Shown piece after piece: positions 1 to 64,000 of a stretch of 64,000 nucleotides of DNA (within the stretch, counting starts at the first letter, position 1; every line of letters starts with the position of its first letter). The DNA comes from a virus. Taxonomy: Duplodnaviria > Heunggongvirae > Uroviricota > Caudoviricetes. The stretch lies in the IMG/VR virus record IMGVR_UViG_3300027295_000004. The stretch is one strand, 5' to 3'. The translations under genes and the position numbers were made by a program. The notes under the pieces are model-generated. The model saw nothing but the letters and a program-made list of their open reading frames with translations. It did not search any database and was not told where the DNA came from.

Positions 1-275
1 CCTACTTTCTCTGGTGACCCTTTCAGGGATGTGAGCGAGTTGTTGTGACAATAGAAACTTCCACCTACTTTCTCTGGTGCCCCTTCCAAGGAAGCGAGAG
101 AGTTGTTGTGGCAAAAGAAATGACCCTCTACTTTCTCTGGTGCTCCTTCTAAGGAAGTGAGGGAGTTGTAGGAGCAATAGAAATATCCCTTCACTATCAC
201 ATCTTCCAAGAAATCTGGCAATCGGTCTAGGTACAAATCACTAAGATCGACATTTCCTTGAATCGCTTTGATCAT
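1..275 (-). CDS. LRR-like repeat protein paralog (partial; N-terminal portion, continues beyond window start)
   Basis: Start codon is the reverse complement of cat at 273-275 (MIKAIQGNVDLSDL...); same repeat units as the downstream copies. Confidence 0.6.
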   Translation of the reverse strand, partial: MIKAIQGNVDLSDLYLDRLPDFLEDVIVKGYFYCSYNSLTSLEGAPEKVEGHFFCHNNSLASLEGAPEKVGGSFYCHNNSLTSLKGSPEKV

Positions 276-298
276 ACAATACTATAGATTAGGGCGTC

Positions 299-865
299 TT
301 AGGCATCAAGGATATAAACTTTCCCTTTGATCTTAGATACTTTTCTGATTTCCTCTTCTGTGAAATGGATCTCTTTTGCAAAAGAGATATAAAGATCTTC
401 ACCAATCTCTTTAGGTAAACCTTCTAAGGAAGTGAGGGGGTTGTAGGGGCAATAGAAATACCCACCTACTTTCTCTGGTGCTCCTTTCAGGGAAGTGAGA
501 GAGTTGTAGGGGCAATAGAAACCACTTCCTACTTTCTCTGGAGCACCTTTCAGGGATGTGAGAGGGTTGTAGGTGCAAGAGAAATCACGACCTACTTCCT
601 TTGGTGCTCCTTCTAAGGAAGTGAGGGAGTTGTTGTGGCAAGAGAAATCACCACCTACTTTCTCTGGTGCTCCTTCCAAGGAAGTGAGAGAGTTGTAGGA
701 GCAATAGAAATCACGACCTACTTCCTTTGGTGCTCCTTCCAAAGATGTGAGAGAGTTGTCGTTGCAAGAGAAATCACCCTTCACTATCACATCTTCCAAG
801 AAATCTGGTAGTTTCTCGAGGTACAAACTCCTAAGATCGACATCTTCTTGAATCACTTTTGGCAT
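299..865 (-). CDS. LRR-like 22-aa repeat protein paralog (188 aa)
   Basis: ORF carrying six repeats of xNSLTSLEGAPxxVG[GR]xFxC; conserved N- and C-terminal caps. Confidence 0.7.
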   Translation of the reverse strand: MPKVIQEDVDLRSLYLEKLPDFLEDVIVKGDFSCNDNSLTSLEGAPKEVGRDFYCSYNSLTSLEGAPEKVGGDFSCHNNSLTSLEGAPKEVGRDFSCTYNPLTSLKGAPEKVGSGFYCPYNSLTSLKGAPEKVGGYFYCPYNPLTSLEGLPKEIGEDLYISFAKEIHFTEEEIRKVSKIKGKVYILDA

Positions 866-888
866 ACAATACTATAGCTTCGGGCGTC

Positions 889-1329
889 TTAGGCTTCACT
901 GATATAAACTTTCCCTTTGATCTTAGATACTTTTCTAATTTCCTCTTCTGTGAAATAGATTCCTTTTGCAAAAGAGATCCAAAGATTTCCACCAATCTCT
1001 TTAGGTAGGCCTTCTAAGGAAGTGAGAGAGTTATGGTCGCAATAGAAATCACGACCTACTTTCTTTGGAGCTCCTTCCAAGGAAGTGAGAGAGTTGTTGT
1101 AGCAATAGAAACTTCCACCTACTTTCTCTGGTGCTCCTTCCAAAGATGTGAGGGAGTTGTTGGAGCAAAAGAAATGCCCACCTACTTTCTTTGGTGCTCC
1201 TTCCAAGGATGTGAGGGAGTTGTTGTGGCAAGAGAAATCACCCTTCACTATCACATCTTCCAAGAAATCTGGTAGTTTCTTGAGGTACAAATCACTAAGA
1301 TCGACATTTCCTTGAATCGCTTTGATCAT
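889..1329 (-). CDS. LRR-like repeat protein paralog (146 aa)
   Basis: Paralog with four repeats. Confidence 0.7.
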   Translation of the reverse strand: MIKAIQGNVDLSDLYLKKLPDFLEDVIVKGDFSCHNNSLTSLEGAPKKVGGHFFCSNNSLTSLEGAPEKVGGSFYCYNNSLTSLEGAPKKVGRDFYCDHNSLTSLEGLPKEIGGNLWISFAKGIYFTEEEIRKVSKIKGKVYISEA

Positions 1330-1352
1330 ACAATACTATAGCTTAGGGCGTC

Positions 1353-1856
1353 TTAGGCATCAAGGATATAAACTTTCCCTTTGATCTTAGATACTTTTCT
1401 GATTTCCTCTTCTGTGAAATGGATCTCTTTTGCAAAAGAGATATAAAGATTTCCGCCGATCTCTTTAGGTGCTCCTTCCAAGGAAGTGAGAGAGTTGTTG
1501 TGGCAAAAGAAATTACCACCTACTTTCTCTGGTGCTCCTTCTAAGGATGTGAGAGAGTTGTTGTAGCAAGAGAAATCACCGCCTACTTTCTCTGGTGACC
1601 CTTTCAGGGATGTGAGCGAGTTGTTGTGACAATAGAAACTTCCACCTACTTTCTCTGGTGACCCTTTCAGGGATGTGAGCGAGTTGTTGTGACAATAGAA
1701 ACTTCCACCTACTTTCTCTGGTGCCCCTTCCAAGGAAGCGAGAGAGTTGTTGTGGCAAAAGAAATGACCCTTCACTATCACATCTTCCAAGAAATCTGGT
1801 AATCGGTCTAGGTGCAAAGCACTAAGACTGACATCTCCTTGGATCACTTTTGGCAT
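1353..1856 (-). CDS. LRR-like repeat protein paralog (167 aa)
   Basis: Paralog; internal near-identical 66-bp repeats at 1576-1705. Confidence 0.7.
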   Translation of the reverse strand: MPKVIQGDVSLSALHLDRLPDFLEDVIVKGHFFCHNNSLASLEGAPEKVGGSFYCHNNSLTSLKGSPEKVGGSFYCHNNSLTSLKGSPEKVGGDFSCYNNSLTSLEGAPEKVGGNFFCHNNSLTSLEGAPKEIGGNLYISFAKEIHFTEEEIRKVSKIKGKVYILDA

Positions 1857-1879
1857 ACAATACTATAGCTTCGGGCGTC

Positions 1880-2257
1880 TTAGGCTTCACTGATATAAAC
1901 TCTCCATTTGATCTTGGATACTTTTCTAATTTCCTCTTCTGTGAAATAGATTCCTTTTGCAAAGGAGATATAAAGATCTCCACCGATCACTTTAGGTAGA
2001 CCTTCTAAGGATGTGAGAGAGTTGTTGGAGCAATTGAAATCACTGCCTACTTTCTCTGGTGCCCCTTTCAGAGTAGTGAGAGAGTTGTATTCGCAATAGA
2101 AACCACCACCTACTTTCTTTGGAGCCCCTTCCAAGGAAGTGAGAGAGTTGTTGCAGCAAAAGAAATCACCCTTCACTATCACATCTTCCAGAAAATCTGG
2201 TAGTTTCTCGAGGTACAAATCACTAAGATCGACATCTTCTTGAATCACTTTTGGCAT
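1880..2257 (-). CDS. LRR-like repeat protein paralog (125 aa)
   Basis: Paralog with three repeats. Confidence 0.7.
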   Translation of the reverse strand: MPKVIQEDVDLSDLYLEKLPDFLEDVIVKGDFFCCNNSLTSLEGAPKKVGGGFYCEYNSLTTLKGAPEKVGSDFNCSNNSLTSLEGLPKVIGGDLYISFAKGIYFTEEEIRKVSKIKWRVYISEA

Positions 2258-2280
2258 ACAATACTATAGATTAGGGCGTC

Positions 2281-2721
2281 TTAGGCTTCAATGATATAAA
2301 CTCTCCCTTTAATATTTGACACTTTTCTTATCTCTTCTTCCGTGAAATAGATTCCTTTTGCAAAGGAGATATAAAGATCTTCACCAATCTCTTTAGGTAG
2401 GCCTTCCAAGGAAGTGAGAGAGTTGTAGGAGCAAAAGAAATACCCACCTACTTCCTTTGGGGCTCCTTCTAAGGATGTGAGAGAGTTGTAGGGGCATAAG
2501 AAACTTCCACCTACTTCCTTTGGTGCTCCTTCTAAGGATGTGAGAGAGTTGTTGTGGCAATAGAAATCACCACCTACTTTCTTTGGAGCACCTTTCAGGG
2601 ATGTGAGAGAGTTGTAGGGGCAATAGAAATCACCCTTCACTATCACATCTTCCAAGAAATCTGGTAGTTTCTCGAGATGCAAACTCCTAAGATCGACATC
2701 TTCTTGAATCACTTTTGGCAT
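2281..2721 (-). CDS. LRR-like repeat protein paralog (146 aa)
   Basis: Paralog. Confidence 0.7.
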   Translation of the reverse strand: MPKVIQEDVDLRSLHLEKLPDFLEDVIVKGDFYCPYNSLTSLKGAPKKVGGDFYCHNNSLTSLEGAPKEVGGSFLCPYNSLTSLEGAPKEVGGYFFCSYNSLTSLEGLPKEIGEDLYISFAKGIYFTEEEIRKVSNIKGRVYIIEA

Positions 2722-2744
2722 ACAATACTATAGCTTAGGGCGTC

Positions 2745-3248
2745 TTAGGCATCAAGGATATAAACTTTCCCTTTGATCTTAGATACTTTTCTAATTTCCT
2801 CTTCTGTGAAATAGATTCCTTTTGCAAAAGAGATCCAAAGATTTCCACCAATCTCTTTAGGTAGGCCTTCTAAGGAAGTGAGAGAGTTATGGTCGCAATA
2901 GAAATCACGACCTACTTTCTTTGGAGCTCCTTCCAAGGAAGTGAGAGAGTTGTTGTAGCAATAGAAACTTCCACCTACTTTCTCTGGTGCTCCTTCCAAA
3001 GATGTGAGGGAGTTGTTGGAGCAAAAGAAATGCCCACCTACTTTCTTTGGTGCTCCTTCCAAGGATGTGAGGGAGTTGTTGGAGCAATAGAAATGCCCAC
3101 CCACTTCCATTGGTGCTCCTTCCAAAGATGTGAGAGAGTTGTTGGTGCAATAGAACTCACCCTTTACTATCACATCTTCGAGAAAATCTGGCAATCGGTC
3201 TAGGTGCAAACTCCTAAGATCGACATCTTCTTGAATCACTTTTGGCAT
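2745..3248 (-). CDS. LRR-like repeat protein paralog (167 aa)
   Basis: Paralog; 2745-3060 is nearly identical to 889-1200. Confidence 0.7.
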   Translation of the reverse strand: MPKVIQEDVDLRSLHLDRLPDFLEDVIVKGEFYCTNNSLTSLEGAPMEVGGHFYCSNNSLTSLEGAPKKVGGHFFCSNNSLTSLEGAPEKVGGSFYCYNNSLTSLEGAPKKVGRDFYCDHNSLTSLEGLPKEIGGNLWISFAKGIYFTEEEIRKVSKIKGKVYILDA

Positions 3249-3271
3249 ACAATACTATAGCTTAGGGCGTC

Positions 3272-3898
3272 TTATTCTTCAAGGATATAAACATACTCTT
3301 TGATCTTAGATACTTTTCTAATTTCCTCTTCTGTGAAATAGATTCCTTTTGCAAAAGAGATCCAAAGATTTCCACCAATCTCTTTAGGTAGGCCTTCTAA
3401 GGAAGTGAGAGAGTTGTAGCACGAGAAATCACCGCCTACTTTCTCTGGAGCACCTTTCAGGGAAGCCAGAGAGTTGTTGTAGCAATAGAAATCACCACCT
3501 ACTTCCATTGGTGACCCTTCTAGAGAAGTGAGAGGGTTTTGGTCACAAAAGAAATCGCCTTCTACTTTCTCTGGAGCACCTTCCAAGGAAGTGAGAGAGT
3601 TGTTGTAGCAATGGAAACTGCCTCCTACTTTCTCTGGTGCTCCTTTCAGGGAAGTCAGAGAGTTGTTGTAGCAATGGAAATAACGTCCTACTTCCTTTGG
3701 CGCCCCTTTCAGAGAAGTGAGGGAGTTGTTGGTGCAAGAGAAATGACCTTCTACTTTCTCTGGCGCCCCTTCCAAGGATGTGAGGGAGTTGTTGTAGCAA
3801 AGGAAATTACCCTTCACTATCACATCTTCCAAGAAATCTGGCAATCGGTCTAGGTACAAAGCACTAAGATCGACGTTTTCTTGAATCACTTTGATCAT
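3272..3898 (-). CDS. LRR-like repeat protein paralog (208 aa)
   Basis: Paralog with seven repeats. Confidence 0.7.
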   Translation of the reverse strand: MIKVIQENVDLSALYLDRLPDFLEDVIVKGNFLCYNNSLTSLEGAPEKVEGHFSCTNNSLTSLKGAPKEVGRYFHCYNNSLTSLKGAPEKVGGSFHCYNNSLTSLEGAPEKVEGDFFCDQNPLTSLEGSPMEVGGDFYCYNNSLASLKGAPEKVGGDFSCYNSLTSLEGLPKEIGGNLWISFAKGIYFTEEEIRKVSKIKEYVYILEE

Positions 3899-3921
3899 AC
3901 AATACTATAGATTAGGGCGTC

Positions 3922-4299
3922 TTATTCTTCAATGATATAAACTCTCCCTTTGATCTTGGATACTTTTCTGATTTCCTCTTCTGTGAAATGGATCCCTTTT
4001 GCAAAAGAGATCCAAAGAATTCTACCAATCTCTTTAGGTAAACCTTCTAAAGATGTAAGTTTGTTGTCGTGGCAAAAGAAATTACCACCTACTTTCTCCG
4101 GTGCTCCTTCTAAGGATGTGAAAGAGTTGTAGGGGCAATAGAAATTACCACCTACTTTCTTTGGAGCCCCTTCTAAGGATGTGAGAGAGTTGTTGCCGCA
4201 AAAGAAATCACCCTTCACTATCACATCTTCCAAGAAATCTGGTAGTTTCTCGAGGTACAAATCACTAAGATCGACATCTCCTTGGATCACTTTGATCAT
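3922..4299 (-). CDS. LRR-like repeat protein paralog (125 aa)
   Basis: Paralog. Confidence 0.7.
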   Translation of the reverse strand: MIKVIQGDVDLSDLYLEKLPDFLEDVIVKGDFFCGNNSLTSLEGAPKKVGGNFYCPYNSFTSLEGAPEKVGGNFFCHDNKLTSLEGLPKEIGRILWISFAKGIHFTEEEIRKVSKIKGRVYIIEE

Positions 4300-4334
4300 A
4301 CAATACTATAGCTTAGGGCGTAGTCGATCTCAAC

Positions 4335-4835
4335 TTATACATTGATGATTCTGCCTTTAATATTTGACACTTTTCTAATTTCCTCCTTCGTGAAATAGAT
4401 CCCTTTAGCAGAAGAGATATAAAGATCTTCACCAATCTTTTTAGGTAATCCTTCTAGTGAAATGAGAGGATTGTAAATACAACTGAAATTTCCTCCTACT
4501 TCCTCTGGAGCACCTTCTAAGGAAGTGAGAGAGTTATAAGAGCAATCAAAATATCCATATACTTTGGCTGGAGCTCCATTTAGGGTCTTGAGACTGTTAT
4601 ATGTACAGTTGTAATTTCCACCTACTTTCTCTGGGGCTCCTTCTAAGGATGTGAGGGAGTTGTTGTAGCAATAGAAACCACGACCTACTTTCTCTGGAGC
4701 ACCTTCTAGAGAGGATAGGAAGTTGAAAGCGCAATGGAACATGCCATGTACAACCATAACCTCTTTCATGAAGTCTGGTATTTTAGTGATGTATAATTTA
4801 CTAACATTAACACTTCCATGAATTTCTTTCGACAT
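4335..4835 (-). CDS. Divergent LRR-like repeat protein paralog (166 aa)
   Basis: Same repeat architecture at lower identity; the upstream spacer differs. Confidence 0.65.
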   Translation of the reverse strand: MSKEIHGSVNVSKLYITKIPDFMKEVMVVHGMFHCAFNFLSSLEGAPEKVGRGFYCYNNSLTSLEGAPEKVGGNYNCTYNSLKTLNGAPAKVYGYFDCSYNSLTSLEGAPEEVGGNFSCIYNPLISLEGLPKKIGEDLYISSAKGIYFTKEEIRKVSNIKGRIINV

Positions 4836-4850
4836 ATAAAAATATTCGGA

Positions 4851-5480
4851 TTACCGGTCCTTAATATATTTAACAAACCCTCGGATTTTCGACCGTTTCC
4901 TAATTTCTGTTTCTGGGAAAAATTCTTTCAATTTCAAAGGAATATAAAAATCTTCGCCAATTTCTGATGGTATGCCCTCTAATGAAACCAGAGGATTGTC
5001 AATGCATGAAAATGAATATTTTACTATTCTCGGTGCACCTTTCAAAGAGGTGAGATTGTTGTTATAGCAATAGAAATCCCCACCTACTCTCTTAGGAGCT
5101 CCCTCTAGTGTAGAAAGTTTATTATCATTGCAATAGAAAATCCCATCTACTTCATCGGGGGCTCCTTCTAATGACACGAGTGAGTTAATACCACAATCGT
5201 AATCTGTCCCTACTTCTATTGGACCTCCTTCTAGAGTAGTGAGAGAGTTGCAAGAGCAGTCAAAGGATCCTTTTACTTTCTCGGGGCCTCCTTTTAATGA
5301 TTTAAGCCTATTTGAATAACAATCAAATGTTTGTACTACTCTTGGGCTATTCTCTAATGTATAAAGATAATTTTCTATACATGAAAACATCCCATTGACT
5401 ACAGCACCATTGAGAAATTCCGGCAATTTAAAAAGAACCAATTCATCAAGAATTACATTGCCGTTAATAACCTTCTCCAT
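4851..5480 (-). CDS. Most divergent LRR-like repeat protein paralog (209 aa)
   Basis: NxLxSLxGxPxxVxGxFxC repeats retained; C terminus IRKRSKIRGFVKYI resembles the family cap. Confidence 0.6.
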   Translation of the reverse strand: MEKVINGNVILDELVLFKLPEFLNGAVVNGMFSCIENYLYTLENSPRVVQTFDCYSNRLKSLKGGPEKVKGSFDCSCNSLTTLEGGPIEVGTDYDCGINSLVSLEGAPDEVDGIFYCNDNKLSTLEGAPKRVGGDFYCYNNNLTSLKGAPRIVKYSFSCIDNPLVSLEGIPSEIGEDFYIPLKLKEFFPETEIRKRSKIRGFVKYIKDR

Positions 5481-5510
5481 AGTATATTATAAATCAGTGC
5501 TCTCTATTCA

Positions 5511-5846
5511 TCAAGCGTTATATTCGTCATTCCATCGTTTGATTTGTGACTCTCGAAAGATATTAGTACTTTTGACTAAGTTTAGGAACTGAGGCCAATT
5601 CTCCTTTGGTCTTTTGCTCTGTGCTAAATAGTCTACTGCTTTTGCTAATACGTATTCGTGTGCAGTTGGTTCGGGTGGAATAACGGCTGGATCGTGGTCG
5701 TACCACTTATACCCACAATTGCTACACTGACCTTTTGGTTCGCCCATCGAATCACAAATGAATGGATCTTCTACGTAGTTCTTACAATTTGTCTTCATTG
5801 TGTTGCTTGGGCTTTTCCCAAAAGACAATAAAGTCTTCCGCGGCAT
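5511..5846 (-). CDS. Hypothetical Cys-rich (zinc-ribbon-like) protein
   Basis: ORF containing CDS..CSNCGYKW; overlaps the next ORF by 65 nt in a different frame. Confidence 0.4.
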   Translation of the reverse strand: MPRKTLLSFGKSPSNTMKTNCKNYVEDPFICDSMGEPKGQCSNCGYKWYDHDPAVIPPEPTAHEYVLAKAVDYLAQSKRPKENWPQFLNLVKSTNIFRESQIKRWNDEYNA

Positions 5847-5985
5847 CTACCCCATCTTGAAATTTATCCCAATACTCTGCACCATATTCTTTTTCATTCT
5901 TTTCGACATAAACGGCAACCATCCGTTCGATCAAATGGAAAAAATGGTTCTTTTTAAATTTACTGTCTAAAGTGCTGGACTCCAT
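5782..5985 (-). CDS. Hypothetical small protein
   Basis: ORF only. Confidence 0.3.
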   Translation of the reverse strand: MESSTLDSKFKKNHFFHLIERMVAVYVEKNEKEYGAEYWDKFQDGVDAAEDFIVFWEKPKQHNEDKL

Positions 5986-5990
5986 ACTTC

Positions 5991-6848
5991 TTACTTGATC
6001 ATTTTTTTGATTTTCTCGAATGCCTCATTTTGGCGAGGAATAATTTCAGTCTCGTAAACCTTCGCAAATTCTTCGGAATTTTTAAAGTAGTACACATTAT
6101 CAAAAGAAACCATTCCAAGGTTCTCCCCATCACGGGTGACCTTATATTTCTCGCTCTGGATGAAGTCAACGATATATTGTTTATACTTTTCAACTGGCGC
6201 CCGGTTTTGTTTGCCTTTGATTTGCACAATGGTCTTTGAGGATGGTGGGGAGAGTTCCATAGTAACGTGAGGATTATTACCTCGATCCCATAGGCTGATG
6301 ATTGAAGTTGGCTTGACTTTGTACGATTCATTTTTCGCACAGTGGCCCATTGACTCTCCCTCATATTGACACACCTTTGCGGTAAGAGCACCGATGATCT
6401 TATGTCCGTTTTCAAACACATGGATCACCTTATAGTCGACACCCTCGACCAATTGATTCTTATCGACAGACGCCCCGGAGTTAGCCATCTGCTCGTCCCA
6501 GACTTCAATCTCATTGCAGTAGATATCTTCTGGAGTCTTCTTGTAGAGCTTCGACAAATATTTTTCATCTTTGGTCAAGAGGAAGTCGCACACATGAAGA
6601 AGGAAATCAATGCGACCATTATCATATACCACGACATAAGCATTCTTTTTCCAATCCTCGTCGCCTTTCGCTGGATTGTATTTACGTACAATGTTTTGCA
6701 ATTCATGTCGGCACATTTCGCCGGAACTTTCGAAGAAGCGCTTCTCCGCCTTGACCAGCCATTGAGTGATCACTTCATTGTCAATGCCTTTGATTTTGGT
6801 GACTTTATTAACTGCTTCGATGATTGGCTCGATTGAGATAAGATTCAT
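5991..6848 (-). CDS. Hypothetical protein (285 aa)
   Basis: Long ORF; no recognisable motif. Confidence 0.5.
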   Translation of the reverse strand: MNLISIEPIIEAVNKVTKIKGIDNEVITQWLVKAEKRFFESSGEMCRHELQNIVRKYNPAKGDEDWKKNAYVVVYDNGRIDFLLHVCDFLLTKDEKYLSKLYKKTPEDIYCNEIEVWDEQMANSGASVDKNQLVEGVDYKVIHVFENGHKIIGALTAKVCQYEGESMGHCAKNESYKVKPTSIISLWDRGNNPHVTMELSPPSSKTIVQIKGKQNRAPVEKYKQYIVDFIQSEKYKVTRDGENLGMVSFDNVYYFKNSEEFAKVYETEIIPRQNEAFEKIKKMIK

Positions 6849-6910
6849 AATTAAGTGCGTTGGTGTTTATAACTATACCACTTGGTGTTTGTTCGATCAA
6901 CCGATATGTG

Positions 6911-7429
6911 TTACTGATTTGCTAAAATAAATTTGCGAACTTCGTCGTCGATGATTGGTTTGCCTTCGTGAAGAATACTCACAATGATTTTGTATAATTC
7001 AAATGCTTTCTTTTCGAAAAAGGCGGTCGCTGCTTCGAATCCCATTGTCTCGATCCAACAATTCATTTGAGGATATTGAGGCGCAAAGTGTGCTATTGAA
7101 CCATTATGGAAATTACCAATCCAGCAGAGAAGAAATATCGCTCCTTTCACATTCTTGTCACTAACCATGTATTCGAAGAACACTGCTCTTTCTTCCGGGG
7201 CCTTGCCTACATATCTATTAAGCTTCGTGATATACTCGCCGTCGAGAAAGACAATAGATCTTCCTTTGGTGGTAGCATGTTCTTTCAGTGCATCTACATT
7301 CGCATCATTAAGATATGCCTTGCGAATTGTTGGCCATTTAACATTAGTACCTCTACAGGCAAAGATAGAAGAAGATTTCAAAGGTTGCCTATTCATAGAC
7401 ACCTTAGTGTTCTTACGCAGATCGATCAT
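6911..7429 (-). CDS. Hypothetical protein (172 aa)
   Basis: ORF. Confidence 0.45.
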   Translation of the reverse strand: MIDLRKNTKVSMNRQPLKSSSIFACRGTNVKWPTIRKAYLNDANVDALKEHATTKGRSIVFLDGEYITKLNRYVGKAPEERAVFFEYMVSDKNVKGAIFLLCWIGNFHNGSIAHFAPQYPQMNCWIETMGFEAATAFFEKKAFELYKIIVSILHEGKPIIDDEVRKFILANQ

Positions 7430-7508
7430 AGTTATTATATGCTTTGGTTGTTAATAACTATACAACGTGGTGTTTGTTTACTCAACTGCTTATGTTAGTG
7501 ATATGGTA

Positions 7509-7580
7509 GGGGCGGAGGGATTCGAACCCACAATCAACCGATTATGCTTACCACTACGGCTTTCGCCGCCTGTATAGTTT
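7509..7580 (-). other. tRNA-like fragment (T-arm, 3' acceptor strand and CCA intact; 5' half does not fold canonically)
   Basis: Minus strand reads ..gtgggttcgaatccctccgcccctacca; no complementary 5' acceptor strand is present upstream; sits in a 300-nt ORF-free region. Confidence 0.25.
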
Positions 7581-7804
7581 GTGGTCTGGACTATCCCTTA
7601 ATCTTCGACATGACTCGGTAAGATTGAACTATTATAGTCTCTGCACGTTCCTCTTTCGAGGCTTCGCTCAGGATTGGCATCGGCATTATCCGTTAAGCGT
7701 TCCCTGAATTTAAGTTCTGCTAACTTACTATTTCTAATAAGAAGACCCGTTAAAGTCGGCTGCTTTGACCCTTAAGCTACACCCCCATAAATTTTTTCTA
7801 AAGA

Positions 7805-8311
7805 TTACTCAAACTGGATGCTTTCAAATTCAACAATGTATCCCCCGGATTTATTTTGGTTTTCGTTCAACACTACCTTATATTCATCACCCCTGATCCC
7901 TACTACATACATCCCCTTATATGTTCCACTGGTAATGCACTTACTTCCTACAATATTTTCCGGTATGATTAAATTGTTTTCAGTGGTCCACTTGAGAACA
8001 GCAGCCCGATGATGTGACCGTGCAATATCTGGTGCATCATCGAGGATTTCTACTAGATTAGAATCTCCTGTTAAATATAGATGGTCTTCCATGTACTTAG
8101 CCAGACTGAAGCCATCATCAGTAAATACCCCATATCTTGAGATCCTTCCGAAAACCTTTTTTATATCAGAGATGCATTCTTCATCAGAAGAACCTTCATT
8201 GCAAGCATCTAGCCAATCACAATACCTACCAATGAGCCTCTGAACATCAGGGGCAGTATAATCAATTTGATCTTCGCTGAACTTTGGTCTCTTGATTGTG
8301 GTTGCTTGCAT
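7805..8311 (-). CDS. Hypothetical protein (168 aa)
   Basis: ORF. Confidence 0.45.
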   Translation of the reverse strand: MQATTIKRPKFSEDQIDYTAPDVQRLIGRYCDWLDACNEGSSDEECISDIKKVFGRISRYGVFTDDGFSLAKYMEDHLYLTGDSNLVEILDDAPDIARSHHRAAVLKWTTENNLIIPENIVGSKCITSGTYKGMYVVGIRGDEYKVVLNENQNKSGGYIVEFESIQFE

Positions 8312-8345
8312 ATATTATTATCAATGATGGTGTGTATAGATTCAA

Positions 8346-8377
8346 CAAAAAAGCACACTGTTTTAGTGTGCTTTTTT
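8346..8377. terminator. Bidirectional rho-independent terminator hairpin
   Basis: Sequence aaaaaagcacact-gtttt-agtgtgcttttttg: 8-bp stem flanked by A and T runs. Confidence 0.6.
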
Positions 8378-8412
8378 GCTATGAAATATGATTCGGAAAA
8401 TGAATTTGAATC

Positions 8413-8937
8413 TTATGGTGTTCTCATTGCATTCATCGCGCCTTTAGTAAAGCCGTCTGCCTGGGCTGCGCCTGCTGACGCTGCGGTCGATCCTACAATA
8501 CTTGATGCTGCGTCATTCAAATCATCAAGAGAAAGACTTGTATTTAGAAGACCTTCCCAATTACTGTCAAGACTCACTAATTTTTGAATAATTTGATCTG
8601 CTTGTGTTAAAAGTTTGGTCAGTTGTCTTGCCTGTGCCTTCGCCTCTGCTGCAGCTGCCCCCGTCTTGGCAATATTGCTAATGTTTGCACCGACTTGCGC
8701 AGCACCTCTTCCTACTGCCTTCGCCGCGCTCCCTACTGCACTTCCTGCAGCACTTCCCAAGCCACTAACAGCGCCCTTGAGTTTATCCCACCAAGCTTCA
8801 TCGATTCTTGATGGATCAGCAATGTATTGCTCAATGAGTTGTCTAATTTGTCCCGCATAAAGCTCTCTTGCTTCTGCGATCTGTACAGTCTGGGAGTATG
8901 ATTCCCAAAGACGATTGTTCTCGGTATAATGTCTCAT
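8413..8937 (-). CDS. Hypothetical Ala/Gly-rich protein (174 aa)
   Basis: ORF with low-complexity AAGSAVGSAAKAVG segment. Confidence 0.45.
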   Translation of the reverse strand: MRHYTENNRLWESYSQTVQIAEARELYAGQIRQLIEQYIADPSRIDEAWWDKLKGAVSGLGSAAGSAVGSAAKAVGRGAAQVGANISNIAKTGAAAAEAKAQARQLTKLLTQADQIIQKLVSLDSNWEGLLNTSLSLDDLNDAASSIVGSTAASAGAAQADGFTKGAMNAMRTP

Positions 8938-9104
8938 GGATAATACTTACTTATGTTTATTCGTCGTGCTGTTCGAATAATTGCTTTTCAATTTTTTCCC
9001 GGATGTCATCTTTGAGGTTTAACGCAAGAAGTGCAACGATTGCAATCCATTCTTTAACGGGCAAGCTAATTGAAATTTTATTTTTCATGTGATAAGTATT
9101 AATA

Positions 9105-9293
9105 ATGATTACTGAATATTGGATTGAACGACGAGATCACATGGACGATTGGAAACCTATTGACAAGGCTTATAGCCATCGTGAAGCAAAAGAATTATAT
9201 GATTCACATGCATCAAGAGTTTGTGGGGAGCTTGGTAGTAGCAGTGACATTCGCGTACTTAAAGTAACTTGGGAGGTTATATCGTTTCGATAA
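9105..9293 (+). CDS. Hypothetical small protein (62 aa)
   Basis: ORF only. Confidence 0.3.
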   Translation: MITEYWIERRDHMDDWKPIDKAYSHREAKELYDSHASRVCGELGSSSDIRVLKVTWEVISFR

Positions 9294-9294
9294 A

Positions 9295-9370
9295 TGGTAG
9301 CCACGGTCGGACTCGAACCGACACTCTACGGATTTTAAGTCCGTTGCCTCTGCCATTGGACTACGTGGCC
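9295..9370 (-). tRNA. tRNA with anticodon UAA (Leu-type), but with a 4-nt variable loop (class I architecture)
   Basis: Minus strand: ggccacg-ta-..-acgga-cttaaaa-tccgt-agag-tgtcg-ttcgagt-ccgac-cgtggct-a-cca. Confidence 0.55.
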
Positions 9371-9388
9371 ATGTTTCGTGTGATAGAT

Positions 9389-9814
9389 TTATTTATTTGA
9401 GTCGAGAAGATAAAGCAATGATTTCATATACTTTAGTACTTGGTCCTCTGTTGGGCTATCACTAAGATTTGCTAGCATGTCTGCAATTTTGACTTCTGTT
9501 GCGAATCGGTTCGACGCAATGGTTTTAATATACTCGTCGTATGGAATGTCTTTCTTTTTTGTCAACATGATGACGATATCGATGATTTGGTTCGAAATCC
9601 CTTGATCTCGTAGATCTTCGACTGTCACTGACGTATCTTCCAGAACATCATGAAGCCATGCCACTGCTTCGACACCTGGATTGTCTGTGAGTCTCGATGC
9701 AACAGCTTCGGGATGTTTAATATAAGGAGTAACACCATCTCGCCGAAATTGCCCTTCGTGAGCCTTTATTGCAATGCGTTTGGCAATCTCTACGATATCG
9801 TTTGTTGGTGTCAT
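9389..9814 (-). CDS. HD-domain (p)ppGpp hydrolase (Mesh1/SpoT-hydrolase-like small alarmone hydrolase)
   Basis: Motifs HEGQFRRDGVTPYIKHPEAVA ... AWLHDVLEDT match the RelA/SpoT HD-hydrolase signature. Confidence 0.65.
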   Translation of the reverse strand: MTPTNDIVEIAKRIAIKAHEGQFRRDGVTPYIKHPEAVASRLTDNPGVEAVAWLHDVLEDTSVTVEDLRDQGISNQIIDIVIMLTKKKDIPYDEYIKTIASNRFATEVKIADMLANLSDSPTEDQVLKYMKSLLYLLDSNK

Positions 9815-10051
9815 GTGTATAATACAATACCTCGTGGTTGTTATCTAATCAAATATTGTTTAGTTTGTCAGATAATATTTCTTGAGGATTTTATACCATA
9901 TCGATTCATCGTCTTCACTCAGCGAGAATCTAGATTCCAACCAAGTTCTTTCGAAATCAGTAAGATGAAAGGTTTCCATTAAGAATTGGCTTATGCTTTC
10001 GTAATCCATATACTGTTACTTAACAGCATGGCGACTAGCTAAGCACAATTC

Positions 10052-10354
10052 TCAATCTGACGATTTCGTCAGCGGCCTCCACCCGACATTCATGCAGAAG
10101 TATTTAACGCCATTGACCACTACAGCATCGCCAATTGATACCGAACGCAACGGACGATACTCTCTCGCGATCGCAGCCCATTCCTCACTTAGTGCATCTT
10201 CGGGTGCATTAGTAATGGCAAATGCAGCTTCGCAAGCGTCTTCTCCATCATATTTGGCAGGAAGATTAAACTCAAATTCCTGCGTCACAATCTGGTAGTC
10301 TCTTTGATTTTCTTCGTAGACTTTGTTGTTGAGAATGATGCGGATGTTTGTCAT
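10052..10354 (-). CDS. Hypothetical protein (100 aa)
   Basis: ORF. Confidence 0.4.
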   Translation of the reverse strand: MTNIRIILNNKVYEENQRDYQIVTQEFEFNLPAKYDGEDACEAAFAITNAPEDALSEEWAAIAREYRPLRSVSIGDAVVVNGVKYFCMNVGWRPLTKSSD

Positions 10355-10384
10355 GTTATATTATAATAGTGGGTTGTGTTTTAA

Positions 10385-10756
10385 TCAATCCTCATCTTCT
10401 GTTTCTTCGTCGACAGCTTCATTTGTGATTTCTTGCATGTCATCGTCATCAGTAACGAGGTATGAGTACGGGTCCATAAAGGTTACCATCATGAATTTAA
10501 GATCTGGCATTGCATCTCGAAGCCATTCAAAGAATGGATGGCGACGATACTTACTTTCTTTTAGGGTTTGTGGATCACAATAGAGTGTTCCTGTTTCAGC
10601 AAGATGGTTAATAAATTTGCGAGACATTTCATCTCGACCAATTGTCGGCACTGGATCGAAAATGGTGTAAGCAAATTCGCCATTTACCTTTTGACCGAGA
10701 TAACGAAATGCGTTATCGACACCGTCTCTAGCATAATCAACAGGATCGTATTTCAT
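10385..10756 (-). CDS. Hypothetical protein with acidic C terminus (123 aa)
   Basis: ORF. Confidence 0.45.
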   Translation of the reverse strand: MKYDPVDYARDGVDNAFRYLGQKVNGEFAYTIFDPVPTIGRDEMSRKFINHLAETGTLYCDPQTLKESKYRRHPFFEWLRDAMPDLKFMMVTFMDPYSYLVTDDDDMQEITNEAVDEETEDED

Positions 10757-11007
10757 ATTGGATTGGCTATTACCGCTTCGTATGTTTGGATTTCGACTGG
10801 TTCTATATTAACGACATCTACTTCACCAGAGCGGATCATCTCGAGCATGTTTGCGTTTATCAAAGTCAGTAATGCCCACTGCATGATCTGGTCTGCCTTC
10901 TCACCTCGAATCTCGTATTTATCAATGTCCTTCTTGAGTTTTGTCGTAAGTTCTTTGCCTATCAATTCCTCAGTTGTAAACACCTTTGCATCATTCATAT
11001 TATTCAT
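10753..11007 (-). CDS. Hypothetical protein (start trimmed to MNNMNDAK...)
   Basis: ORF 10753-11196 trimmed so that it does not overlap the upstream zinc-finger ORF. Confidence 0.35.
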   Translation of the reverse strand: MNNMNDAKVFTTEELIGKELTTKLKKDIDKYEIRGEKADQIMQWALLTLINANMLEMIRSGEVDVVNIEPVEIQTYEAVIANPI

Positions 11008-11011
11008 ATTA

Positions 11012-11266
11012 TTAAATACTGGCTGTGGATCTAGAAACACGGTGAAGCCCCGATCCACGACCAGTATACCGACCACAAGGATTATACTTTCGATAATCCT
11101 GAAATGCCTCTTGAGAGACAATCTGGATTTCTCCGGCGGTCTTGTGACCGTACAACATAATGCCGCGAGGTCGCTCTTGAGGTTGACTTCGAGCACATCG
11201 GACGCAGGTGCTCAATTTGAATTCAAGACGCTCTTGTTCGATTGGATTGCCGCAGTTGCATTTCAT
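11012..11266 (-). CDS. C4 zinc-finger protein (TraR/DksA-like)
   Basis: CNCG...17 aa...CVRC pattern. Confidence 0.4.
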   Translation of the reverse strand: MKCNCGNPIEQERLEFKLSTCVRCARSQPQERPRGIMLYGHKTAGEIQIVSQEAFQDYRKYNPCGRYTGRGSGLHRVSRSTASI

Positions 11267-11297
11267 ATAACAAATATACTACGTGGTGTGTTGTTGC

Positions 11298-12365
11298 TCA
11301 ACTATCAAATTGGCGACCACAATCTTCTTCCTCTTCCTTCATGCTATCGATGATAGCACGGAGGGGATTCTTATCGCATTCAGCTGTAAAGATTTCCTTG
11401 ATCTCATCCGAATCCAGTGTAATGAGCATCTGCTGAAACGCTGGGACCACGTATTTCAATTCGTCTTCCTTGATATATTTGCGGAACAGGTTAGCAATTT
11501 CAGGCCCCACGATGATATCGTTGATTTCCGAAGCTACATCTCCTTCTTCTGCATCACGCAATCCATCCGTCAAAGAAACATATTGATAAATACCTTTGAC
11601 AATTTCTTGAAGGAGTACTGGGAAGATCACACCACGGGCTTTGATCACATACGTCCCTTCTTCATCTTCTGCCACATCGACTTGACCGCCTTGTTCGGCT
11701 CCCATAGGAGGCATTCCATCTGGCATGGTGTAATACAGCAGTGTTGCGTATGACATGACAAACCCATATACATTCGGTGAAGCACAACCAAGCCGTTCTA
11801 GTTCATCTTCAACCAAGTGAAACGCATATTGTGTATTGAGTGCTGAGCCTTGAGCAATGCTGTTTGCGAGGACTTTCCGAGCTTTCCGCTCATCATCATC
11901 AAACATCACTTCCGCCAGACTAAACCGAATCTCCGGATCTTCTTCTTTCTCCGGAAGTTCATCCATGTCAGCATTGATATCGAGTGCATCCATATCTACA
12001 AGCTTCGCATCGATCTTGAGATCTCCATCCTGAATCATATCCCGAATGAACTTGAACTCTTCCATGTTTAGAATCGTATTCAATGCAAGTCGAGAAAGCT
12101 CATCACGATGTTCCTTCTCTCGATCGTAAGCGATCTTGACTCCATTCTTCATCTGGAAAAGCATTTCCATGAGATTGATGCTTGGAGCCTTCGAGTAGTG
12201 TAGAACTTTATTGACGAGATCGGTGTAATGCTTCGACGCCATCAGCATAGGATCAATCCCGTAGCGCTTGGACTCGTGTTCGGAAACAAGAGCCAGCCGC
12301 TCGCTGTTTGCATAACTATACTTGACGTTAGTGGTCATCGACTCAAATGTATTTTTAGTATTCAT
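11298..12365 (-). CDS. Hypothetical protein (355 aa)
   Basis: Long ORF, acidic; no motif recognised. Confidence 0.55.
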   Translation of the reverse strand: MNTKNTFESMTTNVKYSYANSERLALVSEHESKRYGIDPMLMASKHYTDLVNKVLHYSKAPSINLMEMLFQMKNGVKIAYDREKEHRDELSRLALNTILNMEEFKFIRDMIQDGDLKIDAKLVDMDALDINADMDELPEKEEDPEIRFSLAEVMFDDDERKARKVLANSIAQGSALNTQYAFHLVEDELERLGCASPNVYGFVMSYATLLYYTMPDGMPPMGAEQGGQVDVAEDEEGTYVIKARGVIFPVLLQEIVKGIYQYVSLTDGLRDAEEGDVASEINDIIVGPEIANLFRKYIKEDELKYVVPAFQQMLITLDSDEIKEIFTAECDKNPLRAIIDSMKEEEEDCGRQFDS

Positions 12366-12527
12366 TACGCTTTTGGTTTCGGGTGTTGCCCTGGGCTTGG
12401 TTTACGGATTGGATTGAACGGTTTCGCTGGTTTAGTTGGTGCCGGCGGCTTTGTTGGTATTGTGGTTGGCATTGCTTTTCTGTTTAATACAATACAATCG
12501 GGTTTGCTTATCAGCAAACATTTATGC

Positions 12528-13553
12528 TTATTTGTTTGAGTCGTAATCGAGATTGATGATCTTGAACGAACCTTTGCTGTGTCGAACTACTACACCTTCA
12601 AAGGGTTTGCCATCGATTTGATTGATTCCTTTTTGGTAGAAGTTAATCATATCTTCGGATAGCAACGGCCTCACAGAGTGTTCAAAGTCAACAGTGTAAT
12701 TGTCGTTTACAAACGGCACATGAGGAATTTGTAATACAGCCGCCACGTTCGGGGAGTAATCAGCGTCGCCTTCCTTTTCATACTTCAGGGTATTAAGATT
12801 GAAGACACTGAATACGGCAAAGTCCAAGGGACCTTTGCTGTGTGGGTTCTTGCTGAAATTTTGGATATTGCCTCCATAGATTTCACCTCGAAGAGCAAGT
12901 GATACGTCGTTCCGTTTGCAATACTCAAGAAGCTTCTCGAGAATATTGTATTTCTTCACGATCTTGGTATAGTTGTTATTAGTTTCTGGTTTGATTTCTA
13001 GATTGCGACTAGTAACACCAGTAGACCATTCTCCGGTCGACGGATCTTTGCGTGCGTAGTAAGTAGCACTTTGCCCATCAATCTTCAGGGTGACATCAAC
13101 CTTTTCACCATACGGGAGAAACCCGATAAGGTTCTGGAATCGTTCTTCGTCAGTCTTCACCAGACTATACGGCAGATTCCCTTTAGCATCCAGAGAGGTT
13201 GGAGCAGGTGGGTCGTACTTATATACCCCAATATGGGAACTAATCTCAGTACCAACTTCGACATTTTGAAGATCGAATAACGAGTCTACTTCGGTAAGTC
13301 CCATGATAATACCAAACGACCATTCGCCTCGAAGCTTGATAGCTTTGACTCGCGACGACTTTTTCTTAAAGATTTCAGCCCAGGGCTTATCTGGAAGAAC
13401 AGTATCGGGCTGGATAAAGACTACACGATCACCTACCTTATATTTGTCTTTAAGAGTGATGCATTCATATCCTAGAACTCCAACGAGATCCAACGAATCT
13501 GCATTGGGATGATGTTTGACAGCAGCGATGGTTTCAATAGAGGCGAGCTTCAT
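12528..13553 (-). CDS. RNA ligase (Rnl2-type nucleotidyltransferase) with an N-terminal tRNA-binding OB-fold (Trbp111/EMAP-like) domain
   Basis: N terminus MKLASIETIAAVKHHPNADSLDLVGVLGYECITLKDKYKVGDRVVF resembles the tRNA-binding arm of Trbp111/MetRS; ligase motif I is LKIDGQS, motif IV is EGVVVRH, motif V is FKIIN. Start moved to the internal Met at 13553. Confidence 0.6.
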   Translation of the reverse strand: MKLASIETIAAVKHHPNADSLDLVGVLGYECITLKDKYKVGDRVVFIQPDTVLPDKPWAEIFKKKSSRVKAIKLRGEWSFGIIMGLTEVDSLFDLQNVEVGTEISSHIGVYKYDPPAPTSLDAKGNLPYSLVKTDEERFQNLIGFLPYGEKVDVTLKIDGQSATYYARKDPSTGEWSTGVTSRNLEIKPETNNNYTKIVKKYNILEKLLEYCKRNDVSLALRGEIYGGNIQNFSKNPHSKGPLDFAVFSVFNLNTLKYEKEGDADYSPNVAAVLQIPHVPFVNDNYTVDFEHSVRPLLSEDMINFYQKGINQIDGKPFEGVVVRHSKGSFKIINLDYDSNK

Positions 13554-13593
13554 GTAGTTAATATAGCTCGAGGTGTGATGTGTATCAACTATT

Positions 13594-13944
13594 TTAGCAT
13601 TTAAGCCAGCGCCATCTTTTATGTCGAACTGCCCATTTTCGTGGGATCCATGACAAAATTTTATTGACAAACGACATGACAACTTTGTTGTATTTATACT
13701 CAGTTGCATCCCCTTGTTTCCATACGACGATATGGTCGGGCACCACTGTTGGTCTGTTATTGCCTATGCGATAGACTCGATTCCAATATACAATATCTCT
13801 ATATGGAGACACCCAGCCTTGGAACCTATCATATCGTGCTGTTAATGTGTCGTAGCTTCTTCTGGAGAAACTTCGTTCGGCATAGTGCCCATCTTCATGA
13901 TAGACATATATCGTTGCATTTCCGAAATCATTAAGGGGATTCAT
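13594..13944 (-). CDS. Hypothetical protein (116 aa)
   Basis: ORF. Confidence 0.4.
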   Translation of the reverse strand: MNPLNDFGNATIYVYHEDGHYAERSFSRRSYDTLTARYDRFQGWVSPYRDIVYWNRVYRIGNNRPTVVPDHIVVWKQGDATEYKYNKVVMSFVNKILSWIPRKWAVRHKRWRWLKC

Positions 13945-14116
13945 TGAAGTATTTAATTATTTGTATTTTTTCATTATGGTGAAAATTGTCATTCAAACAA
14001 TCGTAAACCTGTTTGTTTGTTTCAGACAATTTGTTGTATTCCATTTTATGGATAGCACTACAACTGGTTAGGAAAAATAAAATCGAAGCAAGGAAAAGTT
14101 TCATTATAGAAACTAC

Positions 14117-14572
14117 TTACTTCCGTCGAATCTTGGATAATATGCGTTCGTACATTATTCTACAATGTCTATATCTAAGGCGTGATTTCAGGATATCTGC
14201 GGATGCTTTTAGGCTACCCCATTTAAGCACTTTGATATTAAAGAACTTTACACCCCATCGGCGCATAGCACTTTTTGAAGGCTGATAGATATCAACCACT
14301 GGCGTTGCGCCAACAGGCTTTACCAATGCAGACCCATAGTCGGTGATGACATATCTTTTATTGTCAATCAATAAAATAGTTCCTGCTGGAAAGACAGACC
14401 AGTCAGATGCAGCAGATGTAACGCCAAGAGGAGTTCCTAATGCTGTTTTACTTTTGTACCTAATATGATCCTTTTCTGTATGAGTATACGCAGTCGTCTT
14501 AATGTGGATATCAGCTCCGTTGCATGACAGCGAAGATATCGCCAACACTAATGATAATAATATACTCTTCAT
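14117..14572 (-). CDS. Secreted protein or lipoprotein, possibly with a 3D/DPBB-like cell-wall-binding domain
   Basis: Signal peptide MKSILLSLVLAISSLSC; weak similarity to 3D-domain proteins. Confidence 0.4.
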   Translation of the reverse strand: MKSILLSLVLAISSLSCNGADIHIKTTAYTHTEKDHIRYKSKTALGTPLGVTSAASDWSVFPAGTILLIDNKRYVITDYGSALVKPVGATPVVDIYQPSKSAMRRWGVKFFNIKVLKWGSLKASADILKSRLRYRHCRIMYERILSKIRRK

Positions 14573-14577
14573 AATTT

Positions 14578-15114
14578 TTAATCATATTTGAAATCTGGAG
14601 ACGTTTCATTAAACAGTCTGTAGCTGCGGATAGGTGCTATGTCAGTTAACGTAACTGCTTGAACCTCAACACCCCATTTCTTTGCTTCTGACGCTGCATG
14701 TTTTGTAAGCTGCCGATCAATAGTATTACTGAAACATTCGTCTAGATTCGATTCTGTAAGAACTCTTTTAATAATACCTTGTGTCACATCAGCGAGTGCA
14801 TCCTTCGCGGCGTTCGCTGTTAAGAAGAATGTTTTGCCATCGACAATTTTATATTTTATAACACCCTTGACAACTAAATTTGTTTTACTTTTTTGAATGA
14901 AAAGGGATTGGGGTGGCAAACTAATTGTAGTGATGACAGTGTAGTACTCATGTATTTCATCAATTACGGGGAACTTAAAGTGTATTCCGGGTTTGAGTGT
15001 TCTGTGATATTTCCCTAAACGAAATACAACTGCTTCGCTGTACGCAGGTATAACTACCGCTGGCTTTAGATAATACCAGCAACTTATTAGGGCGTCAATT
15101 AGGCGTTCTAACAT
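14578..15114 (-). CDS. SPFH/band-7 (stomatin/prohibitin-like) domain protein
   Basis: N-terminal hydrophobic segment followed by VIPAYSEAVVFRLGKYHRTLKPGIHFKFPVIDEI, typical of SPFH. Confidence 0.55.
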   Translation of the reverse strand: MLERLIDALISCWYYLKPAVVIPAYSEAVVFRLGKYHRTLKPGIHFKFPVIDEIHEYYTVITTISLPPQSLFIQKSKTNLVVKGVIKYKIVDGKTFFLTANAAKDALADVTQGIIKRVLTESNLDECFSNTIDRQLTKHAASEAKKWGVEVQAVTLTDIAPIRSYRLFNETSPDFKYD

Positions 15115-15158
15115 TTATTTATTTGCACCTGTCATCAAATGTCTTTATAACATTTAAT

Positions 15159-15434
15159 TCACTTGGTGGGAAGTGGAAGCGGATCTTCTGGCAGAGGGGT
15201 GATTGCTTTTGGAATCCATGAGAACCCAATGCCGATATTAAAGTATGGCTTGACCCGATAAATCTTTGTAGATGCACCAACTGATGCACCGTATCCATTA
15301 TCTGTCTGTCCTATCTTCGCATCGATCGATCCGTTGACCTTTGCTTCGTCGGCGAGTCCCTCGACTGTTGGTTTAATAGTGTTACAACTTGACAATGTCA
15401 GTGCAGTGATTAGCATCAGAATTAGCTTGCTCAT
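15159..15434 (-). CDS. Small lipoprotein
   Basis: Signal peptide plus lipobox LTLSSC. Confidence 0.45.
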   Translation of the reverse strand: MSKLILMLITALTLSSCNTIKPTVEGLADEAKVNGSIDAKIGQTDNGYGASVGASTKIYRVKPYFNIGIGFSWIPKAITPLPEDPLPLPTK

Positions 15435-15484
15435 ATGTTTACTTACTATAAATTGTGGTTGTTTTCAAATCAACAGGTGTTTGC

Positions 15485-16243
15485 TCAGTCCTCAACAACT
15501 TTGCCATCTGCATTTTTGATGGTAGCCCCCTTGCTTGTTTTGAATGGAATCCGAACATTATTGTATGTGTTACTATCCTTTACTTCTAGAATTCCTTTGG
15601 AAACATTCCATGCAGTATCCGTGCCAATAAACGTGTTCTTACTGCATGTAGCTAAGCTATCGCTGTTCGCCCAAGACGATTCATGAACTCGAACTCCAGT
15701 GATACCACCATAGATTATGTTGTTGTTAATCACTGCACCATCTGCCTGGTTGAGTTGAATTGACTTATCTCCTTTGTTGCTGTTCATGAATTCACAATAA
15801 GATACTTTGAAGTTCTTTGCTTTGATGCTTGTAGAGACCGCATCTTCGCCTACATTAAGAAATGTCACATACTCAATACCTGAATTTGGTTTAGCAAACA
15901 TCGCCGCATTCTTATTGTTTCGGACGAATCCGTTTTTAACAACAAGAGGGATATTTGCTACAAATAGCGGTTCCTGTGTTTCACTTTGTCCTCCATCTCC
16001 TCGTTGCTTAGTCCCATCTAAGATACCTCCTTTCAAGTCTAGAATGTATACACCGTCTTTGTTAATTGCTTTTGTGTCTAATGTTTTTTCTGCTTCTTTC
16101 AAATCCCTCGAATCATTAATATGCCACGATGTTGGTTTGTACACCTTCGCTGATGGTGAGGGTGTACGATACTCTGGTTTTGGGCTTACTGTGCTGCAAC
16201 CTATTAGAAGCGAGCACAGAAGAAGTGTGAATGTTGATTTCAT
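15485..16243 (-). CDS. Lipoprotein with a right-handed beta-helix (pectate-lyase-like) region
   Basis: Signal peptide with lipobox LLIGCS; repeats such as NNNIIYGGITGVRVHES. Confidence 0.45.
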   Translation of the reverse strand: MKSTFTLLLCSLLIGCSTVSPKPEYRTPSPSAKVYKPTSWHINDSRDLKEAEKTLDTKAINKDGVYILDLKGGILDGTKQRGDGGQSETQEPLFVANIPLVVKNGFVRNNKNAAMFAKPNSGIEYVTFLNVGEDAVSTSIKAKNFKVSYCEFMNSNKGDKSIQLNQADGAVINNNIIYGGITGVRVHESSWANSDSLATCSKNTFIGTDTAWNVSKGILEVKDSNTYNNVRIPFKTSKGATIKNADGKVVED

Positions 16244-16476
16244 TTAGGAATAAGCAAATTTGTGAGGTTCTTTAATTGATCGTTTGTCATGTGAATATAT
16301 TCAATATCATCTCCATAGTATTCGACATCATTCACCTTTGCTATTTTGATATTTGACAAAATAAGATCACAAATGGATGCAGATTTTGGATCTGTGTGGT
16401 CAATGCGAATTTGTTGAATAATCGCTTCTAACCGATCCAAAGTATCTGCATTCCATTTGTGAAGTGTGTTTAGCAT
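16240..16476 (-). CDS. Hypothetical protein (78 aa)
   Basis: ORF. Confidence 0.35.
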   Translation of the reverse strand: MLNTLHKWNADTLDRLEAIIQQIRIDHTDPKSASICDLILSNIKIAKVNDVEYYGDDIEYIHMTNDQLKNLTNLLIPK

Positions 16477-16576
16477 ATATAAATCGTGTCCAACATCTTA
16501 TCCATGATGGGACCGAAGATACTAATATCCAGAGGACATAGTTGCAAGAGCACGTTCAGTGTTAGTTCAATCATAA

Positions 16577-17281
16577 TTATTCAGTGTAGTGGTACATATA
16601 CGCTTCATGGCAATCAACGCAGCGGAATTTGGTATTCTCAACGAATGCGGTTGCTGATTCATGGAAGTGACCAAAGAACCAATGCTTTGGTTTAGTTAGT
16701 TGATACAGCTTATCCATATCTTCATTTTCAATCTTGAGATCCTGTTCCAGATCTTTATCAGCCACCATCATCGATTTGACAAAGTTATTAATACCAAAAA
16801 GACCCGAGATCGGGGGGCGGGTATGAGTTACTACAGCATCGTATGTTTCGTATGCAAAATTCTCATTAAGATAGAACGTTTCATTTTTCCACCAAGTAGG
16901 AATGCTAGTATTATATCTATCAATCCGATCAATCGATACTGCACCGCCTACAAGAAGAATTTTCTTACCAAGCAATTCAAGAACAGTATAGTCGGGGAGC
17001 AATTCGATATTGTCATACCCTCCTATTGTCTTCCTAGTATTAAAGTATCCTGGGTCATCATGGTTTCCACGAATGACATACAAGTGACTATTCGATTCAG
17101 CAAGGAACTTGTGAAGTGGTTTGAGTAATTTTGGGTACTCATGATCCTCAAAGAAACCAATACCAAAATCCCCCACATGGATGATATGAGCATTCTCGAT
17201 TTGATTTCGCTTAAGCTTAATAGCAAAAAGACCAACATCTCCGTGAATGTCTCCAGCAATAATAATTTTATCTTTTGTCAT
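16577..17281 (-). CDS. Calcineurin-like metallophosphoesterase
   Basis: Motifs GDIHGD, GDFGIG, GNHDD and GHFHE (binuclear metallophosphatase signature). Confidence 0.7.
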   Translation of the reverse strand: MTKDKIIIAGDIHGDVGLFAIKLKRNQIENAHIIHVGDFGIGFFEDHEYPKLLKPLHKFLAESNSHLYVIRGNHDDPGYFNTRKTIGGYDNIELLPDYTVLELLGKKILLVGGAVSIDRIDRYNTSIPTWWKNETFYLNENFAYETYDAVVTHTRPPISGLFGINNFVKSMMVADKDLEQDLKIENEDMDKLYQLTKPKHWFFGHFHESATAFVENTKFRCVDCHEAYMYHYTE

Positions 17282-17282
17282 A

Positions 17283-18074
17283 TCAAGCAGCCAGATTAAG
17301 TCGTTTGAAGTTGTTTTTCTTTACCATATCATATACACCGTATCTGTCGAGGATGAGGCGTTCAAGGATTTCGATATCATGGGCATCCTCGAAATTCCAA
17401 AGCATCTTTGAGATGACAGGGCACTCTGCAATGAAAAGATCCCGGATGGCTTCTGCTACTTCACGGCATTCTTTTTGTGTAGTCTTGTATAGGCGTTTGT
17501 TGAGTGTCGTAATCCAATCTCGCACTTTGCCATTGAAGACAATCTTTGTCTGTGTTGCCTCTGGCATCACCATTCGTGCACATTCCTTCGCTACTCCATT
17601 CTTAATGAGTTCCTGGTATAGCTCTCGTGTTTGGTTGAGATGATCTTCAATCGCTTCTGACGCATGTCTACTCTCATCTGTATACATATCATCTGCACTC
17701 TTAAACAATACTGGATTGATGAGATCCGTCGATGATTGCCTATTGTTAGTGCATTGCGCTCTAATCTCGATTGGTTCGAATTCAGAGACTGCCTTATATC
17801 GCTGGCTGAGCTCTTGTGGTTGAAGACTCCAATGACGAAGTAGTTCCCGACCGATTGCTCTGCTGGTGATGATTTCGATACCCAAGTTTGCCATTGCGAA
17901 TACCGACCAATGACCTTCTCGGAGACAATGCCTTAGGAGCTTGTGCGGCTCCGTAAACAGTTCATTGACTTCTCTTGAAGAGGAGATTCTAGCAATCCCG
18001 ACAAGGATCTCATCGATGCTCTTGTCTGTGAATTCGGCGACGCCTGTTGTTTTTGTTACAAGTCTGACTTCCAT
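17283..18074 (-). CDS. thyX: Flavin-dependent thymidylate synthase
   Basis: ThyX signature LLRHWSLQPQELSQRY (RHRx7S/SQRY-type) and GHWSVFAMA. Confidence 0.8.
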   Translation of the reverse strand: MEVRLVTKTTGVAEFTDKSIDEILVGIARISSSREVNELFTEPHKLLRHCLREGHWSVFAMANLGIEIITSRAIGRELLRHWSLQPQELSQRYKAVSEFEPIEIRAQCTNNRQSSTDLINPVLFKSADDMYTDESRHASEAIEDHLNQTRELYQELIKNGVAKECARMVMPEATQTKIVFNGKVRDWITTLNKRLYKTTQKECREVAEAIRDLFIAECPVISKMLWNFEDAHDIEILERLILDRYGVYDMVKKNNFKRLNLAA

Positions 18075-18124
18075 GAATTAATATAAAATAGGGTTATGTG
18101 TGAATCAACAGTTTTTATCATACA

Positions 18125-18367
18125 TCACCAAGCAGATGGATTGCATATATTCCGAAACAGATACTGAATATAGAATCGACACTTCAGATATGTGTTGAAT
18201 AAGAGTTGTTCTTTTTGACTATAGATTTTGTAATCGTCTGGTATTGTATACCAGAAACCATACTTCAGGAATGAGTCACTGTCGATATGTTTTCTGATCT
18301 TGCGAATTTGTTGGAGGCGAGGATCTTGTGTCATTGTGACATTATTTATTTTACGAACATCTGCCAA
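18125..18367 (-). CDS. Hypothetical small protein
   Basis: ORF only. Confidence 0.3.
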   Translation of the reverse strand: MADVRKINNVTMTQDPRLQQIRKIRKHIDSDSFLKYGFWYTIPDDYKIYSQKEQLLFNTYLKCRFYIQYLFRNICNPSAW

Positions 18368-18945
18368 TCATCACGCAAAATATCAAATACTACACCATCT
18401 TTTGGTTTGGTGGGTTTCCATAGCAACTTCAACCCACATTCAGACGGAGTCCTATCTGCTTTAGCGTTATTCACTTCGCGATCACAGCAGACCAAATTAT
18501 CCCAAGTGTTGGTACCACCTCTGCTAGAAGGAATGATATGATCAACACTGAGTTCACTCTTTTGTAGTTTCTTTCCGGTGTATGCACAAGTATAGTTATC
18601 TCTCCGAAAAATGTTTTGCTTAGTAGGAAATTTGCCCTTCTTAATGACCATTCGGTCGAATCTGCTACAGATCACAATGGAGGGCAACCGCACTGGTCCT
18701 TTGGATGTTTGTACATAATCATCACAAGGACGAATAGGTAGCTTGATCCATTGCTTCCAGTCCTTGATTGCGATGAACGATTCTATTTGCGTAGTATCGT
18801 ACGACCCATCCTCATTCTGGGTGTAGCTAATATCCAGTGGGACAAAAGATTTGGAGAAAATACCAACCATGATATCAGACCAACTAGCCGGTTCTAGTGG
18901 TTGATAGTTAGCATTGAGCTTTAAAATTGGTCTCTTTGAGATCAT
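18346..18945 (-). CDS. HNH endonuclease (free-standing, homing-type)
   Basis: CAYTGKKL..SVDHIIPSSRGGTNTWDNLVCCDREVNNAK matches the HNH motif. Confidence 0.7.
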   Translation of the reverse strand: MISKRPILKLNANYQPLEPASWSDIMVGIFSKSFVPLDISYTQNEDGSYDTTQIESFIAIKDWKQWIKLPIRPCDDYVQTSKGPVRLPSIVICSRFDRMVIKKGKFPTKQNIFRRDNYTCAYTGKKLQKSELSVDHIIPSSRGGTNTWDNLVCCDREVNNAKADRTPSECGLKLLWKPTKPKDGVVFDILRDDWQMFVK

Positions 18946-18982
18946 ACAATATTATACAGTGTGGTGACATTTTAATCACTCA

Positions 18983-19951
18983 TTATTTGTTGATTGGGAA
19001 TTTCCAAACAGCATCCGAACCCGAACCGATCTTCACGAGTTTGTTTTCCTTATTGAGCTTGTAAAGCATCTGCCGAGCATATGCTTCGCTGACATTCAGT
19101 TCTTGAACCACGCGATCGATCGTAATGTTCGGCGGTTCCTTCATAGAAAGGATCTGGTCTTCCTTGCGTGATTTTTTCGATTTCGCGGACGCGGTAGTGA
19201 ATGCAGACATATCAGCGAGCGCAGACAAATCGTATCCGCTTGGACTGATTCTCAACACACCACTATACGGGGTACCATAACGGTTTTTCGAGGTTTGGAT
19301 GTCTCGATGATCATCAGATTCATCATTGATGCTGATTGCGATATTACAATCAACCGCATGAGTAATCACAGTGCTTCCTTTGAAGTTTCCGTTTTTGGTT
19401 TGATGGAGGATGATACCAACCGCACATTCGCTCTCTTTGGCTGCGGAGACGATTTTGTTAATTGCGTCCGCATCTCCCATGCGCTTATCATCGAATTGAA
19501 GTGTAGCAAAGCTGTCGACGATCAGAAAGTCCATTTGCTTCATCATCTTGCAGATTTCTTCCACATCCGTCTCGTGACATACTTGAACGGATTTCAAACC
19601 CAACCGGCGGCAGCTGTACGCGAGCATCGTGGTAGTTTCTTCACCAGTCACGTATCCCGCTTCATATCCTTGATCGGCGAGAGCCTCGCAGATTTGAAGC
19701 ATCAGCGTAGTCTTACCAACTCCTGCGGCGGCGGATAGAGTGAATACCATGCCCGGAAGGATTCCCTCACCACCAAAAAGTTTATCAACCACTTCAATGC
19801 CTGTGTGCATCCGACGGAAGAACACATCAGGAATTTTGATTTCAGAAACACGAACCATGCTGGACTTTTGATAACTAAGCTTCATATATTGTTTGTTTGT
19901 GTTTGGTGTTTGATTACTCTTTAATATGGATGTGGGTTGTGCTGCAATCAA
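18983..19951 (-). CDS. RecA-superfamily ATPase (DnaB-C/KaiC/RadA-like) with a C-terminal HTH-like region
   Basis: Walker A AAGVGKTT and Walker B FLIVDS; C-terminal ITIDRVVQELNVSEAYARQMLYKL. Confidence 0.6.
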   Translation of the reverse strand: MIAAQPTSILKSNQTPNTNKQYMKLSYQKSSMVRVSEIKIPDVFFRRMHTGIEVVDKLFGGEGILPGMVFTLSAAAGVGKTTLMLQICEALADQGYEAGYVTGEETTTMLAYSCRRLGLKSVQVCHETDVEEICKMMKQMDFLIVDSFATLQFDDKRMGDADAINKIVSAAKESECAVGIILHQTKNGNFKGSTVITHAVDCNIAISINDESDDHRDIQTSKNRYGTPYSGVLRISPSGYDLSALADMSAFTTASAKSKKSRKEDQILSMKEPPNITIDRVVQELNVSEAYARQMLYKLNKENKLVKIGSGSDAVWKFPINK

Positions 19952-19976
19952 CTAGCTTGTGCTTGATGTTTAACAA

Positions 19977-20008
19977 CAAAAAAAGCCGGAGGTCTCCCTC
20001 CGGCTTTT
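19977..20008. terminator. Bidirectional rho-independent terminator
   Basis: Sequence aaaaaaagccggagg-tctc-cctccggctttttg. Confidence 0.7.
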
Positions 20009-20026
20009 TGCTTACTTCCGTATGTG

Positions 20027-20347
20027 TTAGAGTGCGTAAATTCCACCCTTGCGCTTGACGTCAGATGCAAGGTCTCTAACGTCGATCCGCTGACAGATTT
20101 GTTCGTGCTGGTTAATGACATTGACAATCTCTGCACCCAAAATTCGATAACCACCATTCGGGGTTCGTTCGACCTCGAGGTGGAACGTCTTGGGGCGGAC
20201 GTCGTTGCTATTGTACCATTGGCGATTTAGGTTCTTTCGTGTTTTCATATGTGTTTTAATGTAAAGTGTGGTGCTGTGTATATCAACTAGCAATTGCTGT
20301 ATTTTTGATTTCTTTAACTGCCTCACCGAGATCAGAAGGTAGTTCAT
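20027..20347 (-). CDS. Hypothetical protein (106 aa)
   Basis: ORF. Confidence 0.4.
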   Translation of the reverse strand: MNYLLISVRQLKKSKIQQLLVDIHSTTLYIKTHMKTRKNLNRQWYNSNDVRPKTFHLEVERTPNGGYRILGAEIVNVINQHEQICQRIDVRDLASDVKRKGGIYAL

Positions 20348-20540
20348 TCACCCTATCAAAACTATATGCAATACCAAGAATGTCATTTCGCAATGCTGAT
20401 AGATAATCTGCTTGATATCCAATAATTTCATCTTTGCTGAAAGCATTAGACGGTAGTTGTAATCCTTTGCGATACTCTGCAAGTGTCTCAAGTCCATTAT
20501 TCCATTTTTGGATTTTGCTTTTGAGTGTTTCAATATTCAT
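20283..20540 (-). CDS. Hypothetical protein (85 aa)
   Basis: ORF. Confidence 0.35.
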   Translation of the reverse strand: MNIETLKSKIQKWNNGLETLAEYRKGLQLPSNAFSKDEIIGYQADYLSALRNDILGIAYSFDRVNELPSDLGEAVKEIKNTAIAS

Positions 20541-20896
20541 ACTTCAATTGTTTCAATTTGTTCTTTGATGTGTCCGGTGCTGCTTGGTTTGTTTTCAATC
20601 TCAAAATCTTCAACTAGAGTCTTCCCTTCAAGGAGACTCAAGTAATAAGGCCAGATGGGGGTGCTGATTGGATCTTCCAAAAGAGCATGGAAATTTTGAA
20701 CATACGCCAATGCTTTGTCGGCGCTAAGATCATTTGAAACCATAACCTCCTTAATCTCTTTTAAGCCTTTTTTGGAGATATAGTTATATTTGGCACCTTC
20801 GGCTGTGGTTCCCATTTTCTCAAATCTTTTTTCCCATACATCAGGCCTTGCTGAAACCTCGTCGCCAGTAGCTGCACAATGAATTTTGTACTTCAT
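20537..20896 (-). CDS. Hypothetical protein (119 aa)
   Basis: ORF. Confidence 0.45.
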   Translation of the reverse strand: MKYKIHCAATGDEVSARPDVWEKRFEKMGTTAEGAKYNYISKKGLKEIKEVMVSNDLSADKALAYVQNFHALLEDPISTPIWPYYLSLLEGKTLVEDFEIENKPSSTGHIKEQIETIEV

Positions 20897-21126
20897 GAAT
20901 ATTTAACTTCGTTTGTTTGGACGATTTGCACGATGCTTTCCTTCATGATTTTTTCTGGGAGAATCACCATGTCACCATCTTCATCGATTACTGAAAAATT
21001 GCCTTCACCAATCGCCTTGCGAAGATCGAATCTAAATTGGGCATATTTTTCTGGTTCAATTTTCTCAAGCCGAGAAACGATTACAGCACCTCCTGGCGTC
21101 GTGACTTTAATTGCGAATTCAATCAT
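20893..21126 (-). CDS. Hypothetical protein (77 aa)
   Basis: ORF; overlapping stop/start with the upstream gene. Confidence 0.4.
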   Translation of the reverse strand: MIEFAIKVTTPGGAVIVSRLEKIEPEKYAQFRFDLRKAIGEGNFSVIDEDGDMVILPEKIMKESIVQIVQTNEVKYS

Positions 21127-21164
21127 AATTGAATATCGCGGGCGGTGTGTATGTAATCAAGTGG

Positions 21165-21632
21165 TTACTCTGAAAAATCTTTAGCCGAATTCAAAAAGAT
21201 TTGCGTAAGCTGTTCATCCATTTTAAAGCGAATGGTATTTTTCTCAATGCTTGTTAAAATGTTCCCATTTTTTGTGCGCTTAGTTGCTGCAACCCAGTCA
21301 GCGAACATTTCAATAATATCCACCAAATTCATATCATTTACACCACCAGCGAAGTGTTCTGGGTGATGCCTATTGTTCTTGTAATGGTGATCAATCGCCA
21401 GTTTTACTTTGCCTTTCAGTTGGTCGTATTCTGGGGTGCCATATTCGACTTCTTTCAACTCGCCTTGTGTTGCAGCAAATGCCTCTAACTCTGGTGAACA
21501 TAGTTTTGATTTGTCGTGATCTAATGCTCTGCCACTTAATTGATTTATCAAACCATAAAGAACATTTCGGACTTGATTGATATGTTCATTGGTCTCATTG
21601 ATGGTTGCCAATTCGTTTGATATTTTGTTCAT
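21165..21632 (-). CDS. Hypothetical protein (155 aa)
   Basis: ORF; His-rich HHYKNNRHHPEH. Confidence 0.45.
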   Translation of the reverse strand: MNKISNELATINETNEHINQVRNVLYGLINQLSGRALDHDKSKLCSPELEAFAATQGELKEVEYGTPEYDQLKGKVKLAIDHHYKNNRHHPEHFAGGVNDMNLVDIIEMFADWVAATKRTKNGNILTSIEKNTIRFKMDEQLTQIFLNSAKDFSE

Positions 21633-21751
21633 ATTATCGCAGATTGATCATGTAAAAGTACCAGCTGTAGACCACCAAGATAAGCAAAATTATAAATGGT
21701 GGGAGTATCGGCGGTGGGATTAAGTTGTGCCAGTGTGTTATATTCATCTCA

Positions 21752-22123
21752 TTATTCGTTGTTGTTTAGTTCTTTCCAAGCATCCCTTACCTCTTCTCTG
21801 AATTTAGTAATGTCAGGATGATCAATAATGCCAATGCGAAATCCTGACGACGTAACATAATTAAGAACTTGGCGAACCTTGATGGGATCTTTCATATTAC
21901 CTACATACCGTCGCATCGTCCTAATATTTTCTTCTGGCGTATTATTCCATGTGCCGATAAAGCTATGTCTAATTTTTTGCCACTCGGGTTGTGCGACAAC
22001 TACTTTAATGTTTGCCGCTCTTACTTCTTTCGGTGTTGGATCTGATTTGCGAAATTCTTTGTGTTTGTCCCCATACATTCTGAGAGTAATCTCCATTCTT
22101 TCCTTTTGAGATAGCTTTTTCAT
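21752..22123 (-). CDS. Hypothetical protein (123 aa)
   Basis: ORF. Confidence 0.45.
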   Translation of the reverse strand: MKKLSQKERMEITLRMYGDKHKEFRKSDPTPKEVRAANIKVVVAQPEWQKIRHSFIGTWNNTPEENIRTMRRYVGNMKDPIKVRQVLNYVTSSGFRIGIIDHPDITKFREEVRDAWKELNNNE

Positions 22124-22134
22124 TGCTTAATATA

Positions 22135-22659
22135 TTAATTATCGTCTTCGACGCCGGTTTTCACAAAGGTAACATACCCATCGTACGTTTCAACCATTTT
22201 TCGTTGAACCGCTGGCAGTCGGTACAATGGATGTCGAAACCAGTAATTGATTGATCCATCAGGCATCCTCCCCAGGCTCTCTATAGGAATTGGGTTGTTG
22301 TTGTTTGCTTGTGATACGATCGCTGGTGTTGAATTTTCTTTAATTGGGGCGATTTGCTTATTTTTTCGACAGTCTGTACAAACATAGTTGGCGTACAGTT
22401 TATCGATGCTCCCGTACGATTTGATCCTAGTATTAAAAATTTCCATTGAGGTGTTCCCGCAGAGTTTGTTGCATGAAGAACATGGAATCTTGTATGGGAA
22501 TTTACCTTTTTGGTGATCGGCTTTGACTTTGTCAATGTCCAACACGAATGGTTTTGCTTTTTTCGGCATGCAATAAAATACTATCGGGTGTTGCTGGTGA
22601 CAACTACATTTTGTGATTTGGTGTTTGATATAATCAGTTGCGGCTTCCAACACCCGCAC
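22135..22659 (-). CDS. Hypothetical Cys-rich (zinc-ribbon) protein
   Basis: Multiple CxxC pairs. Confidence 0.45.
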   Translation of the reverse strand: MRVLEAATDYIKHQITKCSCHQQHPIVFYCMPKKAKPFVLDIDKVKADHQKGKFPYKIPCSSCNKLCGNTSMEIFNTRIKSYGSIDKLYANYVCTDCRKNKQIAPIKENSTPAIVSQANNNNPIPIESLGRMPDGSINYWFRHPLYRLPAVQRKMVETYDGYVTFVKTGVEDDN

Positions 22660-22674
22660 GTAATATATTAAATC

Positions 22675-23118
22675 ATGGTCTCACAAATCAATAAAAACAT
22701 CTTGACTGTTAAAGAGGGAACAATTGTTCATTCCGTCAACTGCATTGGTGCCGTGGGAGGGTTGGCTGGTGCAATTGGTCGCCTATGGCCTACCAATGTT
22801 CGTGTCTATAAAGAAAAAGTCAAACGAGAAGGAAGATCAAAGAGTCTTCTTGGTGATGTCTTGTGGGTGCAAGTTGCGCCTAAACTTCATATTTGCAATC
22901 TATTTGGTCAATATAATATTGGTCTGGGGTCGAGACAAACTGATTACATCGCCCTTGCTAAGGGATTCCAGCTGATCGAAAAGTCCGCCCATCGTGATAT
23001 CTACATCCCATATCGGATTGGTTGTGGGCTTGGTGGTGGAGACTGGGATTATGTTCTCGAAATGATCACCAAGACATTCGGATCCAGTGGTAAGCAAGTA
23101 TATATTTGCAGTATCTAA
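22675..23118 (+). CDS. Macro-domain-like (ADP-ribose-binding) protein
   Basis: TIVHSVNCIGAVGGLAGAIG resembles the macro-domain N-terminal Gly-rich motif. Confidence 0.4.
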   Translation: MVSQINKNILTVKEGTIVHSVNCIGAVGGLAGAIGRLWPTNVRVYKEKVKREGRSKSLLGDVLWVQVAPKLHICNLFGQYNIGLGSRQTDYIALAKGFQLIEKSAHRDIYIPYRIGCGLGGGDWDYVLEMITKTFGSSGKQVYICSI

Positions 23119-23119
23119 T

Positions 23120-23626
23120 ATGGCTTTTATCAAACTTGAAAATTGCTCTCAGCAAATTTTAAAGGGGATGCAGGTGTCTGCACCAGAGGGTGCATTTGTA
23201 TTTGATGCGGTCACTGATGAACCAATTGAAATTACGCAAAGAACCATCTTTCATACAACTGGCAATAACCGAAAAGGCATTGGTCGTTATCGTATAAATA
23301 TGACAGGTCCTGATGGTCGAAGTGTCTATTGTATGAATTATATGATGGACGACAATAAAAAGAAGTATCATGCCATTTGGCGATTAGAACAAGAACCTTA
23401 CACTGCTGCTGATATATTTCGAATTTATGGGTATCAGGTTACTGATGACCATCAGCGGGCTAAGAAATATAAACTCACTGGGCGAGTGCGAGCGCACAAA
23501 ATTGCGAAGGCACTTCGTGACAATAATAGACACGATGAAGCAGATCTCATGATTGACGATATGAAAGCAGCCATATCTAAGGGCAAAAGATTTATATGCC
23601 ACTGGCCAAAGGATTTAGTCCATTGA
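23120..23626 (+). CDS. Hypothetical protein
   Basis: ORF 23087-23626 trimmed to the ATG at 23120 so that it abuts the upstream stop. Confidence 0.45.
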   Translation: MAFIKLENCSQQILKGMQVSAPEGAFVFDAVTDEPIEITQRTIFHTTGNNRKGIGRYRINMTGPDGRSVYCMNYMMDDNKKKYHAIWRLEQEPYTAADIFRIYGYQVTDDHQRAKKYKLTGRVRAHKIAKALRDNNRHDEADLMIDDMKAAISKGKRFICHWPKDLVH

Positions 23627-23645
23627 ATGGACTAAATAAAGGTAT

Positions 23646-23999
23646 ATGAAATATCGTGAAAATCAATTAATCTTTGAGCAATATCGTAAAGTTCTAAACG
23701 AAAGCAACGGCATGTCTGAGCAATATGAATTTGTAGTAGAGGAAATTCCTGGAATGTCTGGAGGTCCTTTCTATGTAGAGGGTACTGTCGAATACTCCTC
23801 TTATTCTGATGAAGGTGGTGGTGGCGAACCATTGAGTGTTCCTGAGTGGCAAGATGGTTCTATTGACAGGGTGTATTACTTCGATGATAGTGATAACCCA
23901 CAAGAGGTAGATGTCACAGGACAAATTACTCCGGAAGTAGAAAAATTTCTACTATCTGAATTGAAGGATCAATTTGACAACGATCAAGATCTTTACTAA
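23646..23999 (+). CDS. Hypothetical acidic protein (117 aa)
   Basis: ORF. Confidence 0.45.
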   Translation: MKYRENQLIFEQYRKVLNESNGMSEQYEFVVEEIPGMSGGPFYVEGTVEYSSYSDEGGGGEPLSVPEWQDGSIDRVYYFDDSDNPQEVDVTGQITPEVEKFLLSELKDQFDNDQDLY

Positions 24000-24032
24000 T
24001 AGGAATAATTAAGCAATCGAAGAACCATCCTT

Positions 24033-24086
24033 AAGGGGGCTAGATGAGATATTTTTAGGCAATTCTCATCTAGCCCCTTGATTTTT
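24033..24086 (+). terminator. Rho-independent terminator (15-bp perfect inverted repeat plus T-run)
   Basis: Sequence aagggggctagatgag...ctcatctagcccctt gattttt. Confidence 0.7.
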
Positions 24087-24159
24087 AGATTTCTGTAGTG
24101 ATAGTAACGATGAAGTCGCTAGGTTCTAAAGCATATGGATAGTATTTTGTTTGTAACTA

Positions 24160-24167
24160 TATAAATA
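24160..24167 (+). promoter_or_regulatory. TATAAATA motif (T4-type late-promoter-like) upstream of the ORF at 24173
   Basis: Exact TATAAATA 6 nt upstream of the ATG. Confidence 0.25.
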
Positions 24168-24172
24168 AGTAT

Positions 24173-24469
24173 ATGAGCAAATCCAAATTCGAAACAATAC
24201 AGCGCCAGTATCTAGGAACAATCAATGAGGAGGTGGATCTCCAATCCTGTGCCGCCAATGTAGCTAGCCTTGAAACGACACTCAAGGACGCAATTGACAA
24301 CACCCAATCCTCTTTGAAACAAATGATGAACCTTTATCAAGACACTGGCGACGGATCCATTGATGCCGTTTGGGAAACTTGCACCCAGATGTATAATTTG
24401 GCAATGACTACCTTTAATTCTAATAGTGAAGCCTTAAAGAATTTTGAAAAACTTTACTATAAAGAGTAG
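24173..24469 (+). CDS. Hypothetical protein (98 aa)
   Basis: ORF. Confidence 0.45.
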   Translation: MSKSKFETIQRQYLGTINEEVDLQSCAANVASLETTLKDAIDNTQSSLKQMMNLYQDTGDGSIDAVWETCTQMYNLAMTTFNSNSEALKNFEKLYYKE

Positions 24470-24486
24470 AAATAGTAAATCTCGAA

Positions 24487-24494
24487 TATAAATA
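24487..24494 (+). promoter_or_regulatory. TATAAATA motif at the start of the noncoding leader preceding the tRNA array
   Basis: Exact match. Confidence 0.25.
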
Positions 24495-24867
24495 ATTTTA
24501 ACGTGAATACACAGACGCCAGAGATTAATTTCTTTTATACAACTCCAACAGCCAATCGAATGGCTGCGGGTGGTTGCAAGTGGCGTCTCCTCGATGCTCA
24601 GCGATCATCCGCGAGTTGAAAAAAACTTTAAAAAAGACTTGCAGGTGTAACACGCCGCAGTTATAATAAAAAAGTTAAAATAAACAACGAGGTTCACGAC
24701 AAGGGAGCACCTGAAGCGCCCAAGCGATCACAGAAAGTGACATCAGTTAAAAGCTGATAGTGTATGAAGTATTTTTACAGATATCAAATGTCTTGATATC
24801 AAGGGTCCAGTAAAGCAAATGCTTGATGTTTCCTAGTGTAGTACACTGAATAACATATCTTTTTTTA

Positions 24868-24956
24868 GGGTTCTTTTCCTGACGGTGGACTGTAAATCCA
24901 TTGCCGTGTTATGTCAGGCGGTTCGGCAGAAGGTTCAACTCCTTGAGGACCCACCA
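24868..24956 (+). tRNA. Atypical tRNA-like gene (GUA Tyr-type anticodon hairpin; truncated D-arm; ~27-nt variable region)
   Basis: Acceptor gggttct/aggaccc-a-cca; T-arm gaagg-ttcaact-ccttg; anticodon hairpin gtgga-ctgtaaa-tccat. The D region is only 8-9 nt and can instead pair with the variable region (cctgac/gtcagg). Confidence 0.35.
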
Positions 24957-24965
24957 ATTTCAAAT

Positions 24966-25042
24966 GGGGGTGCATGTACTAAGGCTAGCGAGACTGATTT
25001 GCAATCAGACTGTTGTGGGTTCGATTCCCACCATCTCCACCA
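24966..25042 (+). tRNA. tRNA (anticodon probably UGC, Ala); D-arm pairing is poor
   Basis: Acceptor gggggtg/catctcc-a-cca; T-arm gtggg-ttcgatt-cccac; anticodon loop tttgcaa. Confidence 0.45.
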
Positions 25043-25046
25043 ATTT

Positions 25047-25139
25047 GGATGATTAAGCAGACAAGCGTGCTGCATCTGTTTGGAAGACAGATTGATCTAG
25101 TGATCCTAGGTTGGGGTGCAAGTCCTCATTCATCCGCCA
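25047..25139 (+). tRNA. tRNA-Ser (GGA), class II, with a non-canonical T-loop TGCAAGT
   Basis: Acceptor ggatgat/ttcatcc-g-cca; anticodon tctgt-ttggaag-acaga; long variable arm; D-loop lacks GG. Confidence 0.55.
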
Positions 25140-25145
25140 CTTTCT

Positions 25146-25221
25146 GGTGTTGTATTTTAATCGGCAAATTGCTATCCTGTCACGATAGATGATGCGGGTT
25201 CGAATCCCGTCAGCACCGCCA
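25146..25221 (+). tRNA. tRNA-Asp (GUC)
   Basis: Acceptor ggtgttg/cagcacc-g-cca; anticodon ctatc-ctgtcac-gatag; T-arm gcggg-ttcgaat-cccgt. Confidence 0.65.
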
Positions 25222-25227
25222 ATTTAT

Positions 25228-25320
25228 GGGTAGCTAAACAGACAAGCGCGCTGTAACCGCCTTGAAAGCGGATTGATCTAGTGATCCTAGGTTGGGGTGC
25301 AAGTCCTCAGTTACCCGCCA
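25228..25320 (+). tRNA. tRNA-Ser (UGA), class II, non-canonical T-loop TGCAAGT
   Basis: Acceptor gggtagc/gttaccc-g-cca; anticodon loop cttgaaa. Confidence 0.55.
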
Positions 25321-25464
25321 ATTAAGCATCAACTATCCACACTTTATGAGGAAATCCTCACAAGCTATCCCTTATATGGCTCTGGTCAAACATGGGCTTG
25401 TGCATGTTTGTAGATGATAACAGTGCTCACTGGAAAATAGCTAACTCTTAGTGGAGCACATTTC

Positions 25465-25538
25465 GGTCTTTTAGTTTAATGGTAAAACGACGCACTTGTA
25501 ATGCGTTGATTCCGGTTCGACTCCGGACAGGACCTCCA
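25465..25538 (+). tRNA. tRNA-Thr (UGU)
   Basis: ggtcttt-ta-gttt-aatggta-aaac-g-acgca-cttgtaa-tgcgt-..-tccgg-ttcgact-ccgga-caggacc-t-cca. Confidence 0.65.
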
Positions 25539-25547
25539 TTTCTTTTT

Positions 25548-25623
25548 ACGTGCTAATGTCCCAAGGCAGGCGAGTTGGACTCCAAATCCGACTGGGTCAG
25601 TTCGATTCTGACAGCACGTGCCA
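25548..25623 (+). tRNA. tRNA-Trp (CCA)
   Basis: Acceptor acgtgct/agcacgt-g-cca; anticodon ttgga-ctccaaa-tccga; T-arm gtcag-ttcgatt-ctgac. Confidence 0.55.
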
Positions 25624-25628
25624 ATTTC

Positions 25629-25702
25629 GGCCTATTAGTTTAGTGGTAAAACAATTTACTCGTAATGAATAGTCCCCAGCTCAATTCTGGGATAGGCCTC
25701 CA
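25629..25702 (+). tRNA. tRNA-Thr (CGU)
   Basis: Acceptor ggcctat/ataggcc-t-cca; anticodon attta-ctcgtaa-tgaat. Confidence 0.6.
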
Positions 25703-25708
25703 TCTTAT

Positions 25709-25785
25709 GCGGTTGTAGCTCAATTTGGTAGAGCGCATCCTTGCCAAGGATATTGTCGCAGGTTCGAATCCTGTCAGCCGCACCA
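25709..25785 (+). tRNA. tRNA-Gly (GCC)
   Basis: Canonical: gcggttg-ta-gctcaatttggtagagc-..ttgccaa..-gcagg-ttcgaat-cctgt-cagccgc-a-cca. Confidence 0.7.
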
Positions 25786-25787
25786 AT

Positions 25788-25880
25788 GGGTAGTTAAGCA
25801 GACAAGCGTACTGCAACCGTCTCGAAAGCGGATTGATCTAGCGAACCTAGGTTGGGGTGCAAGTCCTCAGCTACCCGCCA
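25788..25880 (+). tRNA. tRNA-Ser (CGA), class II, non-canonical T-loop TGCAAGT
   Basis: Acceptor gggtagt/gctaccc-g-cca; anticodon loop ctcgaaa. Confidence 0.55.
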
Positions 25881-25888
25881 TTTTATAT

Positions 25889-25962
25889 GGTCCTTTAGCA
25901 TAATGGTAATGCATCGGATTTTGATTCCGACTATGATGGTTCAATTCCATCAGGGACTTCCA
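25889..25962 (+). tRNA. tRNA-Gln (UUG)
   Basis: D gcat-aatggta-atgc; anticodon tcgga-ttttgat-tccga; T gatgg-ttcaatt-ccatc. Confidence 0.6.
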
Positions 25963-25972
25963 ATTTCTTTTG

Positions 25973-26047
25973 GCTCGAATAGCACAATGGTGAGTGTATT
26001 TCCTTGGTATGGAAGGGATGTGGGTTCGATTCCCACTTTGAGCCCCA
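25973..26047 (+). tRNA. tRNA-Thr (GGU)
   Basis: Acceptor gctcgaa/tttgagc-c-cca; anticodon tttcc-ttggtat-ggaag. Confidence 0.55.
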
Positions 26048-26050
26048 CAC

Positions 26051-26122
26051 GCCTCTGTAATTCAAAAGTAGAATGGTTGTTTCATAAGCAACACGGTGAA
26101 GGTGCAAGTCCTTCCGGAGGTA
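26051..26122 (+). tRNA. tRNA-Met/Ile2 (CAU), non-canonical T-loop TGCAAGT, D-loop without GG; CCA not encoded
   Basis: gcctctg-ta-attc-aaaagta-gaat-g-gttgt-ttcataa-gcaac-acggt-gaagg-tgcaagt-ccttc-cggaggt-a. Confidence 0.5.
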
Positions 26123-26131
26123 CTAATTTAT

Positions 26132-26800
26132 ATGCCAAACACTGCAATTTTATTCACAGGAAACGTACACGGTGACACCATTGATGTTCTAATTGAACAG
26201 ACCAAAAATCAGACAAATAAAATAGCATCAATATGGGAAAATGAATCACCTGAATATGTCGACAAATTAAAAAACAACAATTTTAAAATCATTTACAATA
26301 GTGTAAAACAACAAGAAATATATAAACCACAGTTTATTACTGTACATAATGGGTTGAAGTATCTTAAAGAAAACGGATATGAATATGTATTAAGGACTCG
26401 TTTTGATATACTATGTCAAGATTATGATAGATATTTAGAGATACTGGCGAAGTCGTATCGCGAAAAGCTAACAGCTATCGCTGGCATAGAGACATCTACC
26501 ACTTATTTTTTAGATATTATTATAGGTGGGAAAATTGATGAGATGCTTAAATTTTTCGCATTGCAGCCAAACTATGATGTTAGGTACTATGAAAAATTTT
26601 TAATAGAAAATTACTCAAATAAAACAAATCTAACTAAAGAAGAAATAAGAAATATATTGAATTTCTCGTTAAGTGATTGTGTCAATAACAACATTGAATT
26701 CATATGGTACAGGCCAATTTCGTGGAAGTCGCAAACGATCACGTGGCCAGACATGAGAGTAATTAATGAGTATTGCAAAAATAATTTTATCTGGATGTAG
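26132..26800 (+). CDS. Hypothetical protein (223 aa) encoded by a markedly AT-rich ORF inserted within the tRNA array
   Basis: ORF 26096-26800 trimmed to the ATG at 26132 to clear the tRNA; K/N/I/Y-rich composition unlike flanking DNA; its stop overlaps the 5' end of tRNA-Pro. Confidence 0.45.
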   Translation: MPNTAILFTGNVHGDTIDVLIEQTKNQTNKIASIWENESPEYVDKLKNNNFKIIYNSVKQQEIYKPQFITVHNGLKYLKENGYEYVLRTRFDILCQDYDRYLEILAKSYREKLTAIAGIETSTTYFLDIIIGGKIDEMLKFFALQPNYDVRYYEKFLIENYSNKTNLTKEEIRNILNFSLSDCVNNNIEFIWYRPISWKSQTITWPDMRVINEYCKNNFIWM

Positions 26801-26867
26801 TTCAGCTTGGTAGAACATTTGATTTGGGATCAAAAGGTCGTGGGTTCGAATCCCACCATCCAGACCA
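26791..26867 (+). tRNA. tRNA-Pro (UGG)
   Basis: ctggatg-ta-gttc-agcttggta-gaac-a-tttga-tttggga-tcaaa-aggtc-gtggg-ttcgaat-cccac-catccag-a-cca. Confidence 0.65.
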
Positions 26868-26870
26868 ATT

Positions 26871-26878
26871 TATAAATA
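26871..26878 (+). promoter_or_regulatory. TATAAATA motif (T4-late-promoter-like) between tRNA-Pro and the second tRNA-Met
   Basis: Exact match. Confidence 0.25.
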
Positions 26879-26924
26879 AACAAGTTGATAACAACACAAC
26901 CACGTGTTAATATTAACTACACAT

Positions 26925-26999
26925 TGCGGGATAGAGCAGTAGTAGCTCAACTGGCTCATAACCAGGAGGTCGGTGGTGCAAGTCCATCTCCCGCAACCA
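26925..26999 (+). tRNA. tRNA-Met/Ile2 (CAU), second copy, non-canonical T-loop TGCAAGT, D-loop agtagta
   Basis: tgcggga-ta-gagc-agtagta-gctc-..-ctcataa-..-ggtgg-tgcaagt-ccatc-tcccgca-a-cca. Confidence 0.5.
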
Positions 27000-27013
27000 A
27001 TTTCAACATATGT

Positions 27014-27109
27014 GCTCCTGTAGCTCAATTGGTAGAGCGGAAAGCTTATACCTTTCGTATGCCCCAGATTAGGGCGCGGTTGTCGGTTCGAATCCGGCCA
27101 GGAGTACCA
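27014..27109 (+). tRNA. Atypical tRNA with anticodon UAU (Ile-type) and a ~25-nt variable region
   Basis: gctcctg-ta-gctcaattggtagagc-g-gaaag-cttatac-ctttc-[25 nt]-gtcgg-ttcgaat-ccggc-caggagt-a-cca. Confidence 0.4.
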
Positions 27110-27127
27110 ATTTCAACGAAAACAAAA

Positions 27128-27451
27128 ATGACTAAAAAAGATCGCAACAAACCCACATATGAGTGGATTGATGTAAATGCTGGTGAAGCATATTACTCTT
27201 TATATGCATATTGTTTAGACAACGCCGATCAACTAAACGGCCATCCTGGAATTCAAATCGGGTGTTATCATTACGCCATCAGCAGAAAGATGACACCAAA
27301 AAAACCATTCAAAGTACATGCTAGGAAAATGAATCAAGGGCATATATGGAGAGGCTGGGGTAGATCTTACATTAAAGTAGATCGCGACATTCAGGTAGAT
27401 AACAAAAAAAGATTCTGGCCTACACACAATCAAATTTCAATAGAAGTTTAA
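27128..27451 (+). CDS. Hypothetical protein (107 aa)
   Basis: ORF 26885-27451 trimmed to the Met at 27128; the upstream part overlaps two tRNAs. Confidence 0.4.
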   Translation: MTKKDRNKPTYEWIDVNAGEAYYSLYAYCLDNADQLNGHPGIQIGCYHYAISRKMTPKKPFKVHARKMNQGHIWRGWGRSYIKVDRDIQVDNKKRFWPTHNQISIEV

Positions 27452-27460
27452 CCTGCACAT

Positions 27461-27535
27461 GCCTCTGTAATTCAATGGTAGAATAACAGACTTTTAATCT
27501 GAAGGTTATGGGTTCGAGTCCCATCGGAGGCACCA
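27461..27535 (+). tRNA. tRNA-Lys (UUU)
   Basis: gcctctg-ta-attc-aatggta-gaat-..-cttttaa-..-atggg-ttcgagt-cccat-cggaggc-a-cca. Confidence 0.6.
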
Positions 27536-27604
27536 ATTTATACAGTCAACGCTCTGATATATTGCTATAGTATATAAGTAATAATTTAATTTAATTTTTA
27601 ATAT

Positions 27605-27679
27605 TCCTCAGTGGCAGACTAGCAATGCACCCGACTGTTAATCGGGATTATGAAGGAGCGTAACCTTCCTGAGGAGCCA
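27605..27679 (+). tRNA. tRNA-Asn (GUU) with an aberrant T-loop (AGCGTAA) and a D-loop without GG
   Basis: Acceptor tcctcag/ctgagga-g-cca; anticodon cccga-ctgttaa-tcggg. Confidence 0.45.
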
Positions 27680-27743
27680 ATTTATAACTGCGATCAAAAC
27701 ACAAAGCAGTTGCTAATAACAACACCCGATGTGAATATATAAC

Positions 27744-27992
27744 ATGAAGAAAACTCAACGCCAATGTGCAGACGACTTAGTCAACTACATCATTCGTAAA
27801 GAACTTATTCACATCAAGTCAGAATATCTTCTTCGCATTGAAAATAGTGAATGGATGGCATGTGGCACAGAGGATAAAACCAGAATTGAAGAATTGCAAC
27901 GGGACATTCAAAGTGCTCGAGAATATATTAGTGTACTGGATGAGTACATCACTAAATTTGAAAAAGTAGAAACCTCGCCATTGTTCAATTAA
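27744..27992 (+). CDS. Hypothetical protein (82 aa)
   Basis: ORF inside the tRNA array. Confidence 0.4.
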   Translation: MKKTQRQCADDLVNYIIRKELIHIKSEYLLRIENSEWMACGTEDKTRIEELQRDIQSAREYISVLDEYITKFEKVETSPLFN

Positions 27993-28280
27993 ATGGAACA
28001 ACTAATAGAACCATTCTGCTACATTGCAAATGTCAAAGTTACAGATAAAAATGGCAAACAAGGGAATAGACCGTTAATTAGATTTCAAGCACCTGACTCG
28101 GGATTAAATTTTAATACTTATTACGTTGCGTGCGCATGTGCTTCTGTATACAACATGTTCCTTGATTATATTGCCGAGAAAGATCAAATAGAATTTGAAA
28201 AACAATTCAAAGAGATATTCAATAAGCTTATCGATGAAGGTCTAATAGAAATCATGAAAGACAAACCAATTTCGGGTTGA
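27993..28280 (+). CDS. Hypothetical protein (95 aa)
   Basis: ORF; its stop overlaps the 5' end of tRNA-Phe. Confidence 0.4.
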   Translation: MEQLIEPFCYIANVKVTDKNGKQGNRPLIRFQAPDSGLNFNTYYVACACASVYNMFLDYIAEKDQIEFEKQFKEIFNKLIDEGLIEIMKDKPISG

Positions 28281-28349
28281 TAGCAATGATGGTTCATGCG
28301 TCTGTCTGAAGAACAGATCATCTCGGTTCGAATCCGAGTCAACCCACCA
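28274..28349 (+). tRNA. tRNA-Phe (GAA)
   Basis: gggttga-ta-..-tctgt-ctgaaga-acaga-tcat-ctcgg-ttcgaat-ccgag-tcaaccc-a-cca. Confidence 0.65.
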
Positions 28350-28354
28350 CTTAT

Positions 28355-28429
28355 GTCGCCGTCGTCTAATGGTTAGGACGGAGGATTTTCATTCCTCAAA
28401 TGGGGGTTCGATTCCCCTCGGCGATACCA
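28355..28429 (+). tRNA. tRNA-Glu (UUC)
   Basis: gtcgccg-t-cgtc-taatggttag-gacg-gagga-ttttcat-tcctc-..-ggggg-ttcgatt-cccct-cggcgat-a-cca. Confidence 0.65.
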
Positions 28430-28439
28430 ATTTCAATAC

Positions 28440-28534
28440 GGAGTGTAAACCAAACAGGCGCGTTGGAACTGTTTGCTAAACAGATTGTGGTTTTGCTAAA
28501 AAGCCATCTGGTTCGAGTCCAGTGCACTCCGCCA
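28440..28534 (+). tRNA. tRNA-Ser (GCU), class II with a long variable arm
   Basis: Acceptor ggagtgt/gcactcc-g-cca; anticodon loop ttgctaa; variable-arm stem ggtttt/aaagcc. Confidence 0.6.
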
Positions 28535-28540
28535 CTTTAT

Positions 28541-28615
28541 TGTCTCGTAGCTCATCGGTAGAGCACTTCCCTGATAAGGAATAGGTAGCTGGTTCGATTC
28601 CAGTCGGGACAACCA
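28541..28615 (+). tRNA. tRNA-Ile (GAU)
   Basis: tgtctcg-ta-gctc-atcggtag-agc-..-ctgataa-..-gctgg-ttcgatt-ccagt-cgggaca-a-cca. Confidence 0.6.
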
Positions 28616-28637
28616 ATTTCAATAACCAATACTAAAA

Positions 28638-28865
28638 ATGAAAAGATATCTTTTGATAGCAGGCCACGACTATTATCCTGGTGCGGGTACAAGCAATTGG
28701 GTTGATTCGTATGATTCATACGAAGAGGCTCTCAATATGGTTGAAACAATGGAAGAAAATAACTACGGTAGGTGTGGTTATACTATTGGAGATATGCCAT
28801 GTGATTGGTATGAAATAGTAGATTTAAACGAATGGAGTCCTCGCAATTCAATTTCAACATATTAA
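28638..28865 (+). CDS. Hypothetical protein (75 aa)
   Basis: ORF. Confidence 0.4.
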   Translation: MKRYLLIAGHDYYPGAGTSNWVDSYDSYEEALNMVETMEENNYGRCGYTIGDMPCDWYEIVDLNEWSPRNSISTY

Positions 28866-28870
28866 ATCCA

Positions 28871-29968
28871 ATGCAAACACTTTACAAATACAGTACCAAA
28901 GGCGCACCTCTTCAGTGGAGCATTGAAGTAGAAGGTGACAAGTATCGAACGATTGAAGGGCAAGTAGGAGGCAAGCTGACTACTTCGCAATGGACTATTT
29001 GTTTCGCAAAGAATGTTGGTAAGGCAAACGCAACTACGGCAGAAGAACAAGCTCTGAAAAAGGCTGAATCTATCTATCGCAAGAAAAAGGACGCCGGATT
29101 CAGCGAGACATTGGAATCATCTGGTGCGAATTTCTTTGAACCGATGCTTGCTCATAAATGGGATCAGCACCCTCTAGCACCTGGTACACCATTGGCTCTT
29201 CAGCCCAAACTAGACGGACATAGATGCATTGCGTATCTTAAAGATGGTAAAGTATATCTCCAAAGTCGAAAGGGCAAACAGATCACTTCATGCACCCATA
29301 TTGAAAATGCTCTTGAAGATTTATTCAAAGAAAATCAATCTTTTATTCTAGATGGTGAGCTTTACAATCATACCATTCCGTTTGAAAAGATTTCGGGGTT
29401 AGTTCGTCAAATTGAACACACTGCGGAATGCAAAGATATTCAATATCATGTTTATGATCTTGTTGATCTAAATAACCGACAACTAACTTTCGACGAAAGA
29501 AATTGGCAATTGGTTACAAAGCAATTACGGCTTTGTAATAATGAGCATATAAACATGGTTACTACATTGTTCGTAAATGGCAGCGATGCTATTGCGGAGT
29601 ATGAAAGTGAGTGTGTGGAAGATGGATATGAAGGTATCATGATTCGTGATACTACATCTATCTATGAGAATAAAAGATCGAAAGGACTTCTGAAACTCAA
29701 ACAATTCCAAGACGAAGAATTCAATATTGTCGAAATCAAAGAAGGTCAAGGTAATCGCACCGGACTAGCCACAGAAGCAGTATTGGCTCTTGAAGACGGT
29801 AGAGCTTTTTCTACTGGAGTTATTGGCAACGAAGAATATGCACGTGGCTTATTTAATGACCGCGAAAAAGTCAAAGGGATGCTAGCCACAGTAAAATACC
29901 AAGGAAAGACTGCACAGGGGATTCCTAGATTTGGTAAAATGAAAATCGTAAGATATGAAGGATTCTAA
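28871..29968 (+). CDS. ATP-dependent DNA ligase
   Basis: Motif I KLDGHR, motif III ILDGELY, motif IV EGIMIRD, motif V LLKLK; start set to the Met at 28871 after the upstream stop. Confidence 0.85.
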   Translation: MQTLYKYSTKGAPLQWSIEVEGDKYRTIEGQVGGKLTTSQWTICFAKNVGKANATTAEEQALKKAESIYRKKKDAGFSETLESSGANFFEPMLAHKWDQHPLAPGTPLALQPKLDGHRCIAYLKDGKVYLQSRKGKQITSCTHIENALEDLFKENQSFILDGELYNHTIPFEKISGLVRQIEHTAECKDIQYHVYDLVDLNNRQLTFDERNWQLVTKQLRLCNNEHINMVTTLFVNGSDAIAEYESECVEDGYEGIMIRDTTSIYENKRSKGLLKLKQFQDEEFNIVEIKEGQGNRTGLATEAVLALEDGRAFSTGVIGNEEYARGLFNDREKVKGMLATVKYQGKTAQGIPRFGKMKIVRYEGF

Positions 29969-29970
29969 GT

Positions 29971-30363
29971 ATGAATATATCTTTTAATCATTTCCATAAA
30001 CTATTATCAGATCCAAGGTTTATAGTAAAATACAAGCATCCTGACTGTACTGATGTTCGGGAGTGTAGATTCAAACAAAACCTTCTTAAATTTTTTAAAG
30101 GCACAAACACTCTGTATGTTGATGCTGATCTGTGGTTTCTGGAAGAATACAACAAAGCAATATCTTATGACGAAGAATCGGGTTCTTTCATTCTTCGCAA
30201 GAAAGAATATGACATGGAAGAAACTGATGAATTTGAAGTAGTCGAGGGGTGGGACGGATATTGTGAAACGAGACCGATTATAAAAGTACTCGACACATGG
30301 AAACTAATTCCGATTACGTTCACATTTTACGCAAGAGCATCAACAAAAGACTTGATAGGCTAA
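29971..30363 (+). CDS. Hypothetical protein (130 aa)
   Basis: ORF. Confidence 0.45.
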   Translation: MNISFNHFHKLLSDPRFIVKYKHPDCTDVRECRFKQNLLKFFKGTNTLYVDADLWFLEEYNKAISYDEESGSFILRKKEYDMEETDEFEVVEGWDGYCETRPIIKVLDTWKLIPITFTFYARASTKDLIG

Positions 30364-30387
30364 CAGCCCCGTTGTATAATTGTTTAC

Positions 30388-30463
30388 GCGGTAGTAGCTC
30401 AATTGGTAGGGCGTCTGACTTCCACTCAGAATGTTGCAGGTTCGAGTCCTGTCTACCGCACCA
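30388..30463 (+). tRNA. tRNA-Gly (UCC)
   Basis: gcggtag-ta-gctcaattggtagggc-g-tctga-cttccac-tcaga-atgtt-gcagg-ttcgagt-cctgt-ctaccgc-a-cca. Confidence 0.65.
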
Positions 30464-30492
30464 CATTCAACCAAATCAACCAAATCAACATA

Positions 30493-30627
30493 ATGGATAT
30501 AGACTCAATTATCACTACAATACCAAAATTGATTTATTTCACAAGCATTGGATTTTTAGTTATATTGTACTTTGCATTGATTATCAAAGCATTGGTTATC
30601 GCACTCGATGCAATCATTGATTTCTAA
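30493..30627 (+). CDS. Small hydrophobic (membrane) protein (44 aa)
   Basis: ORF 30403-30627 trimmed to the Met at 30493 downstream of the tRNA. Confidence 0.3.
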   Translation: MDIDSIITTIPKLIYFTSIGFLVILYFALIIKALVIALDAIIDF

Positions 30628-30630
30628 AAT

Positions 30631-30927
30631 ATGAGTGGAGGGCATTTTGATTACAATCAATTTCGATTGACTGACATTTCGAGGGAAATCATGTCCCTTA
30701 TTAATAGCAATGAAGTTCCAAATGAATTCAGGCAGGCTCGGAAGTATCCTACTGATATTTTAGATAAGTTTGAAGTAGCAATGATTATATTAGATACTGC
30801 TGCAGATATAGTACATCATATCGATTATCTTGTTGAAGGAGATATTGGAGAAGATACATTCAGGGAACTATATAACAAAGCAATCAAGGATTTTTGTACC
30901 AAACTTGCAGAACATCAACTTACTTAA
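30631..30927 (+). CDS. Hypothetical protein (98 aa)
   Basis: ORF. Confidence 0.4.
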   Translation: MSGGHFDYNQFRLTDISREIMSLINSNEVPNEFRQARKYPTDILDKFEVAMIILDTAADIVHHIDYLVEGDIGEDTFRELYNKAIKDFCTKLAEHQLT

Positions 30928-30941
30928 CCTTAAATACTCTT

Positions 30942-31415
30942 ATGCCCACTAACGACCAATCTCTCATCTGTGAAGCGTACGCAGATCAAATCGCATCAAA
31001 TGCATCCGACTCTGAAGAATATTCGATTTTTATCGAAGCAGAACTAACTGCACCAGCGAAGACATCCAAAGCAATTCAAGCATTTGAAAACATTCTCAAA
31101 CGATATGATCGAAATGGTGCAATAGCATTAACTCCCGGGGGTGTATATACACGACCTTCAGGTGACAAGACTGTAGTTGAATATGATGCATATATTAAAC
31201 GAGGGCGAAGATACATCAATCCAGAAGAAGACAATTCGCGTTATCTTCCGTCATATATCGAATCAGCTATCTCTGACTTGTATGATGACCTTGAAGGTTA
31301 TAACGGTACAGATGACATCGAATTGGAAGGCGAAGATGGAGATCCTCCAGAACACGTCTCAAGCTTCGAGATTCCTGGTGAGAGGGTGACTATCAGATAC
31401 GTATTGAGCTACTAA
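30942..31415 (+). CDS. Hypothetical acidic protein
   Basis: ORF 30894-31415 trimmed to the Met at 30942. Confidence 0.4.
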   Translation: MPTNDQSLICEAYADQIASNASDSEEYSIFIEAELTAPAKTSKAIQAFENILKRYDRNGAIALTPGGVYTRPSGDKTVVEYDAYIKRGRRYINPEEDNSRYLPSYIESAISDLYDDLEGYNGTDDIELEGEDGDPPEHVSSFEIPGERVTIRYVLSY

Positions 31416-31506
31416 TTTAAATTTGGCATGGACGACTAGACGGACGCATGTCGAGGATATCCAACATCAGTTCAACTAGTGACTGCGGGAGAGAACCGCA
31501 CAATTT

Positions 31507-31582
31507 GGATGGCGACCCGGCTAGTGAAGGGCTACGTCTGCAAAACGTTTGTTGTTGAGTGCGATTCTCAAGCCATCCTCCA
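31507..31582 (+). tRNA. tRNA-Cys (GCA) with a non-canonical T-loop TGCGATT
   Basis: ggatggc-ga-ccc-ggctagtgaa-ggg-c-tacgt-ctgcaaa-acgtt-tgttg-ttgag-tgcgatt-ctcaa-gccatcc-t-cca. Confidence 0.5.
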
Positions 31583-31709
31583 ATTTTAAAACATGCACAC
31601 TATACATACAACCACTACAAACAATCAATCTAAACAAGAAGAGCCCCAACGCACTTCTTTGATGGTAGCTCCTACTAAATTCTATATTTGGTGTAAAAGC
31701 AAATTCAAC

Positions 31710-31937
31710 ATGGCACTAATTTTAAGCATCGGGTTCCTTTTAGTGCAGGGAGTTAATGGGCAAAATTCTTTTCGATTAAATACATTAGGTTCTGACGGGC
31801 CTGATGGTATTTGTGTGCGGAATGGAAATCAATGGGATTGCTATGGGCAACATATTAGCGCACCCGAACCAACGAACCCAGGAGTCCTGATGACAGCAGC
31901 GGGGGTAGCAGTTATGATGAAAAGAAAGAGGCATTAA
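31710..31937 (+). CDS. Small secreted protein with a PEP-CTERM-like C terminus
   Basis: N-terminal signal peptide MALILSIGFLLVQGVNG; C terminus APEPTNPGVLMTAAGVAVMMKRKRH (PEP motif, TM segment, basic tail). Confidence 0.35.
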   Translation: MALILSIGFLLVQGVNGQNSFRLNTLGSDGPDGICVRNGNQWDCYGQHISAPEPTNPGVLMTAAGVAVMMKRKRH

Positions 31938-32036
31938 TTTCTTTTGATTTTTAAAAAACAAACAATAAGATGTTGATTTAACACACACCACAAAGTATAA
32001 TATAAACGAAGATAACATCTTCAACAAAATCAAATT

Positions 32037-32525
32037 ATGAAAACAAAACTACTATCACTAGTAATGGCACTCGCAACACAAATGGCATTTGCAGGCTCTC
32101 CTGTAACACCTCCAACCCCTGCTACACCAGAAGTTGGATCCACAGGATGGGTTTCAAAGGCATTCACAACTGTGGTCCTTGACAATGGTGATGAAACAGT
32201 CGGTGGAGGTTTGAGTCTTGAAGCTCCAGTTGTAGGCGATCTGAAAGCAGAACTTACTGTTGGTGTAGCAGATGACCTTTATACCGTAGGTGGTAATCTT
32301 CTCTATTACGTCCCCGTAGGAGAGAAGCTTTCTGTATATGGCTTGGCGGGCGGTGCTTATGAATTCGATACAGATCAATGGACCGTACGAACCGGTGGCG
32401 GTCTAAGTTATAGTCTTACTAATACCCTCAATCTGTTTGCAGATGCAACCTACAATTTCCTTGTAGAGAATGATGCCAAGGATGGCGTCGTTGCAATTCG
32501 AGCAGGTGTTGGGTTTAAGTTCTGA
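32037..32525 (+). CDS. Outer-membrane beta-barrel protein (OmpA-N/OmpW-like small barrel)
   Basis: Signal peptide MKTKLLSLVMALATQMAFA; alternating amphipathic beta strands; C-terminal GVGFKF with a terminal Phe. Confidence 0.6.
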   Translation: MKTKLLSLVMALATQMAFAGSPVTPPTPATPEVGSTGWVSKAFTTVVLDNGDETVGGGLSLEAPVVGDLKAELTVGVADDLYTVGGNLLYYVPVGEKLSVYGLAGGAYEFDTDQWTVRTGGGLSYSLTNTLNLFADATYNFLVENDAKDGVVAIRAGVGFKF

Positions 32526-32597
32526 TTATACTGATCTGAATAGGCGAACGCCACCTGGTAAAGTGCGTGACAGCCGGAGAGACGGCCTCGTTAATTT

Positions 32598-32672
32598 GGG
32601 TGGTTCGTATAACGGATAGTACGCAACGCTACGGACGTTGAGACAGGGGTTCGATTCCTCTACTGCCCACCA
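32598..32672 (+). tRNA. tRNA-Arg (ACG)
   Basis: gggtggt-tc-gtat-aacggata-gtac-g-caacg-ctacgga-cgttg-agac-agggg-ttcgatt-cctct-actgccc-a-cca. Confidence 0.65.
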
Positions 32673-32675
32673 TAT

Positions 32676-32749
32676 GCCCAGTTCGTTCAACGGATAGGAC
32701 AGCGGTCTTCTAAACCGCGAATAGAGGTTCGATTCCTCTACTGGGTACC
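32676..32749 (+). tRNA. tRNA-Arg (UCU)
   Basis: gcccagt-tc-gttc-aacggata-ggac-a-gcggt-cttctaa-accgc-gaat-agagg-ttcgatt-cctct-actgggt-a-cca. Confidence 0.6.
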
Positions 32750-32760
32750 ATTTTCCATAT

Positions 32761-32837
32761 AGCCACGTGATGTAATTGGTAAACGTGACGGTCTCAAAAA
32801 CTGTTTTCTATGGGTTCGAGTCCCATCGTGGCTACCA
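32761..32837 (+). tRNA. tRNA with anticodon CAA (Leu-type) but a 5-nt variable loop (class I architecture), A73
   Basis: agccacg-tg-atgt-aattggtaa-acgt-g-acggt-ctcaaaa-actgt-tttct-atggg-ttcgagt-cccat-cgtggct-a-cca. Confidence 0.5.
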
Positions 32838-32838
32838 T

Positions 32839-32915
32839 GCCCTGTGTAGCATATTTAGTTAATGTCTTCGCCTGTGAAGCGAACGAAGATGGTGCAATTC
32901 CATCCCAGGGAACCA
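32839..32915 (+). tRNA. tRNA-His (GUG) with a non-canonical T-loop TGCAATT, D-loop without GG and an imperfect acceptor stem
   Basis: Anticodon ttcgc-ctgtgaa-gcgaa; T-arm gatgg-tgcaatt-ccatc; the 5' g at 32839 may be the His G-1. Confidence 0.45.
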
Positions 32916-33065
32916 ATTCGCGAATAGTTAATGGTATCGTTCGAAAGATACTAAAGACTAACTGAGACCCCCATTTCGAAGTTTATAGGTTGAACACCGC
33001 AGTTAATCGGTGCGGGAGGTGTGTTCGAGTGCACACGATGGATCAGGTCTCGACAATTTACATAT

Positions 33066-33139
33066 GCCCGCATAGCCCAATCGGTAGAGGCACTTGACTT
33101 AGGATCAAGAGGTTGGGGGTTCGAATCCCTCTGCGGGTA
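33066..33139 (+). tRNA. tRNA with anticodon UAG (Leu-type) but a 5-nt variable loop, A73, no encoded CCA
   Basis: gcccgca-ta-gcc-caatcggtaga-ggc-a-cttga-cttagga-tcaag-aggtt-ggggg-ttcgaat-ccctc-tgcgggt-a. Confidence 0.5.
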
Positions 33140-33147
33140 CTTTTTAT

Positions 33148-33228
33148 GGGAGTGTTAGCGTAGCGGCCGAACGCACCAGTTTTACACACTGGCAATCATC
33201 ACAGGTTCGAATCCTGTCGCTCCTACCA
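33148..33228 (+). tRNA. tRNA-Val (UAC) with an 8-nt variable region
   Basis: Acceptor gggagtg/cgctcct-a-cca; anticodon ccagt-tttacac-actgg; T-arm acagg-ttcgaat-cctgt. Confidence 0.55.
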
Positions 33229-33234
33229 TTTCAT

Positions 33235-33311
33235 GGCTATATGACGTAATTGGTAAACGTATTGCATTGAGGATGCAAGTTTTGCAGGTTCGAGTCCTGT
33301 TATAGCCACCA
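33235..33311 (+). tRNA. tRNA with anticodon GAG (Leu-type) but a 5-nt variable loop, A73
   Basis: ggctata-tg-acgt-aattggtaa-acgt-a-ttgca-ttgagga-tgcaa-gtttt-gcagg-ttcgagt-cctgt-tatagcc-a-cca. Confidence 0.55.
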
Positions 33312-33360
33312 TTTTACTTCATACACTTATATCCTTCTATTTGTGGCATAAGTATTTTAC

Positions 33361-33942
33361 ATGCCATTTATACCAGCAAGCAGACCTCAAATCACGAAGG
33401 AAGAGCTACTAAGCCAAGTAGCTGCAAAGTATCCAGACTTCAAACCAGGAGATAATCTGTGGTTTTGCGGAGTTCGAGGTTACTATAAGAAGACTATGGG
33501 TAATCCATTATCAAACGATCGAGGAATCTATGATGATGCTATTTTCATCATTTCTCCTAATGTATTTGCTTCATACAACGCAAATACTGACCCATCAGTC
33601 TATCGCAAGCAAACACGCACACGTAAAGGGATTGCTGTGCTGCAACCAGGGGTGTGGCCTGTATATGCCTTTGATACACACAATGGAAGTAGACCACATC
33701 CAGCGATCTGCCAACGCAGGGGTGAGGTAACAGTTAAAAGAGATGGTGGTGTATTGGACACTGGATGGTTTGGAATCAACATTCATAGGGGAGGTATTAA
33801 TGGAACGTCATCCGAAGGATGTCAAACATTTCCACCTAGCCAATGGACTGCGTTCTATAATGCGGCCAAAACAGAAGCGATCCGCTTATATGGACAAGAC
33901 TTTGCAAAAGAAACATTTACGTATGTGCTGATTGAGAATTGA
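33361..33942 (+). CDS. Hypothetical protein, weakly YkuD (L,D-transpeptidase)-like
   Basis: GINIHRGGINGTSSEGCQ loosely resembles the His..Ser-x-Gly-Cys catalytic motif of YkuD. Confidence 0.35.
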   Translation: MPFIPASRPQITKEELLSQVAAKYPDFKPGDNLWFCGVRGYYKKTMGNPLSNDRGIYDDAIFIISPNVFASYNANTDPSVYRKQTRTRKGIAVLQPGVWPVYAFDTHNGSRPHPAICQRRGEVTVKRDGGVLDTGWFGINIHRGGINGTSSEGCQTFPPSQWTAFYNAAKTEAIRLYGQDFAKETFTYVLIEN

Positions 33943-33977
33943 GTTGATTGCGTACACGCCAGCGGCGATATTAAAAC

Positions 33978-34994
33978 ATGCAAATCATCGACGACCTCAA
34001 ATCAGAAATCAAATCCTACAACGTTCGGCCATTCAGTGCGGCAGATCTTAATTGCAGCAAAGATGGCGTTTACATCCACGACAATAAGATCAATACGACA
34101 CAGTTCAACGATCTCATGGATGTGATTGGCCTTCGAGCTCGCCTTACTAATGGTGTGCTCAAGGAACCAGATCAAAATTGGAAGCCGTTGCAAGAGGCTC
34201 TGCAGACCATCGATCGCAACAAGCGGTTTGGTTATATTGCGGACAAGAAAGAGAATATTACCTGTGTGATCAAAGACGGACCATCTGAAGCGACCCAGCT
34301 AGACTACGATGATCGTATTGATGATTTGGTGAATAGCATCATCGCCTCTGAAAATAGCATTAGCCGTGCCTATTTCAGTCCAGAGAATGCAACCTTCTTC
34401 ATTGACACTACTGGATCTGATGAAATCAATTGTGGTGATGGTGATCTTTGGAAATTTGGTGTGACTACTCAGATCGGTCTCGTATCACAGAAATATTCAA
34501 ATTATTTCCTCCGTTTGCTGTGCACGAATGGGATGACAACTCGTGAGAATCTTGTTTACCGCCAAGCCCATAAAACAAAGAATGTTGGGCGTCAGTTCCT
34601 TAACTTCATCAAAGAAAACAATGCATCTTCTTTGATTGCCCCGCGGGTAGAAAAGATGAAGAACCATCGTGCATCATTCTACGAAATGGAAGCAGTTGCT
34701 GATGTATTGACTACAGACCAACAAGATGTCCTGATGCCTGATTGGTATCTCGATACTATCATCGAACATAAGAATCGTGGTATCGATCTTAGCGAAATGC
34801 CAGCAAAGCAACAGCGTTTGGTTTATACGAAAGTCAATAACTACGATGTCTTCAATTTGGCTACGGCTCTCTCGAGCCATCACCGAGATGAAATTGGCAC
34901 CAATACCGCGTTGGGTCTTAATAAGGTTGCTGGCGAAATGTTCATCAACGGACCACAACTCCTGCACAATGTGATCAATATTTACGATAATTGA
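33978..34994 (+). CDS. Hypothetical protein (338 aa)
   Basis: Long ORF. Confidence 0.5.
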   Translation: MQIIDDLKSEIKSYNVRPFSAADLNCSKDGVYIHDNKINTTQFNDLMDVIGLRARLTNGVLKEPDQNWKPLQEALQTIDRNKRFGYIADKKENITCVIKDGPSEATQLDYDDRIDDLVNSIIASENSISRAYFSPENATFFIDTTGSDEINCGDGDLWKFGVTTQIGLVSQKYSNYFLRLLCTNGMTTRENLVYRQAHKTKNVGRQFLNFIKENNASSLIAPRVEKMKNHRASFYEMEAVADVLTTDQQDVLMPDWYLDTIIEHKNRGIDLSEMPAKQQRLVYTKVNNYDVFNLATALSSHHRDEIGTNTALGLNKVAGEMFINGPQLLHNVINIYDN

Positions 34995-35044
34995 TATGGC
35001 GAGCCAAATAGTTATCAATACCTTAAATAAGTATTGATAATAAA

Positions 35045-35374
35045 ATGGATACAGAAAAAACTATTGTTGATCGATTCGCCGAAGGCGGTTGGATTGTTTC
35101 TCTCATAGGAGCCGGTGGTATGCTGGCTAGAATCTTACACAGCAATGCAAAGTATAGCATCGGTTCTTATGTGAGAAAAATCCTTGCCGCTGGAATTTCA
35201 AGTAGCATTTCATGGTTCATACTCGAGCAATCAGATTTCAGTAGCTTTACTAAAGCATTAATTTACGGCATAGTTGGGGTTGTAAGCCCCGAGGTAATTG
35301 AAGGAGTGATTTTGATTTTCAAAAAATTCTTCGAAAAGCCCCAATTAATCATTGATTTCATTTTGAGACGTTAG
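35045..35374 (+). CDS. Small membrane protein (holin-like candidate)
   Basis: Two or three predicted TM helices, charged C terminus. Confidence 0.35.
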   Translation: MDTEKTIVDRFAEGGWIVSLIGAGGMLARILHSNAKYSIGSYVRKILAAGISSSISWFILEQSDFSSFTKALIYGIVGVVSPEVIEGVILIFKKFFEKPQLIIDFILRR

Positions 35375-35525
35375 TAATATAACATATGAGCAAATTTCAA
35401 GCAGGCAAAGGACCAAAGCGACGTAAAGGAGAAAATCCTAAAAAGTTTAGCAACGGCTGGGATTTGATTAATTGGTCTTCAAAAAATAAAAAAGACATGA
35501 ATGAACCAGGAGGCAGCGTCAAACC

Positions 35526-36428
35526 ATGACGTTGTTGTTGGGTTCTAATGGTTATGTTGGAAGTGCTTTTGCCCGTTATTTGAGTGATTTAACCCCAGAG
35601 CTCAAAACCTATTCAGCCAGACATCCTATAGTCAAAGAAGAGTTTAGAAAATATCTTCTTGAAAATGGCATAGAAAGAGTGATTAACTGCGCAGCGTACA
35701 CTGGATCTCCAAACATCGCTGCTTGTGAATTGCCTGATGCAAAAACAGAATGCATCGAAGCTAATGCATTCATGCCTCTAAGAATAGCTGAAATATGTGA
35801 TAGTCTCAATGTCAAATTCGGGCATGTTTCTACGGGATGCATATACAGCGATCCTCGGTGTGATATCGGTGAATCACCTACGAAATTATACAACGAAAGA
35901 GACGAACCTAACTTTTGTTTTGATGATGCTAACTCGTCTTGGTATAGTGGAACAAAGGCTCTTGGTGAAAAATTGCTCAAAAATACAGATGCGCTGATAT
36001 GGAGAATGAGGCTCCCATTTAATTCAGTACCGCATCCAAAAAACGTTATCAGCAAATTCATCCTCTTTAAAAAATTAATCAATACAACGAATTCTTATAC
36101 TGATTTATACGAGTTCGTGCGTGCAGCTTACAAGACATTCAGCTTGCAAACGAGCCGTAAAACATTCAATTTAACACAACCGGGTTACATCACAACGAAA
36201 CAAATTATAGACATATTGACTTCTGCTATGGGAGATAAAATTCCCAAAAAGCAATATATGACATTGGAAGAATATAAAAAGATGGACCCAATTCCAAGAG
36301 CAAATTGTGCGTTAGATAGTCAATGCGCTCTCGATCATGGTATATCTTTGACACCAATTAGAACATCAATCCTGCAAACTGCACTTTTGATGAATATTAG
36401 CGAAAATGCACATGCTACAGGTAAGTAG
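35526..36428 (+). CDS. NAD(P)-dependent sugar epimerase/reductase (RmlD/GDP-fucose synthase-like short-chain dehydrogenase)
   Basis: N-terminal Rossmann motif LLGSNGYVGSAF; size and spacing typical of the extended SDR family. Confidence 0.55.
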   Translation: MTLLLGSNGYVGSAFARYLSDLTPELKTYSARHPIVKEEFRKYLLENGIERVINCAAYTGSPNIAACELPDAKTECIEANAFMPLRIAEICDSLNVKFGHVSTGCIYSDPRCDIGESPTKLYNERDEPNFCFDDANSSWYSGTKALGEKLLKNTDALIWRMRLPFNSVPHPKNVISKFILFKKLINTTNSYTDLYEFVRAAYKTFSLQTSRKTFNLTQPGYITTKQIIDILTSAMGDKIPKKQYMTLEEYKKMDPIPRANCALDSQCALDHGISLTPIRTSILQTALLMNISENAHATGK

Positions 36429-36432
36429 ATTC

Positions 36433-36627
36433 ATGGAAGAACTACTTAAACCGCTAATCAACAATCAATATTTCCAAGTATTTTCGGCATTGGTGACATT
36501 TGCTTCTGCGCTTGCTGCCATCATTCCAACACCAAAAGAAGGAACTGGTCTTGCCAAAATATACAAAGTAATTGATTTTCTTGCACTTAACATTCTACAC
36601 GCCAAAGAAACTGGTAAAGAAAAGTGA
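36433..36627 (+). CDS. Small membrane protein (64 aa)
   Basis: ORF 36406-36627 trimmed to the ATG at 36433 after the upstream stop. Confidence 0.3.
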   Translation: MEELLKPLINNQYFQVFSALVTFASALAAIIPTPKEGTGLAKIYKVIDFLALNILHAKETGKEK

Positions 36628-36923
36628 TAGAGATCATCAAAAGACTTCTGGATGCGACTATTCTATTTTTAGAATGGAAGGGCAAGTATTATTACTATGA
36701 AATCCATTCTAAATCTAGAGAGAAGCAAAAAGAATATGCCGATCAAATCGAAATGCTTCGGGGTCAAAAAACAACCGACTCATCGGATATGGCAGATTTA
36801 ATATATTCCTATCTCCTATCGGAGCAAAGGTTCATGACAGATATGAGTGAATACTTTACGCCAAAAAAGAATGAAAACAAAGATAATCCTAATAGCACTG
36901 GCAATACAACTACTGGCGTGTAA
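36624..36923 (+). CDS. Hypothetical protein (99 aa)
   Basis: ORF. Confidence 0.35.
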   Translation: MIEIIKRLLDATILFLEWKGKYYYYEIHSKSREKQKEYADQIEMLRGQKTTDSSDMADLIYSYLLSEQRFMTDMSEYFTPKKNENKDNPNSTGNTTTGV

Positions 36924-37110
36924 ACACTCGCAGCAGGAAAGCATGCCATCGGTAACACCTCTTAAAATTTACCAACCATCGATTCTGACACCGATCAAAG
37001 GCACTCAGATCCCAACCACAGAAGGAATCTACGAAGTTCAGACAGAAGGAGAGGTGTGGCATTCAGACAAAAGATACAGATTGATAGAGAGACGAAACTA
37101 CACCAAATAA
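36871..37110 (+). CDS. Small lipoprotein
   Basis: MKTKIILIALAIQLLAC gives a signal peptide plus lipobox; start trimmed from 36847. Confidence 0.4.
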   Translation: MKTKIILIALAIQLLACKHSQQESMPSVTPLKIYQPSILTPIKGTQIPTTEGIYEVQTEGEVWHSDKRYRLIERRNYTK

Positions 37111-37311
37111 GAACAAAAGGACTTCCATCTTGTTGTAAATAATTTTATATGTCCTCATTTTCATTTGGTTATTACGACTTTCTAGGGTATGGTTTAGTTG
37201 CCATCATTATTATAGCTTTTGCAGCAGCAATGTCAAGATTCAAAGATAACGTCCTTAATAAATTACATCACTTTGAAACAGAATTAAAAAACAACCAATC
37301 AAATAGAATAT

Positions 37312-37542
37312 ATGACATTTCATACTGATTTTATCAGGCAATTATCCGATGACGAGCATTGCCTACTTTTGGCAATTATCAATAACAACAAGCCCGTTCA
37401 TTATCACCTCCAGCATTCTATTGCAGAAGTTGTTATGGGAAAATTGGCAAAGGTGCCAGTTAATGCAGATGGTGAGGAAATTAAAAAATCTATTGTTGAA
37501 AAATATGATCGCTTCGTTGATAATAAAGATCAACAAACCTAG
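37312..37542 (+). CDS. Hypothetical protein (76 aa)
   Basis: ORF. Confidence 0.35.
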   Translation: MTFHTDFIRQLSDDEHCLLLAIINNNKPVHYHLQHSIAEVVMGKLAKVPVNADGEEIKKSIVEKYDRFVDNKDQQT

Positions 37543-37550
37543 ATATATAA

Positions 37551-38090
37551 ATGAGAAATCACGTTTTAGTAGACCTCGAAACGCTATCAACACAACACAA
37601 CGCAGCGATTATTTCTATAGGTGCTGTTAGATTTGATAGCAATGGAATGTATGATACATTCTATACCAATGTCGATCCTTTGGATTCGGTTCAGAAAGGG
37701 GCTACTACTGAAGTGAATACAATGAACTGGTGGAAAAAACAACCAGAAAATATACAAAAAGCGCTGCTTGTTGATCCAGTCACACTAGACATCGCAACTA
37801 CCAAATTCGAGGAGTGGTTTCGAAAAGTGCCAAATAGTTATATCTGGGGACACGGCCCTTCATTTGATTGCTCGATTCTCGAAGATAGCTTTAAGCTTTG
37901 TGGCAAAAGATCACCGTGGCCATATAATAAAGAGAGATGTGTAAGAACCATTCTTCAATTTGATCCTGACAACAAATTCCGAAAAGAAAGATCAGAAAAA
38001 CATCCACTGCACCACGCACTCTTTGACGCGGTTTATGAAGCGACTCATCTTTTGGCCGTCTTGAATCATTTGAATCTCAAACTGCCATGA
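37551..38090 (+). CDS. DEDDh-family 3'-5' exonuclease (DnaQ/RNase T-like)
   Basis: Exo I VLVDLETLS (DxE); Exo III HHALFDAVYEA (H-x4-D). Confidence 0.6.
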   Translation: MRNHVLVDLETLSTQHNAAIISIGAVRFDSNGMYDTFYTNVDPLDSVQKGATTEVNTMNWWKKQPENIQKALLVDPVTLDIATTKFEEWFRKVPNSYIWGHGPSFDCSILEDSFKLCGKRSPWPYNKERCVRTILQFDPDNKFRKERSEKHPLHHALFDAVYEATHLLAVLNHLNLKLP

Positions 38091-38449
38091 ATGATGATTT
38101 CCAATTTGATTCAGACATTAAGTCAATATTTAGAGAGGATATAACAAATTATCTTGTTTTCTATCTCTTCAAAAAATATCTGTCTATGTTTAGTACCAAA
38201 GACATACCAGAAATCGCCGACGCCCTGGCAAAGTCGTGGGCACAAGGATTAATTGATTCTGGTCTTTTGGATAACGAGGAGAGTGAAGACGTTACAAACA
38301 TTGAACTTAATATAATCAATGACTATATGCTAAAAGAGGTTCAAAATGCAGTCCAGATTATTTACAAGATAAGTGCAGACGCACAAGCAGAACGAGCTCT
38401 AATAGATCAGTACGCGGCAAAAAAAGATGTCGATGTAATGCCATTTTAA
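38087..38449 (+). CDS. Hypothetical protein (120 aa)
   Basis: ORF. Confidence 0.4.
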   Translation: MNDDFQFDSDIKSIFREDITNYLVFYLFKKYLSMFSTKDIPEIADALAKSWAQGLIDSGLLDNEESEDVTNIELNIINDYMLKEVQNAVQIIYKISADAQAERALIDQYAAKKDVDVMPF

Positions 38450-38497
38450 TTCAATACATTTCTTGATTTTGCATACACACAATATCATATTATCGAT

Positions 38498-38764
38498 ATG
38501 AGTGTAAAGAAATCATCGAATGATTCAAATGTATTATTTCTCGTTCAATTGTCTGGCGACGACGAAGCATTTGATGTCAAAATTTGCAAAGACACAACTA
38601 TCGAAGAGTGTGCAGTTGCCATCGCATACCTGATTAAGACTGTGGTATCTATGACGGATAATCCCATCGACAGCGAAAAAGCAGAGATGATCCTGTTTGA
38701 TAAAATCCAGGAAATCATTCTCGAAGATGAGACGATTTCGGTCGATATTGAAGACGAAGATTAA
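38498..38764 (+). CDS. Hypothetical acidic protein (88 aa)
   Basis: ORF. Confidence 0.4.
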   Translation: MSVKKSSNDSNVLFLVQLSGDDEAFDVKICKDTTIEECAVAIAYLIKTVVSMTDNPIDSEKAEMILFDKIQEIILEDETISVDIEDED

Positions 38765-38827
38765 TATAAAAATAAATAAACGAATAGTATAGATTCAGCC
38801 ATTATAAGAATCTAAATACTAAAACGT

Positions 38828-41035
38828 ATGCTCGATAAACATTACATGAAAGACATTTTAGTCAAAAAACGGACAGGAGATACAGAAATTTTCGATGCAG
38901 AAAAGGCCAATAGAATGGTCTACCATGCAACAAAAGGCGTAGCAGGAGCATCAGCAATTGATATTCTTATGAATGCCAAGATTAACTTCTACGATGGCAT
39001 CACCTCAGCGGAAATTCAAGACTCATTGGTTAAGTCAGCAGAAGATCTTATTTCTTTAGAAAATCCAAATTATTCAATTGTAGCCGCACGGCTTTTGGTA
39101 TATGGCCTTCGTAAAGAAGTGTGGGGTGGTAATACACCACCAAGACTATATGACCACATCAAGAAATGTGTAGACCTCGGAGTCTATACAGATGAGCTAA
39201 TTAACAAGTTCAGTGAAGAAGAGATCAATAAGATTGGCAGTTATATTGACCACGAAAGAGACGAGACTATGTTCGATTTTGCTGGCATGAAGCATCTCGT
39301 GCGCACTGGCTTAGTTCAAGATCGAGTCAATCATAAAGTATATGAGACTCCTCAATTTGCGTTCATGTGTATTGGTATGTCTCACTATGCAAATTATGAA
39401 TCCAAGAAACGGATTCAATATATCCGCCAATTCTATGACGATGTATCTGAGCGTCGTTTGAATATACCAACACCAATGCTTACAAGATGGAGAACCCCCG
39501 TTAAGACAGGTGCATCTTGTTGCTTGATTCAAGTCGATGATACGGCAGACTCGATCTTTTCGTCTGCGCATATTATGGCGAGGGCTACCAGTTATGGATA
39601 TGGCATTGGATTAGATTTCGGCAAGATTCGTGGTGTTGGGTCTCCTGTTAAGAATGGCGAGACTATTCATGGTGGGGTTATTCCATATCTCAAAGTGTTC
39701 CAAGATGCGATCAAGTCTCAGCAACAAGGTGGTGCTAGACGTGGTGCCGGTACAGCCAATGCACCTATTTTCCATTGGGAGATTGAATCTATTCTCCAAT
39801 TGCGAAATGTTGGTGGTACCGAATATAATCGTGTAAGACATCTTGACTATGTAATTGGTATTTCTAAAATCTTCTATGAACGCTGGAATGAAGGCGGAAA
39901 CATTACTCTATTCTCGAATCATGAGGTTCCTGAATTATTTGATTCGTTTGGTATGCCTGAATTTGACGAGCTTTATCTCAAGGCAGAAGCAAACCCAGAG
40001 ATTAAATTTAAAAAGTCTATTCCTGCAGATGATATCTTTGATTCTTTGATCAAAGAAAGAATCGAAACGAACAGAATTTATATTCTTAATATCGATCTTG
40101 CTAATGATTTTTCTCCATGGACTGAGCGTGTCAACATGACGAATCTTTGTGTAGAAATCCTACAACCAACGAAACCATGTCAATCCCTAGATGATCCTAA
40201 TGGTGAAATTGGTACGTGTTTGCTTGCGGCGGTCAATATGCTCAATATCAGATCGGCAAATGAACACCGTGAGGTATGCCATCAGGCCGTACGCATGCTA
40301 GATGATATGGTAGATCGCCAATTATACTTTGCACCTGCTGCCGAAAGATTCACTAAGAATAAAAGATCGCTTGGTATTGGCATTACTAATCTAGCAGGAT
40401 GGTTAGCGACACAAGGCTTGAATCATGATTCACCAGAAGCACCTAATGCTATCGATGAGTTCATGGAACGCCAGCAATATTACCTAATGGAGGCATCTTG
40501 GTTGCTTGCCAAAGAAAAGGGACCAGCGCCTGACTGGTCTAAATCCAAATACGCTCAAGGATATTCCAAGCTTGATCTATACAAGAAGGATGTGGATGAA
40601 TTTATTACCAGAAAGCCTTCAATGGACTGGGATGCCCTGATGTCAAATATTCGTCGTGACGGCATGAGAAACATGACGGTCTCCTCACAGATGCCGTGCG
40701 AAAAGTGCCTAAAATGGGATACCAAAGTCTTTGTTGATGGCAAACCTATGAACTTCCATGAAATTTGCGAACAACTTGGGTTTTCGTGGAAGAATATTGA
40801 AATGCATGATATGAAAGGCTGGCATGAGTCTGATAAAACTATTACACTCGAAACAAAAGACGGGCCGGTTGAGACGAATAGAATTTATTACAATGGCACT
40901 AGCGAAGTATTTGATATTGAGCTTGAAAATGGTGATATTATCAAAGCGACTAAAGATCATAGATTCCTGACCAAGGATGGGTGGAAGACAGTGGAAGAAC
41001 TTTCAGTTGACGAAGAAATTATGGAAATCGAATAA
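38828..41035 (+). CDS. nrdA: Ribonucleotide reductase class I alpha subunit, N-terminal extein (to 40705) fused to the split-intein N-fragment (IntN, 40706-41032)
   Basis: ATP-cone at the N terminus, catalytic NLCVEI, ..SSQMPCEK then CLKWDTKVFVDG (intein block A) and EVFDIELENGDIIKATKDHRFLTKDG, closely resembling DnaE-type IntN. Confidence 0.85.
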   Translation: MLDKHYMKDILVKKRTGDTEIFDAEKANRMVYHATKGVAGASAIDILMNAKINFYDGITSAEIQDSLVKSAEDLISLENPNYSIVAARLLVYGLRKEVWGGNTPPRLYDHIKKCVDLGVYTDELINKFSEEEINKIGSYIDHERDETMFDFAGMKHLVRTGLVQDRVNHKVYETPQFAFMCIGMSHYANYESKKRIQYIRQFYDDVSERRLNIPTPMLTRWRTPVKTGASCCLIQVDDTADSIFSSAHIMARATSYGYGIGLDFGKIRGVGSPVKNGETIHGGVIPYLKVFQDAIKSQQQGGARRGAGTANAPIFHWEIESILQLRNVGGTEYNRVRHLDYVIGISKIFYERWNEGGNITLFSNHEVPELFDSFGMPEFDELYLKAEANPEIKFKKSIPADDIFDSLIKERIETNRIYILNIDLANDFSPWTERVNMTNLCVEILQPTKPCQSLDDPNGEIGTCLLAAVNMLNIRSANEHREVCHQAVRMLDDMVDRQLYFAPAAERFTKNKRSLGIGITNLAGWLATQGLNHDSPEAPNAIDEFMERQQYYLMEASWLLAKEKGPAPDWSKSKYAQGYSKLDLYKKDVDEFITRKPSMDWDALMSNIRRDGMRNMTVSSQMPCEKCLKWDTKVFVDGKPMNFHEICEQLGFSWKNIEMHDMKGWHESDKTITLETKDGPVETNRIYYNGTSEVFDIELENGDIIKATKDHRFLTKDGWKTVEELSVDEEIMEIE

Positions 41036-41084
41036 TCTACCCAATTTAGTTGCCATAATGCGATAAGTAAAATCTATACGCATT

Positions 41085-42173
41085 ATGGCAACTAAACGTT
41101 CTAATCTAAAGAGTAGTATTATCGATTTTTTAAATGCATTTTCATCGAATATAAATGCCAAAAAAGATGTAGATGAATTATATGGCGAGGGATTTCAAGG
41201 CAAAACTATAAAAGTTTTCGCAATGGCGATAAAAGACAAATGGTCAAAAGATGGATTTTACAAATGGAATACCCGAGTCAAATATTGTCTTCAAAACAAA
41301 ATTCCGGTTATGTATGATCCACTCACAGCATCTCTCAAATTCGGTATTACATTAATTGAAGCGGAATTAAAAATAGCCAATTTAAAATCTCAAAAGACTA
41401 CATCTTTAGAAGGGTTTTGTGCGAGACACGGCAAAGAAAAAGGCGAAGCATTATTTAAAAAATTTCAGTTGTCAAGCAAGAAATCCTCAGTTAATATATT
41501 GAATGAGTATAAACAAAAATATCCACATACATGGAAATGTGAATATAGTAATTACATGCGCCGCAAATCCAAATGGTGCAAAGAGTATTATTTGTCAAGA
41601 CAAGATTGCACCGAAGAGGAAGCTAGTAAATTAGCACGAGAATACTATTTTCAAAAGTGTGGGCTACTGAGCTCTGTATATTACGACAAAGGGTATACGG
41701 ATGAGGATATTGATATTATTTTGGAAAAAATAAATGCCAAACGTATATTCAACAACACAAGAAACCCAACCAATCTCCAACGCATATTTGGTGATGAATG
41801 GCTTGCACATCATCAAGAGATTAATAATAAGTTAAGAGAGACAATGGAAAAAAAAGGTGTGTGGCTAACTCTTGACAAATTAGATGACTGGAAGAAATAC
41901 AAAATGGAAGTAGGATTTTGGACATCCCAATCAATCAATGATAATGAAGTACTTTTTGAAAAAAGAAGCAAGGAATATCATGTAGACCATCGATATTCAC
42001 AGAAGCAAGGATATATAAACGACATATCACCGAGAGTGATTGGGTCTGTTGTCAATTTAGAAATTTTAGAGAGATCAAAAAATTGTTCAAAACAAAGCAA
42101 GTCAAGCATCAGTATTGACGAATTGTATAAAATATATAACGAATATGAAAATCAACAGAATAACAAAATCTAA
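41085..42173 (+). CDS. Free-standing HNH homing endonuclease inserted between the two nrdA/intein halves
   Basis: C-terminal EYHVDHRYSQKQGYINDISPRVIGSVVNLEILERSKNCSK (HNH motif); in a different frame from both nrdA halves. Confidence 0.6.
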   Translation: MATKRSNLKSSIIDFLNAFSSNINAKKDVDELYGEGFQGKTIKVFAMAIKDKWSKDGFYKWNTRVKYCLQNKIPVMYDPLTASLKFGITLIEAELKIANLKSQKTTSLEGFCARHGKEKGEALFKKFQLSSKKSSVNILNEYKQKYPHTWKCEYSNYMRRKSKWCKEYYLSRQDCTEEEASKLAREYYFQKCGLLSSVYYDKGYTDEDIDIILEKINAKRIFNNTRNPTNLQRIFGDEWLAHHQEINNKLRETMEKKGVWLTLDKLDDWKKYKMEVGFWTSQSINDNEVLFEKRSKEYHVDHRYSQKQGYINDISPRVIGSVVNLEILERSKNCSKQSKSSISIDELYKIYNEYENQQNNKI

Positions 42174-42708
42174 CGAAATTTGTCCAACGTACGACGTAGA
42201 ATCTCCAAATGTCCATTCTTATGTAATCGACTCGGGAAAAAGCAAGATTATATCGCACAATAGTTCTTTAACCCAGAATTCGACTAATGGTATGGAACCA
42301 ATTGTCAGTCTCTTCCAATTCAAAGATGATCGTCAAGGAAGTGCGGCATGGATTGCACCAGGTGCAAAGAAATACGGTAAGTATTATAAATCGGCGTATG
42401 ATTGTACAAATGAAGGAATTATCAAATGTGCTGCAGCTATTACGAAATGGCTGTGCATGGCCGCTAGTACCAATCATTACTACAACTACGGCAATTATGA
42501 GAATAATAAACTTGAAACTACAGACGTTGCGTATGATATTCTTTTATCATACAAATACGGTCTGAAGACTCTTTATTATGCGAAGAACAAACAAATAGTC
42601 TCAGCAGACACAAGTCTTGCTGCGGAAGAAGTCTCAGAAAATGATACATCAGAAAAAGCCGAGTCTTCGGACGATTCTGGATGTGCTACCGGATTTTGCT
42701 CACTATGA
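42145..42708 (+). CDS. nrdA: Split-intein C-fragment (IntC, 39 aa, 42145-42261) fused to the nrdA C-terminal extein
   Basis: MKINRITKSNEICPTYDVESPNVHSYVIDSGKSKIISHN followed by +1 Ser; extein SSLTQNSTNGMEP... continues the conserved NrdA segment (MPxExSSxxSNxTNGxEP), then a C-terminal Cys pair. Confidence 0.8.
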   Translation: MKINRITKSNEICPTYDVESPNVHSYVIDSGKSKIISHNSSLTQNSTNGMEPIVSLFQFKDDRQGSAAWIAPGAKKYGKYYKSAYDCTNEGIIKCAAAITKWLCMAASTNHYYNYGNYENNKLETTDVAYDILLSYKYGLKTLYYAKNKQIVSADTSLAAEEVSENDTSEKAESSDDSGCATGFCSL

Positions 42709-43772
42709 AAAGCGTATACAACAAATCTAATATTCCACCACATGAACGTAAAATGTTCTTAGGACCTGAACTCAACCTACAACGGTTCGATGTTTTCAAG
42801 TATAAGAAATTTTATGATTTATATCAAGATCAAAAGTCTGCATTCTGGAATCCAGAGGAGATTGATTTTTCTGGCGAAGCGTCGAAAATTGACACAATGA
42901 GTGCTACAGAGAAATGGATCTTTGAGAATAATCTAATGTGGCAAACGGCAACAGACTCAGTGCTGAGCAGAGGCATTAATGAAATTACCAAATACATTAC
43001 GCTACCTGAATTGGAAGCAGCCTGTTCGTATTGGCAATTCTGTGAAGTTCTTCATAGTGAATCTTATACGCATGCGCTTAAAGGCCTTACCAAGAAGCCA
43101 GAGGAATTTTTTGACTCAATCGTAGTCAATGAAGAAATCAATAAGAGATCTGTCGAAGTAACTAAAGCATTTGATGATCTTTTAGGCACCAAAGATTCGG
43201 ATAGAAATGTTCAAGAGCAAATCTTTAAGACTGTTTTGTCAACGCAGATTGCAGAAGGACTTAATTTTCATGTATCGTTCCTGTTCTCCTTCTGGTTTGG
43301 CAAACAAGGAAAGGCACCTCAAATGGCGAAAATTATTCGCCTGATCAATAAAGATGAATCGCTTCACGTTGCAATTACGCAAAACATCATCAAGCTTTGG
43401 AAGACCAATCCAGATGAAGGTTTCCAAGACCTAGTAGAAAAGAATACTGACTTGGTTTATGAGATGTATAAAACGGCAGTTCAATGTGAAAAGGATTGGG
43501 CTAGCTATTTGTTCTCAAAGGGCAGTTTGATTGGATTCAATGAGGAGAATGTACACCAATATATCGAATGGTTGGCGAATAACCGACTTTCGAGTTTGGG
43601 CTATGAAAAGATTTTTGCTAGCAAGAAAAATCCAATCGGTTCTTGGTTAGTCGAATATCTCGACCCAACTCTATCACAATCAGCTCCACAGGAACAAAAT
43701 CTTACTACATACCAAATCGGTAGTCGGAATAGTACTATTGATAAGTCCCGTTTAAAGAAAATCGCCCTGTAA
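42705..43772 (+). CDS. nrdB: Ribonucleotide reductase class I beta subunit
   Basis: FWNPEEIDFS, CEVLHSESY and DESLHV di-iron ligand motifs; its ATG overlaps the nrdA stop (ATGA). Confidence 0.85.
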   Translation: MKSVYNKSNIPPHERKMFLGPELNLQRFDVFKYKKFYDLYQDQKSAFWNPEEIDFSGEASKIDTMSATEKWIFENNLMWQTATDSVLSRGINEITKYITLPELEAACSYWQFCEVLHSESYTHALKGLTKKPEEFFDSIVVNEEINKRSVEVTKAFDDLLGTKDSDRNVQEQIFKTVLSTQIAEGLNFHVSFLFSFWFGKQGKAPQMAKIIRLINKDESLHVAITQNIIKLWKTNPDEGFQDLVEKNTDLVYEMYKTAVQCEKDWASYLFSKGSLIGFNEENVHQYIEWLANNRLSSLGYEKIFASKKNPIGSWLVEYLDPTLSQSAPQEQNLTTYQIGSRNSTIDKSRLKKIAL

Positions 43773-43978
43773 TGAAATCTCCAAAATACTATCTTTCAAT
43801 CCGAAAAGACAATAAAAAGACAATATATAGCTACGTTCGCAAAAAAGAAAAAGGCAATATGTTAGTTTTCGTTGAGGATAATAAAAAAGAATTCGAAATT
43901 AATGGAGATGACTTAAAAAATTCATTGCTGTGTGATAAAAATTACGATCTTTCTTTAGACCGCAATACTTTAAAATGA
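43772..43978 (+). CDS. Hypothetical small protein
   Basis: ORF. Confidence 0.35.
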   Translation: MKSPKYYLSIRKDNKKTIYSYVRKKEKGNMLVFVEDNKKEFEINGDDLKNSLLCDKNYDLSLDRNTLK

Positions 43979-43981
43979 CAC

Positions 43982-44422
43982 ATGATCAAGCCGCCTCCAA
44001 AGGTACTAAACATATCAAGAAAGGTAGCCGAAAAGTGGAGCCTGAATGTTATTAATTATTCATGGATATCTATCCAAGATGCTACACTTGATACAATTAC
44101 CGCAAACAATATATTGGATCAGTATCCTAAACTGTCTGTGGTGCTAAAAGAAGACTCTCATGAACTGCAATGTGTTGATGCAATTATCAATTTTATTGCA
44201 AATGCAAAGAAAAATATTATTATCGACTGCCATAGTGGCGAGTATAATTCATGCGCGATTGCAAAGTTCTGCGAAGAGTGTTTAGGATATCAATGGCTAT
44301 CTTATTTGTATAAACCACATTCAAGAACCAAATACGAACACGCAGGCCAGTCTATCGCAAACCCAAATGAAAGATTCTATGAAATGCTAGTATCTCACTA
44401 TAAAGTGAAATACGACAAATAA
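43982..44422 (+). CDS. Hypothetical protein (146 aa), possibly rhodanese/phosphatase-like (CHSGEYNS)
   Basis: ORF; weak Cys-loop motif. Confidence 0.4.
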   Translation: MIKPPPKVLNISRKVAEKWSLNVINYSWISIQDATLDTITANNILDQYPKLSVVLKEDSHELQCVDAIINFIANAKKNIIIDCHSGEYNSCAIAKFCEECLGYQWLSYLYKPHSRTKYEHAGQSIANPNERFYEMLVSHYKVKYDK

Positions 44423-44441
44423 TACAGAACGATAACTATAG

Positions 44442-44478
44442 GATGGCACGATAACTTTAGCTAGGTTATCGTGCCATC
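44442..44478. terminator. 14-bp perfect inverted repeat hairpin between convergent genes (probable bidirectional terminator)
   Basis: Sequence gatggcacgataac-tttagctag-gttatcgtgccatc. Confidence 0.55.
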
Positions 44479-44487
44479 ATTGCGTTA

Positions 44488-45225
44488 TTATACAGCTCCT
44501 AGCTTGCGTGCTATGAGTTTAAGGATTGCAGAACGAACAATATCATCCTCAGTAAATTTGAACGAATAAATACCGTTTTCGATACATTCAACATCAGCAA
44601 AAGCCTTTGTAGCACGTGTAAATCCAGAACGCTCGCCGATGTCGGCTTGCTTGGCATCTCCAATAACAACATATTGAGTGTTGTTACCAAATCGTGTTAA
44701 ACAACTGGTCAATTCTTTGAAGTCAAGATTCTGAGCTTCGTCAATAATGACAAAGCTATCGTGGAATGTCATGCCTCTTACAAAGTTAACAGGAACACAC
44801 TCGATTCTATTGTCTTCCATTAAATTTGCGATAGTAGTGCGATCAATTAGCTCTGATAATTTTTCCATTAACGGAATTGACCATGGTTTGAATTTTTCAT
44901 CCAATTCACCAGGCAATGATCCAATACTTTTCGCTGCGGATTCTGCTATGCTTCGAATATATACAATTTTTTCGAAGTGTCTCTGTGATAGGTGCTTTAG
45001 TCCTGCAAGAACAGATAGATATGTTTTACCTGATCCAGCGGGGCCATCTACCATGACCATTTTTGTGTCTACATCGTCTAATAGCTGTAAAAATCTTTTG
45101 TGTGTTTCGTTGAAATCAAATTTGCAATAGATTTTAAAATTTAGACCGTCAATTTCCCTGCCAAAATATACTCTGGCAAGCTCATCAGTTTCTTCGGGGT
45201 GCCGAAGTCGCTTTTTCTTGGACAT
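44488..45225 (-). CDS. phoH: PhoH-family ATPase
   Basis: Walker A VDGPAGSGKTYL, Walker B IIDEAQN; full-length PhoH-like architecture. Confidence 0.85.
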   Translation of the reverse strand: MSKKKRLRHPEETDELARVYFGREIDGLNFKIYCKFDFNETHKRFLQLLDDVDTKMVMVDGPAGSGKTYLSVLAGLKHLSQRHFEKIVYIRSIAESAAKSIGSLPGELDEKFKPWSIPLMEKLSELIDRTTIANLMEDNRIECVPVNFVRGMTFHDSFVIIDEAQNLDFKELTSCLTRFGNNTQYVVIGDAKQADIGERSGFTRATKAFADVECIENGIYSFKFTEDDIVRSAILKLIARKLGAV

Positions 45226-45231
45226 GTAAAA

Positions 45232-45687
45232 TTACTTACACGTATTATCCAAATCTTTATCTGTGATGATAATAAATTTCATGCCGTACTTGTTTGCAAA
45301 GCCTTTTGCTGCTTCCCATTTGGCATTGTTTACCACCCATGTTGCATGCTCATGAATGATAGTTGATTCTTTTTTCTTTTTAGTAATAGTAGGCTGAATG
45401 GTTTGCTTATAAGGCTTGATTTCAATGAGGTATTTGCAGATCTTATCGCGTTCGCGGACTTTAACGTACATATCGACGATATAACGATGAACTGCATTAT
45501 CAATAGGAGAAACGTACGGGACTATCACATTCTCAGAGCCCCATTCAATGACATTGGCGTTCTTATCACACCAGATCATAAATTTTCTTTCCAGAAAACT
45601 ACGGTAGATAATATTACCAGAGTTTGTGCACTTCGCCCTGTTAAGTGGTTTATATACTCCTTGTTTGAATTGTGCGTATTTTTTCAT
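45232..45687 (-). CDS. Hypothetical protein, possibly a PD-(D/E)xK-fold nuclease
   Basis: IVDMYV...YLIEIKP gives a D...E-x-K arrangement. Confidence 0.4.
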   Translation of the reverse strand: MKKYAQFKQGVYKPLNRAKCTNSGNIIYRSFLERKFMIWCDKNANVIEWGSENVIVPYVSPIDNAVHRYIVDMYVKVRERDKICKYLIEIKPYKQTIQPTITKKKKESTIIHEHATWVVNNAKWEAAKGFANKYGMKFIIITDKDLDNTCK

Positions 45688-46163
45688 CAGTTCTCCAAAC
45701 GAGACTGGAAGTCATCCTCTATCTGCTGCTTAGTTACATATGTATGGAATTTTGAATTCTGGTAAAACTTAGCATCCGTTTCTGTTCTAATAAGGAGCTT
45801 TCGGTAAAATTGCAACATTTCTTCCATTGGCTCATCCACCCAAGGCAATTGGTCTTTTTCGTATTGGATCAGTAAGGTGTTGATAATATTCATCAATACG
45901 TATACTGGTTCGAATTTTCGGAAAAAGACATCATACATTTGCTTTTGCAAATCGACTTCCGATATCTTAAACGGCTGTTGGCTTTTGTCTACAAATTGGC
46001 CATCATCATAATCTCCTATCCATTCGTATGCGTCTAGATTAAAGCCTCCCTCTATTTCAATCTTTCGATATAATGAGCCGGGTGGCAAATTTTCACTACC
46101 AATAGAAAAGCATACAAATTTTTTATTTGTTTTATTGAAAAGGGCGTATAAGTTATTATCCAT
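45687..46163 (-). CDS. Hypothetical protein (158 aa)
   Basis: ORF. Confidence 0.4.
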   Translation of the reverse strand: MDNNLYALFNKTNKKFVCFSIGSENLPPGSLYRKIEIEGGFNLDAYEWIGDYDDGQFVDKSQQPFKISEVDLQKQMYDVFFRKFEPVYVLMNIINTLLIQYEKDQLPWVDEPMEEMLQFYRKLLIRTETDAKFYQNSKFHTYVTKQQIEDDFQSRLEN

Positions 46164-46168
46164 AATCT

Positions 46169-46648
46169 TTATTCGGCTATAACTAATGAATATCTTTCAT
46201 AATTGCAAGTGGGTACAAAGTGCACGGCGTCGTATTCAAATTCGATTTTTGCACCCGCTTCGTCGTCTATGCGGTGCAAACGATCGTCCTCAAAGACGTA
46301 GAATCCGTTACTTTGACTTGTGGTAAGGCATACGAGATGCAATTTTTTAATTGCATACTTGTCTTGGTGTGGTGCAATATAATCGCCCGGCATGTAACGT
46401 TGAATTTGAATAAACTGATAGAAGTCCTTCAGGTCTTCATCCCATCCGCCCCCTGAAAAGATTAAATTAACTAATTCTTTTGGCATGTCTTCACTTAGAA
46501 GACTAGAGAATCGTGAGCTATGGCCATAGGTATCTCCGTGAGAAAGATGACCTTCTCTTGGTCTAAAAAGTTCTGCTATATGCGGTTGTTGGACATATGC
46601 CACGATGGCGTCTGCGTTACGTTGAAATTTTGGAATAGTAAGAGGCAT
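46169..46648 (-). CDS. 2OG-Fe(II) oxygenase superfamily protein
   Basis: YIAPHQDKY (HxD) with a distal His in EYDAVHFVP. Confidence 0.5.
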   Translation of the reverse strand: MPLTIPKFQRNADAIVAYVQQPHIAELFRPREGHLSHGDTYGHSSRFSSLLSEDMPKELVNLIFSGGGWDEDLKDFYQFIQIQRYMPGDYIAPHQDKYAIKKLHLVCLTTSQSNGFYVFEDDRLHRIDDEAGAKIEFEYDAVHFVPTCNYERYSLVIAE

Positions 46649-47382
46649 TAGAGTTCTAGTATATGTTGTAATGTATTATCACCAAGCATGATGTCTTTGG
46701 TCGAGTTATAATAGTGTTCAGGTACATTATATCTATTCAGATAAAGAGGATTATCAATTTTATTGTTTGCCACAGATCCACTAATAACAGATTCCGATAC
46801 ATCCGTAAATTCCTTAATGTATTTGGATGGATCTTTAACGTATCTCGCTACATCAAATTGAAGAGCAAACGACAAATCAAAAACACCAGTTCTGCTTGCT
46901 TGTTCGAATTGAGATTTCCAACTTCTTACATGCGAATCATTCGTCAAAATAAACCGATTAATATCCTGAAGAGACAAAGATGCACTTTGCATTGATTCAA
47001 TGGTCTTGTATAGAATATAATCATAAATGCTATATTTCAAATAAATCAATGTATATCGAAAATCTCCAGGAGGCAACTTTGAAAACACAGGCAACATATT
47101 GAGAGGATATGCTGGTAGATATACTGCTGTATGCGGAGATGCTTTGATTCTCTCTTTGATATTGATAACAGTACCAACATCTAATGATTCTGCCGGAGTA
47201 CCAATAATATTAGTAGAACTAGCCACATTGCTTAGTGATCCAAATATGTTTAATATTCGGTCGGACATGTAAGTTGGTAATCCGAAAAATATATATTTCA
47301 TAATTCTGTTGCCTCCTGAATATATTTTAGGGTGTCTGTGTAATATGACTGCGAATATAATCGCGAAACCACCGCACGACAC
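46648..47382 (-). CDS. Hypothetical protein (AT-rich)
   Basis: ORF; N/Y/I-rich. Confidence 0.4.
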   Translation of the reverse strand: MSCGGFAIIFAVILHRHPKIYSGGNRIMKYIFFGLPTYMSDRILNIFGSLSNVASSTNIIGTPAESLDVGTVINIKERIKASPHTAVYLPAYPLNMLPVFSKLPPGDFRYTLIYLKYSIYDYILYKTIESMQSASLSLQDINRFILTNDSHVRSWKSQFEQASRTGVFDLSFALQFDVARYVKDPSKYIKEFTDVSESVISGSVANNKIDNPLYLNRYNVPEHYYNSTKDIMLGDNTLQHILEL

Positions 47383-48026
47383 CTATAAGCGAATCGAATC
47401 AGGTTATTATAATTTTTCTCAACAACGCCAAACAATCCTGCGTAACATTCTTCACAAGGCACAAAATTTTCAGGACCATCCATATTCTTGGTCTTGAAAA
47501 ACAAGCTATTGTCGTCAGTCAAAAATTGCATACTGCCTCCAGAAGGGGATGATAAAATCGGCACAGAAAACATAGCGGCTTCTGCTAGATACCTACCAGA
47601 ATAATTAGTACGATGATTAGAACAAATTAAATGACTATTTTGTAACAGTCCATAATATTCCTCTGTCGGAAGCTTGCCAATATATCTAATATTAGCAATT
47701 GGCATAGTTTTTACAATATTAGGATGCGGATCGTAATTGAATTTAAATGTGACTGTATATTTTTGAGATAAGCCTGATTTTAAAATATATTTAATCAGCG
47801 CCAAAGTGTCGCTAGTGTCGTAATATTCTTCCTTTTGGAATAAAAACGTAATATTAAAGGTGTGCTTAGAGTCGATATAAGACGAATTATAATTTTTTTG
47901 AAATACTGTGGGGTCAAAAGGTTTTATGAGCGTGAAAGAATTGGGATAGTCGGATTCCCAATAGCTAGATGGTATGACATGAATATTTTTTTCTTTTAAA
48001 TATTCTTCATATTGTACGATATCCAT
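47298..48026 (-). CDS. Hypothetical protein, possibly glycosyltransferase-like (AT-rich)
   Basis: ORF; weak GT-B C-terminal-like segment. Confidence 0.35.
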   Translation of the reverse strand: MDIVQYEEYLKEKNIHVIPSSYWESDYPNSFTLIKPFDPTVFQKNYNSSYIDSKHTFNITFLFQKEEYYDTSDTLALIKYILKSGLSQKYTVTFKFNYDPHPNIVKTMPIANIRYIGKLPTEEYYGLLQNSHLICSNHRTNYSGRYLAEAAMFSVPILSSPSGGSMQFLTDDNSLFFKTKNMDGPENFVPCEECYAGLFGVVEKNYNNLIRFAYRCRAVVSRLYSQSYYTDTLKYIQEATEL

Positions 48027-48084
48027 GATGCTATTTAGAACAGCAGGTATACATATTCAAATCAAAATTCTTTTCCAATTTTAG

Positions 48085-49338
48085 TTACAATTTACCTATT
48101 ATTCTTCTACACCATCCTTTTGATTTTGAATGAGGATGAACAGCCCAATATGCGGGTTTTGTGTCTGTTGAAAATTCGCGCCATATTTTACAATACCCGT
48201 CGGGATCTCTTCGCATTAATGCGATTTCATCTATATTGGCATCGCTGCGATAAAGGACGTCGTTATTTGTGCTGTGGAATGTAATCGACCAAAAATCATA
48301 ATCGTCTTCGGCGAACTGACTGCAACTAATATCAATACAATGCTTAAAAATCGATTTAAAGCTATCGAGCCATAATTTCTCACTGATATACTCAGTTGGG
48401 TCTGGTGGATTATGTTTTTCTAAAGTATGCTTCTGTACAGATCTTTTTTCAAAAAGAATACCTGCATATTTTTCATAATCTCTCAGAGTTCTTGATTTGC
48501 CAAATCCGTATACACCATCATGACCTTCTTGCGTGATGCCGTCTATACCAAACAGTTTGCGATTGGTGGCATGTGATTTAATATTCTTTTCGGCCCATTT
48601 TTTATCATCGTCCCAATGCTTTGTTCTTTCTTTTCTCGTATATTCGTGCCATATCAATACCCGATGTGGGTGAAACAAATCATACCCGTGAGTATACGCC
48701 CTTGCTGCTATTGAAATTTCTTCTCCGTGAAAATAGTAATCGGGGTTATGTTGTACTACCTTTGCAAATTCGCCAGACGTGAAGCAAAAATGAGCGGAGT
48801 AAAATCTTGCGGGGACTGGTTCTTTTAGTTTTTCCCAATCAGGCATCACCTCCGGCACGAAGAATACAACACCTTCTGGGGAAAATCTGTCAAATGACAT
48901 TCGCCAAGGCACACGCACTCTTCCCTCAGGGTCATTGGCGGGATTAAATGATGACGCATATGCGGTTAATAGAGGTTTTTTATATCCTCTTTTCTTTAAA
49001 TCTTCTATCATTTCTATCATTTCGAAATCCCAATTCTTTTCAAACCGCATATGAGAATCAATTTGCAAAGTATATTCTTCCGAATCATAAAGTTGCTGTA
49101 CTGAATTGCGCGCCCAGCACACACCCTTTGATTGTTCATATGGAATATCTATAATTTTAAAGCGAGTATCGTTTTTATACTCACTCAAATCATCGAATTT
49201 GTCCGCAGGATGATATTGCCGTGCGATTGCAAATACTAAATTTTCAGGAAATTTTGAATTGTCGATACACGATTTAAGGGTATGGCGCAATTGAGGGTCT
49301 CTATACGACGCTATCTGAATAAAAATGCGACTAGACAT
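48085..49338 (-). CDS. Putative GT-A fold glycosyltransferase (AT-rich)
   Basis: IQIASYRDP...QIDSHMRF (DxH/DxD-like) arrangement. Confidence 0.45.
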   Translation of the reverse strand: MSSRIFIQIASYRDPQLRHTLKSCIDNSKFPENLVFAIARQYHPADKFDDLSEYKNDTRFKIIDIPYEQSKGVCWARNSVQQLYDSEEYTLQIDSHMRFEKNWDFEMIEMIEDLKKRGYKKPLLTAYASSFNPANDPEGRVRVPWRMSFDRFSPEGVVFFVPEVMPDWEKLKEPVPARFYSAHFCFTSGEFAKVVQHNPDYYFHGEEISIAARAYTHGYDLFHPHRVLIWHEYTRKERTKHWDDDKKWAEKNIKSHATNRKLFGIDGITQEGHDGVYGFGKSRTLRDYEKYAGILFEKRSVQKHTLEKHNPPDPTEYISEKLWLDSFKSIFKHCIDISCSQFAEDDYDFWSITFHSTNNDVLYRSDANIDEIALMRRDPDGYCKIWREFSTDTKPAYWAVHPHSKSKGWCRRIIGKL

Positions 49339-49396
49339 GATAGTATATTAAATTATATTCAATATATTCTATTTCACTCTAAATTATTCTGCTGAG

Positions 49397-52012
49397 TTAC
49401 ACGGGCGTCGGGGTAGGTGTCGGCGACGGTGATGTAGTTACTTCTACTGATGTGTATCCGCCAGGACCAACCTCATTTACTGCGCGGACGTAAATCGTGT
49501 ATACACCATAGCTTCCTACATCAATAAGTAGAGGAGGTTCAGTCTCCACTGCATCTGTCCAAATTGTATAAGGATCAAGTGGATCACTTAGTGTGTATTG
49601 GTATATTGTGATCGGCGATCCGCCATCATATGGTACTGTGAAGTAAAGTGCAGCTAAAGTATTGCTAGTATCGTATGTTATTGACGGTATCGTCGTTGGG
49701 ATTGTAGGCACAATTGGTACAATTGGTACAACTGGCGTGGCTGTTGGTGTGGCGGTTGGCGTAATCAAGACATCATTGCAATACGAGTTATATGTTGCGC
49801 TATCGATGATAGTAGTATTTCCTGTTGTCAGGGTTATGATGGTAGCGATATCTGAGCGCAATCCATATGTAACGGCGTAATATTCACCGTTATAAATAAG
49901 ATACTGACCGCTGTATACAAATCCATCTGCTGCATCTACCCCGTATTTGATAGTAGAGCCGCACATTTGCATAACTAAAATTTCACCACAATCACCAAAT
50001 CCAACACTAGCATTGGTTATAGTTGCTGGATATAATGTAACCGGACCGATATAAGCAATTGAATCTGTTTCTTCTCCGTATAATTGGTTTCTTGAACCTC
50101 TCAATGTTTTGCGATACCTTTTAAACTCGACTTCAATTTCAAAATAGAGATTATTTTCTTTTAGGTATGTATCGGTCTCTGATGCAGTTTTACCCATTAC
50201 AATGGATGCTAATTCGTCTAATTGATCGTTTGCAAAATTAAACCACGAATCCCCTACATACCATTCATCTAATATTTTCGAATAATTTTCAACATAGTTA
50301 AAATTCCAGCTTCTTGATTTTTGGGCATCAGCGGCAAATGTTTGTGAGCTTAATACATTAGCAACGGCAATATTCCAAAATGAATATCTGCGCTTACATG
50401 TTTCTACTGGCTTATTAGTATAGTTGATATTAGGACGAACATAATACTCGGCACCTCTAACGCTGTAATCAGGCAGTGCAGATACAGAGAATAGAACAGT
50501 GGCTTGTTTTATTTTTTCGCCTGCTTGATATTCTGGTAATTCATATCCATATTGATATACATCTATTATGGTGACATTTTCAATCAACTGGGATGTTTGA
50601 GGAACTATCGACACATAATAGTAATTTCGATTATCGAGATTGATATATACGACAGATCCTAGATATGGTTTGAGTAATGGATTCTTAGAATACAATACAG
50701 TCTTTGATGTATTAAAACACGACGGTGTTAATTTGTAAAGCAGTGTATCTTTAGGTTTTGGGATTTCTTGTGAATTACAATCTTCATAAAGATCTACAAC
50801 AGTATACTCTTCTGTTATCTGCTGATTATCGTAAACTACCTTTTCAATATACCATCTTACTCCTGGATACTCTGCAAGAGTAACAGCCTTGCCTGGGATT
50901 AAAATGCGTTTATTATCAATGACAAATAATTCTTTTCGAAGAGTTCCGTTAACAACATCTGGGCATGGCTGATATTTCCAACAGCAATTTGTCAATTTGA
51001 TTATAACGGGTGCTGCTCTATTGATTCTATATTCACACCCACATTCGCAATCTTCAGATGATGCTACTACAGTCCAGTCACCAGCAAGACCATCTATTTG
51101 CACTGTAGTATCAGATCCAGCATAAAATTGGAATTCATCATTTGTTGCTACGATTTTTTCCTGAGTAAACGTATTGGTTAGGATATAACAAGTATCACTA
51201 CAACCTTTCTTTGTTGTGAAAATAGGATTAAGATTTGTAGTGATTGCTTTATCTGCAACCGATACTTTACTTACTAAGAATCTTTGATCTGGGTATTTGT
51301 CCAGAACAACCCCAAGACCTACTAAATGGCTATAATCATTAGATGAATAAAAAGCAAGACCAGGAACTGAACAAGATGCAAATTTATAATAATAGCTAAA
51401 ACCTTCTGGTTCTGGTTCACAAACCTCAATGACGGACTCTGGGCAATAAAAAGGATTCATTGTAGGCCAGTATTCCCATTTGAGTATGGGGTATCCTGTC
51501 TTGATAAATCGACCCATTAAGAATCTTTCGTTATTGTTAACCGCATTAAATTTGGATACAAAATACGGTGCCAGGATAGGATTCGGTCTATTTGTTTCAT
51601 CTGCATATTGTCTTAATGCAAATACATATAAATCATTCAAACGGCAGTCTGCAGATTCTGCTGGAAACGTAGTTTCGAGCCATTTTGAAATAGTTGTTGC
51701 GAAGGTGGACCGGTCTGTTATTTTGATTGGGCAAAATACTGTTACAGGCTTTACTGCGAAACATGAAGTCGATCTGGTTATCGACACCATATCGTTTAAC
51801 GATTTGTATTTTTCTTTACCTGTAGATGTATCAAGCAAATATGCAGTTGTTGCTACAATATCCTGCAGAATCGGAACAGCTTCAGATATTTTTTTTGTCT
51901 GTGTGTATATAACACCCGTTTGTTTATCTATCCACTTAAAATGATCATTGATAAGCACAATGGCCGAACCTGCGCTTTCAGTGTCTTTAATTTGTGGATA
52001 CGAACATGACAT
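49397..52012 (-). CDS. Virion structural protein (871 aa) with a C-terminal Pro/Thr linker and fibronectin-III-like domain
   Basis: TPTATPTATPVVPIVPIVPT linker; Fn3-like C terminus. Confidence 0.5.
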   Translation of the reverse strand: MSCSYPQIKDTESAGSAIVLINDHFKWIDKQTGVIYTQTKKISEAVPILQDIVATTAYLLDTSTGKEKYKSLNDMVSITRSTSCFAVKPVTVFCPIKITDRSTFATTISKWLETTFPAESADCRLNDLYVFALRQYADETNRPNPILAPYFVSKFNAVNNNERFLMGRFIKTGYPILKWEYWPTMNPFYCPESVIEVCEPEPEGFSYYYKFASCSVPGLAFYSSNDYSHLVGLGVVLDKYPDQRFLVSKVSVADKAITTNLNPIFTTKKGCSDTCYILTNTFTQEKIVATNDEFQFYAGSDTTVQIDGLAGDWTVVASSEDCECGCEYRINRAAPVIIKLTNCCWKYQPCPDVVNGTLRKELFVIDNKRILIPGKAVTLAEYPGVRWYIEKVVYDNQQITEEYTVVDLYEDCNSQEIPKPKDTLLYKLTPSCFNTSKTVLYSKNPLLKPYLGSVVYINLDNRNYYYVSIVPQTSQLIENVTIIDVYQYGYELPEYQAGEKIKQATVLFSVSALPDYSVRGAEYYVRPNINYTNKPVETCKRRYSFWNIAVANVLSSQTFAADAQKSRSWNFNYVENYSKILDEWYVGDSWFNFANDQLDELASIVMGKTASETDTYLKENNLYFEIEVEFKRYRKTLRGSRNQLYGEETDSIAYIGPVTLYPATITNASVGFGDCGEILVMQMCGSTIKYGVDAADGFVYSGQYLIYNGEYYAVTYGLRSDIATIITLTTGNTTIIDSATYNSYCNDVLITPTATPTATPVVPIVPIVPTIPTTIPSITYDTSNTLAALYFTVPYDGGSPITIYQYTLSDPLDPYTIWTDAVETEPPLLIDVGSYGVYTIYVRAVNEVGPGGYTSVEVTTSPSPTPTPTPV

Positions 52013-52013
52013 G

Positions 52014-52814
52014 TTAGCTACTTAAAGGAGTGGTCGTAACATACTGCCAGCGAGATCCGCTATTGTTTACAAATTTATAGTAATTTTGGTAAACGGCTGG
52101 AATGTAATTCACTATAGATGAATTCAGATTTTCAAGACCTGCAATTTGCGCTAATAATGATACCGAGGTGCCTCCTGCTGCATCAAATCCTGTAGCTTTA
52201 TTATCGCGTCTGCTTGCCACGTTATTGCGGTCATGGCCGATTACTGTTCTTGTATTAGTTACGCAACGACCTCGAATACTGCAGCTACGATAGCTCCAGG
52301 TAACAGCAGCTCGGCACTTAGCTGTCAGGTATCTTGTATCTGGTGCGATTGTTTCTAGATCTTTATAGAACCCCAATGTAAAGACAAATATTTCTTGGCC
52401 TTTGCAATAATTCGTTACTGTATTCGAATCAATAGTAGCCGTAACAGGGAAGTTAGAATTTAACCACGATGAAATGCTGTTAATGAATGTAGTTTGATTA
52501 ATGGCATTATTATCTGGTGTCAATGGGAAAATAAGAGATATTGGTCTTAACCAACAAGCACTATATGAAGATACGGTGGTATACGCATCGTTCCAATTTG
52601 CAGAGTTTGATTTTACAACAGTTGCAACATCCGCCCATGTGCTGGAAGTCTCTTTGGCTATTGTGTATAAAGCATTCCAATATAAATCAGCCGATAGAGA
52701 AATATTGGTTAGCTTGTAATCAAGCAACGCAAAATTTTGATTAATTGTCGACAGGGTATTGCCTGCACAGATGCGCGGGTCAATTGATGTAATAGATTCG
52801 CTAAATGTCGGCAT
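52014..52814 (-). CDS. Structural protein (266 aa)
   Basis: ORF within the structural block. Confidence 0.45.
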   Translation of the reverse strand: MPTFSESITSIDPRICAGNTLSTINQNFALLDYKLTNISLSADLYWNALYTIAKETSSTWADVATVVKSNSANWNDAYTTVSSYSACWLRPISLIFPLTPDNNAINQTTFINSISSWLNSNFPVTATIDSNTVTNYCKGQEIFVFTLGFYKDLETIAPDTRYLTAKCRAAVTWSYRSCSIRGRCVTNTRTVIGHDRNNVASRRDNKATGFDAAGGTSVSLLAQIAGLENLNSSIVNYIPAVYQNYYKFVNNSGSRWQYVTTTPLSS

Positions 52815-53115
52815 AAAATTATAATGGGGATTGTCGGGCGCTCGTGGATAGAGTATTGCTAAGTCGGCTCACCATCTAGTCTCTGCACCTTTCTAATAAT
52901 ACTGGGACTTTTATTAGAGTTGGCTCAAGATTGACTCCGAAGAGTTGTCCCTTGAATTCACCCGATATGGGCCGTGATAACCCTGCGCAGCAGCAAGTAT
53001 TGTTATCGCAAAGCCGTTTAAACTTTGCTTCTACATGTCGCCATGCAGTTCGGACTATTTCTTCAATCCCCATATAACCTATTTACCGGGTGTCTTTATT
53101 TTATTGCCACCTATA

Positions 53116-55389
53116 TTATAAAATTAATTGGTAATATGTTTTCTCCCAAGAACCTACTGGTTTGGCGTTAGTAATCCATGTGCCTGAACTCGTTGATTGC
53201 CTATATCCATTGAAAACTTGACCGGATCCAGACGGAGGATACACCCCAGGTGCAGTAGAAGCAGGAACATATGCAATTCCTCTCGAATATCGACAAATTC
53301 GGCTGTTGTACTCCGCATAATTGCTGCCGCCACCCCCATACCCAGGGATATCAATGCCATATTGTAAATCTCTCAAAAGATATTGAGTATAGCCTGCTAG
53401 GTTAGTTATATCGATAGTCGAAAACTGATTATTAGGATATGTACTGATAAATGCGGCATATTCAAATGAAGTACCGATTGTAACTAATGCACTATATCTA
53501 AATAGGTAAGAACCTAAATCAGAGAAAAATCCATTATTAACAGAAGATAAGTGATTAAGGTATCCAAAAGATTGCTGGGTCATTTGTGTAGCTAAAGGCA
53601 CTATCTTGGATGACAGTGGAATTAAAGCTTGTCTGTCTGTATCAGTCACACCAAAGTCCATCAATCGTTCGCTCTCCAATGAAGCAAGTCTGGTCATTGA
53701 ACCTCCATCGTTTGTTGTTCCTATATGAATACCAGTGCCCATGCCCTCGAAATGGACGCTGTCCACAGACACCCCGTCACCTTGATAAATTAATATTCCA
53801 AATAATGGCCAAGTTCTTATGTATGGGAAAGATGCAGTTAGCGCTGCTGATGTGGTAGAACAATCTATTGTCCCAGTTTTAATATTACAAACTGATGTAT
53901 TTTTATTAATAAAGATAGGTATCGCTCCACGACGGGTTGCTTCTTTAATCCAGAAATTCTGAATTTGCAATCCATTGATAATACCACCATCTTGTTTCGT
54001 CGCGTCGCCAGCATTACGCCAAGTGTCATACATGCCGCCGCCAATTCCCATGCCGGAAAAATACTGAATATCCACATCACGGATAATAGTATTCTCTTCG
54101 ACATTATGTTTCCATGAAATTCCGCTAATTCTTTTAGTTGGATTATTAATTGTAGCCTCCGCAGCAACGATGGTCATGCCTTCTACACCACTCCAGTATC
54201 GCGCCCCGCCCCCACCAGACATCGGAGCTACCCCAGACCAGTAGCTCCCGTTTCCACCCCCAATCCAAAATAGAGAAGAAGCACAGCTGGCTGTTTCCAT
54301 TTCAGTATCTAATGTGATTGGTGTGGCGAATCCTGTAGTTGTACCTACAAATGTAGTCCCAGAAAGAACTATTGATGTTAATGCCACTGCTGCTGTTGTA
54401 CCGCTAACTGTATGGGTGCCGTTATACAGTGGCGAATTTGTTATGCGTGCCTGGCCGCCGCTTAAAAATTCAAATGAGCCACCGGTTGGGGTAATTAATT
54501 TAGTGCCACCAGGGACAGAACATGCAGCAGTAAAGTTGGTAGTCCCGCTGTATTTCATGAAATTACTCCAAAATCTGAATCGGGTCGTTGGTTGCCAAGT
54601 ATCAGATGTCCATAATTTGGATGCGATTATTTTAGTAGCATTAGAACCAGCACCCTTAAATCGAATTGCTAATTCTGTAGCATCTAGCGGCCTTCCGACA
54701 TAATAAATACCAGCAGCAAAGCTGATAGTTCTGCCGATACTAAAGGACGGATCTGATGTACGAATAGCGCAATTTATTGCAATATCATGTCTACCGTCGT
54801 GCACTGTAGACCCCTGTAGACCCCACCACTCCGGAAATATTTCACTATTTCTCATTGTGCCTTTTATAGTACTAGCCGGCCAGTTGCTAAATATTTGCAC
54901 CCGAGGGGCTACCACCTCGCCCTCGATAAACAAAATAGTTAAACCTGTTCTGATGAACTTATATCCATTAAAAATGATAGAACATCGCGCTGGAATTGAA
55001 AGATTGCCCGGCGCGCTAAAGGAAATATCTTTGCCTAGAATTATAGTCTGAATTGATGAGTTGTTTTTAGCTGCTATGAGTTCGTCATACGTCGTAACAA
55101 ATGCCTGCGACCCGCCGGCCCAAAAGCTAGAATTAGAACTAACTAACGAAAATAGAGGCAGACTATTATTTAAATTCAACAATGTAACTCGACCAAATCC
55201 ATCTGCCCCTGGCTGGCCATTATCACGATAAATCAACATCTGGGCCGATGAGGACAAAGACGCTAACGAAGATAGATCCGTAAAATTAACAATACATGCC
55301 ATATAATTGTATTTACTTAATGGATTAGCTTGACAAAGAATAAAGTGACAAAATACTAGAATTACCACCCAAGGAAAGAACAGACCCAT
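53116..55389 (-). CDS. Structural protein (757 aa), Gly-rich beta-helix-like; the true start may be the downstream Met (~55302)
   Basis: Overlaps the giant ORF by 65 nt. Confidence 0.45.
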   Translation of the reverse strand: MGLFFPWVVILVFCHFILCQANPLSKYNYMACIVNFTDLSSLASLSSSAQMLIYRDNGQPGADGFGRVTLLNLNNSLPLFSLVSSNSSFWAGGSQAFVTTYDELIAAKNNSSIQTIILGKDISFSAPGNLSIPARCSIIFNGYKFIRTGLTILFIEGEVVAPRVQIFSNWPASTIKGTMRNSEIFPEWWGLQGSTVHDGRHDIAINCAIRTSDPSFSIGRTISFAAGIYYVGRPLDATELAIRFKGAGSNATKIIASKLWTSDTWQPTTRFRFWSNFMKYSGTTNFTAACSVPGGTKLITPTGGSFEFLSGGQARITNSPLYNGTHTVSGTTAAVALTSIVLSGTTFVGTTTGFATPITLDTEMETASCASSLFWIGGGNGSYWSGVAPMSGGGGARYWSGVEGMTIVAAEATINNPTKRISGISWKHNVEENTIIRDVDIQYFSGMGIGGGMYDTWRNAGDATKQDGGIINGLQIQNFWIKEATRRGAIPIFINKNTSVCNIKTGTIDCSTTSAALTASFPYIRTWPLFGILIYQGDGVSVDSVHFEGMGTGIHIGTTNDGGSMTRLASLESERLMDFGVTDTDRQALIPLSSKIVPLATQMTQQSFGYLNHLSSVNNGFFSDLGSYLFRYSALVTIGTSFEYAAFISTYPNNQFSTIDITNLAGYTQYLLRDLQYGIDIPGYGGGGSNYAEYNSRICRYSRGIAYVPASTAPGVYPPSGSGQVFNGYRQSTSSGTWITNAKPVGSWEKTYYQLIL

Positions 55390-58300
55390 TCGGAGAAAGT
55401 GCCATATAACCTTGATGTATTTCTGGAATGCGTGTGCCGCTAAGTGTTACCACTTCGCAACAACCACTACCAACAGATGACATCTGTTCCCATGTTCTAC
55501 CACCAATACCAGGACTATCTGATCTCAATTCAATAAATGAGATTGGATTTACGATACAATTCTTTTTAACTGGATCATAAGATCCCATCGATGCCCAAGA
55601 CCAGCACCAGCTATTTTTACACATATCAGATCCAATGATTGTGTCAAGAGATACTCTTAGTTTATCAAGATTTGCATACAGATGCTTAATTACCCGATTG
55701 ATAACGTCTGTAAATACAAGCTCATTTTGTCCAATGAAACATTGGCTGAAATCGAATTGCGGTAGTTCTGCTGTCAACATCGGTTCCATATCAATAGATA
55801 TATTACCAGCAAGATCGATGCTTCTCACATATTTGGAATGTATGTTTTTGGCGAGCAATTCGAAATTATCTTTGATTCTGTTAAATACGACATTATATAC
55901 CCAGTCTTGAATCAAATCTTGTTCTTCGATCAAAATATCATCAGCTTTCCATAGTGCACCTTCAATATCATTTATAATGCTCTTGATTGAAACAAAATCT
56001 GTATTTTTATAGATTGATCGGGTGTCGATAATATAAACGCCTCTACCATACTGACAGATGCTATTGAGTTGAGTTACATATGGCGTATATAAAGGCATAA
56101 AATATCCGAGATAATACCCCTGAGACGTAATCTTGGATATGTGTGTATTATATACGATATAAATTATACCATCATCAATATTATTAGCATGTATTTTAAC
56201 AGGAGTGCCTGCAAAAGGATTGGCGATGCCTGATATTGTGCTAACATATTCGCCTGTGTTATTGAATGTGTATATCTGGCCATCTGCTGTTAATACATAT
56301 ACATTCGCTGCAGTATCTGTAGTGATGGATACTAAATTATTCTTCATTACCCATTCCCCGTGAGAAATGTTATAGAAGTATTGCATCTTATCATTATAAA
56401 CTTTAATGACATCATTATTCTTGTCAATCACGTATATCTTGCCTAGATTATAATGGATATCAGTCGGGGTGTTAAATCGATATGGGCGATGAGCATTGCC
56501 CAAACCACCGATTTTGTTTAAAAATGTAAACGTTCCAGTACTATATTCGATGCTGTAGACATATACGCAATGATTCGCGGTGTCTGTTATGTATATTTCT
56601 CCATCGTCATTAATAGCAATGGAGTCTAGCTTCCCTACGTAATCTTTTTCTCCGACGAGATTAGTATCGTTTAATTTTCTCGAAAGTCGATCCAAATCAT
56701 ATATTTTAATACTATCCGTGATTGTATTATCTGTATTCCGATCAATTACAATTAATCTATCATTGTATATCTTGGCATCTTGTACGTCATGAAATTCAGT
56801 AGCGTCGAATTCTGGGAAAACATTAACCCAATCTGATTCGGATACATCATTCCAACGATGGCCTTTGCTATTCTCCGCTCCTAACCATTTATTAAACAAT
56901 ACTGGCAACTTGGTATCATTAAGTTTTGATTTATTGATCAAATAATCAAAATTAGCAAGCAATTTCTTGAGTGAACTATTAATATTATTAGCATTGGCAA
57001 TCTCGTTTGGTGCTACATAGATTTGATCCAAACTATAAGGGAATATTAATTGTTCGTTGTATGTTCGTGCATTTTTGTCAAACGTGTCAAATGCATTAAC
57101 TACATTGATAGCTCTATCATATTTCGATTCAATTGTCGTTTGAATTGATGATAGGAGCCCGTATGTATTCGCAGATACGGAGATAGAATATACACCAATG
57201 TCATTAAGGTTGTTAAACGCAAACGTTTCAGTTGATGCTGGATATACTTGTGTCTGGCCATTAAATGTTATTGATATCGAGCCCAATCCATAATCAGCAC
57301 CACCACAGTTTGTATTTTTGTAATAATTTTTGATTGTCAATGCAGACCCAATAGCATAATAATCTTCATCCCAGAATAGATTGAATGTTGGTATCTTAAT
57401 CGCCGTAATTGTGTCTACTCTTGTAGATGTTGTTGTTTTACCAATTTCTACAGAATTGTACGCATTAGTTACTATTGTATCTGTAGATGTGATAGCCAAG
57501 ACGGCACAGTTGTATGAGTCTGGATCTGTGATGATATTATCAGGAATTGTAATGGTGTTATTGTTAAATCCAGAGACTAAGCTATACTCAATCGGTCCAT
57601 ATGTTATTGATTGTTGTGTATCCAGACTACGAATGTTTACATATGAGGTAGTAGTACCCCCAACAACATATTCGCCTTTATTATTTGAAGTAAATACAGC
57701 TGCATCATATAAACTACTAATTGAATCCGAATAAAAATATACATCTGCAGGCTCTGCTGATATCACAGGCGTTGCCAAATCGATAAATTGCAATGGCTTG
57801 AAATAATCAGACGTGACGCTAGAGTTTGCTGTATAAATTACATTATTGCGATCTTGTAGTAAGTTAATTGCATTTTTAACATTGACATATGCAGTTTTAT
57901 TATCATCATAATCCGCTCTCGATGTAAGAGCAGTTAATGAAGGGACTACATCTAGCTGTAGATAATACCCCTTGACAGATATAGCAGATAATGTACCCGC
58001 AGTTCCTTTGATTGTGGCTGATGCAATTGGTGAATTGGTTACATATTCCTTTTCGTTTCCAATGGTCCATGCATATGTTTTATATCGTGTTCCGAACGAG
58101 CTTAACACAAGTGTTTCTGTATGGCCATTTCCAACGGTTGTTAATTGTGTATTAACTGTTATTGAGTTTAGAGTGTTGACTGCTGACGGTCCTTGGTTGG
58201 TAAATGTATTAACCGTCCACACCTTTGCACTGAGCTCATTGACAGATGCTTGTGGTGATACATATACATAGAGTGGTTTTGACTTCAGAATAGCATACTC

Positions 58301-61300
58301 TCCATTTTGATATGTAAATTTTGATGATAAATTAAACGTACCAATGCCGGCGGATAATCCAGATAGTGTAGAGGATGTAAATACCAATTTTTGCGTCGCA
58401 GATGCGACTGAGTATGTAGTAGATAATGCAGATGTTGATATCCATCCATGTTCGACTTGTGGTACAGTCAACGGAGTTAATTCTGCTGTAAATGGTTGTG
58501 TTATTGAGCTCAATACGACAAGCGTATTAATTGTATCAATATTGCCAATATAGAATGCAGATCCGGCAGTACCTGCGATTGCAATATTAAATTTAGAATA
58601 GAATATATCTTGACTTGGGAAATAATTAACTGGCAATTGTATTACTTGCGTTGGTGCAATACATGCTGGGGTGTGGAATGTTTGAATAGTAAGTCGATCT
58701 TTTTCTGGTGCAACTACATTGAGAGTTTTAGGCATCAATGTTTTGACTTTGTAATAGGCCGTGTTTCTATTGTCAACACCCAAAGGAATTTCTTGCTCAT
58801 TATTTCCGTTATTGTCACATTTAAATAAAAGCGAAACACCTCGGATGCTGTCGACATTAAATGTGGTATTCTCGTATACTGGCGGATTATAGATTCTATT
58901 GTTTTTGATGAAGTAGTTTCTTAATAGAAGACTATTATCAATATCACTATCATATGATACAACACTAAGTCTGCTAACAACAGTACTGCTGTAACTGTAT
59001 TGAGGTGTTAATAGATTTGTTGTGTTGTCTTGACCTAAATCCGGGTAATATATCATTTGCCCTGTCAAGATATTATTAGTAACTCCATAGTTTGACAAGG
59101 AAGCTCCTGTAACAGAAACACTGACAGTTATTGGATTAACTCCAATTTTATCAATTATAATTTCATTAGCATATGTTGCTTGTGTTTTGCTATGCGATGC
59201 AATTGTTTTTACAATTGGTGTTCTGGTGAATGTATTTGGTATTTCTGTAGGCTCGAGCGCATACTCTACAACATTAGTGTATAGAGGTAATGTTTGGAAA
59301 CTTACATATGGCATCGCAGACATATTCACTACATTTGATGTGCCTGCTGCTGCGGTTATTGGTATAAATTTCGTTGTTGCATACGTTCCGTCAATATCTA
59401 AGAATTGAACATTCCAAATAATAGAGCACGCGCTCGCACTACTGGATGCAAGCATATCTTCGATCGCAGGTAATGCTTTAATTCTGACAGAGTCCGTAGC
59501 ATCATCATCTGTTGTATGATAAAAATTCAACACCATTGAATTATATGCTGCTGTTGGATACACAGTAAACGGATCCGCTCTATATTGTAGCTGTCTGCCT
59601 AATTTAGGTGATTTATAGATATATGTTTTTGATTCTTTGATTGGTGTGGTGATATCATCATATTGGCATCCAATAACTTGTGAGTACATCTTCAATTCAT
59701 AATCAACTTCTACTGGCGAATCTGGTGGTGTGATGATGCAGAATTTAGATGATAGAGGGACAAGCGCGGAGGTGAATCGATGTGTTTGTGGGTTGAGTGT
59801 TAAAATTCTGCCGTCATATGGCTCAATAGTCGCGCCTATGGTTTTGTCGTAAATTGTATTGCCTGTCGAATAACGAATATTCAGCATACCGACTTTATTA
59901 TCGATCAGGTTAAAATTGCGGAAAAAGTTATTAAATACAGTCTCATTCGCATTGGTGTTAAATGCATATACATACTCAAACAATGTGCCAAGTTCTTTTT
60001 CTGCAGTTGCAAGATAATACGCAATCGATATGTAATTTGTGCTACTATAATTTGGATTCAACGTCCCTTTGATTAGCGTTGGATAATCAATCGCAGTTTT
60101 GATTAGCGATATCTCATAATTGAATCTAGCGTAGTTTTGATCGGCGTAGTATTTAAGAATTTCGTCATATTTCGTTTGTGTTATGGCACCGCGGCGCAGT
60201 GTGTCTTTAAATGCCTTGACATACAAATCAAATACAGTCTCAAGACCAAGACTGAATATCAATTTAACAATATTCAAATTGGTACCCAAATATGCAGGAT
60301 TACTTAATGTTAATGACGAAGCAACATCATATGCGGCAGGCCAGGCTGCAAAGACAAAGCTCTTGGTCAACAAATCTATGATAACGTTATATTCCTCTGC
60401 AGTAATACTTGTGCTTCCGATTAATTTGCCAATACTGAATAAATCATTTGTCAATACAAAGCTGAGAGTATCATTTCCAGTAGACCCTGCAGCTGCTAGA
60501 GATGAGAGAACGGGGCTCAGTTCCGCACACAGACTTTCAATTGGAGTCTTAAATTCATTCGCAGTACTACTCGACGTCGACTGCAAGATATATGCACGAC
60601 ACTCTTCATTAAACGTGGTCTGTACATTTTTGAAATAATTGCCTGTTGTGGTGAGCTTGTAGAATATTTCAGTATCGAAATCATCCAGGGATATGCTCGA
60701 TCTCGATACTCCAGCCAATTCTTTTATTGTTTGCTGTATGAGATTAATGAATACTTTAGCACCGCCATTAATAAATGATATAGATTGATCAAATATAGAT
60801 GTTTTAATTGCGGTATTTAATCCGTACAATTGTAATGCAATTTTATTATCATCGTATAAATCAGATGCATCTGTTTCATAGAACAATGCAACATCTCTTA
60901 ATGACATTGACAGATCTCCTGACAAGAATGCAGTTTGAGCTGAAATCGCACTAGTTTCGACTTGATATGTTTGGTTTGCAGATCTTCTTAGTTCGTATGG
61001 ATATGTTATGTCATACACATTCATAGACACTTCATATGGTGTTAATTGCCCGTTTGATTCAATTTTATATACAGATAGAGTCGGTGTTTGAGTTCTATTG
61101 TCTACTTTAGTAACCGCACCCAAGCAATTGAATTGCAAGTAGCCATAATATGCATCGCTTGAAGCGAATGGTAGTATTGTAGTGCCGTAATTGCTAACTA
61201 TATGTGGTGTAATAAAAGCAGAATTGCTTGTCACAGCTGTTCTAGCACTTAGGGTGTTAAACACCATTTGAAGCCCGTTGACTTTTGATGTATTGGTATT

Positions 61301-62797
61301 TGAAGTTATTGTACTTGTGTATGTGAATAGCCACAGTGGCGTATTTGTCGAGCTGAATGAAATCGACGAAACGGCATTAAATGAAGTTAATGCATTCAAA
61401 CCAATTTGTATCGATGATGCGTAATTATACGCCTTAATCGATGTGATTGTTGATGGATATGTTGGGTAGTCGTTTCTGTCTACAATCGATGACAAATTAT
61501 ATACGCTAACATCGTATCTTGCAAATACATTATTGCCTACAGTTCGTACACTTTTATCAATCAGGCTCAATTCATGATCGTTAGGAGATTGGCCAATTAC
61601 TTGATACGTAGGATAGCCAGCAAAATCGTCATACTTGTTATCGTAAAATCCACGCAACAGCGCATTTCCTGTAAGTTTATATCCCGTGTTTAAGAAAAGA
61701 GCAAACGCACCAGTTTGATAATTAATAACACTTGTTGCGCTGTTAACAAAATATTCATTGAAAATTGGGTCCCTCCCTACAAGGTTACCAGAGACTGGAT
61801 TAGCTCCCGTCATAGGAATGTCCCGCACAAATGCAGTTCCAGAGCTGATAACAGGGACTGTAACGGATGACAATTCTTTTAGCAATGTTTCGCGATATCC
61901 CGAACTATATCCATATGTTGCAGGTATTTCATCGAACGTATACTCACTATCTTTATAGAGAGGGCTGTCGTATGAAAATTCTAGAACAATGCTACCAGGC
62001 AGCAATTCTTCGCCTAGTGATTGTGACGCACCTGCTACTGATAATAAGTTATTCGAGAAAGACGACGCACCGTCTACTGTGGTTGCTACATTTACATCAA
62101 CATGGCGATATACTTTTGGTGTGTTGATAATAGCACTTAACGCACTGATTTGATTCGTTGTAATTGGTGTATAAGATGCAGGCGAAACTGCATAATTCAA
62201 AAATGCAAAATTATATGGCGATGTATTTGCTTGGCCTGTTTCTAAAGTGCTACTTGTAAATAAGTCATATTCCCAATTTCTTAATCTCGCAGATAAATCG
62301 AGACGACCCGATGCAATAATTGCTGATGGTTCCCTATTGTCTGTATATGTTAAATGCGATGGTATAATGTAATATGCAGACCCTGCCGTTAGTGCCATAG
62401 ATGCCAACTGATCTTGTTGCTGCCCTTCTGTTCCTGAAAATGTAAATATCGATTTATTAAATATTCTACTAGTAAAAGTCGAATGATCGTTAAACGGCAA
62501 ATAAAGCCCGCTTGTTGTTGATTTGATTGTAAACGACGGCACCCCAGATAGTGTTGACTGTGCCAATTCTGTAATAACAGCTTCGACTGTTGCACCTGTT
62601 GTATATGTAAGTCGCGGCACAATTACTGCATTTAAAGATGCGGAATTGTGTATTCCGTCAATATTAATCGCAATCGTAAGAGGCGTATATCCCGCAATTG
62701 AATAAATGGGGCCCGAACCAGTAGTCGATAGTGCTGAATGCGTTACTCTGAACGATTCATTTGGCCAAGCAGTTAATGTCGAAACTTCTACAAACAT
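55325..62797 (-). CDS. Giant structural protein (2490 aa) with NHL/beta-propeller-like repeats near the C terminus
   Basis: Uninterrupted 7.5-kb ORF; YxxD/IYVxD repeat units. Confidence 0.6.
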   Translation of the reverse strand: MFVEVSTLTAWPNESFRVTHSALSTTGSGPIYSIAGYTPLTIAINIDGIHNSASLNAVIVPRLTYTTGATVEAVITELAQSTLSGVPSFTIKSTTSGLYLPFNDHSTFTSRIFNKSIFTFSGTEGQQQDQLASMALTAGSAYYIIPSHLTYTDNREPSAIIASGRLDLSARLRNWEYDLFTSSTLETGQANTSPYNFAFLNYAVSPASYTPITTNQISALSAIINTPKVYRHVDVNVATTVDGASSFSNNLLSVAGASQSLGEELLPGSIVLEFSYDSPLYKDSEYTFDEIPATYGYSSGYRETLLKELSSVTVPVISSGTAFVRDIPMTGANPVSGNLVGRDPIFNEYFVNSATSVINYQTGAFALFLNTGYKLTGNALLRGFYDNKYDDFAGYPTYQVIGQSPNDHELSLIDKSVRTVGNNVFARYDVSVYNLSSIVDRNDYPTYPSTITSIKAYNYASSIQIGLNALTSFNAVSSISFSSTNTPLWLFTYTSTITSNTNTSKVNGLQMVFNTLSARTAVTSNSAFITPHIVSNYGTTILPFASSDAYYGYLQFNCLGAVTKVDNRTQTPTLSVYKIESNGQLTPYEVSMNVYDITYPYELRRSANQTYQVETSAISAQTAFLSGDLSMSLRDVALFYETDASDLYDDNKIALQLYGLNTAIKTSIFDQSISFINGGAKVFINLIQQTIKELAGVSRSSISLDDFDTEIFYKLTTTGNYFKNVQTTFNEECRAYILQSTSSSTANEFKTPIESLCAELSPVLSSLAAAGSTGNDTLSFVLTNDLFSIGKLIGSTSITAEEYNVIIDLLTKSFVFAAWPAAYDVASSLTLSNPAYLGTNLNIVKLIFSLGLETVFDLYVKAFKDTLRRGAITQTKYDEILKYYADQNYARFNYEISLIKTAIDYPTLIKGTLNPNYSSTNYISIAYYLATAEKELGTLFEYVYAFNTNANETVFNNFFRNFNLIDNKVGMLNIRYSTGNTIYDKTIGATIEPYDGRILTLNPQTHRFTSALVPLSSKFCIITPPDSPVEVDYELKMYSQVIGCQYDDITTPIKESKTYIYKSPKLGRQLQYRADPFTVYPTAAYNSMVLNFYHTTDDDATDSVRIKALPAIEDMLASSSASACSIIWNVQFLDIDGTYATTKFIPITAAAGTSNVVNMSAMPYVSFQTLPLYTNVVEYALEPTEIPNTFTRTPIVKTIASHSKTQATYANEIIIDKIGVNPITVSVSVTGASLSNYGVTNNILTGQMIYYPDLGQDNTTNLLTPQYSYSSTVVSRLSVVSYDSDIDNSLLLRNYFIKNNRIYNPPVYENTTFNVDSIRGVSLLFKCDNNGNNEQEIPLGVDNRNTAYYKVKTLMPKTLNVVAPEKDRLTIQTFHTPACIAPTQVIQLPVNYFPSQDIFYSKFNIAIAGTAGSAFYIGNIDTINTLVVLSSITQPFTAELTPLTVPQVEHGWISTSALSTTYSVASATQKLVFTSSTLSGLSAGIGTFNLSSKFTYQNGEYAILKSKPLYVYVSPQASVNELSAKVWTVNTFTNQGPSAVNTLNSITVNTQLTTVGNGHTETLVLSSFGTRYKTYAWTIGNEKEYVTNSPIASATIKGTAGTLSAISVKGYYLQLDVVPSLTALTSRADYDDNKTAYVNVKNAINLLQDRNNVIYTANSSVTSDYFKPLQFIDLATPVISAEPADVYFYSDSISSLYDAAVFTSNNKGEYVVGGTTTSYVNIRSLDTQQSITYGPIEYSLVSGFNNNTITIPDNIITDPDSYNCAVLAITSTDTIVTNAYNSVEIGKTTTSTRVDTITAIKIPTFNLFWDEDYYAIGSALTIKNYYKNTNCGGADYGLGSISITFNGQTQVYPASTETFAFNNLNDIGVYSISVSANTYGLLSSIQTTIESKYDRAINVVNAFDTFDKNARTYNEQLIFPYSLDQIYVAPNEIANANNINSSLKKLLANFDYLINKSKLNDTKLPVLFNKWLGAENSKGHRWNDVSESDWVNVFPEFDATEFHDVQDAKIYNDRLIVIDRNTDNTITDSIKIYDLDRLSRKLNDTNLVGEKDYVGKLDSIAINDDGEIYITDTANHCVYVYSIEYSTGTFTFLNKIGGLGNAHRPYRFNTPTDIHYNLGKIYVIDKNNDVIKVYNDKMQYFYNISHGEWVMKNNLVSITTDTAANVYVLTADGQIYTFNNTGEYVSTISGIANPFAGTPVKIHANNIDDGIIYIVYNTHISKITSQGYYLGYFMPLYTPYVTQLNSICQYGRGVYIIDTRSIYKNTDFVSIKSIINDIEGALWKADDILIEEQDLIQDWVYNVVFNRIKDNFELLAKNIHSKYVRSIDLAGNISIDMEPMLTAELPQFDFSQCFIGQNELVFTDVINRVIKHLYANLDKLRVSLDTIIGSDMCKNSWCWSWASMGSYDPVKKNCIVNPISFIELRSDSPGIGGRTWEQMSSVGSGCCEVVTLSGTRIPEIHQGYMALSPNGSVLSLGGNSSILSLYSLSS

Positions 62798-62822
62798 CTC
62801 TAATATTTAGATGACGTATTGT

Positions 62823-63992
62823 TTATTCCCACACGATTTTGTTTAGTTTAGCACCAACGGGTGTTATCTTCGTCAATGCCTTGCAAATAGCGTCCTCAAT
62901 TGATTCTTTTAAATCTTCACTATCCAAGTCGCTATTCAAAATGCGTATGTTGAAAATATTTGACTTAAACCCAGGAGTCCTGTGCGTATTGAACCTATCA
63001 ATCGTCTCTATATATTGCCTTGTCGGTGCCGTGACGTTAAATTCGACTGGGGTGAATTTAAGTTTCTTTCTAGATAACACCAAGACATCTCTTTCAGATA
63101 GTGCGCAGGAATAAACTCTAATGTCATCGATCTTGCCCACCATAGTTGGTTTTTTATCTAAAAGCCATGTATATTCCTTTGTATCGTGACTATCGTTTGT
63201 GTTGCCAATATAAAATGTATTTTTATTAGTATAATCCAACATGTATTGGCCCTCCGCAAATGAAATACTATCTATTGTTTGCCCATCGACATATAGTCTG
63301 GCGACTCCATTAGCAGAATCAAAAGTAAGTGCTAAGTGGTGCCATCCTCTCGACAATGCGTTTGTAGGTGCTATAAGTTCTTTTGCCGATACGGATGTTC
63401 CGTTTGTAATTTTGAAATTGGCTGTAATATAATTTTTGTCATCCAAGCCAGGATTTAACAATTTGGCATCGCGATAAAAATTATATTTTGTGCAATATTT
63501 TGCGAAAGTCAAATTCAATTTGTTACGATCTCTGCCTGGATAATTGCCTGTGCTGAAATAATCGGTTGGTTTAATTATTTTCTCAAATCTGCCAGACGAA
63601 GAATATTTTATGATCGATTGTTTGTCCATAACCCAAATGAAATCCTTCCAACCAGAATTGGTGAGTTCACGAGTTATTGCTAATTTTTTAGGCCCGGAGG
63701 ATATATACGGGTATGTTCTTTTTAGTAAAATACTACCGTCTTTGTCAAAATGGTAAAGTGTATCATCTTTGATCATCCACAAATTAAGATCACCATCTAC
63801 TTTCAGATCGTCTGGTGATGTAATATGCAAAATGTAATTAATGTTATTTTTGATCAGGTTGCTTCCAAAATGATGCCAGTAGTTCCCGCTTAAATCCTCA
63901 AATGCTGTAGTACCAATATATGGTTGTATATTTGATGCACTGTCTATAAAAAATCCAGTAATATCAAATCCCTGCAGTGTTGATAATGGCAA
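62823..63992 (-). CDS. LamG/ConA-like jelly-roll domain protein (may extend upstream beyond the window)
   Basis: GWHHLALTFDSANGVARLYVDG, a LamG-like motif. Confidence 0.5.
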   Translation of the reverse strand: MPLSTLQGFDITGFFIDSASNIQPYIGTTAFEDLSGNYWHHFGSNLIKNNINYILHITSPDDLKVDGDLNLWMIKDDTLYHFDKDGSILLKRTYPYISSGPKKLAITRELTNSGWKDFIWVMDKQSIIKYSSSGRFEKIIKPTDYFSTGNYPGRDRNKLNLTFAKYCTKYNFYRDAKLLNPGLDDKNYITANFKITNGTSVSAKELIAPTNALSRGWHHLALTFDSANGVARLYVDGQTIDSISFAEGQYMLDYTNKNTFYIGNTNDSHDTKEYTWLLDKKPTMVGKIDDIRVYSCALSERDVLVLSRKKLKFTPVEFNVTAPTRQYIETIDRFNTHRTPGFKSNIFNIRILNSDLDSEDLKESIEDAICKALTKITPVGAKLNKIVWE

Positions 63993-64000
63993 GAAAGTAT

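Follow-up and report, generated by a model that had tools for sequence, protein, structure and literature searches.

T-loops consist of a UA-handle and a UNR or GNR turn, with the intercalating nucleotide recognised by a G-clamp or, less often, by a U-clamp (PMC2615604). Where two T-loops form a double module, the adenine that fills the gap pairs trans Watson-Crick/sugar edge with the second-position G, which is conserved (PMC3664808). G-clamp T-loops sit in rRNA, ribozymes, riboswitches and aptamers, the examples being RNase P J11/12-J12/13, the L1 stalk, T-box Stem I (interdigitated/head-to-tail) and a T-loop-like ATP aptamer. They are five-nucleotide U-G-N-R-A loops with a trans Watson-Crick/Hoogsteen U:A closure, the G at position 2 making the turn and pairing with an adenine that is lodged between positions 4 and 5 (PMC2615604, PMC3664808). 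For tRNA, the U-clamp form (Psi55 with G18) is the only one to be found in the searchable literature, and Psi55 has been called 'universally conserved' (PMC4810234).

Some natural tRNAs depart from this elbow. tRNA-Pyl and the metazoan mitochondrial type II tRNAs are functional without G18G19 and the T-Psi-C consensus (PMC7609411); they have shortened or unconserved D and T loops with other contacts, such as G13:C55 in D. hafniense tRNA-Pyl, or with none. The non-proteinogenic tRNA-Gly of Staphylococcus aureus/epidermidis, used in peptidoglycan synthesis, likewise lacks G18-G19 and U55 (PMC13443448). It carries U18U19 or C18U19 (PMC4574755), so that G19:C56 is gone too, has an extra 31:38 pair, and is barred from translation by weak EF-Tu determinants. 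In phages, 8/4 tRNA-Ser and tRNA-His (8-bp acceptor stem, 4-bp T stem) have already been described (PMC5389517), a family defined by stem lengths; the main text of that paper is silent on the D-loop, the T-loop, G18 and U55.

Here we analyse the tRNA array of a Caudoviricetes contig (IMG/VR record IMGVR_UViG_3300027295_000004), of which the whole 64,000-nucleotide stretch is called the window below.

Results

Among the 32 tRNAs of the window, eight have G at position 55 of the T-loop (Table 1), with the loop sequences given by the first-pass annotation, which had described them as a subset with co-varying, non-canonical D- and T-loops. All eight lack GG at D-loop positions 18-19 (tRNA-Cys does have a GG, but at the 5' edge of the loop), and all 24 remaining tRNAs have U55, C56 and a D-loop GG, a split of 8/0 versus 0/24 (Fisher p = 9.5e-8) that bears out this description. 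A sweep of the whole window by regex and ARAGORN found no further G55-type tRNAs.

Table 1. Elbow nucleotides of the G55 tRNAs and of two internal controls
tRNA	Coordinates	Strand	D-loop; positions 18 and 19	T-loop	G55	Other features
tRNA-Ser(GGA)	25047..25139	+	A18 25064, G19 25065	TGCAAGT 25117-25123	25118	8/4; C56 25119; G73; CCA encoded
tRNA-Ser(UGA)	25228..25320	+	A18 25245, G19 25246	TGCAAGT 25298-25304	25299	8/4; G73; CCA encoded
tRNA-Ser(CGA)	25788..25880	+	A18 25805, G19 25806	TGCAAGT 25858-25864	25859	8/4; G73; CCA encoded
tRNA(CAU) 1 (CAU-1)	26051..26123	+	AAAAGTA; A18 26067, G19 26068	TGCAAGT 26103-26109	26104	3' end A-CTA, CCA not encoded
tRNA(CAU) 2 (CAU-2), initiator-like	26925..26999	+	AGTAGTA; A18 26941, G19 26942	TGCAAGT 26977-26983	26978	A73
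tRNA-Asn(GUU)	27605..27679	+	ACTAGCA; A18 27621, G19 27622	AGCGTAA 27657-27663	27658	A54, C56, G57, U58; G73; CCA encoded
tRNA-Cys(GCA)	31507..31582	+	contains CTAGTGA; A18 31523, G19 31524	TGCGATT 31560-31566	31561	U73; CCA encoded
tRNA-His(GUG)	32839..32915	+	ATTTAGTTA; A18 32857, G19 32858	TGCAATT 32893-32899	32894	8/4-like; A73
tRNA-Ser(GCU), internal control	28440..28534	+	ACAGGCGCG	TTCGAGT		8/4; canonical elbow
tRNA-Lys(UUU), internal control	27461..27535	+	AATGGTA	TTCGAGT		CAU-1 paralog; canonical loops

The first-pass annotation had concluded that both partners of G18:U55 and of G19:C56 are lost. This does not hold: C56 is kept in all eight tRNAs, and at the site of their paralogs' G-G all eight carry an A-G that it had overlooked. 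An A-preceded G at 18-19 together with C56 means that G19:C56 is retained and G18:U55 is replaced by A18:G55. Comparison within the array fixes the register. Since the 8/4 paralog Ser-GCU (ACAGGCGCG/TTCGAGT, against ACAAGCGCG/TGCAAGT for the D-loop/T-loop of Ser-UGA) has a canonical G-G at this site, the A of the G55 Ser tRNAs is position 18, and Lys-UUU and CAU-1 differ in the same way (AATGGTA/TTCGAGT against AAAAGTA/TGCAAGT) with acceptor and D stem in common. R57 is kept throughout and the U54:A58 closing pair in seven of the eight, tRNA-Asn having this pair swapped as well, to A:U.

The exchange is independent of the 8/4 architecture, which the three G55 Ser tRNAs and tRNA-His have in addition: Ser-GCU is 8/4 with a canonical elbow, and CAU-1, CAU-2, Asn and Cys are 7/5 with the exchanged one. 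As in the described phage 8/4 tRNAs, the Ser tRNAs combine the 8-bp acceptor and 4-bp T stem with a long variable arm and G73, tRNA-His has A73 without a separate G-1, and both kinds lie together in tRNA clusters (PMC5389517).

The tRNAs outside the G55 set, said in the first pass to be fully canonical, are so at positions 18, 19, 55 and 56 and not elsewhere. Thr-CGU has C54, Ser-GCU is of the 8/4 type, and a long variable arm is missing from all four Leu tRNAs but present, as a long extra arm, in the UAU tRNA.

Looking past this contig, we scanned viral contigs with a T-loop pattern and obtained 119 loci; tRNAs made up 78 of the 124 matches. Among 927 unique tRNAs, G55C56 was accompanied by an AG-only D-loop in 214 and a GG-containing one in 36, and U55C56 by GG in 603 and AG only in 6 (Fisher p = 5e-154), these large tables being drawn from phylogenetically non-independent sequences at loci picked for at least one G55 (or A18) tRNA. 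In 89 of the 95 G55 D-loops one substitution away from a canonical loop, that substitution was A>G at the first position of GG. With positions 18-19 assigned blind to the T-loop in 1,058 unique tRNAs, taken from related contigs of viral, metagenomic and genomic origin, A18G19 went with G55C56 in 230 of 230 cases and GG with TC in 760; A19 went with U56 (GA/TT) in 9 of 11, and U19 with A56 (GT/TA) in 6 of 10. A reverse scan seeded by the A18 D-arm found G55C56 in 48 of 53 unique tRNAs. Of 265 G55 tRNAs, spanning 49 anticodons and 94 contigs, 244 have GCAA or GCGA at positions 55-58, and apparent combinations of G18 with G55 are few (a Ser tRNA in L170; L193; L261).

These data bear on the view that both tertiary pairs are lost and the elbow is loosened or rebuilt, as in mitochondrial type II tRNAs, tRNA-Pyl and the cell-wall tRNA-Gly of S. 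aureus, and that this loss by itself alters recognition of the tRNA by host enzymes and nucleases. The eight tRNAs do lack both the D-loop GG and U55, and there are precedents in S. aureus tRNA-Gly (PMC13443448, PMC4574755) and in tRNA-Pyl and mitochondrial tRNAs (PMC7609411). However, AG found invariably with GC, and position 19 covarying with 56 by Watson-Crick rules, are what one would expect only where neither contact has been given up. With U18U19 or C18U19, the S. aureus tRNAs follow a different pattern from those of the window, which keep G19:C56; compared with tRNA-Pyl and the mitochondrial tRNAs, the eight window tRNAs have loops of canonical size, otherwise canonical elbow nucleotides and one pair exchanged in a rule-like manner. 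We thus consider a double loss very improbable: the elbow is kept through one exchanged tertiary pair rather than dismantled.

Some features of the eight genes could be taken for decay into pseudogenes or functionless tRNA-like remnants. Covariance and ARAGORN scores fall below those of the canonical neighbours. ARAGORN called six of the eight at default settings, and Asn and Cys once its threshold was lowered; the Rfam tRNA model passed CAU-1 (56.4 bits), CAU-2 (58.8), Asn (47.9) and His (42.2) at its gathering score, and left the three G55 Ser tRNAs and Cys unreported even at E<=10. Cys, missed by both programs at default, is the weakest cloverleaf (D stem of 2-3 bp), CAU-1 lacks an encoded CCA, and His has G1.A72 and U7.C66 mismatches in its 8-position acceptor stem above a 4-bp T stem. 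Against decay, the calls are not misfolded, and the genes have intact cloverleaves, correct discriminator bases and, in seven of the eight, an encoded CCA. No other tRNA of the array serves UCN-Ser, His, Cys, Asn or AUG. Elsewhere, some contigs have near-complete G55 sets (27/30, 31/33 and 12/12), which also speaks for function. [quoted passage not shown] Two positions that always change together are not a pattern that decay would yield, and we regard this reading as extremely improbable.

A further possibility is that the eight tRNAs are charged but stay outside ribosomal translation, like the S. aureus cell-wall tRNA-Gly, or are regulatory or decoy RNAs. The nearest bacterial tRNAs on record that lack G18G19 and U55 are indeed excluded from translation (PMC13443448), and some irregular 8/4 tRNAs are charged yet unused in E. 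coli translation (PMC5389517). Nevertheless, according to the abstract of the latter paper, 8/4 tRNAs are efficient at Ser insertion in E. coli (PMC5389517). The staphylococcal case concerns one specificity, whereas eight different tRNA specificities, an initiator-like one among them, and six amino acids are affected in the window; on other contigs whole decoding sets of at least 30 tRNAs share the elbow. Such a role seems very improbable indeed, all the more as Patescibacteria apparently use the elbow in their sole initiator tRNA.

The exchange recurs elsewhere: hundreds of further tRNAs from phages show it, and so does the initiator tRNA in many of the ultra-small CPR bacteria. Many Patescibacteria chromosomes carry an initiator-type tRNA-Met with AGTAGTA/TGCAAGT, both loops identical to those of CAU-2; we found no paper on this elbow in the Patescibacteria tRNAs. 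These tRNAs (L189-L306) share with CAU-2 the D-loop AGTAGTA or AGCAGTA, the T-loop TGCAAGT, A11:U24, and A29:U41 plus two G:C pairs, which in CAU-2 adjoin the anticodon loop. Unlike CAU-2 they are chromosomal, with GatA, RNR and other housekeeping genes as neighbours, and they have a 1x72 mismatch (A.A) where CAU-2, otherwise initiator-like, has a U1:A72 pair. The tRNAs adjoining them are mostly canonical, and the G55 tRNA looks like the only initiator tRNA of these bacteria.

Discussion

The share of G55 tRNAs per contig is bimodal: 12 of 78 contigs are at least 80% G55. This suggests a lineage-level pressure beyond a purely neutral view. The A18:G55 elbow might have been selected as a counter-measure that hides phage tRNAs from a factor of the host or of a competitor that reads G18/Psi55, for example a tRNase, a toxin or a sensor that depends on modification; or it might be a 'self' label for a phage factor that clears away host tRNAs. 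Either would be compatible with the structural explanation and bears only on the reason for the swap. Viral contigs and tRNA arrays contain the swap in abundance, the window encodes an RNA ligase (12528-13709), and an all-G55 array in Prosthecobacter adjoins TROVE/Ro and RlaP RNA-repair genes. The Burkholderia CdiA-CT E479 toxin cleaves the T-loop between T54 and Psi55, and there are documented cases of phage tRNAs escaping anticodon nucleases. On the other hand, only 8 of the 32 window tRNAs are swapped, so that the whole tRNA set would be neither protected nor marked, and the same elbow occurs in Patescibacteria chromosomal initiator tRNAs in ordinary gene contexts. We found no candidate nuclease or modification gene next to the examined all-G55 arrays or within the window's array, and no defence system that senses positions 18/55 is known to us. 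Selection of this kind is a tentative proposal that we consider unlikely.

From what is directly observed, namely the sequences, their covariation, their conservation in relatives and the compensatory stem changes, the eight genes are most probably functional phage tRNAs with an alternative, co-varying elbow contact, A18:G55, which points to a working elbow and not a broken one; a role in translation is probable. The first-pass annotation had proposed altered recognition by host modification enzymes, RNases or anticodon nucleases. Judged from the genes, this applies to two modifications: pseudouridine-55 (TruB) and Gm18 (TrmH) cannot be made on the eight tRNAs, because G55 and A18 stand at these sites. 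Such independence of host enzymes that modify the elbow might be one reason for selection of the swap. Evidence for an escape from RNases or anticodon nucleases was not found.

We found no description of A18:G55 in the searchable literature. U54-G55-C56-R57-A58 is the 'G-clamp/GNR' version of the T-loop motif, which predominates outside tRNA, here in a tRNA and with a covarying A18. By analogy with the G-clamp T-loops of other RNAs, A18 in place of G18 would intercalate between R57 and A58 and pair trans Watson-Crick/sugar edge with G55, which stands in for U/pseudouridine-55, the outer G19:C56 pair staying. Such intercalation and pairing would preserve the L-shape, together with the flat G19:C56 face that serves the ribosome, RNase P and the CCA-adding enzyme. 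We regard the swap itself as nearly equivalent in structure to the canonical state and as having arisen repeatedly among phage tRNA genes.

Eight tRNAs with an exchanged elbow pair

Eight tRNAs of the window, three for Ser, two with the anticodon CAU (CAU#1 and CAU#2) and one each for Asn, Cys and His, are real genes with G55 in T-loops that read in the sequence as the first-pass annotation had given them (see table). ARAGORN recovered six of them at its default and all eight at a lowered threshold (scores 93.5-111.2), while the Rfam tRNA model RF00005 placed four above its gathering score of 29 bits (CAU#2 58.8, CAU#1 56.4, Asn 47.9 and His 42.2 bits) and left the three Ser tRNAs and Cys unreported at E<=10. 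A sweep of the entire window yielded no ninth G55 tRNA, and the remaining 24 tRNAs all have U55-C56 and a D-loop GG, a split of 8/0 versus 0/24 (p = 9.5e-8). Refolding, which the annotation had raised as a way to place U at position 55, would break T stems of 4-5 bp.

The annotation had also taken both the G18:U55 and the G19:C56 contacts to be lost. This does not hold: C56 is present in 8/8, and every D-loop contains A-G (in the contexts CAAGC, AAAGT, GTAGT, CTAGC, CTAGT and TTAGT). The A is assigned to position 18 and the G to position 19 because two paralog pairs in the array align so, namely Ser-GCU with Ser-UGA, which have an unusual architecture in common, and Lys-UUU with CAU#1, which have acceptor and D stems in common. 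When checked against the conserved set of positions, G18 is changed to A and U55 to G in 8/8, and G19, C56 and R57 are kept; the Asn tRNA additionally has A54 and U58. As aligned, G19:C56 is intact in the eight and G18:U55 is replaced by a putative A18:G55 pair.

Positions of the tRNAs and other elements discussed, with D-loops and T-loops where compared
Feature	Position	Strand	D-loop	T-loop
tRNA-Ser-GGA (G55)	25047-25139	+		TGCAAGT
tRNA-Ser-UGA (G55)	25228-25320	+	ACAAGCGCG	TGCAAGT
tRNA-Ser-CGA (G55)	25788-25880	+		TGCAAGT
CAU#1 (G55)	26051-26123	+	AAAAGTA	TGCAAGT
CAU#2 (G55)	26925-26999	+		TGCAAGT
tRNA-Asn (G55)	27605-27679	+		AGCGTAA
tRNA-Cys (G55)	31507-31582	+		TGCGATT
tRNA-His (G55)	32839-32915	+		TGCAATT
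tRNA-Ser-GCU	28440-28534	+	ACAGGCGCG	TTCGAGT
tRNA-Lys-UUU	27461-27535	+	AATGGTA	TTCGAGT
tRNA-Thr-CGU	25629-25702	+		CTCAATT
Tyr-GUA candidate	24868-24956	+
UAU tRNA (called Ile)	27014-27109	+
tRNA-Leu	9295-9370	-
tRNA-Leu	32761-32837	+
tRNA-Leu	33066-33140	+
tRNA-Leu	33235-33311	+
RNA ligase gene	12528-13709	-
Series of small tandem ORFs	299-5480	-
ORF-free stretch with hairpin	25321-25464	+
ORF-free stretch with hairpin	31416-31506	+
ORF-free stretch with hairpin	32526-32597	+
ORF-free stretch with hairpin	32916-33065	+

Covariation of D-loop and T-loop in other sequences

Scanning IMG/VR for GGTGCAAGTCC(N11)CCA gave at least 119 loci, although some of the 'viral' contigs with a lone Met gene could be cellular fragments; 78 of the 124 matches listed form the 3' portion of a tRNA called by ARAGORN, and among the matches listed these tRNAs nearly all have A-G, without G-G, in the D-loop. 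A metagenome scan with the Ser T arm gave 61 loci, including L145, which we rejected as conservation evidence because it and the window are one phage and differ by a 24-bp indel alone. When all tRNAs on the IMG/VR and metagenome loci were pooled (927 unique), tRNAs with G55-C56 had a D-loop that was AG-only in 214, GG-containing in 36 and neither in 8, and those with U55-C56 had GG in 603 and AG only in 6 (Fisher test, p = 5e-154), the sequences of this large table being mutually related and its loci ascertained through one member. AG is also present in 35 of the 36 GG-containing G55 D-loops, the GG being incidental in most (e.g., AGGAGTA), and among the 95 G55 D-loops that are a single substitution away from a canonical D-loop, that substitution is A to G at the first G of GG in 89. 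On the statistics, chance is rejected as the cause of the association.

We also set positions 18-19 blind to the T-loop, from the nearest canonical D-loop of the same length with positions 18-19 ignored (1,058 unique tRNAs, again mutually related and from loci ascertained through one member). AG at 18-19 occurred with GC at 55-56 in 230/230, GG with UC in 760, CC in 26 and GC in 3, GA with UU in 9/11 and GU with UA in 6/10. A reciprocal scan, seeded on the A18 D-arm (TAGCTCAATAGTAGAGC), returned G55-C56 in 48 of 53 unique tRNAs. Position 18 covaries with 55 (G:U to A:G) and 19 with 56 by Watson-Crick rules (G:C, A:U, U:A), a pattern typical of tertiary contacts that are still made. A few combinations of G18 with G55 exist, and U54:A58 is exchanged for A54:U58 in 26 tRNAs, the window's Asn among them.

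Other elbow variants occur in relatives on metagenome contigs (L127, L130, L136, L144, L146, L148, L172 and L174), where D-loop G-A is found with T-loop U-U (e.g., AGCTGAATA / TTTGAGT), G-U with U-A (CAATTGTATAA / TTAGAAT) and A-U with G-A or G-G (TAATTATTTG / TGAGAAT); to judge from these loops, the variants are Watson-Crick covariation of 19:56. Some relatives have T-loops with A54 and A60 (ATCGATA, ATCAAGA), like the T-loops of eukaryotic initiators. In the window, Thr-CGU has C54 for U54 and is canonical elsewhere, and would lack the capacity for m5U54 because of C54.

Acceptor and T-stem architecture

In the Ser tRNAs an acceptor stem of 8 bp is combined with a T stem of 4 bp (8/4), because column 8 of the alignment pairs with column 82, 3' of the T stem, in 20/20 sequences (UA 9, AU 5, GC 4 and CG 2); the fifth T-stem nucleotide of ARAGORN is an invariant U that would pair in about half only. 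These tRNAs have a long variable arm, a Ser anticodon and G73. The window's His tRNA, with 8 acceptor positions including 2 mismatches, a 4-bp T stem and, as read from the sequence, A73 without a separate G-1, is less firmly 8/4 than Ser, and its layout is common to the His relatives at loci L157, L284 and L008. The (8/4) architecture of tRNA-Ser and tRNA-His has been described in phages by Mukai et al. (PMC5389517), where the D- and T-loops go undiscussed, and the window's Ser and His tRNAs belong with it, their 12-bp branch being divided as 8 + 4. The elbow exchange is separable from this architecture: Ser-GCU combines 8/4 with a canonical elbow, and the exchanged elbow occurs in four 7/5 tRNAs, CAU#1, CAU#2, Asn and Cys.

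Several other tRNAs of the window are unusual in shape. Ser-GCU scores 34.5 bits with the Rfam tRNA-Sec model, and an odd, long-armed Tyr-GUA candidate, which scores 26 bits with the same model, is called by ARAGORN at low threshold only (84.8). The four tRNA-Leu (UAA, CAA, UAG and GAG) have 75-77 nt and a variable loop of 4-5 nt, a class I look, a long variable arm being the norm for bacterial-type tRNA-Leu; in three of them A73 is followed by CCA, and Leu-UAG has no encoded CCA. The UAU tRNA has 96 nt, a variable region extended by a long additional stem-loop, A73 and a 7/5 branch, a class II shape that is unexpected for tRNA-Ile. UAU is a predominant anticodon among irregular allo-tRNAs (Mukai et al., PMC5389517).

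Sequence evidence for probable function

Sequence comparison argues for the eight genes being working tRNAs. Across 20 divergent members of the G55 Ser family, 17 of the 27 predicted stem pairs have compensatory double changes, and the D-loop (ACAAGCG) and T-loop are fixed despite these stem changes. The other five G55 tRNAs of the window form regular ARAGORN cloverleaves. The discriminators suit the anticodons (G73 in Ser and Asn, U73 in Cys, A73 in His and CAU#2), and CCA is encoded in 7/8. Outside the window we found G55 tRNAs with 49 anticodons on 94 contigs, some of which have near-complete G55 sets (27/30, 31/33, 12/12 and 11/11). Arrays with 80-100% A18:G55 include metagenome loci L129, L164, L156, L157 and L153 and viral locus L046.

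Genomic context of the array

The window looks like a portion of a large phage genome, and has genes for ribonucleotide reductase subunits, an ATP-dependent DNA ligase, an RNA ligase and a glycosyltransferase. Its tRNA array lies at 24.8-33.3 kb on the plus strand, with one extra Leu gene at 9.3 kb, and the 32 credible tRNAs cover all 20 amino acids. Megablast of the array against 50,697 deposited phage genomes gave no near relative, and a distant search of phage records with the array brought up no more than single canonical tRNAs. As a route to relatives, the array's DNA ligase led to one distant locus, which was uninformative. Elbows are canonical in Mycobacterium phage Myrna, Caulobacter phage CcrSC and Erwinia phage pEa_SNUABM_47, and the sole G55 tRNA found among phage isolates is the Met-CAU of Myxococcus phage Mx1, whose tRNA region also contains a TROVE gene. 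The Ser tRNAs of phage DSS3_MAL1 have the D-loop of the window's 8/4 Ser-GCU (ACAGGCGCG), yet U55.

The RNA ligase (Pfam RNA_ligase with a PHA02142 OB domain; PHROG 968) is of a kind that mends nuclease-cut tRNAs in other phages; no polynucleotide kinase/phosphatase partner was found among the ORFs examined. About 10 small tandem ORFs of recurring sizes (125, 146, 167 and 188-209 aa), separated by gaps of roughly 15-35 bp, look like a paralogous gene array. Within the tRNA array, ATTT directly follows the encoded CCA in 14 of 31 tRNAs (CCAATTT), with a T-rich trailer in most others (24956-31590), and the 8.6-kb array has 15 copies of CCAATTT, compared with 11 in the remaining 55 kb; this trailer may be a processing signal. 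Four ORF-free stretches of the array contain GC-rich hairpins; two of these stretches end in CAATTT (31501 and 33054) and one in TAATTT, like the tRNA trailers, and the hairpins may be small RNAs processed together with the tRNAs. Rfam found nothing in these stretches and ARAGORN only a weak 'Ile-AAT' call (32971-33042).

Occurrence in bacteria

A scan for the G55 Met-type pattern in one genome per prokaryotic species gave at least 119 loci, which, among the matches listed, are mostly in Patescibacteria/CPR (Saccharibacteria, Paceibacterota, Adler-, Kaiser-, Berkel- and Doudnabacteria). There the G55 gene (L188-L306, e.g., L190 2918-2990) is an initiator-type tRNA-Met, with a 1x72 mismatch, A11:U24, the D-loop AGTAGTA or AGCAGTA and the T-loop TGCAAGT, and it belongs to a conserved Met-Met-Asp-Thr-Thr cluster that has housekeeping genes as neighbours; G55 is also found, in some of these genomes, in the second CAU tRNA and in Thr-GGU. 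The loops of the window's CAU#2 are exactly like those of this initiator-type tRNA, but its U1:A72 can pair, whereas the Patescibacteria mostly have A.A or C.A. CAU#2 is thus without the unpaired 1x72 of bacterial initiators. It has A11:U24, and of the three successive G:C pairs that bacterial initiators have at the foot of the anticodon stem, G30:C40 and G31:C39 are present, with U:A at 29:41; the Patescibacteria genes likewise have two G:C pairs only, with A:U at 29:41. Arrays almost wholly G55 (80-100%) are also found in Prosthecobacter (Verrucomicrobia; L218, L230, L252, L264 and L289), the first of which adjoins TROVE/Ro60-like, RlaP (RNA-repair) and HNH genes.

A possible G-clamp elbow

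The canonical elbow is a single stack of A58, G18, R57, G19 and C56. Outside tRNA, T-loop motifs consist of a U:A handle with a UNR or GNR turn, and the intercalating nucleotide is held by a 'G-clamp, more rarely a U-clamp', tRNA being a case of the U-clamp (PMC2615604). In the double T-loops of RNase P, the L1 stalk and T-box Stem I the gap is occupied by an adenine, which forms a trans Watson-Crick/sugar edge pair with the second nucleotide of the T-loop, a conserved G (PMC3664808). The window's T-loops (U54-G55-C56-R57-A58), with A18 as covarying partner, have the same signature, U-G-N-R-A: seven of the eight loops are U-G-C-R-A and Asn is A-G-C-G-U, and positions 55-58 are GCAA or GCGA in 244 of the 265 G55 tRNAs elsewhere. 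By this analogy, the simplest reading is that the eight tRNAs would have a T-loop of the G-clamp form, in which A18 would be the putative intercalated adenine, filling the 57/58 gap and hydrogen-bonded to G55. The covariation of A18 with G55 (230/230) and its reciprocal (48/53) lend indirect support to such a contact. Because TruB needs U55 and TrmH needs G18, neither pseudouridine-55 (Psi55) nor Gm18 would be possible in the eight.

Possible causes of the exchange

The share of G55 is bimodal among contigs with at least 6 tRNAs, 63 of 78 lying below 40% and 12 of 78 at 80% or more, which hints at a lineage-level pressure in some phages. One might speculate that the A18:G55 elbow is not neutral but a distinct, selected tRNA 'chassis', independent of modification (no Psi55, no Gm18), which some phages adopted for whole tRNA sets and Patescibacteria for the initiator, and which escapes, or is recognised by, a factor that reads G18/Psi55, such as a tRNase, a toxin, a TruB-like chaperone or quality control. 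We think this unlikely, and likewise give a role in counter-defence or modification-independence only a minor, if live, chance. The exchange affects only a quarter of the tRNAs in the window. Pfam and PHROGs searches of the ORFs in and near the array revealed no enzyme that would explain it; the hits were confined to a DNA ligase, an RNA ligase and an epimerase. For two all-G55 arrays, the neighbouring ORFs (Sir2, radical SAM, Dam methylase and zinc finger) include nothing tRNA-specific. Since only a quarter of the tRNAs is affected, no tRNA-directed enzyme was found beside the arrays examined and cellular initiators share the elbow, the exchange is most likely a structurally near-equivalent state that arises recurrently. 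Were the 'chassis' reading true, the supply of Ser, His, Cys, Asn and Met tRNAs in the window would be hardened against an elbow-reading factor. Should the exchange have been selected against a host factor of this kind, the conflict of phage and host over tRNAs, known so far for the most part from the anticodon loop and the CCA end, would gain a new front.

Significance

To our knowledge, G18 and Psi55 are regarded as universal in cytoplasmic-type tRNAs, and this universality is the premise of TruB, TrmH and TrmA studies and of the scoring in tRNA finders. A lack of G18G19 and U55 has been described before, the closest cases being the cell-wall tRNA-Gly of S. aureus, tRNA-Pyl and the type II tRNAs of mitochondria. 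In the non-proteinogenic S. aureus tRNA-Gly, G18-G19 are replaced by pyrimidines, U55 is absent and both D/T pairs are lost; the window's eight, in contrast, retain G19 and C56 and have A at position 18, not U or C. All three described groups lose or rebuild the contacts, whereas the eight swap one pair by rule. The openly searchable full-text literature yielded no account of A18:G55, or of G55, for tRNAs of phages or Patescibacteria. The new element would be a tRNA elbow built with a G-clamp T-loop.

Covariance models under-call such genes (4/8 missed here), so that phage tRNA inventories, and arguments from codon usage, may be biased. A18/G55 is a rule-like natural alternative. Hundreds of phage tRNAs have it, with all specificities represented and some phage sets consisting of it entirely, and so, apparently, does the initiator tRNA of a large bacterial radiation; the same arrays also show Watson-Crick covariation at 19:56 and exchanges at 54:58. 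The alternative amounts to a natural experiment on what the elbow needs, in which a tRNA T-loop could switch to the G-clamp form of rRNA and RNase P, and it predicts functional tRNAs without Psi55 or Gm18, and a rescue by double mutation only.

Follow-up and report, generated by a model that had tools for sequence, protein, structure and literature searches.

The tRNA-Leu of animal mitochondria is a class I molecule, which has its identity through A73 and A14 and has a dedicated mitochondrial LeuRS. In bacteria, textbooks and the 2019 Streptomyces paper alike treat a short-arm tRNA-Leu as a rare exception. That paper describes the type I tRNA-Leu(CAA) of Streptomyces coelicolor, which is leucylated (Fan et al., NAR 2019, PMC6614811). 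The leucine-specific domain of the S. coelicolor LeuRS conferred charging of this tRNA, and the LeuRS of E. coli and that of S. purpurogeneiscleroticus both left it uncharged (PMC6614811). The long variable arm defines tRNA-Leu as class II, but it does not define identity for E. coli LeuRS (PMC9976931). What that enzyme needs is A73, A14, A15-U48, G18G19 and A20a, and it requires neither the anticodon nor the long arm; a minimal tRNA-Leu without the arm stays active (PMC9976931). In the account that PMC9976931 gives of Larkin et al. (2002), an engineered minimal E. coli tRNA-Leu without the arm is aminoacylated and edited if A73 and the D/T-loop contacts are kept. A phage tRNA with an unusual variable region is known as well. 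The tRNA-Tyr of phage T5 has a distinctive variable loop that resists the PtuAB of retron-Eco7 (PMC11555353; PMC13096335).

We analysed 64 kb of phage DNA, and the whole of this stretch is called the window here. It carries a full set of four Leu isoacceptors, all with short arms. Like the S. coelicolor type I tRNA-Leu(CAA), which a bacterial LeuRS leucylates (PMC6614811), these genes have a bacterial-type body, a 5-nt loop, A73 and a U8-A14 pair. Unlike it, they are encoded by a phage and the short arm extends to all four isoacceptors. Two of them, CAA and GAG, also belong to another lineage, with a U8-G9 D arm that is typical of long-arm tRNA-Leu. Identity between the window genes and the actinobacterial type I copies is 59-74%, and the features of type I (a Leu anticodon, a 4-5-nt loop and a bacterial-type body) are all present. 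The Streptomyces chromosomal copy is 73% identical to the window Leu(UAA), and both have U8-A9, C13.A22 and a AAUUGGUAG-type D arm.

The other systems are alike in part. Canonical class II tRNA-Leu has the same identity determinants and D-arm layout, but the window genes have no long arm. The engineered minimal tRNA-Leu is a laboratory construct that lacks the anticodon arm too, whereas the window genes are natural and complete. Animal mitochondrial tRNA-Leu shares the short variable loop, but its structure is degenerate and it has no close sequence relationship to the window genes. Like them, the T5 tRNA-Tyr is a class II isotype that the phage encodes with a variable region unlike that of the host tRNA, and in T5 this difference defeats a loop-cutting nuclease. 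However, it is of another isotype, and its arm is altered where that of the window Leu tRNAs is removed.

Four leucine tRNA genes with short variable loops

ARAGORN finds 29 tRNA genes in the 64-kb window, and 4 of them have Leu anticodons. The first, tRNA-Leu(UAA), lies on the minus strand at 9295-9370 and was found by ARAGORN, by the Rfam tRNA model (62.3 bits) and by our own parse. Its variable loop is AGAGU (5 nt), it has A73 and an encoded CCA, and its anticodon loop is CUUAAAA. The D arm reads GUC/C-AAUGGCAG-A/GGC, a 3-bp stem followed by a C13.A22 mismatch. JGI contig Ga0255137_1000001 carries this gene too, and the class I tRNA-Leu(CAA) genes on the chromosomes of Streptomyces and Bifidobacterium are 73-74% identical to it.

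The other three are on the plus strand, again called by ARAGORN. tRNA-Leu(CAA) at 32761-32837 (Rfam 57.9 bits) has the variable loop UUUCU (5 nt), A73, an encoded CCA, the anticodon loop CUCAAAA and the D arm UG-AUGU-AAUUGGUAA-ACGU. tRNA-Leu(UAG) at 33066-33140 (Rfam 66.0 bits) has the variable loop AGGUU (5 nt) and A73, and of the CCA only C74 is encoded. Its D arm is GCC/C-AAUCGGUAG-A/GGC, again with C13.A22, and its anticodon loop is CUUAGGA, with G36G37. It is 83.8% identical to a tRNA-Leu of Gordonia phage Keelan and 74-80% identical to short-arm Leu tRNAs of bacterial genome contigs. tRNA-Leu(GAG) at 33235-33311 (Rfam 65.4 bits) has the variable loop GUUUU (5 nt), A73, an encoded CCA and the anticodon loop UUGAGGA. 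Its D arm, UG-ACGU-AAUUGGUAA-ACGU, is the same as in a long-arm viral tRNA-Leu(UAA) at locus L086.

Counting the encoded CCA the genes are 75-77 nt long. Parsing from both ends gives each of the four a 7-bp acceptor stem, a 5-nt variable loop, a canonical T arm and A73, and with the Rfam model RF00005 the four score 57.9-66.0 bits, where the gathering score is 29. A class II tRNA has a variable arm of at least 10 nt that forms a stem-loop, and here the variable region is 5 nt in every case. Folding of single sequences with RNAfold gives a cloverleaf for 3 of the 4, with weak z-scores (-0.8 to -1.7) that are not distinctive. The window thus contains Leu-anticodon tRNAs of class I architecture, as the first-pass annotation had proposed from their short loops and A73. 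Neither ARAGORN nor Rfam gave another anticodon or a long arm. The coordinates in that annotation hold for CAA, GAG and UAA, but it ended UAG at 33139 where ARAGORN ends it at 33140. It had also argued that long-armed Ser tRNAs in the same array speak against a parsing artefact, and the 4 Ser tRNAs do have variable arms of 20-22 nt, with G73. A relaxed search of the window for missed tRNAs by T-arm-like motifs adds four more genes (a CAU tRNA with an intron, a Cys, an Asn and a tRNA-like gene with a GUA loop), and it found no additional Leu tRNA, long-arm or otherwise.

Leucine identity of the tRNA bodies

All four genes carry A14, the A15-U48 Levitt pair, G18G19 and A20a within a typical tRNA-Leu D arm. 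They fall into two pairs. In UAA and UAG, U8-A9 is followed by a 3-bp D stem with C13.A22 and an AAU(Y)GGYAG loop, and E. coli tRNA-Leu has the same D-arm layout. These two are 73-80% identical to short-arm tRNA-Leu from bacterial contigs, including Streptomyces and Bifidobacterium. By this similarity they belong to a family that includes the actinobacterial chromosomal type I tRNA-Leu. In CAA and GAG position 13:22 is U13-A22, and the shared D arm is U8-G9 / AYGU-AAUUGGUAA-ACGU. An IMG/VR scan for this D arm finds it in short-arm Leu tRNAs (L081-L085) and in an 85-nt long-arm tRNA-Leu(UAA), the one at L086.

Positions 8-26 and the T arm were also compared with 896 distinct viral tRNAs. Leu(CAA) has Leu tRNAs as 15 of its 15 nearest neighbours (8 long-arm and 7 short-arm) and Leu(GAG) as 14 of 15, a result that is partly built in since tRNAs with the AAUUGGUA D loop are over-represented in the comparison set. 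Among the 15 nearest neighbours, Leu tRNAs make up no more than 8 for Leu(UAA) and 7 for Leu(UAG). One candidate signature must be discarded. A15-U48 with A73 is not specific to Leu: five other isotypes of the array (Lys, Gly(UCC), Met, Arg(UCU) and Glu) have these two elements and A14 as well. What makes the tRNAs specific to Leu must then be the geometry of the D loop. The anticodon loops carry A36A37A38 in the readers of UUR and G36G37 in the readers of CUN, which are the usual signals for anticodon-loop modification.

Charging and function

We argue that these are probably four working phage tRNA-Leu genes which descend from long-arm tRNA-Leu, have had the arm cut to 5 nt and are charged by the host LeuRS. 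In this scenario an ordinary bacterial-type long-arm tRNA-Leu would have had its variable arm reduced to a class I loop of 5 nt. The determinants known for bacterial LeuRS would all have been retained (A73, A14, A15-U48, G18G19, A20a and the Leu-type D arm). Since these are kept, and since bacterial LeuRS ignores both the anticodon and the long arm, the host LeuRS would be expected to charge the short-arm tRNAs with leucine. The Ser tRNAs of the array have kept their long arms because SerRS requires the arm.

It must be noted that E. coli LeuRS failed on the S. coelicolor type I tRNA, so charging by the LeuRS of the phage host is not to be assumed. Phages of Escherichia, Vibrio and Pseudomonas carry such genes. 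Either their tRNAs differ from the S. coelicolor one in what matters, or the generalisation is too narrow. One can also read the failure of E. coli-type LeuRS as favouring decoys. The short-arm RNAs would then have no part in translation, acting as uncharged sponges or competitors for host tRNA nucleases or modification enzymes, or as regulators. However, A73 is invariant, the CCA is encoded in most of them, the T loops are canonical, the anticodon stems covary and the four anticodons jointly cover the six Leu codons. These are the needs of decoding, which argues against a decoy role, and we hold such a role to be improbable.

Codon coverage and the meaning of leucine codons

If the genes work in translation as we propose, no Leu codon would be left unread. 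UAA reads UUA and UUG, CAA reads UUG, UAG reads CUA and CUG, and GAG reads CUC and CUU. The phage uses all six codons, at 7.5-17.8 per thousand.

A different possibility is that class I tRNAs of another identity have gained Leu anticodons, so that Leu codons are read as something else. The short loop, A73 and A15-U48 are all common to the Lys, Gly, Met, Arg and Glu tRNAs of the array, and on the sequence alone charging may be independent of LeuRS. The meaning of the codons was examined in 4 conserved window proteins aligned to their homologues, taking the majority residue at each site. A pooled count of conservation was discarded in favour of this measure since one protein with 79 homologues dominated it. 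At 77 Leu-codon sites the homologue majority is Leu in 41, Ile in 9, Val in 4 and Met in 3. Leu is the top aligned residue at each of the six codons, with small samples of 7-18 sites per codon. Control codons give a similar rate: Ile is the majority residue at 30 of 59 ATT sites, and Phe at 20 of 42 TTT sites. Leu-codon sites align chiefly with Leu, so recoding is unlikely, and the same alignments lend indirect support to leucylation of the four tRNAs. The D arms are also Leu-type and the same as in long-arm tRNA-Leu. Taken as a whole, we consider a switch of identity to be very improbable.

Distribution in viruses and bacteria

IMG/VR was searched with a pattern of a Leu-type D loop, a NAR anticodon and a T loop, with a variable region of 4-26 nt so that either architecture could match; it occurs at no fewer than 120 loci. 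The viral sample consists of 131 loci, 120 pattern loci among the matches listed and 11 others, with 193 Leu tRNAs. Among these, 51 of 193 Leu tRNAs (26%) have loops of 5-7 nt. In the same 131 loci short loops are found in only 2 of 67 Ser tRNAs and 1 of 23 Tyr tRNAs, again among the matches listed, which makes the short loop a peculiarity of Leu. Leu loop lengths are sharply bimodal in this material: 42 tRNAs have 5 nt, most others have 13-17 nt, and few are intermediate.

The architecture is not distributed at random among genomes. Among the matches listed, 44 viral loci have two or more Leu tRNAs. Every Leu tRNA is long-armed in 20 of these loci and short-armed in 9, and the other 15 have both kinds. 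The expectation from shuffling is about 14 all-long, 25 mixed and 4.4 all-short loci. Nine all-short loci against 4.4 expected means that arm architecture is correlated within genomes. If genes were independent, the chance that four of four are short at 26% would be 0.26^4, about 0.5%, but the correlation within genomes means that they are not. All-short Leu sets like that of the window are not unusual.

Cultured phages have them too. Escherichia phage Av-05 has an unannotated short-arm Leu(UAG) of 77 nt and Vibrio phage JSF10 a short-arm Leu(UAG) of 74 nt. In Pseudomonas phage M5.1 a short-arm Leu of 77 nt stands beside an 85-nt Leu, and in Streptomyces phage Jay2Jay a short-arm Leu(CAA) of 77 nt stands beside a GAG of 83 nt. 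No more than 6 GenBank phage records contain the Av-05 gene, so that gene is not widespread in coliphages. The tRNA-Leu of phage T5 is long-armed.

Bacteria were scanned with one genome per species for the short-arm spacing only, which gave at least 120 loci. Among the matches listed, the Bifidobacteriaceae have a conserved chromosomal short-arm tRNA-Leu(CAA), and many Actinomycetota including Streptomyces carry short-arm Leu copies. At least 34 bacterial short-arm loci have five or more tRNAs within 8 kb, and in several dense arrays among the matches listed every Leu isoacceptor is short-armed. The first-pass annotation had presented short-arm Leu tRNAs as exceptional. Its structural reading stands, but their rarity was overstated in view of about a quarter of the viral Leu tRNAs among the matches listed, the cultured phages, the bacterial chromosomes and arrays, and S. 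coelicolor.

Short-arm tRNA-Leu is itself already known from animal mitochondria and S. coelicolor. We found no description of it in phages or tRNA arrays in the searchable literature, outside which most subscription journals lie. Within the same literature, with the same journals outside it, the term type I tRNA-Leu appears only in the 2019 paper (PMC6614811). The wide spread of short-arm tRNA-Leu in phages and mobile arrays, and its repeated origin, seem not to have been stated before. This raises the questions of which bacterial LeuRS accept a natural tRNA-Leu without the arm and whether loss of the arm shields phage tRNAs from defence. It has a practical side as well, since annotation tools call such genes tRNA-Leu by the anticodon alone.

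Maintenance and origin of the short arm

One can imagine that short-arm genes are long-arm tRNA-Leu with deletions, decaying pseudogenes whose function is gone. Phage arrays do hold odd genes; in this window the T loops of some tRNAs are non-canonical, and one tRNA-like gene has a D arm that is poor. The four Leu tRNAs do not look like these, as their Rfam scores of 58-66 bits are in the upper half of the array. The bimodal lengths, with few intermediates among the matches listed, also speak against decay, as does an alignment of 48 distinct viral short-arm Leu tRNAs (79 columns). In this set 92.8% of cloverleaf positions are paired against 55.5% in shuffles, and changes on both sides are seen at 21 of 21 pairs. 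The covariation score is 0.975, and it is at most 0.21 when the partners are slid by 1-3 columns. All 48 have A73, A15, G18 and A20a, and at least 90% have U48, while 13:22 is unpaired in 41 of 48. By these patterns of conservation the viral short-arm Leu tRNAs are maintained genes and not debris, and we find decay hardly credible. The weakest alternative is an annotation artefact, with a wrong anticodon or an overlooked arm or intron, and we put its chance at practically nil, since two independent programs (ARAGORN and Rfam) and the hand parse concur and the gaps of only 1-10 nt between the Leu genes and neighbouring tRNAs leave no room for a missed arm.

With the anticodon arm and variable region excluded, the nearest relative is a long-arm Leu for 19 of 49 distinct short-arm Leu tRNAs. 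In one such case a GAG tRNA with a 5-nt loop (L150) and a UAG tRNA with a 13-nt arm (L155) are identical in the first 27 nt and in the 3' acceptor strand. L107 and L094 have the same pattern. Such near-identical pairs imply that the arm was lost, or exchanged, many times and recently. Judged by the likeness of the bodies, short-arm tRNA-Leu is shown to descend from long-arm tRNA-Leu.

Why the arm was lost

There are two options. Loss of the arm may have been tolerated and have come in by drift in mobile tRNA arrays, where constraint is relaxed, or it may have been selected. Pure drift fits poorly with the sharply bimodal loop lengths among the matches listed and with the long arms of cellular tRNA-Leu, which to our knowledge are near-universal. 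Of the class II isotypes, Leu is the one for which the bacterial synthetase is known to do without the arm, and so phages and arrays can carry an arm-less Leu.

Several effectors act on the variable region or on class II tRNAs. Some VapC toxins cleave variable loops, and the MenT nucleotidyltransferases have an apparent preference for class II tRNAs. AbiEii likely prefers class II tRNAs too (preprint). [quoted passage not shown] By analogy, an arm-less tRNA-Leu might escape effectors that act on class II arms and sustain Leu decoding when the host tRNA-Leu is inactivated. We offer this anti-defence role tentatively and think it rather unlikely to be the reason for the loss. In a mirror version the phage itself would destroy the long-arm tRNA-Leu of the host and spare its own. 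An RNA ligase and a metallophosphoesterase are among the genes of the window; their presence is weak, circumstantial support for the view that RNA repair is important to this phage.

Genomic surroundings

The window is phage DNA. Besides those two genes it encodes ribonucleotide reductase, DNA ligase, ThyX thymidylate synthase, an HNH endonuclease and an ORF of 2490 aa. Sequence identical to the window is present in two metagenome contigs, ENA ERZ27251826 k141_302571 of 175,870 bp and JGI Ga0255137_1000001 of 195,888 bp, and the portion of the genome seen here is the 64 kb and about 10 kb past one end. A near-identity DNA search with the region found nothing close among GenBank phages. One flanking protein is recorded in 99 blocks of the collection, which means that this is a commonly sampled large phage. 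Among 29 window ORFs scanned there is no aminoacyl-tRNA synthetase or tRNA-modifying enzyme, and the RNA ligase and metallophosphoesterase are the only related genes.

For a flanking gene of 193 aa, 60 of 80 IMG/VR homologue loci were scanned and only 1 tRNA was found, so this gene travels independently of the tRNA array. The DNA ligase that lies inside the array leads to one distant locus, which has no Leu tRNA. The jumbo phages XacN1, Xoo-sp13, CM1 and RAS14 have glycosyltransferases that are 42-45% identical to that of the window. It had been suggested that related jumbo phages might also encode short-arm Leu tRNAs. This is not so for XacN1, one distant cultured relative, whose Leu tRNAs of 85 and 87 nt are long-armed.

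A long-arm tRNA with the anticodon UAU

ARAGORN also calls a tRNA-Ile(UAU) at 27014-27109 that combines a class I-type D arm with a 25-nt variable arm, which forms a hairpin with the 7-nt loop CAGAUUA. In an unbiased viral sample the loops of 8 of 8 long-arm UAU tRNAs fit YWGAUWA, with GAU in the centre, and 3 other UAU tRNAs are short-armed. The extra-arm loop resembles CUGAUAA, the anticodon loop of tRNA-Ile(GAU). A targeted IMG/VR scan finds at least 111 loci with a long-arm GAU-loop tRNA(UAU), and among the matches listed the extra-arm stem is 94% paired with compensatory changes in 4 of 4 pairs. Copies are present in one Synechococcus phage and one Acinetobacter phage.

One idea is that the extra arm mimics a GAU anticodon arm, so that IleRS would accept a UAU tRNA without lysidine. 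AUA codons in the phage proteins align with Ile at 7 of 13 sites. Two related copies from tRNA arrays have GAC for GAU in the extra-arm loop, which fits poorly with mimicry. A distant analogue is the long-arm tRNA-Ile(UAU) of nematodes, which is charged with Leu in vitro (PMC4300185). The long-arm tRNA(UAU) with its GAU loop may be more novel than the short-arm Leu set.

A long-arm tRNA(UAU)

Arm length is also unusual in a tRNA of the window with the anticodon UAU, which has a long variable arm (27014-27109, plus strand). The same type occurs in the viral contigs L104 (4469-4560) and L086 (2168-2259), in L141, L149, L154, L158 and L179, and in about 100 further loci within L338-L450, where the GAU loop described below is again found. 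It is widespread, as a targeted scan found at least 111 of these tRNAs in viral contigs. Copies are also present in Synechococcus phage SynMITS9220M01 and Acinetobacter phage qsb1. The arm is 21-25 nt and folds as a hairpin with a 7-nt loop. Its stem shows covariation and is 94% paired. The loop reads CAGAUUA, CAGAUAA or CUGAUAA, so it has a central GAU and resembles the anticodon loop of tRNA-Ile(GAU). Going by this likeness in sequence, the extra arm may present IleRS with a mimic of an anticodon arm. Two array copies have GAC in place of GAU, which sits less well with this idea. A literature search found no description of a long-arm tRNA(UAU) with a GAU loop.

Arm lengths in other phages and in bacteria

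Lys, Gly, Thr, Cys and Asn tRNAs are class I as a rule. The jumbo phage XacN1 (AP018399), a distant cultured relative of the window's phage, has tRNAs of 86-91 nt with the anticodons of Lys(CUU), Gly(UCC), Thr(UGU), Cys and Asn (30563-30651, 39053-39138, 42569-42659, 45202-45290 and 45979-46067). The XacN1 paper does not remark on its long tRNAs. Similar long arms appear sporadically across the IMG/VR loci in Asn, Cys, Glu, Trp, His, Val, Phe and Thr tRNAs. The opposite pattern is seen in tRNA-Tyr(GUA). Bacterial tRNA-Tyr is usually class II, but the genes in two viral contigs are of class I length (L337, 7770-7845; L112, 10786-10857).

Short-arm tRNA-Leu is not confined to viruses. Among the matches listed from a scan of one genome per bacterial species (L216-L331), many Actinomycetota have it, and the Bifidobacteriaceae have a conserved chromosomal copy (CAA, 75 nt). 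Also among these matches are dense tRNA arrays, in MAGs and on a Calothrix plasmid (L260), that are rich in short-arm tRNA-Leu. They reach 34 tRNAs in 8 kb, and every Leu isoacceptor in such an array can be short-arm. This bacterial spread of short-arm tRNA-Leu is wider than the accessible literature implies.

Other genes of the window

Three more tRNA or tRNA-like genes, all on the plus strand, are overlooked by default ARAGORN. The first (24868-24956, 89 nt) has a CUGUAAA loop (GUA, Tyr) and a long extra helix, lacks a canonical D arm, and scores 26 bits with the tRNA-Sec model. The others are a tRNA-Cys(GCA) (31507-31582), which has U73 and an unusual T loop, and a tRNA-Asn(GUU) with the T loop AGCGUAA (27605-27676; Rfam 47.9 bits). 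The 81-nt tRNA-Val(UAC) (33148-33228, plus strand) has an 8-nt variable loop, CAAUCAUC.

A tRNA(CAU) gene (7504-7786, minus strand) carries a 207-nt group I intron in its anticodon loop (7547-7753). The intron scores 40.3 bits against Rfam RF00028 (E 5e-9), under the gathering score of 50. When the exons (7786-7754 and 7546-7504) are joined in silico, the product is a 76-nt tRNA, identified by ARAGORN as Met(CAU); it could be Met, fMet or Ile2.

In the stretch from the lone Leu(UAA) gene to the main tRNA array, the minus strand encodes an RNA ligase (12528-13709; PF09414 and PHA02142 OB fold) as well as a calcineurin-like phosphoesterase (16577-17281). Together these may be an RNA-repair set.

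The large subunit of ribonucleotide reductase appears to be interrupted. Its region holds three plus-strand ORFs: a 735-aa ORF with a weak match to intein splicing (38828-41035), a 362-aa ORF (41085-42173), and an ORF of 187-197 aa with a second match to the large-subunit C-terminal domain (42115-42708).

Follow-up and report, generated by a model that had tools for sequence, protein, structure and literature searches.

How a phage could obtain an intact NrdA, the partner of NrdB in ribonucleotide reductase (RNR), from a gene that lies in two pieces is the question raised by the nrdA locus of a 64,000-nucleotide stretch of Caudoviricetes DNA (IMGVR_UViG_3300027295_000004; hereafter, the window). 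We consider it likely that the locus is a mobile fractured nrdA, in which the NrdA halves are joined by protein trans-splicing and the product of a gene lying between them mediates homing. According to this model, three proteins would be expressed: NrdA(1–626) fused to the N-terminal intein half (IntN), an endonuclease, and the C-terminal intein half (IntC) fused to the C-terminal 148 aa of NrdA. The acidic IntN would associate with IntC and undergo class-1 protein trans-splicing, proceeding through a Cys1 thioester, Ser+1 attack and Asn39 cyclisation, and the resulting seamless full-length NrdA would then pair with NrdB.

Three ORFs at the nrdA locus

The locus comprises three ORFs on the plus strand, each in a different frame. 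ORF1 (38,828–41,035; 735 aa) begins with a 626-aa nrdA N-extein (38,828–40,705), which takes in the ATP-cone, the all-alpha domain and the greater part of the barrel, and ends in ..SSQMPCEK, the final Lys corresponding to Thr624 of E. coli R1. Residues 1–625 matched the Pfam families ATP-cone, Ribonuc_red_lgN and Ribonuc_red_lgC, followed by Intein_splicing. The remainder of ORF1 is IntN (109 aa and a TAA stop; 40,706–41,035), identified through TIGR01445, a match to the intein structure 1MI8 and an alignment of nine lineages. ORF2, a free-standing endonuclease-like gene of 362 aa (41,085–42,173), was recognized from PHROG 5104 and an AlphaFold2 (AF2) model. ORF3 was listed with a TTG start at 42,115; the ATG at 42,145 ('MKINRIT'), 29 nt within the 3' end of ORF2, is the start that aligns in 9/9 lineages, and we therefore place ORF3 at 42,145–42,708. 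It consists of IntC (39 aa; 42,145–42,261), delimited by the same nine-lineage alignment, and a C-extein of 148 aa plus stop (42,262–42,708), which opens with Ser+1 (E. coli R1 Ser625; 'SSLTQNSTNGMEP..'), matches PF02867 at positions 458–522 and closes with the C-terminal CxxC tail. The NCBIfam model PRK09103 (761 positions) is covered at positions 3–624 by ORF1 and at ~625–759 by ORF3. Directly downstream lies an intact nrdB, encoding the RNR small subunit (42,681–43,772, plus strand; PF00268, E = 3.7e-51; gene order as in the related lineage L003), the true start of which is probably a later ATG near 42,705.

A preliminary description of this DNA had placed the three ORFs and both intein halves, 109 aa of IntN from Cys627 and 39 aa of IntC ending in ..ISHN, just as we find them. 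It had also set the extein junction at the conserved MPxE(K/T)|SS segment; the window reads MPCEK|SS, and the NrdA sequence spliced in silico aligned with E. coli R1 without a gap across Thr624|Ser625 (K−1 = T624, S+1 = S625). Its reading of a fractured gene, with the N-part of nrdA and IntN, an endonuclease-like gene in another frame, and IntC and the C-part of nrdA, is likewise borne out, the two parts of nrdA lying in adjacent, co-oriented ORFs that keep the original order, as defined for fractured genes (Dassa et al. 2009). No match emerged when the locus was compared with phage records by megablast, or from tblastn of a neighbouring 870-aa ORF; the phage itself is thus without a close cultured relative.

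The default alternative to three genes is a single contiguous intein with a nested in-frame endonuclease, broken up by an assembly or sequencing artefact or read through by programmed recoding, and in-frame HNH-containing inteins do exist. However, no fewer than 8 independent metagenome contigs and 4 cultured-phage genomes share the three-ORF layout, as does every independent assembly (JGI, NCBI, ENA, Logan) alongside the finished phage genomes, and the layout is therefore not a sequencing artefact; a search for related loci returned only contigs already known. The relative frames of the ORFs also vary among lineages, for example between two cassettes of 94% identity (1,2,0 versus 1,1,2), which means that a shared frameshift could not join them. 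Moreover, a conserved hairpin and stop codons lie in the spacer, and a conserved ATG of its own opens the endonuclease ORF. With the layout recurring and the frames varying, the continuous ORF that the preliminary description had entertained is excluded as far as computation allows, and we regard this extremely improbable alternative as effectively refuted.

Conserved splicing residues in divergent intein halves

IntN begins with Cys1 in 'CLKWDT' (Cys627; nt 40,706), carries 'TKDH' in block B and has a net charge of −12, while IntC reads 'MKINRITK..TYDVES..VHSYV..IISHN'. Together they hold all class-1 residues: C627, T-K-D-H, the block-F Asp of 'YDVE', 'SHN' and S+1. Across the nine lineages, Cys1, TxxH, the block-F Asp, His-Asn and Ser/Thr+1 were invariant (9/9) at an identity of only ~27–35%, and the alignment thus supports the intein motifs noted in the preliminary description. 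ORF1 scored 30.6 bits against TIGR01445 (intein_Nterm; cut-off 24.5). The fused halves reached 36.6 against Pfam Intein_splicing (PF14890; cut-off 35.8), compared with only 28.5 for ORF1 alone, and matched the Ssp DnaB mini-intein 1MI8 (E = 2e-9) and Npu DnaE inteins. Judged by these sequence scores, the intein signal is well above chance, and we infer that the halves are active in splicing. An AF2 model of the IntN–IntC fusion, made without an alignment, had a pLDDT of 40, and a word-indexed protein search with the IntN profile retrieved one protein only. Moorella phage MTATph1, the best tblastn match of IntN, was set aside as a counterpart: its intein is contiguous, lies at the thiyl-radical site and represents another allele.

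We compared the window intein with the split inteins gp41-1 and Npu DnaE. The canonical split position is common to all three, with an IntN of ~90–110 aa and an IntC of 35–40 aa, as are Cys1, TxxH/SxxH and the terminal His-Asn; gp41-1 also shares Ser+1. Identity to these two was only 24–29%, and unlike in them, block G is preceded by three extra residues (GKS) in the subgroup to which the window intein belongs. The halves would add to the natural Cys1/Ser+1 split inteins a family of no fewer than 9 divergent pairs, which are candidate orthogonal tools for protein ligation.

N-extein residue −3 is Cys in the window and five related lineages (MPC-E-K|C1), forming a CxxC with the catalytic Cys1, whereas it is Ser in intein-less relatives and E. 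coli (MPSES|SS, MPSET|SS). The Cys(−3)–Cys1 disulfide of the P. abyssi MoaA intein reportedly acts as a 'redox trap', blocking splicing at its first step. Redox gating of RNR trans-splicing is, in our estimation, unlikely; if it did operate, assembly of the phage RNR, which is itself thiol-dependent, would be tied to how reducing the infected cell is, and a selfish cassette would serve as a post-translational switch.

The middle gene, its hairpin and transfer of the cassette

ORF2 is a member of PHROG 5104, which was matched by 51 of the 52 members of its alignment, and combines a helical N-terminal region with a C-terminal nuclease module. The AF2 model (pLDDT 94.4) is mostly helical, with a predicted beta-beta-alpha-metal (His-Me/HNH-like) nuclease core at residues ~294–340 (41,964–42,104, plus strand) that contains 'YHVDH' (D301, H302), N324, N333 and K336. 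D301-H302, N324 and N333 were invariant in 52/52 sequences, and supply the His of catalytic type that closes strand 1 and the Asn metal or structural ligands, an 'HNN' pattern like that of I-HmuI. Internal repeats in the N-terminal region were weak in ORF2 itself, and approximately half of the family had at least 2 copies of a helical module.

Sequence searches were less informative. ORF2 matched no Pfam or NCBIfam HNH model at E ≤ 0.1, none of the 52 aligned members matched an HNH family, and searches of Pfam, NCBIfam and PDB sequences, with ORF2 alone or with the 52-sequence profile, yielded nothing meaningful. By sequence, then, ORF2 belongs to no Pfam HNH family. Foldseek of the model gave nothing significant in the PDB, and in BFVD only uncharacterised phage proteins and DUF7487. 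Assignment of ORF2 as a Hef endonuclease was rejected (BLASTP against NCTC12673 Hef73, E = 0.42; Hef71, E = 0.15). The preliminary description had called this a free-standing HNH gene: it is indeed a separate ORF in another frame, while the term 'HNH' is supported by conserved motif and predicted fold only. The profile search found 2,197 representatives at E ≤ 1e-3, and PHROG 5104, with ~2,200 representative clusters (50% identity) annotated as 'unknown function' or 'hypothetical protein', thereby gains a functional hypothesis and candidate catalytic residues.

The proposed nuclease (His-Me finger, HNH-like, 'DH..N..N'), whose helical N-terminal region is a probable DNA-binding part, would cut intein-less nrdA alleles during co-infection, and repair of the cut allele would copy the whole IntN–endonuclease–IntC cassette into it. 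We also weighed the possibility that ORF2 is a domesticated or degenerate DNA-binding protein and that the cassette is kept by vertical descent only, as might be argued from the mostly helical model and the lack of sequence-level membership of known nuclease families. Against this stand the invariance of catalytic-type residues in 52 diverse members and an ORF2 dN/dS of 0.061. Relatives of ORF2 also occupy positions typical of free-standing endonucleases (the gp18–gp19 gap, a tRNA cluster and beside nrdB). Furthermore, one relative has a cassette 93% identical to this one, with a flanking nrdA that is only 71–79% identical; the high-identity block has sharp edges and corresponds to the cassette, and cassette and extein divergence are discordant in both directions. 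This footprint indicates recent lateral transfer of the cassette, and we give a degenerate ORF2 little credence.

The spacer between IntN and ORF2 encodes an RNA hairpin (41,045–41,096, plus strand; dG −27.2 kcal/mol) with an 18-bp stem in which 41,045–41,062 pairs with 41,079–41,096, such that the ORF2 ATG (41,085–41,087) lies inside the 3' arm. Its z-score was −8.2, none of 200 shuffles was equally stable, and the loop carries a conserved ATAAGTA (ATAAGTA / TATAAATA-like). Counterparts with diverged sequences cover the ATG and/or the Shine-Dalgarno in seven lineages (L003, L007, L009, L015, L016, L017 and L018), and a stable hairpin over the ORF2 start was found in all lineages that possess a spacer. 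ORF2 thus has control elements of its own, an ATG and a conserved hairpin, as fractured genes do, and the hairpin probably delays translation of the endonuclease or holds it low. Rfam at the gathering threshold detected only tRNAs in the whole window, and we accordingly rejected the presence of any group I intron, or of another RNA of known type, at the locus; a scan for consensus promoters and terminators gave nothing decisive.

Comparison with split nrdA genes of other phages

The intein allele of the window recurs at an identical site in Campylobacter phages CP21 and WX1 and in the Klebsiella Alcyoneusvirus phages KP13-7 and phiKp_21. A homologous endonuclease separates its halves there (27–42% identity over aligned parts), and these cassettes are orthologous to that of the window. 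Unlike in the window, their endonuclease ORF overlaps IntN, and in KP13-7 and WX1 the thiyl site is occupied by a further split intein; the spacer hairpin was not found in these last two phages, which were the ones examined for it. The middle genes of all four are annotated only as 'hypothetical protein'. 'Two inteins' have been mentioned in a Campylobacter phage nrdA, without description of a fractured arrangement (PMC3322345). The nrdA mini-intein of Campylobacter phage NCTC12673 (Fletchervirus) shares the insertion site of the window and is collinear with, and 31% identical to, the fused halves; in contrast to them it forms one continuous polypeptide and lacks an endonuclease gene, presumably a state before invasion or after endonuclease loss. 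All evolutionary stages are represented at one site: intein-less allele, contiguous mini-intein (NCTC12673), split intein with endonuclease, and a free-standing homologue beside nrdAB.

Multiply interrupted Campylobacter phage nrdA has been interpreted as degenerating (Dwivedi et al. 2013; PMC3653736), and the N-terminal part of NCTC12673 nrdA, adjoining Hef genes, appears disrupted. By analogy, the window locus could be a decaying pseudogene broken by selfish elements in a phage that relies on host RNR. However, both exteins are full length and seamless relative to E. coli R1, extein dN/dS was 0.056–0.075, which shows purifying selection, nrdB is intact, and the arrangement has been maintained over deep divergence, all of which make decay very unlikely. 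In Campylobacter and Klebsiella jumbo phages, too, nrdA genes that lie in fragments and were earlier read as degenerating may be functional fractured genes rather than pseudogenes.

The nrdA-a/mobE/nrdA-b locus of Aeromonas phage Aeh1 resembles the window in that the nrdA of a T4-like phage is interrupted by a free-standing gene of HNH type (Friedrich 2007; Crona 2011) and that this endonuclease gene overlaps the part of nrdA that follows it (PMC3045599). In contrast to the window, it contains no intein: its break falls between C439 and C462, and short tails on the parts mediate their non-covalent assembly (PMC3045599). Fold similarity between the two endonucleases was weak (Foldseek E = 0.46). 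Since the tails of this functional split NrdA are essential, and its authors proposed that they could be intein remnants (PMC3045599), the window fragments might also assemble non-covalently, with the intein halves as mere interaction tails. Yet the Aeh1 tails have no intein similarity, whereas those of the window are intein halves at T624|S625. In addition, invariant splicing nucleophiles and helper residues across nine lineages at 27–35% identity would be unexpected for binding alone, and ~150 added residues at a break within the conserved MPxE|SS..NG.EP would probably disturb function. We therefore consider non-covalent assembly quite unlikely and favour trans-splicing.

The preliminary description had likened the locus to the fractured genes of marine metagenomes, a comparison that holds for the general layout and fails for the insertion site and endonuclease family. 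[quoted passage not shown] The GOS inteins lie immediately before the thiyl-radical Cys (E. coli C439) and have Cys+1, and the endonucleases are GIY-YIG or Vsr-like (PMC2677866), whereas the window has its insertion at T624|S625 with Ser+1, an intact thiyl-radical site (..TNLCVEI..) and a putative HNH-like His-Me-finger protein of PHROG 5104. The locus is thus a genuine fractured gene in the sense of Dassa et al. 2009, at a different nrdA site and with a different endonuclease family. HNH genes that fracture other genes were predicted in that study and none was observed (PMC2677866); the window supplies the predicted case, a free-standing gene of apparent HNH type that fractures an intein-containing gene.

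Layout of the nrdA locus and its phage background

The preliminary description proposed a fractured nrdA at 38828-42708, and the locus does consist of three ORFs on the + strand in three different frames (ORF calls). Over residues 1-625, ORF1 (38828-41035, +, 735 aa) encodes an ATP-cone followed by the all-alpha and barrel domains of RNR (Pfam); an intein N-terminal splicing region comes next. In alignment with relatives, the 109-aa intein N-half (IntN) runs from nt 40706, starting at Cys627 with 'CLKWDT' and ending at the TAA. A 49-nt spacer precedes ORF2 (41085-42173, +, 362 aa; ORF call). ORF3 (+) extends to 42708 from a listed TTG start at 42115; the ATG at 42145 ('MKINRITK') aligns in all relatives and opens the 39-aa intein C-half (IntC), which ends ..IISHN; a Ser and 147 more NrdA residues come after it. 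nrdB (Pfam, +) comes directly after nrdA; its mechanical ORF start at 42681 lies inside the nrdA end and, since relatives begin nrdB just past the nrdA stop, the ATG near 42705 (MKSVYNK..) is probably where the gene truly begins.

The three-ORF layout recurs in contigs of the JGI, NCBI, ENA and Logan assemblies and in four finished phage genomes, those of KP13-7 and phiKp_21 (Klebsiella) and of WX1 and CP21 (Campylobacter). The IntC ATG sits 11-29 nt inside the ORF2 3' end in every lineage. Relative ORF frames vary by lineage (1,2,0 in the window versus 1,1,2 in the related metagenome contig L003, with IntN-ORF2-IntC cassettes 94% identical), so no common frameshift or readthrough yields one ORF. 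Artefact or recoding is hardly credible, being excluded by the independent assemblies and variable frames, which equally dispose of a continuous ORF with a nested endonuclease.

The source phage is large; no near relative was found among 50,697 phage records, and its NrdA shares at most 49% identity with cyanophage NrdA. It also encodes DNA ligase, RNA ligase and PhoH. ARAGORN called 29 tRNA genes, one at 9295-9370 (-) and 28 within 24966-33311 (+), a region that also contains several ORFs, including the DNA ligase gene; Rfam confirmed 25 tRNA matches, including one at 27605-27676 that is absent from the ARAGORN calls. The tRNA set is near-complete, and its tRNA-Ile(tat) at 27014-27109 is, at 96 nt, unusually long for a tRNA-Ile. 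No PHROG matched the 2490-aa giant ORF (55325-62797, -) or its neighbours (53116-55389, -, 757 aa; 49397-52012, -, 871 aa), and tblastn of the 871-aa ORF gave no match in any phage record. In L003, a gene beside phoH (13667-14119) encodes a Tn7 TnsA-like N-terminal (endonuclease) domain; a 151-aa ORF of the window (45232-45687, -) is syntenic with it.

Intein halves and splice junction

ORF1 scored 30.6 bits against TIGR01445 (cut-off 24.5). Fused IntN+IntC reached 36.6 against Pfam Intein_splicing (gathering score 35.8) and matched the Ssp DnaB mini-intein 1MI8 (E=2.3e-9) as well as the sequences of solved Npu and Ssp DnaE intein and RecA mini-intein structures. Joined in silico, the exteins align gap-free with E. 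coli R1 over the junction (..lmpset/ssqisnatngiep..; slashes in such motifs mark splice junctions), thus placing the intein between the Thr624 and Ser625 equivalents, with no NrdA sequence missing or duplicated. We compared nine independent pairs of halves at T624/S625 (window, contigs L003, L007, L015, L016, L017 and L018, KP13-7 and WX1), with contig L009 as a tenth lineage represented by IntN only. Identity to the window intein goes down to ~27-35%, and Cys1, block-B Thr..His, block-F Asp and Tyr, the terminal His-Asn and the +1 Ser/Thr are invariant across lineages. The 109-aa IntN, the 39-aa IntC followed by Ser+1, the junction within the conserved MPxE/SS segment and the intein block motifs, all anticipated in the preliminary description, are borne out by these alignments.

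IntN is acidic in every lineage (net charge -8 to -13), and the basic first residues of IntC (MKIxKIxK) stand opposite an acidic IntN tail (..ELxxDDDIxEI). Comparing the window with L003 gave dN/dS values of 0.047 (IntN) and 0.035 (IntC). Judged by sequence, invariant residues with such low values are the pattern that selection for splicing would predict, and not that of a mere interaction tail; non-covalent assembly of the NrdA fragments is unlikely in the face of invariant splicing nucleophiles. Still less likely is a pseudogene, as the exteins are seamless and under purifying selection. The intein is real and looks competent.

The -3 residue of the N-extein is Cys (MPCEK/C, window 40697-40708) in the window, L003, L007, L009, L015 and L016 and Ser in intein-less NrdAs; Cys(-3)-Glu-Lys/Cys1 forms a CxxC motif over the N-splice junction. 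In the P. abyssi MoaA intein, the trapping N-extein Cys is said, after work by Callahan in 2011, to lie at -3. There, an N-extein Cys-Cys1 disulfide traps the precursor under oxidising conditions (PMC10663303). The CxxC at the nrdA junction could be a redox trap for splicing; redox-gated RNR assembly, a speculative and rather unlikely reading, would be of interest if true.

The middle gene, its start site and cassette mobility

ORF2 matched nothing in Pfam, NCBIfam or the PDB sequences, whether searched alone or as a profile of 52 sequences; its family is PHROG 5104, annotated 'unknown function'. An exhaustive HMMER search recovered 2197 representative proteins at E<=1e-3 (613 at E<=1e-10), and the module shared by its relatives is the C-terminal ~100 residues. 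D301, H302, S305, N324, N333 and K336 are invariant in the 52-sequence alignment and are carried by the motif 'YH(L/V)DH..S.K.GF......IIGS..NL.I.....N..K'. The AlphaFold2 model from this alignment is confident (pLDDT 94.4); its first 290 residues are helical, and a strand-strand-helix unit at the C-terminus bears the invariant residues. Two family members also touch the PHROG of endonuclease VII, likewise a His-Me-finger enzyme. From the motif and the predicted fold, we therefore call ORF2 a putative His-Me-finger (HNH-like, 'HNN' variant) nuclease, which offers a predicted function for a large nuclease family so far unannotated. Of the free-standing HNH gene originally proposed, the separate ORF in another frame stands; the HNH label applies by motif and predicted fold, with no membership in curated HNH sequence families. 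Comparison with the Hef proteins of Campylobacter phage NCTC12673 led us to reject ORF2 as Hef.

ORF2 is under purifying selection (dN/dS 0.061). Distant relatives lie in the gp18-gp19 interval of T-even-like coliphages, inside a cluster of tRNA genes in a Vibrio jumbo phage and, in a marine contig, on the downstream side of nrdB next to an intein-less nrdA, positions that are classic for free-standing homing endonucleases. In L015 (5283-6803), a DUF723 gene and then a Cas12f1-like_TNB (TnpB-like) gene come after nrdB; the latter may be another mobile nuclease beside the RNR operon.

The IntN-ORF2 spacer holds an 18-bp hairpin (41045-41096, dG -27.2 kcal/mol, z -8.2) with the ORF2 ATG within its 3' arm. 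A strong hairpin covers the ATG and/or Shine-Dalgarno in 7/7 other lineages having the spacer (z -3.5 to -8.1), and is kept despite unrelated sequence (for example, 3' arms 'GGAGGG' in L017 and 'AGGAGG' in L018). The loops hold ATAAGTA, and that of L015 holds the exact TATAAATA, the T4 late-promoter consensus. By analogy with T4 I-TevI and Aeh1 mobE, we infer hairpin control of translation of the putative nuclease: read-through transcripts would leave it untranslated, and late transcripts beginning inside the hairpin would expose its start site. Dassa et al. (PMC2677866) reported hairpins upstream of their endonuclease genes.

Divergence follows opposite patterns in two comparisons. Against L003, the exteins share 83% amino acid identity (dS about 2), whereas IntN, ORF2 and IntC share 94-96% (dS 0.36-0.6); against L009, the N-extein shares 97%, but IntN 83% and ORF2 61%. 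In 150-nt sliding windows, nucleotide identity to L003 is 71-79% over the N-extein, 93% in the 150 nt from 40703 (intein start, 40706) and 85-96% until about 42200, then drops via 83% to 60-70%. Such a block of discordant ancestry, which matches the cassette and trails briefly into the 3' extein, is what homing with co-conversion would be expected to leave. N-extein identity to L009 (38701-40700) is mosaic, at 98-100% over 39376-39900 and ~84% in the 700 nt immediately upstream of the intein, which suggests an older co-conversion tract adjoining the cassette. With the catalytic-type motif invariant and this transfer footprint in place, an inactive ORF2 is improbable.

Relation to known fractured genes

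In Campylobacter phage NCTC12673 the same nrdA site is occupied by a contiguous mini-intein (155 aa) that is collinear with the fused halves; the split point maps exactly between its ..EIVSIT and IKIKSI.., the loop where nested endonucleases normally sit. Cyanophage NrdA provides intein-less alleles of the site (MPSES/SS). The four states at one site (intein-less, contiguous mini-intein, split intein with endonuclease, and free-standing homolog beside nrdAB) map onto steps I to III of the Dassa et al. 2009 gene-breaking model (PMC2677866).

The middle genes of the Campylobacter and Klebsiella phage nrdA loci are deposited as hypothetical proteins. One paper noted 'two inteins' in a Campylobacter phage nrdA (PMC3322345) and another read Campylobacter phage nrdA genes as degenerating (PMC3653736). 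KP13-7 and WX1 have in the same nrdA a second, Dassa-type split intein at the thiyl-radical site (NLC/C...HN/CE; 1295-3759 in KP13-7, 7-2269 in WX1), with an intervening ORF that looks GIY-YIG-like by eye in KP13-7 and two hypothetical ORFs in WX1. The KP13-7 nrdA shows further breaks upstream, with an extra ORF at 712-1098. The uvsW of Salmonella phage S16, a cultured T4-like phage, is apparently another fractured gene (2164-4890 of record L020): gp114 ends with an intein N-half in the DECH box (..MMNDE/CFDGDTL..), gp114.1 (291 aa) carries the annotation 'hypothetical protein', and gp115 starts with IntC (..ALAHN/CH). The Aeh1 mobE split (PMC3045599) differs from the window in lacking an intein and in its site.

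A 2025 survey listed only Vsr-like endonucleases in split-intein contexts, and Dassa et al. (PMC2677866) explicitly predicted that HNH genes could fracture genes. The match to known marine fractured genes proposed earlier holds for the arrangement, which is their 'fractured gene', but not for its particulars. Their NrdA examples are inserted just before the thiyl-radical Cys, have a +1 Cys and carry a GIY-YIG or Vsr-like endonuclease, whereas the window has T624/S625, a +1 Ser and an endonuclease of another family. The finding is real and correctly interpreted; with a good set of comparative data behind it, it is a variant of the known fractured-gene arrangement without a new principle.
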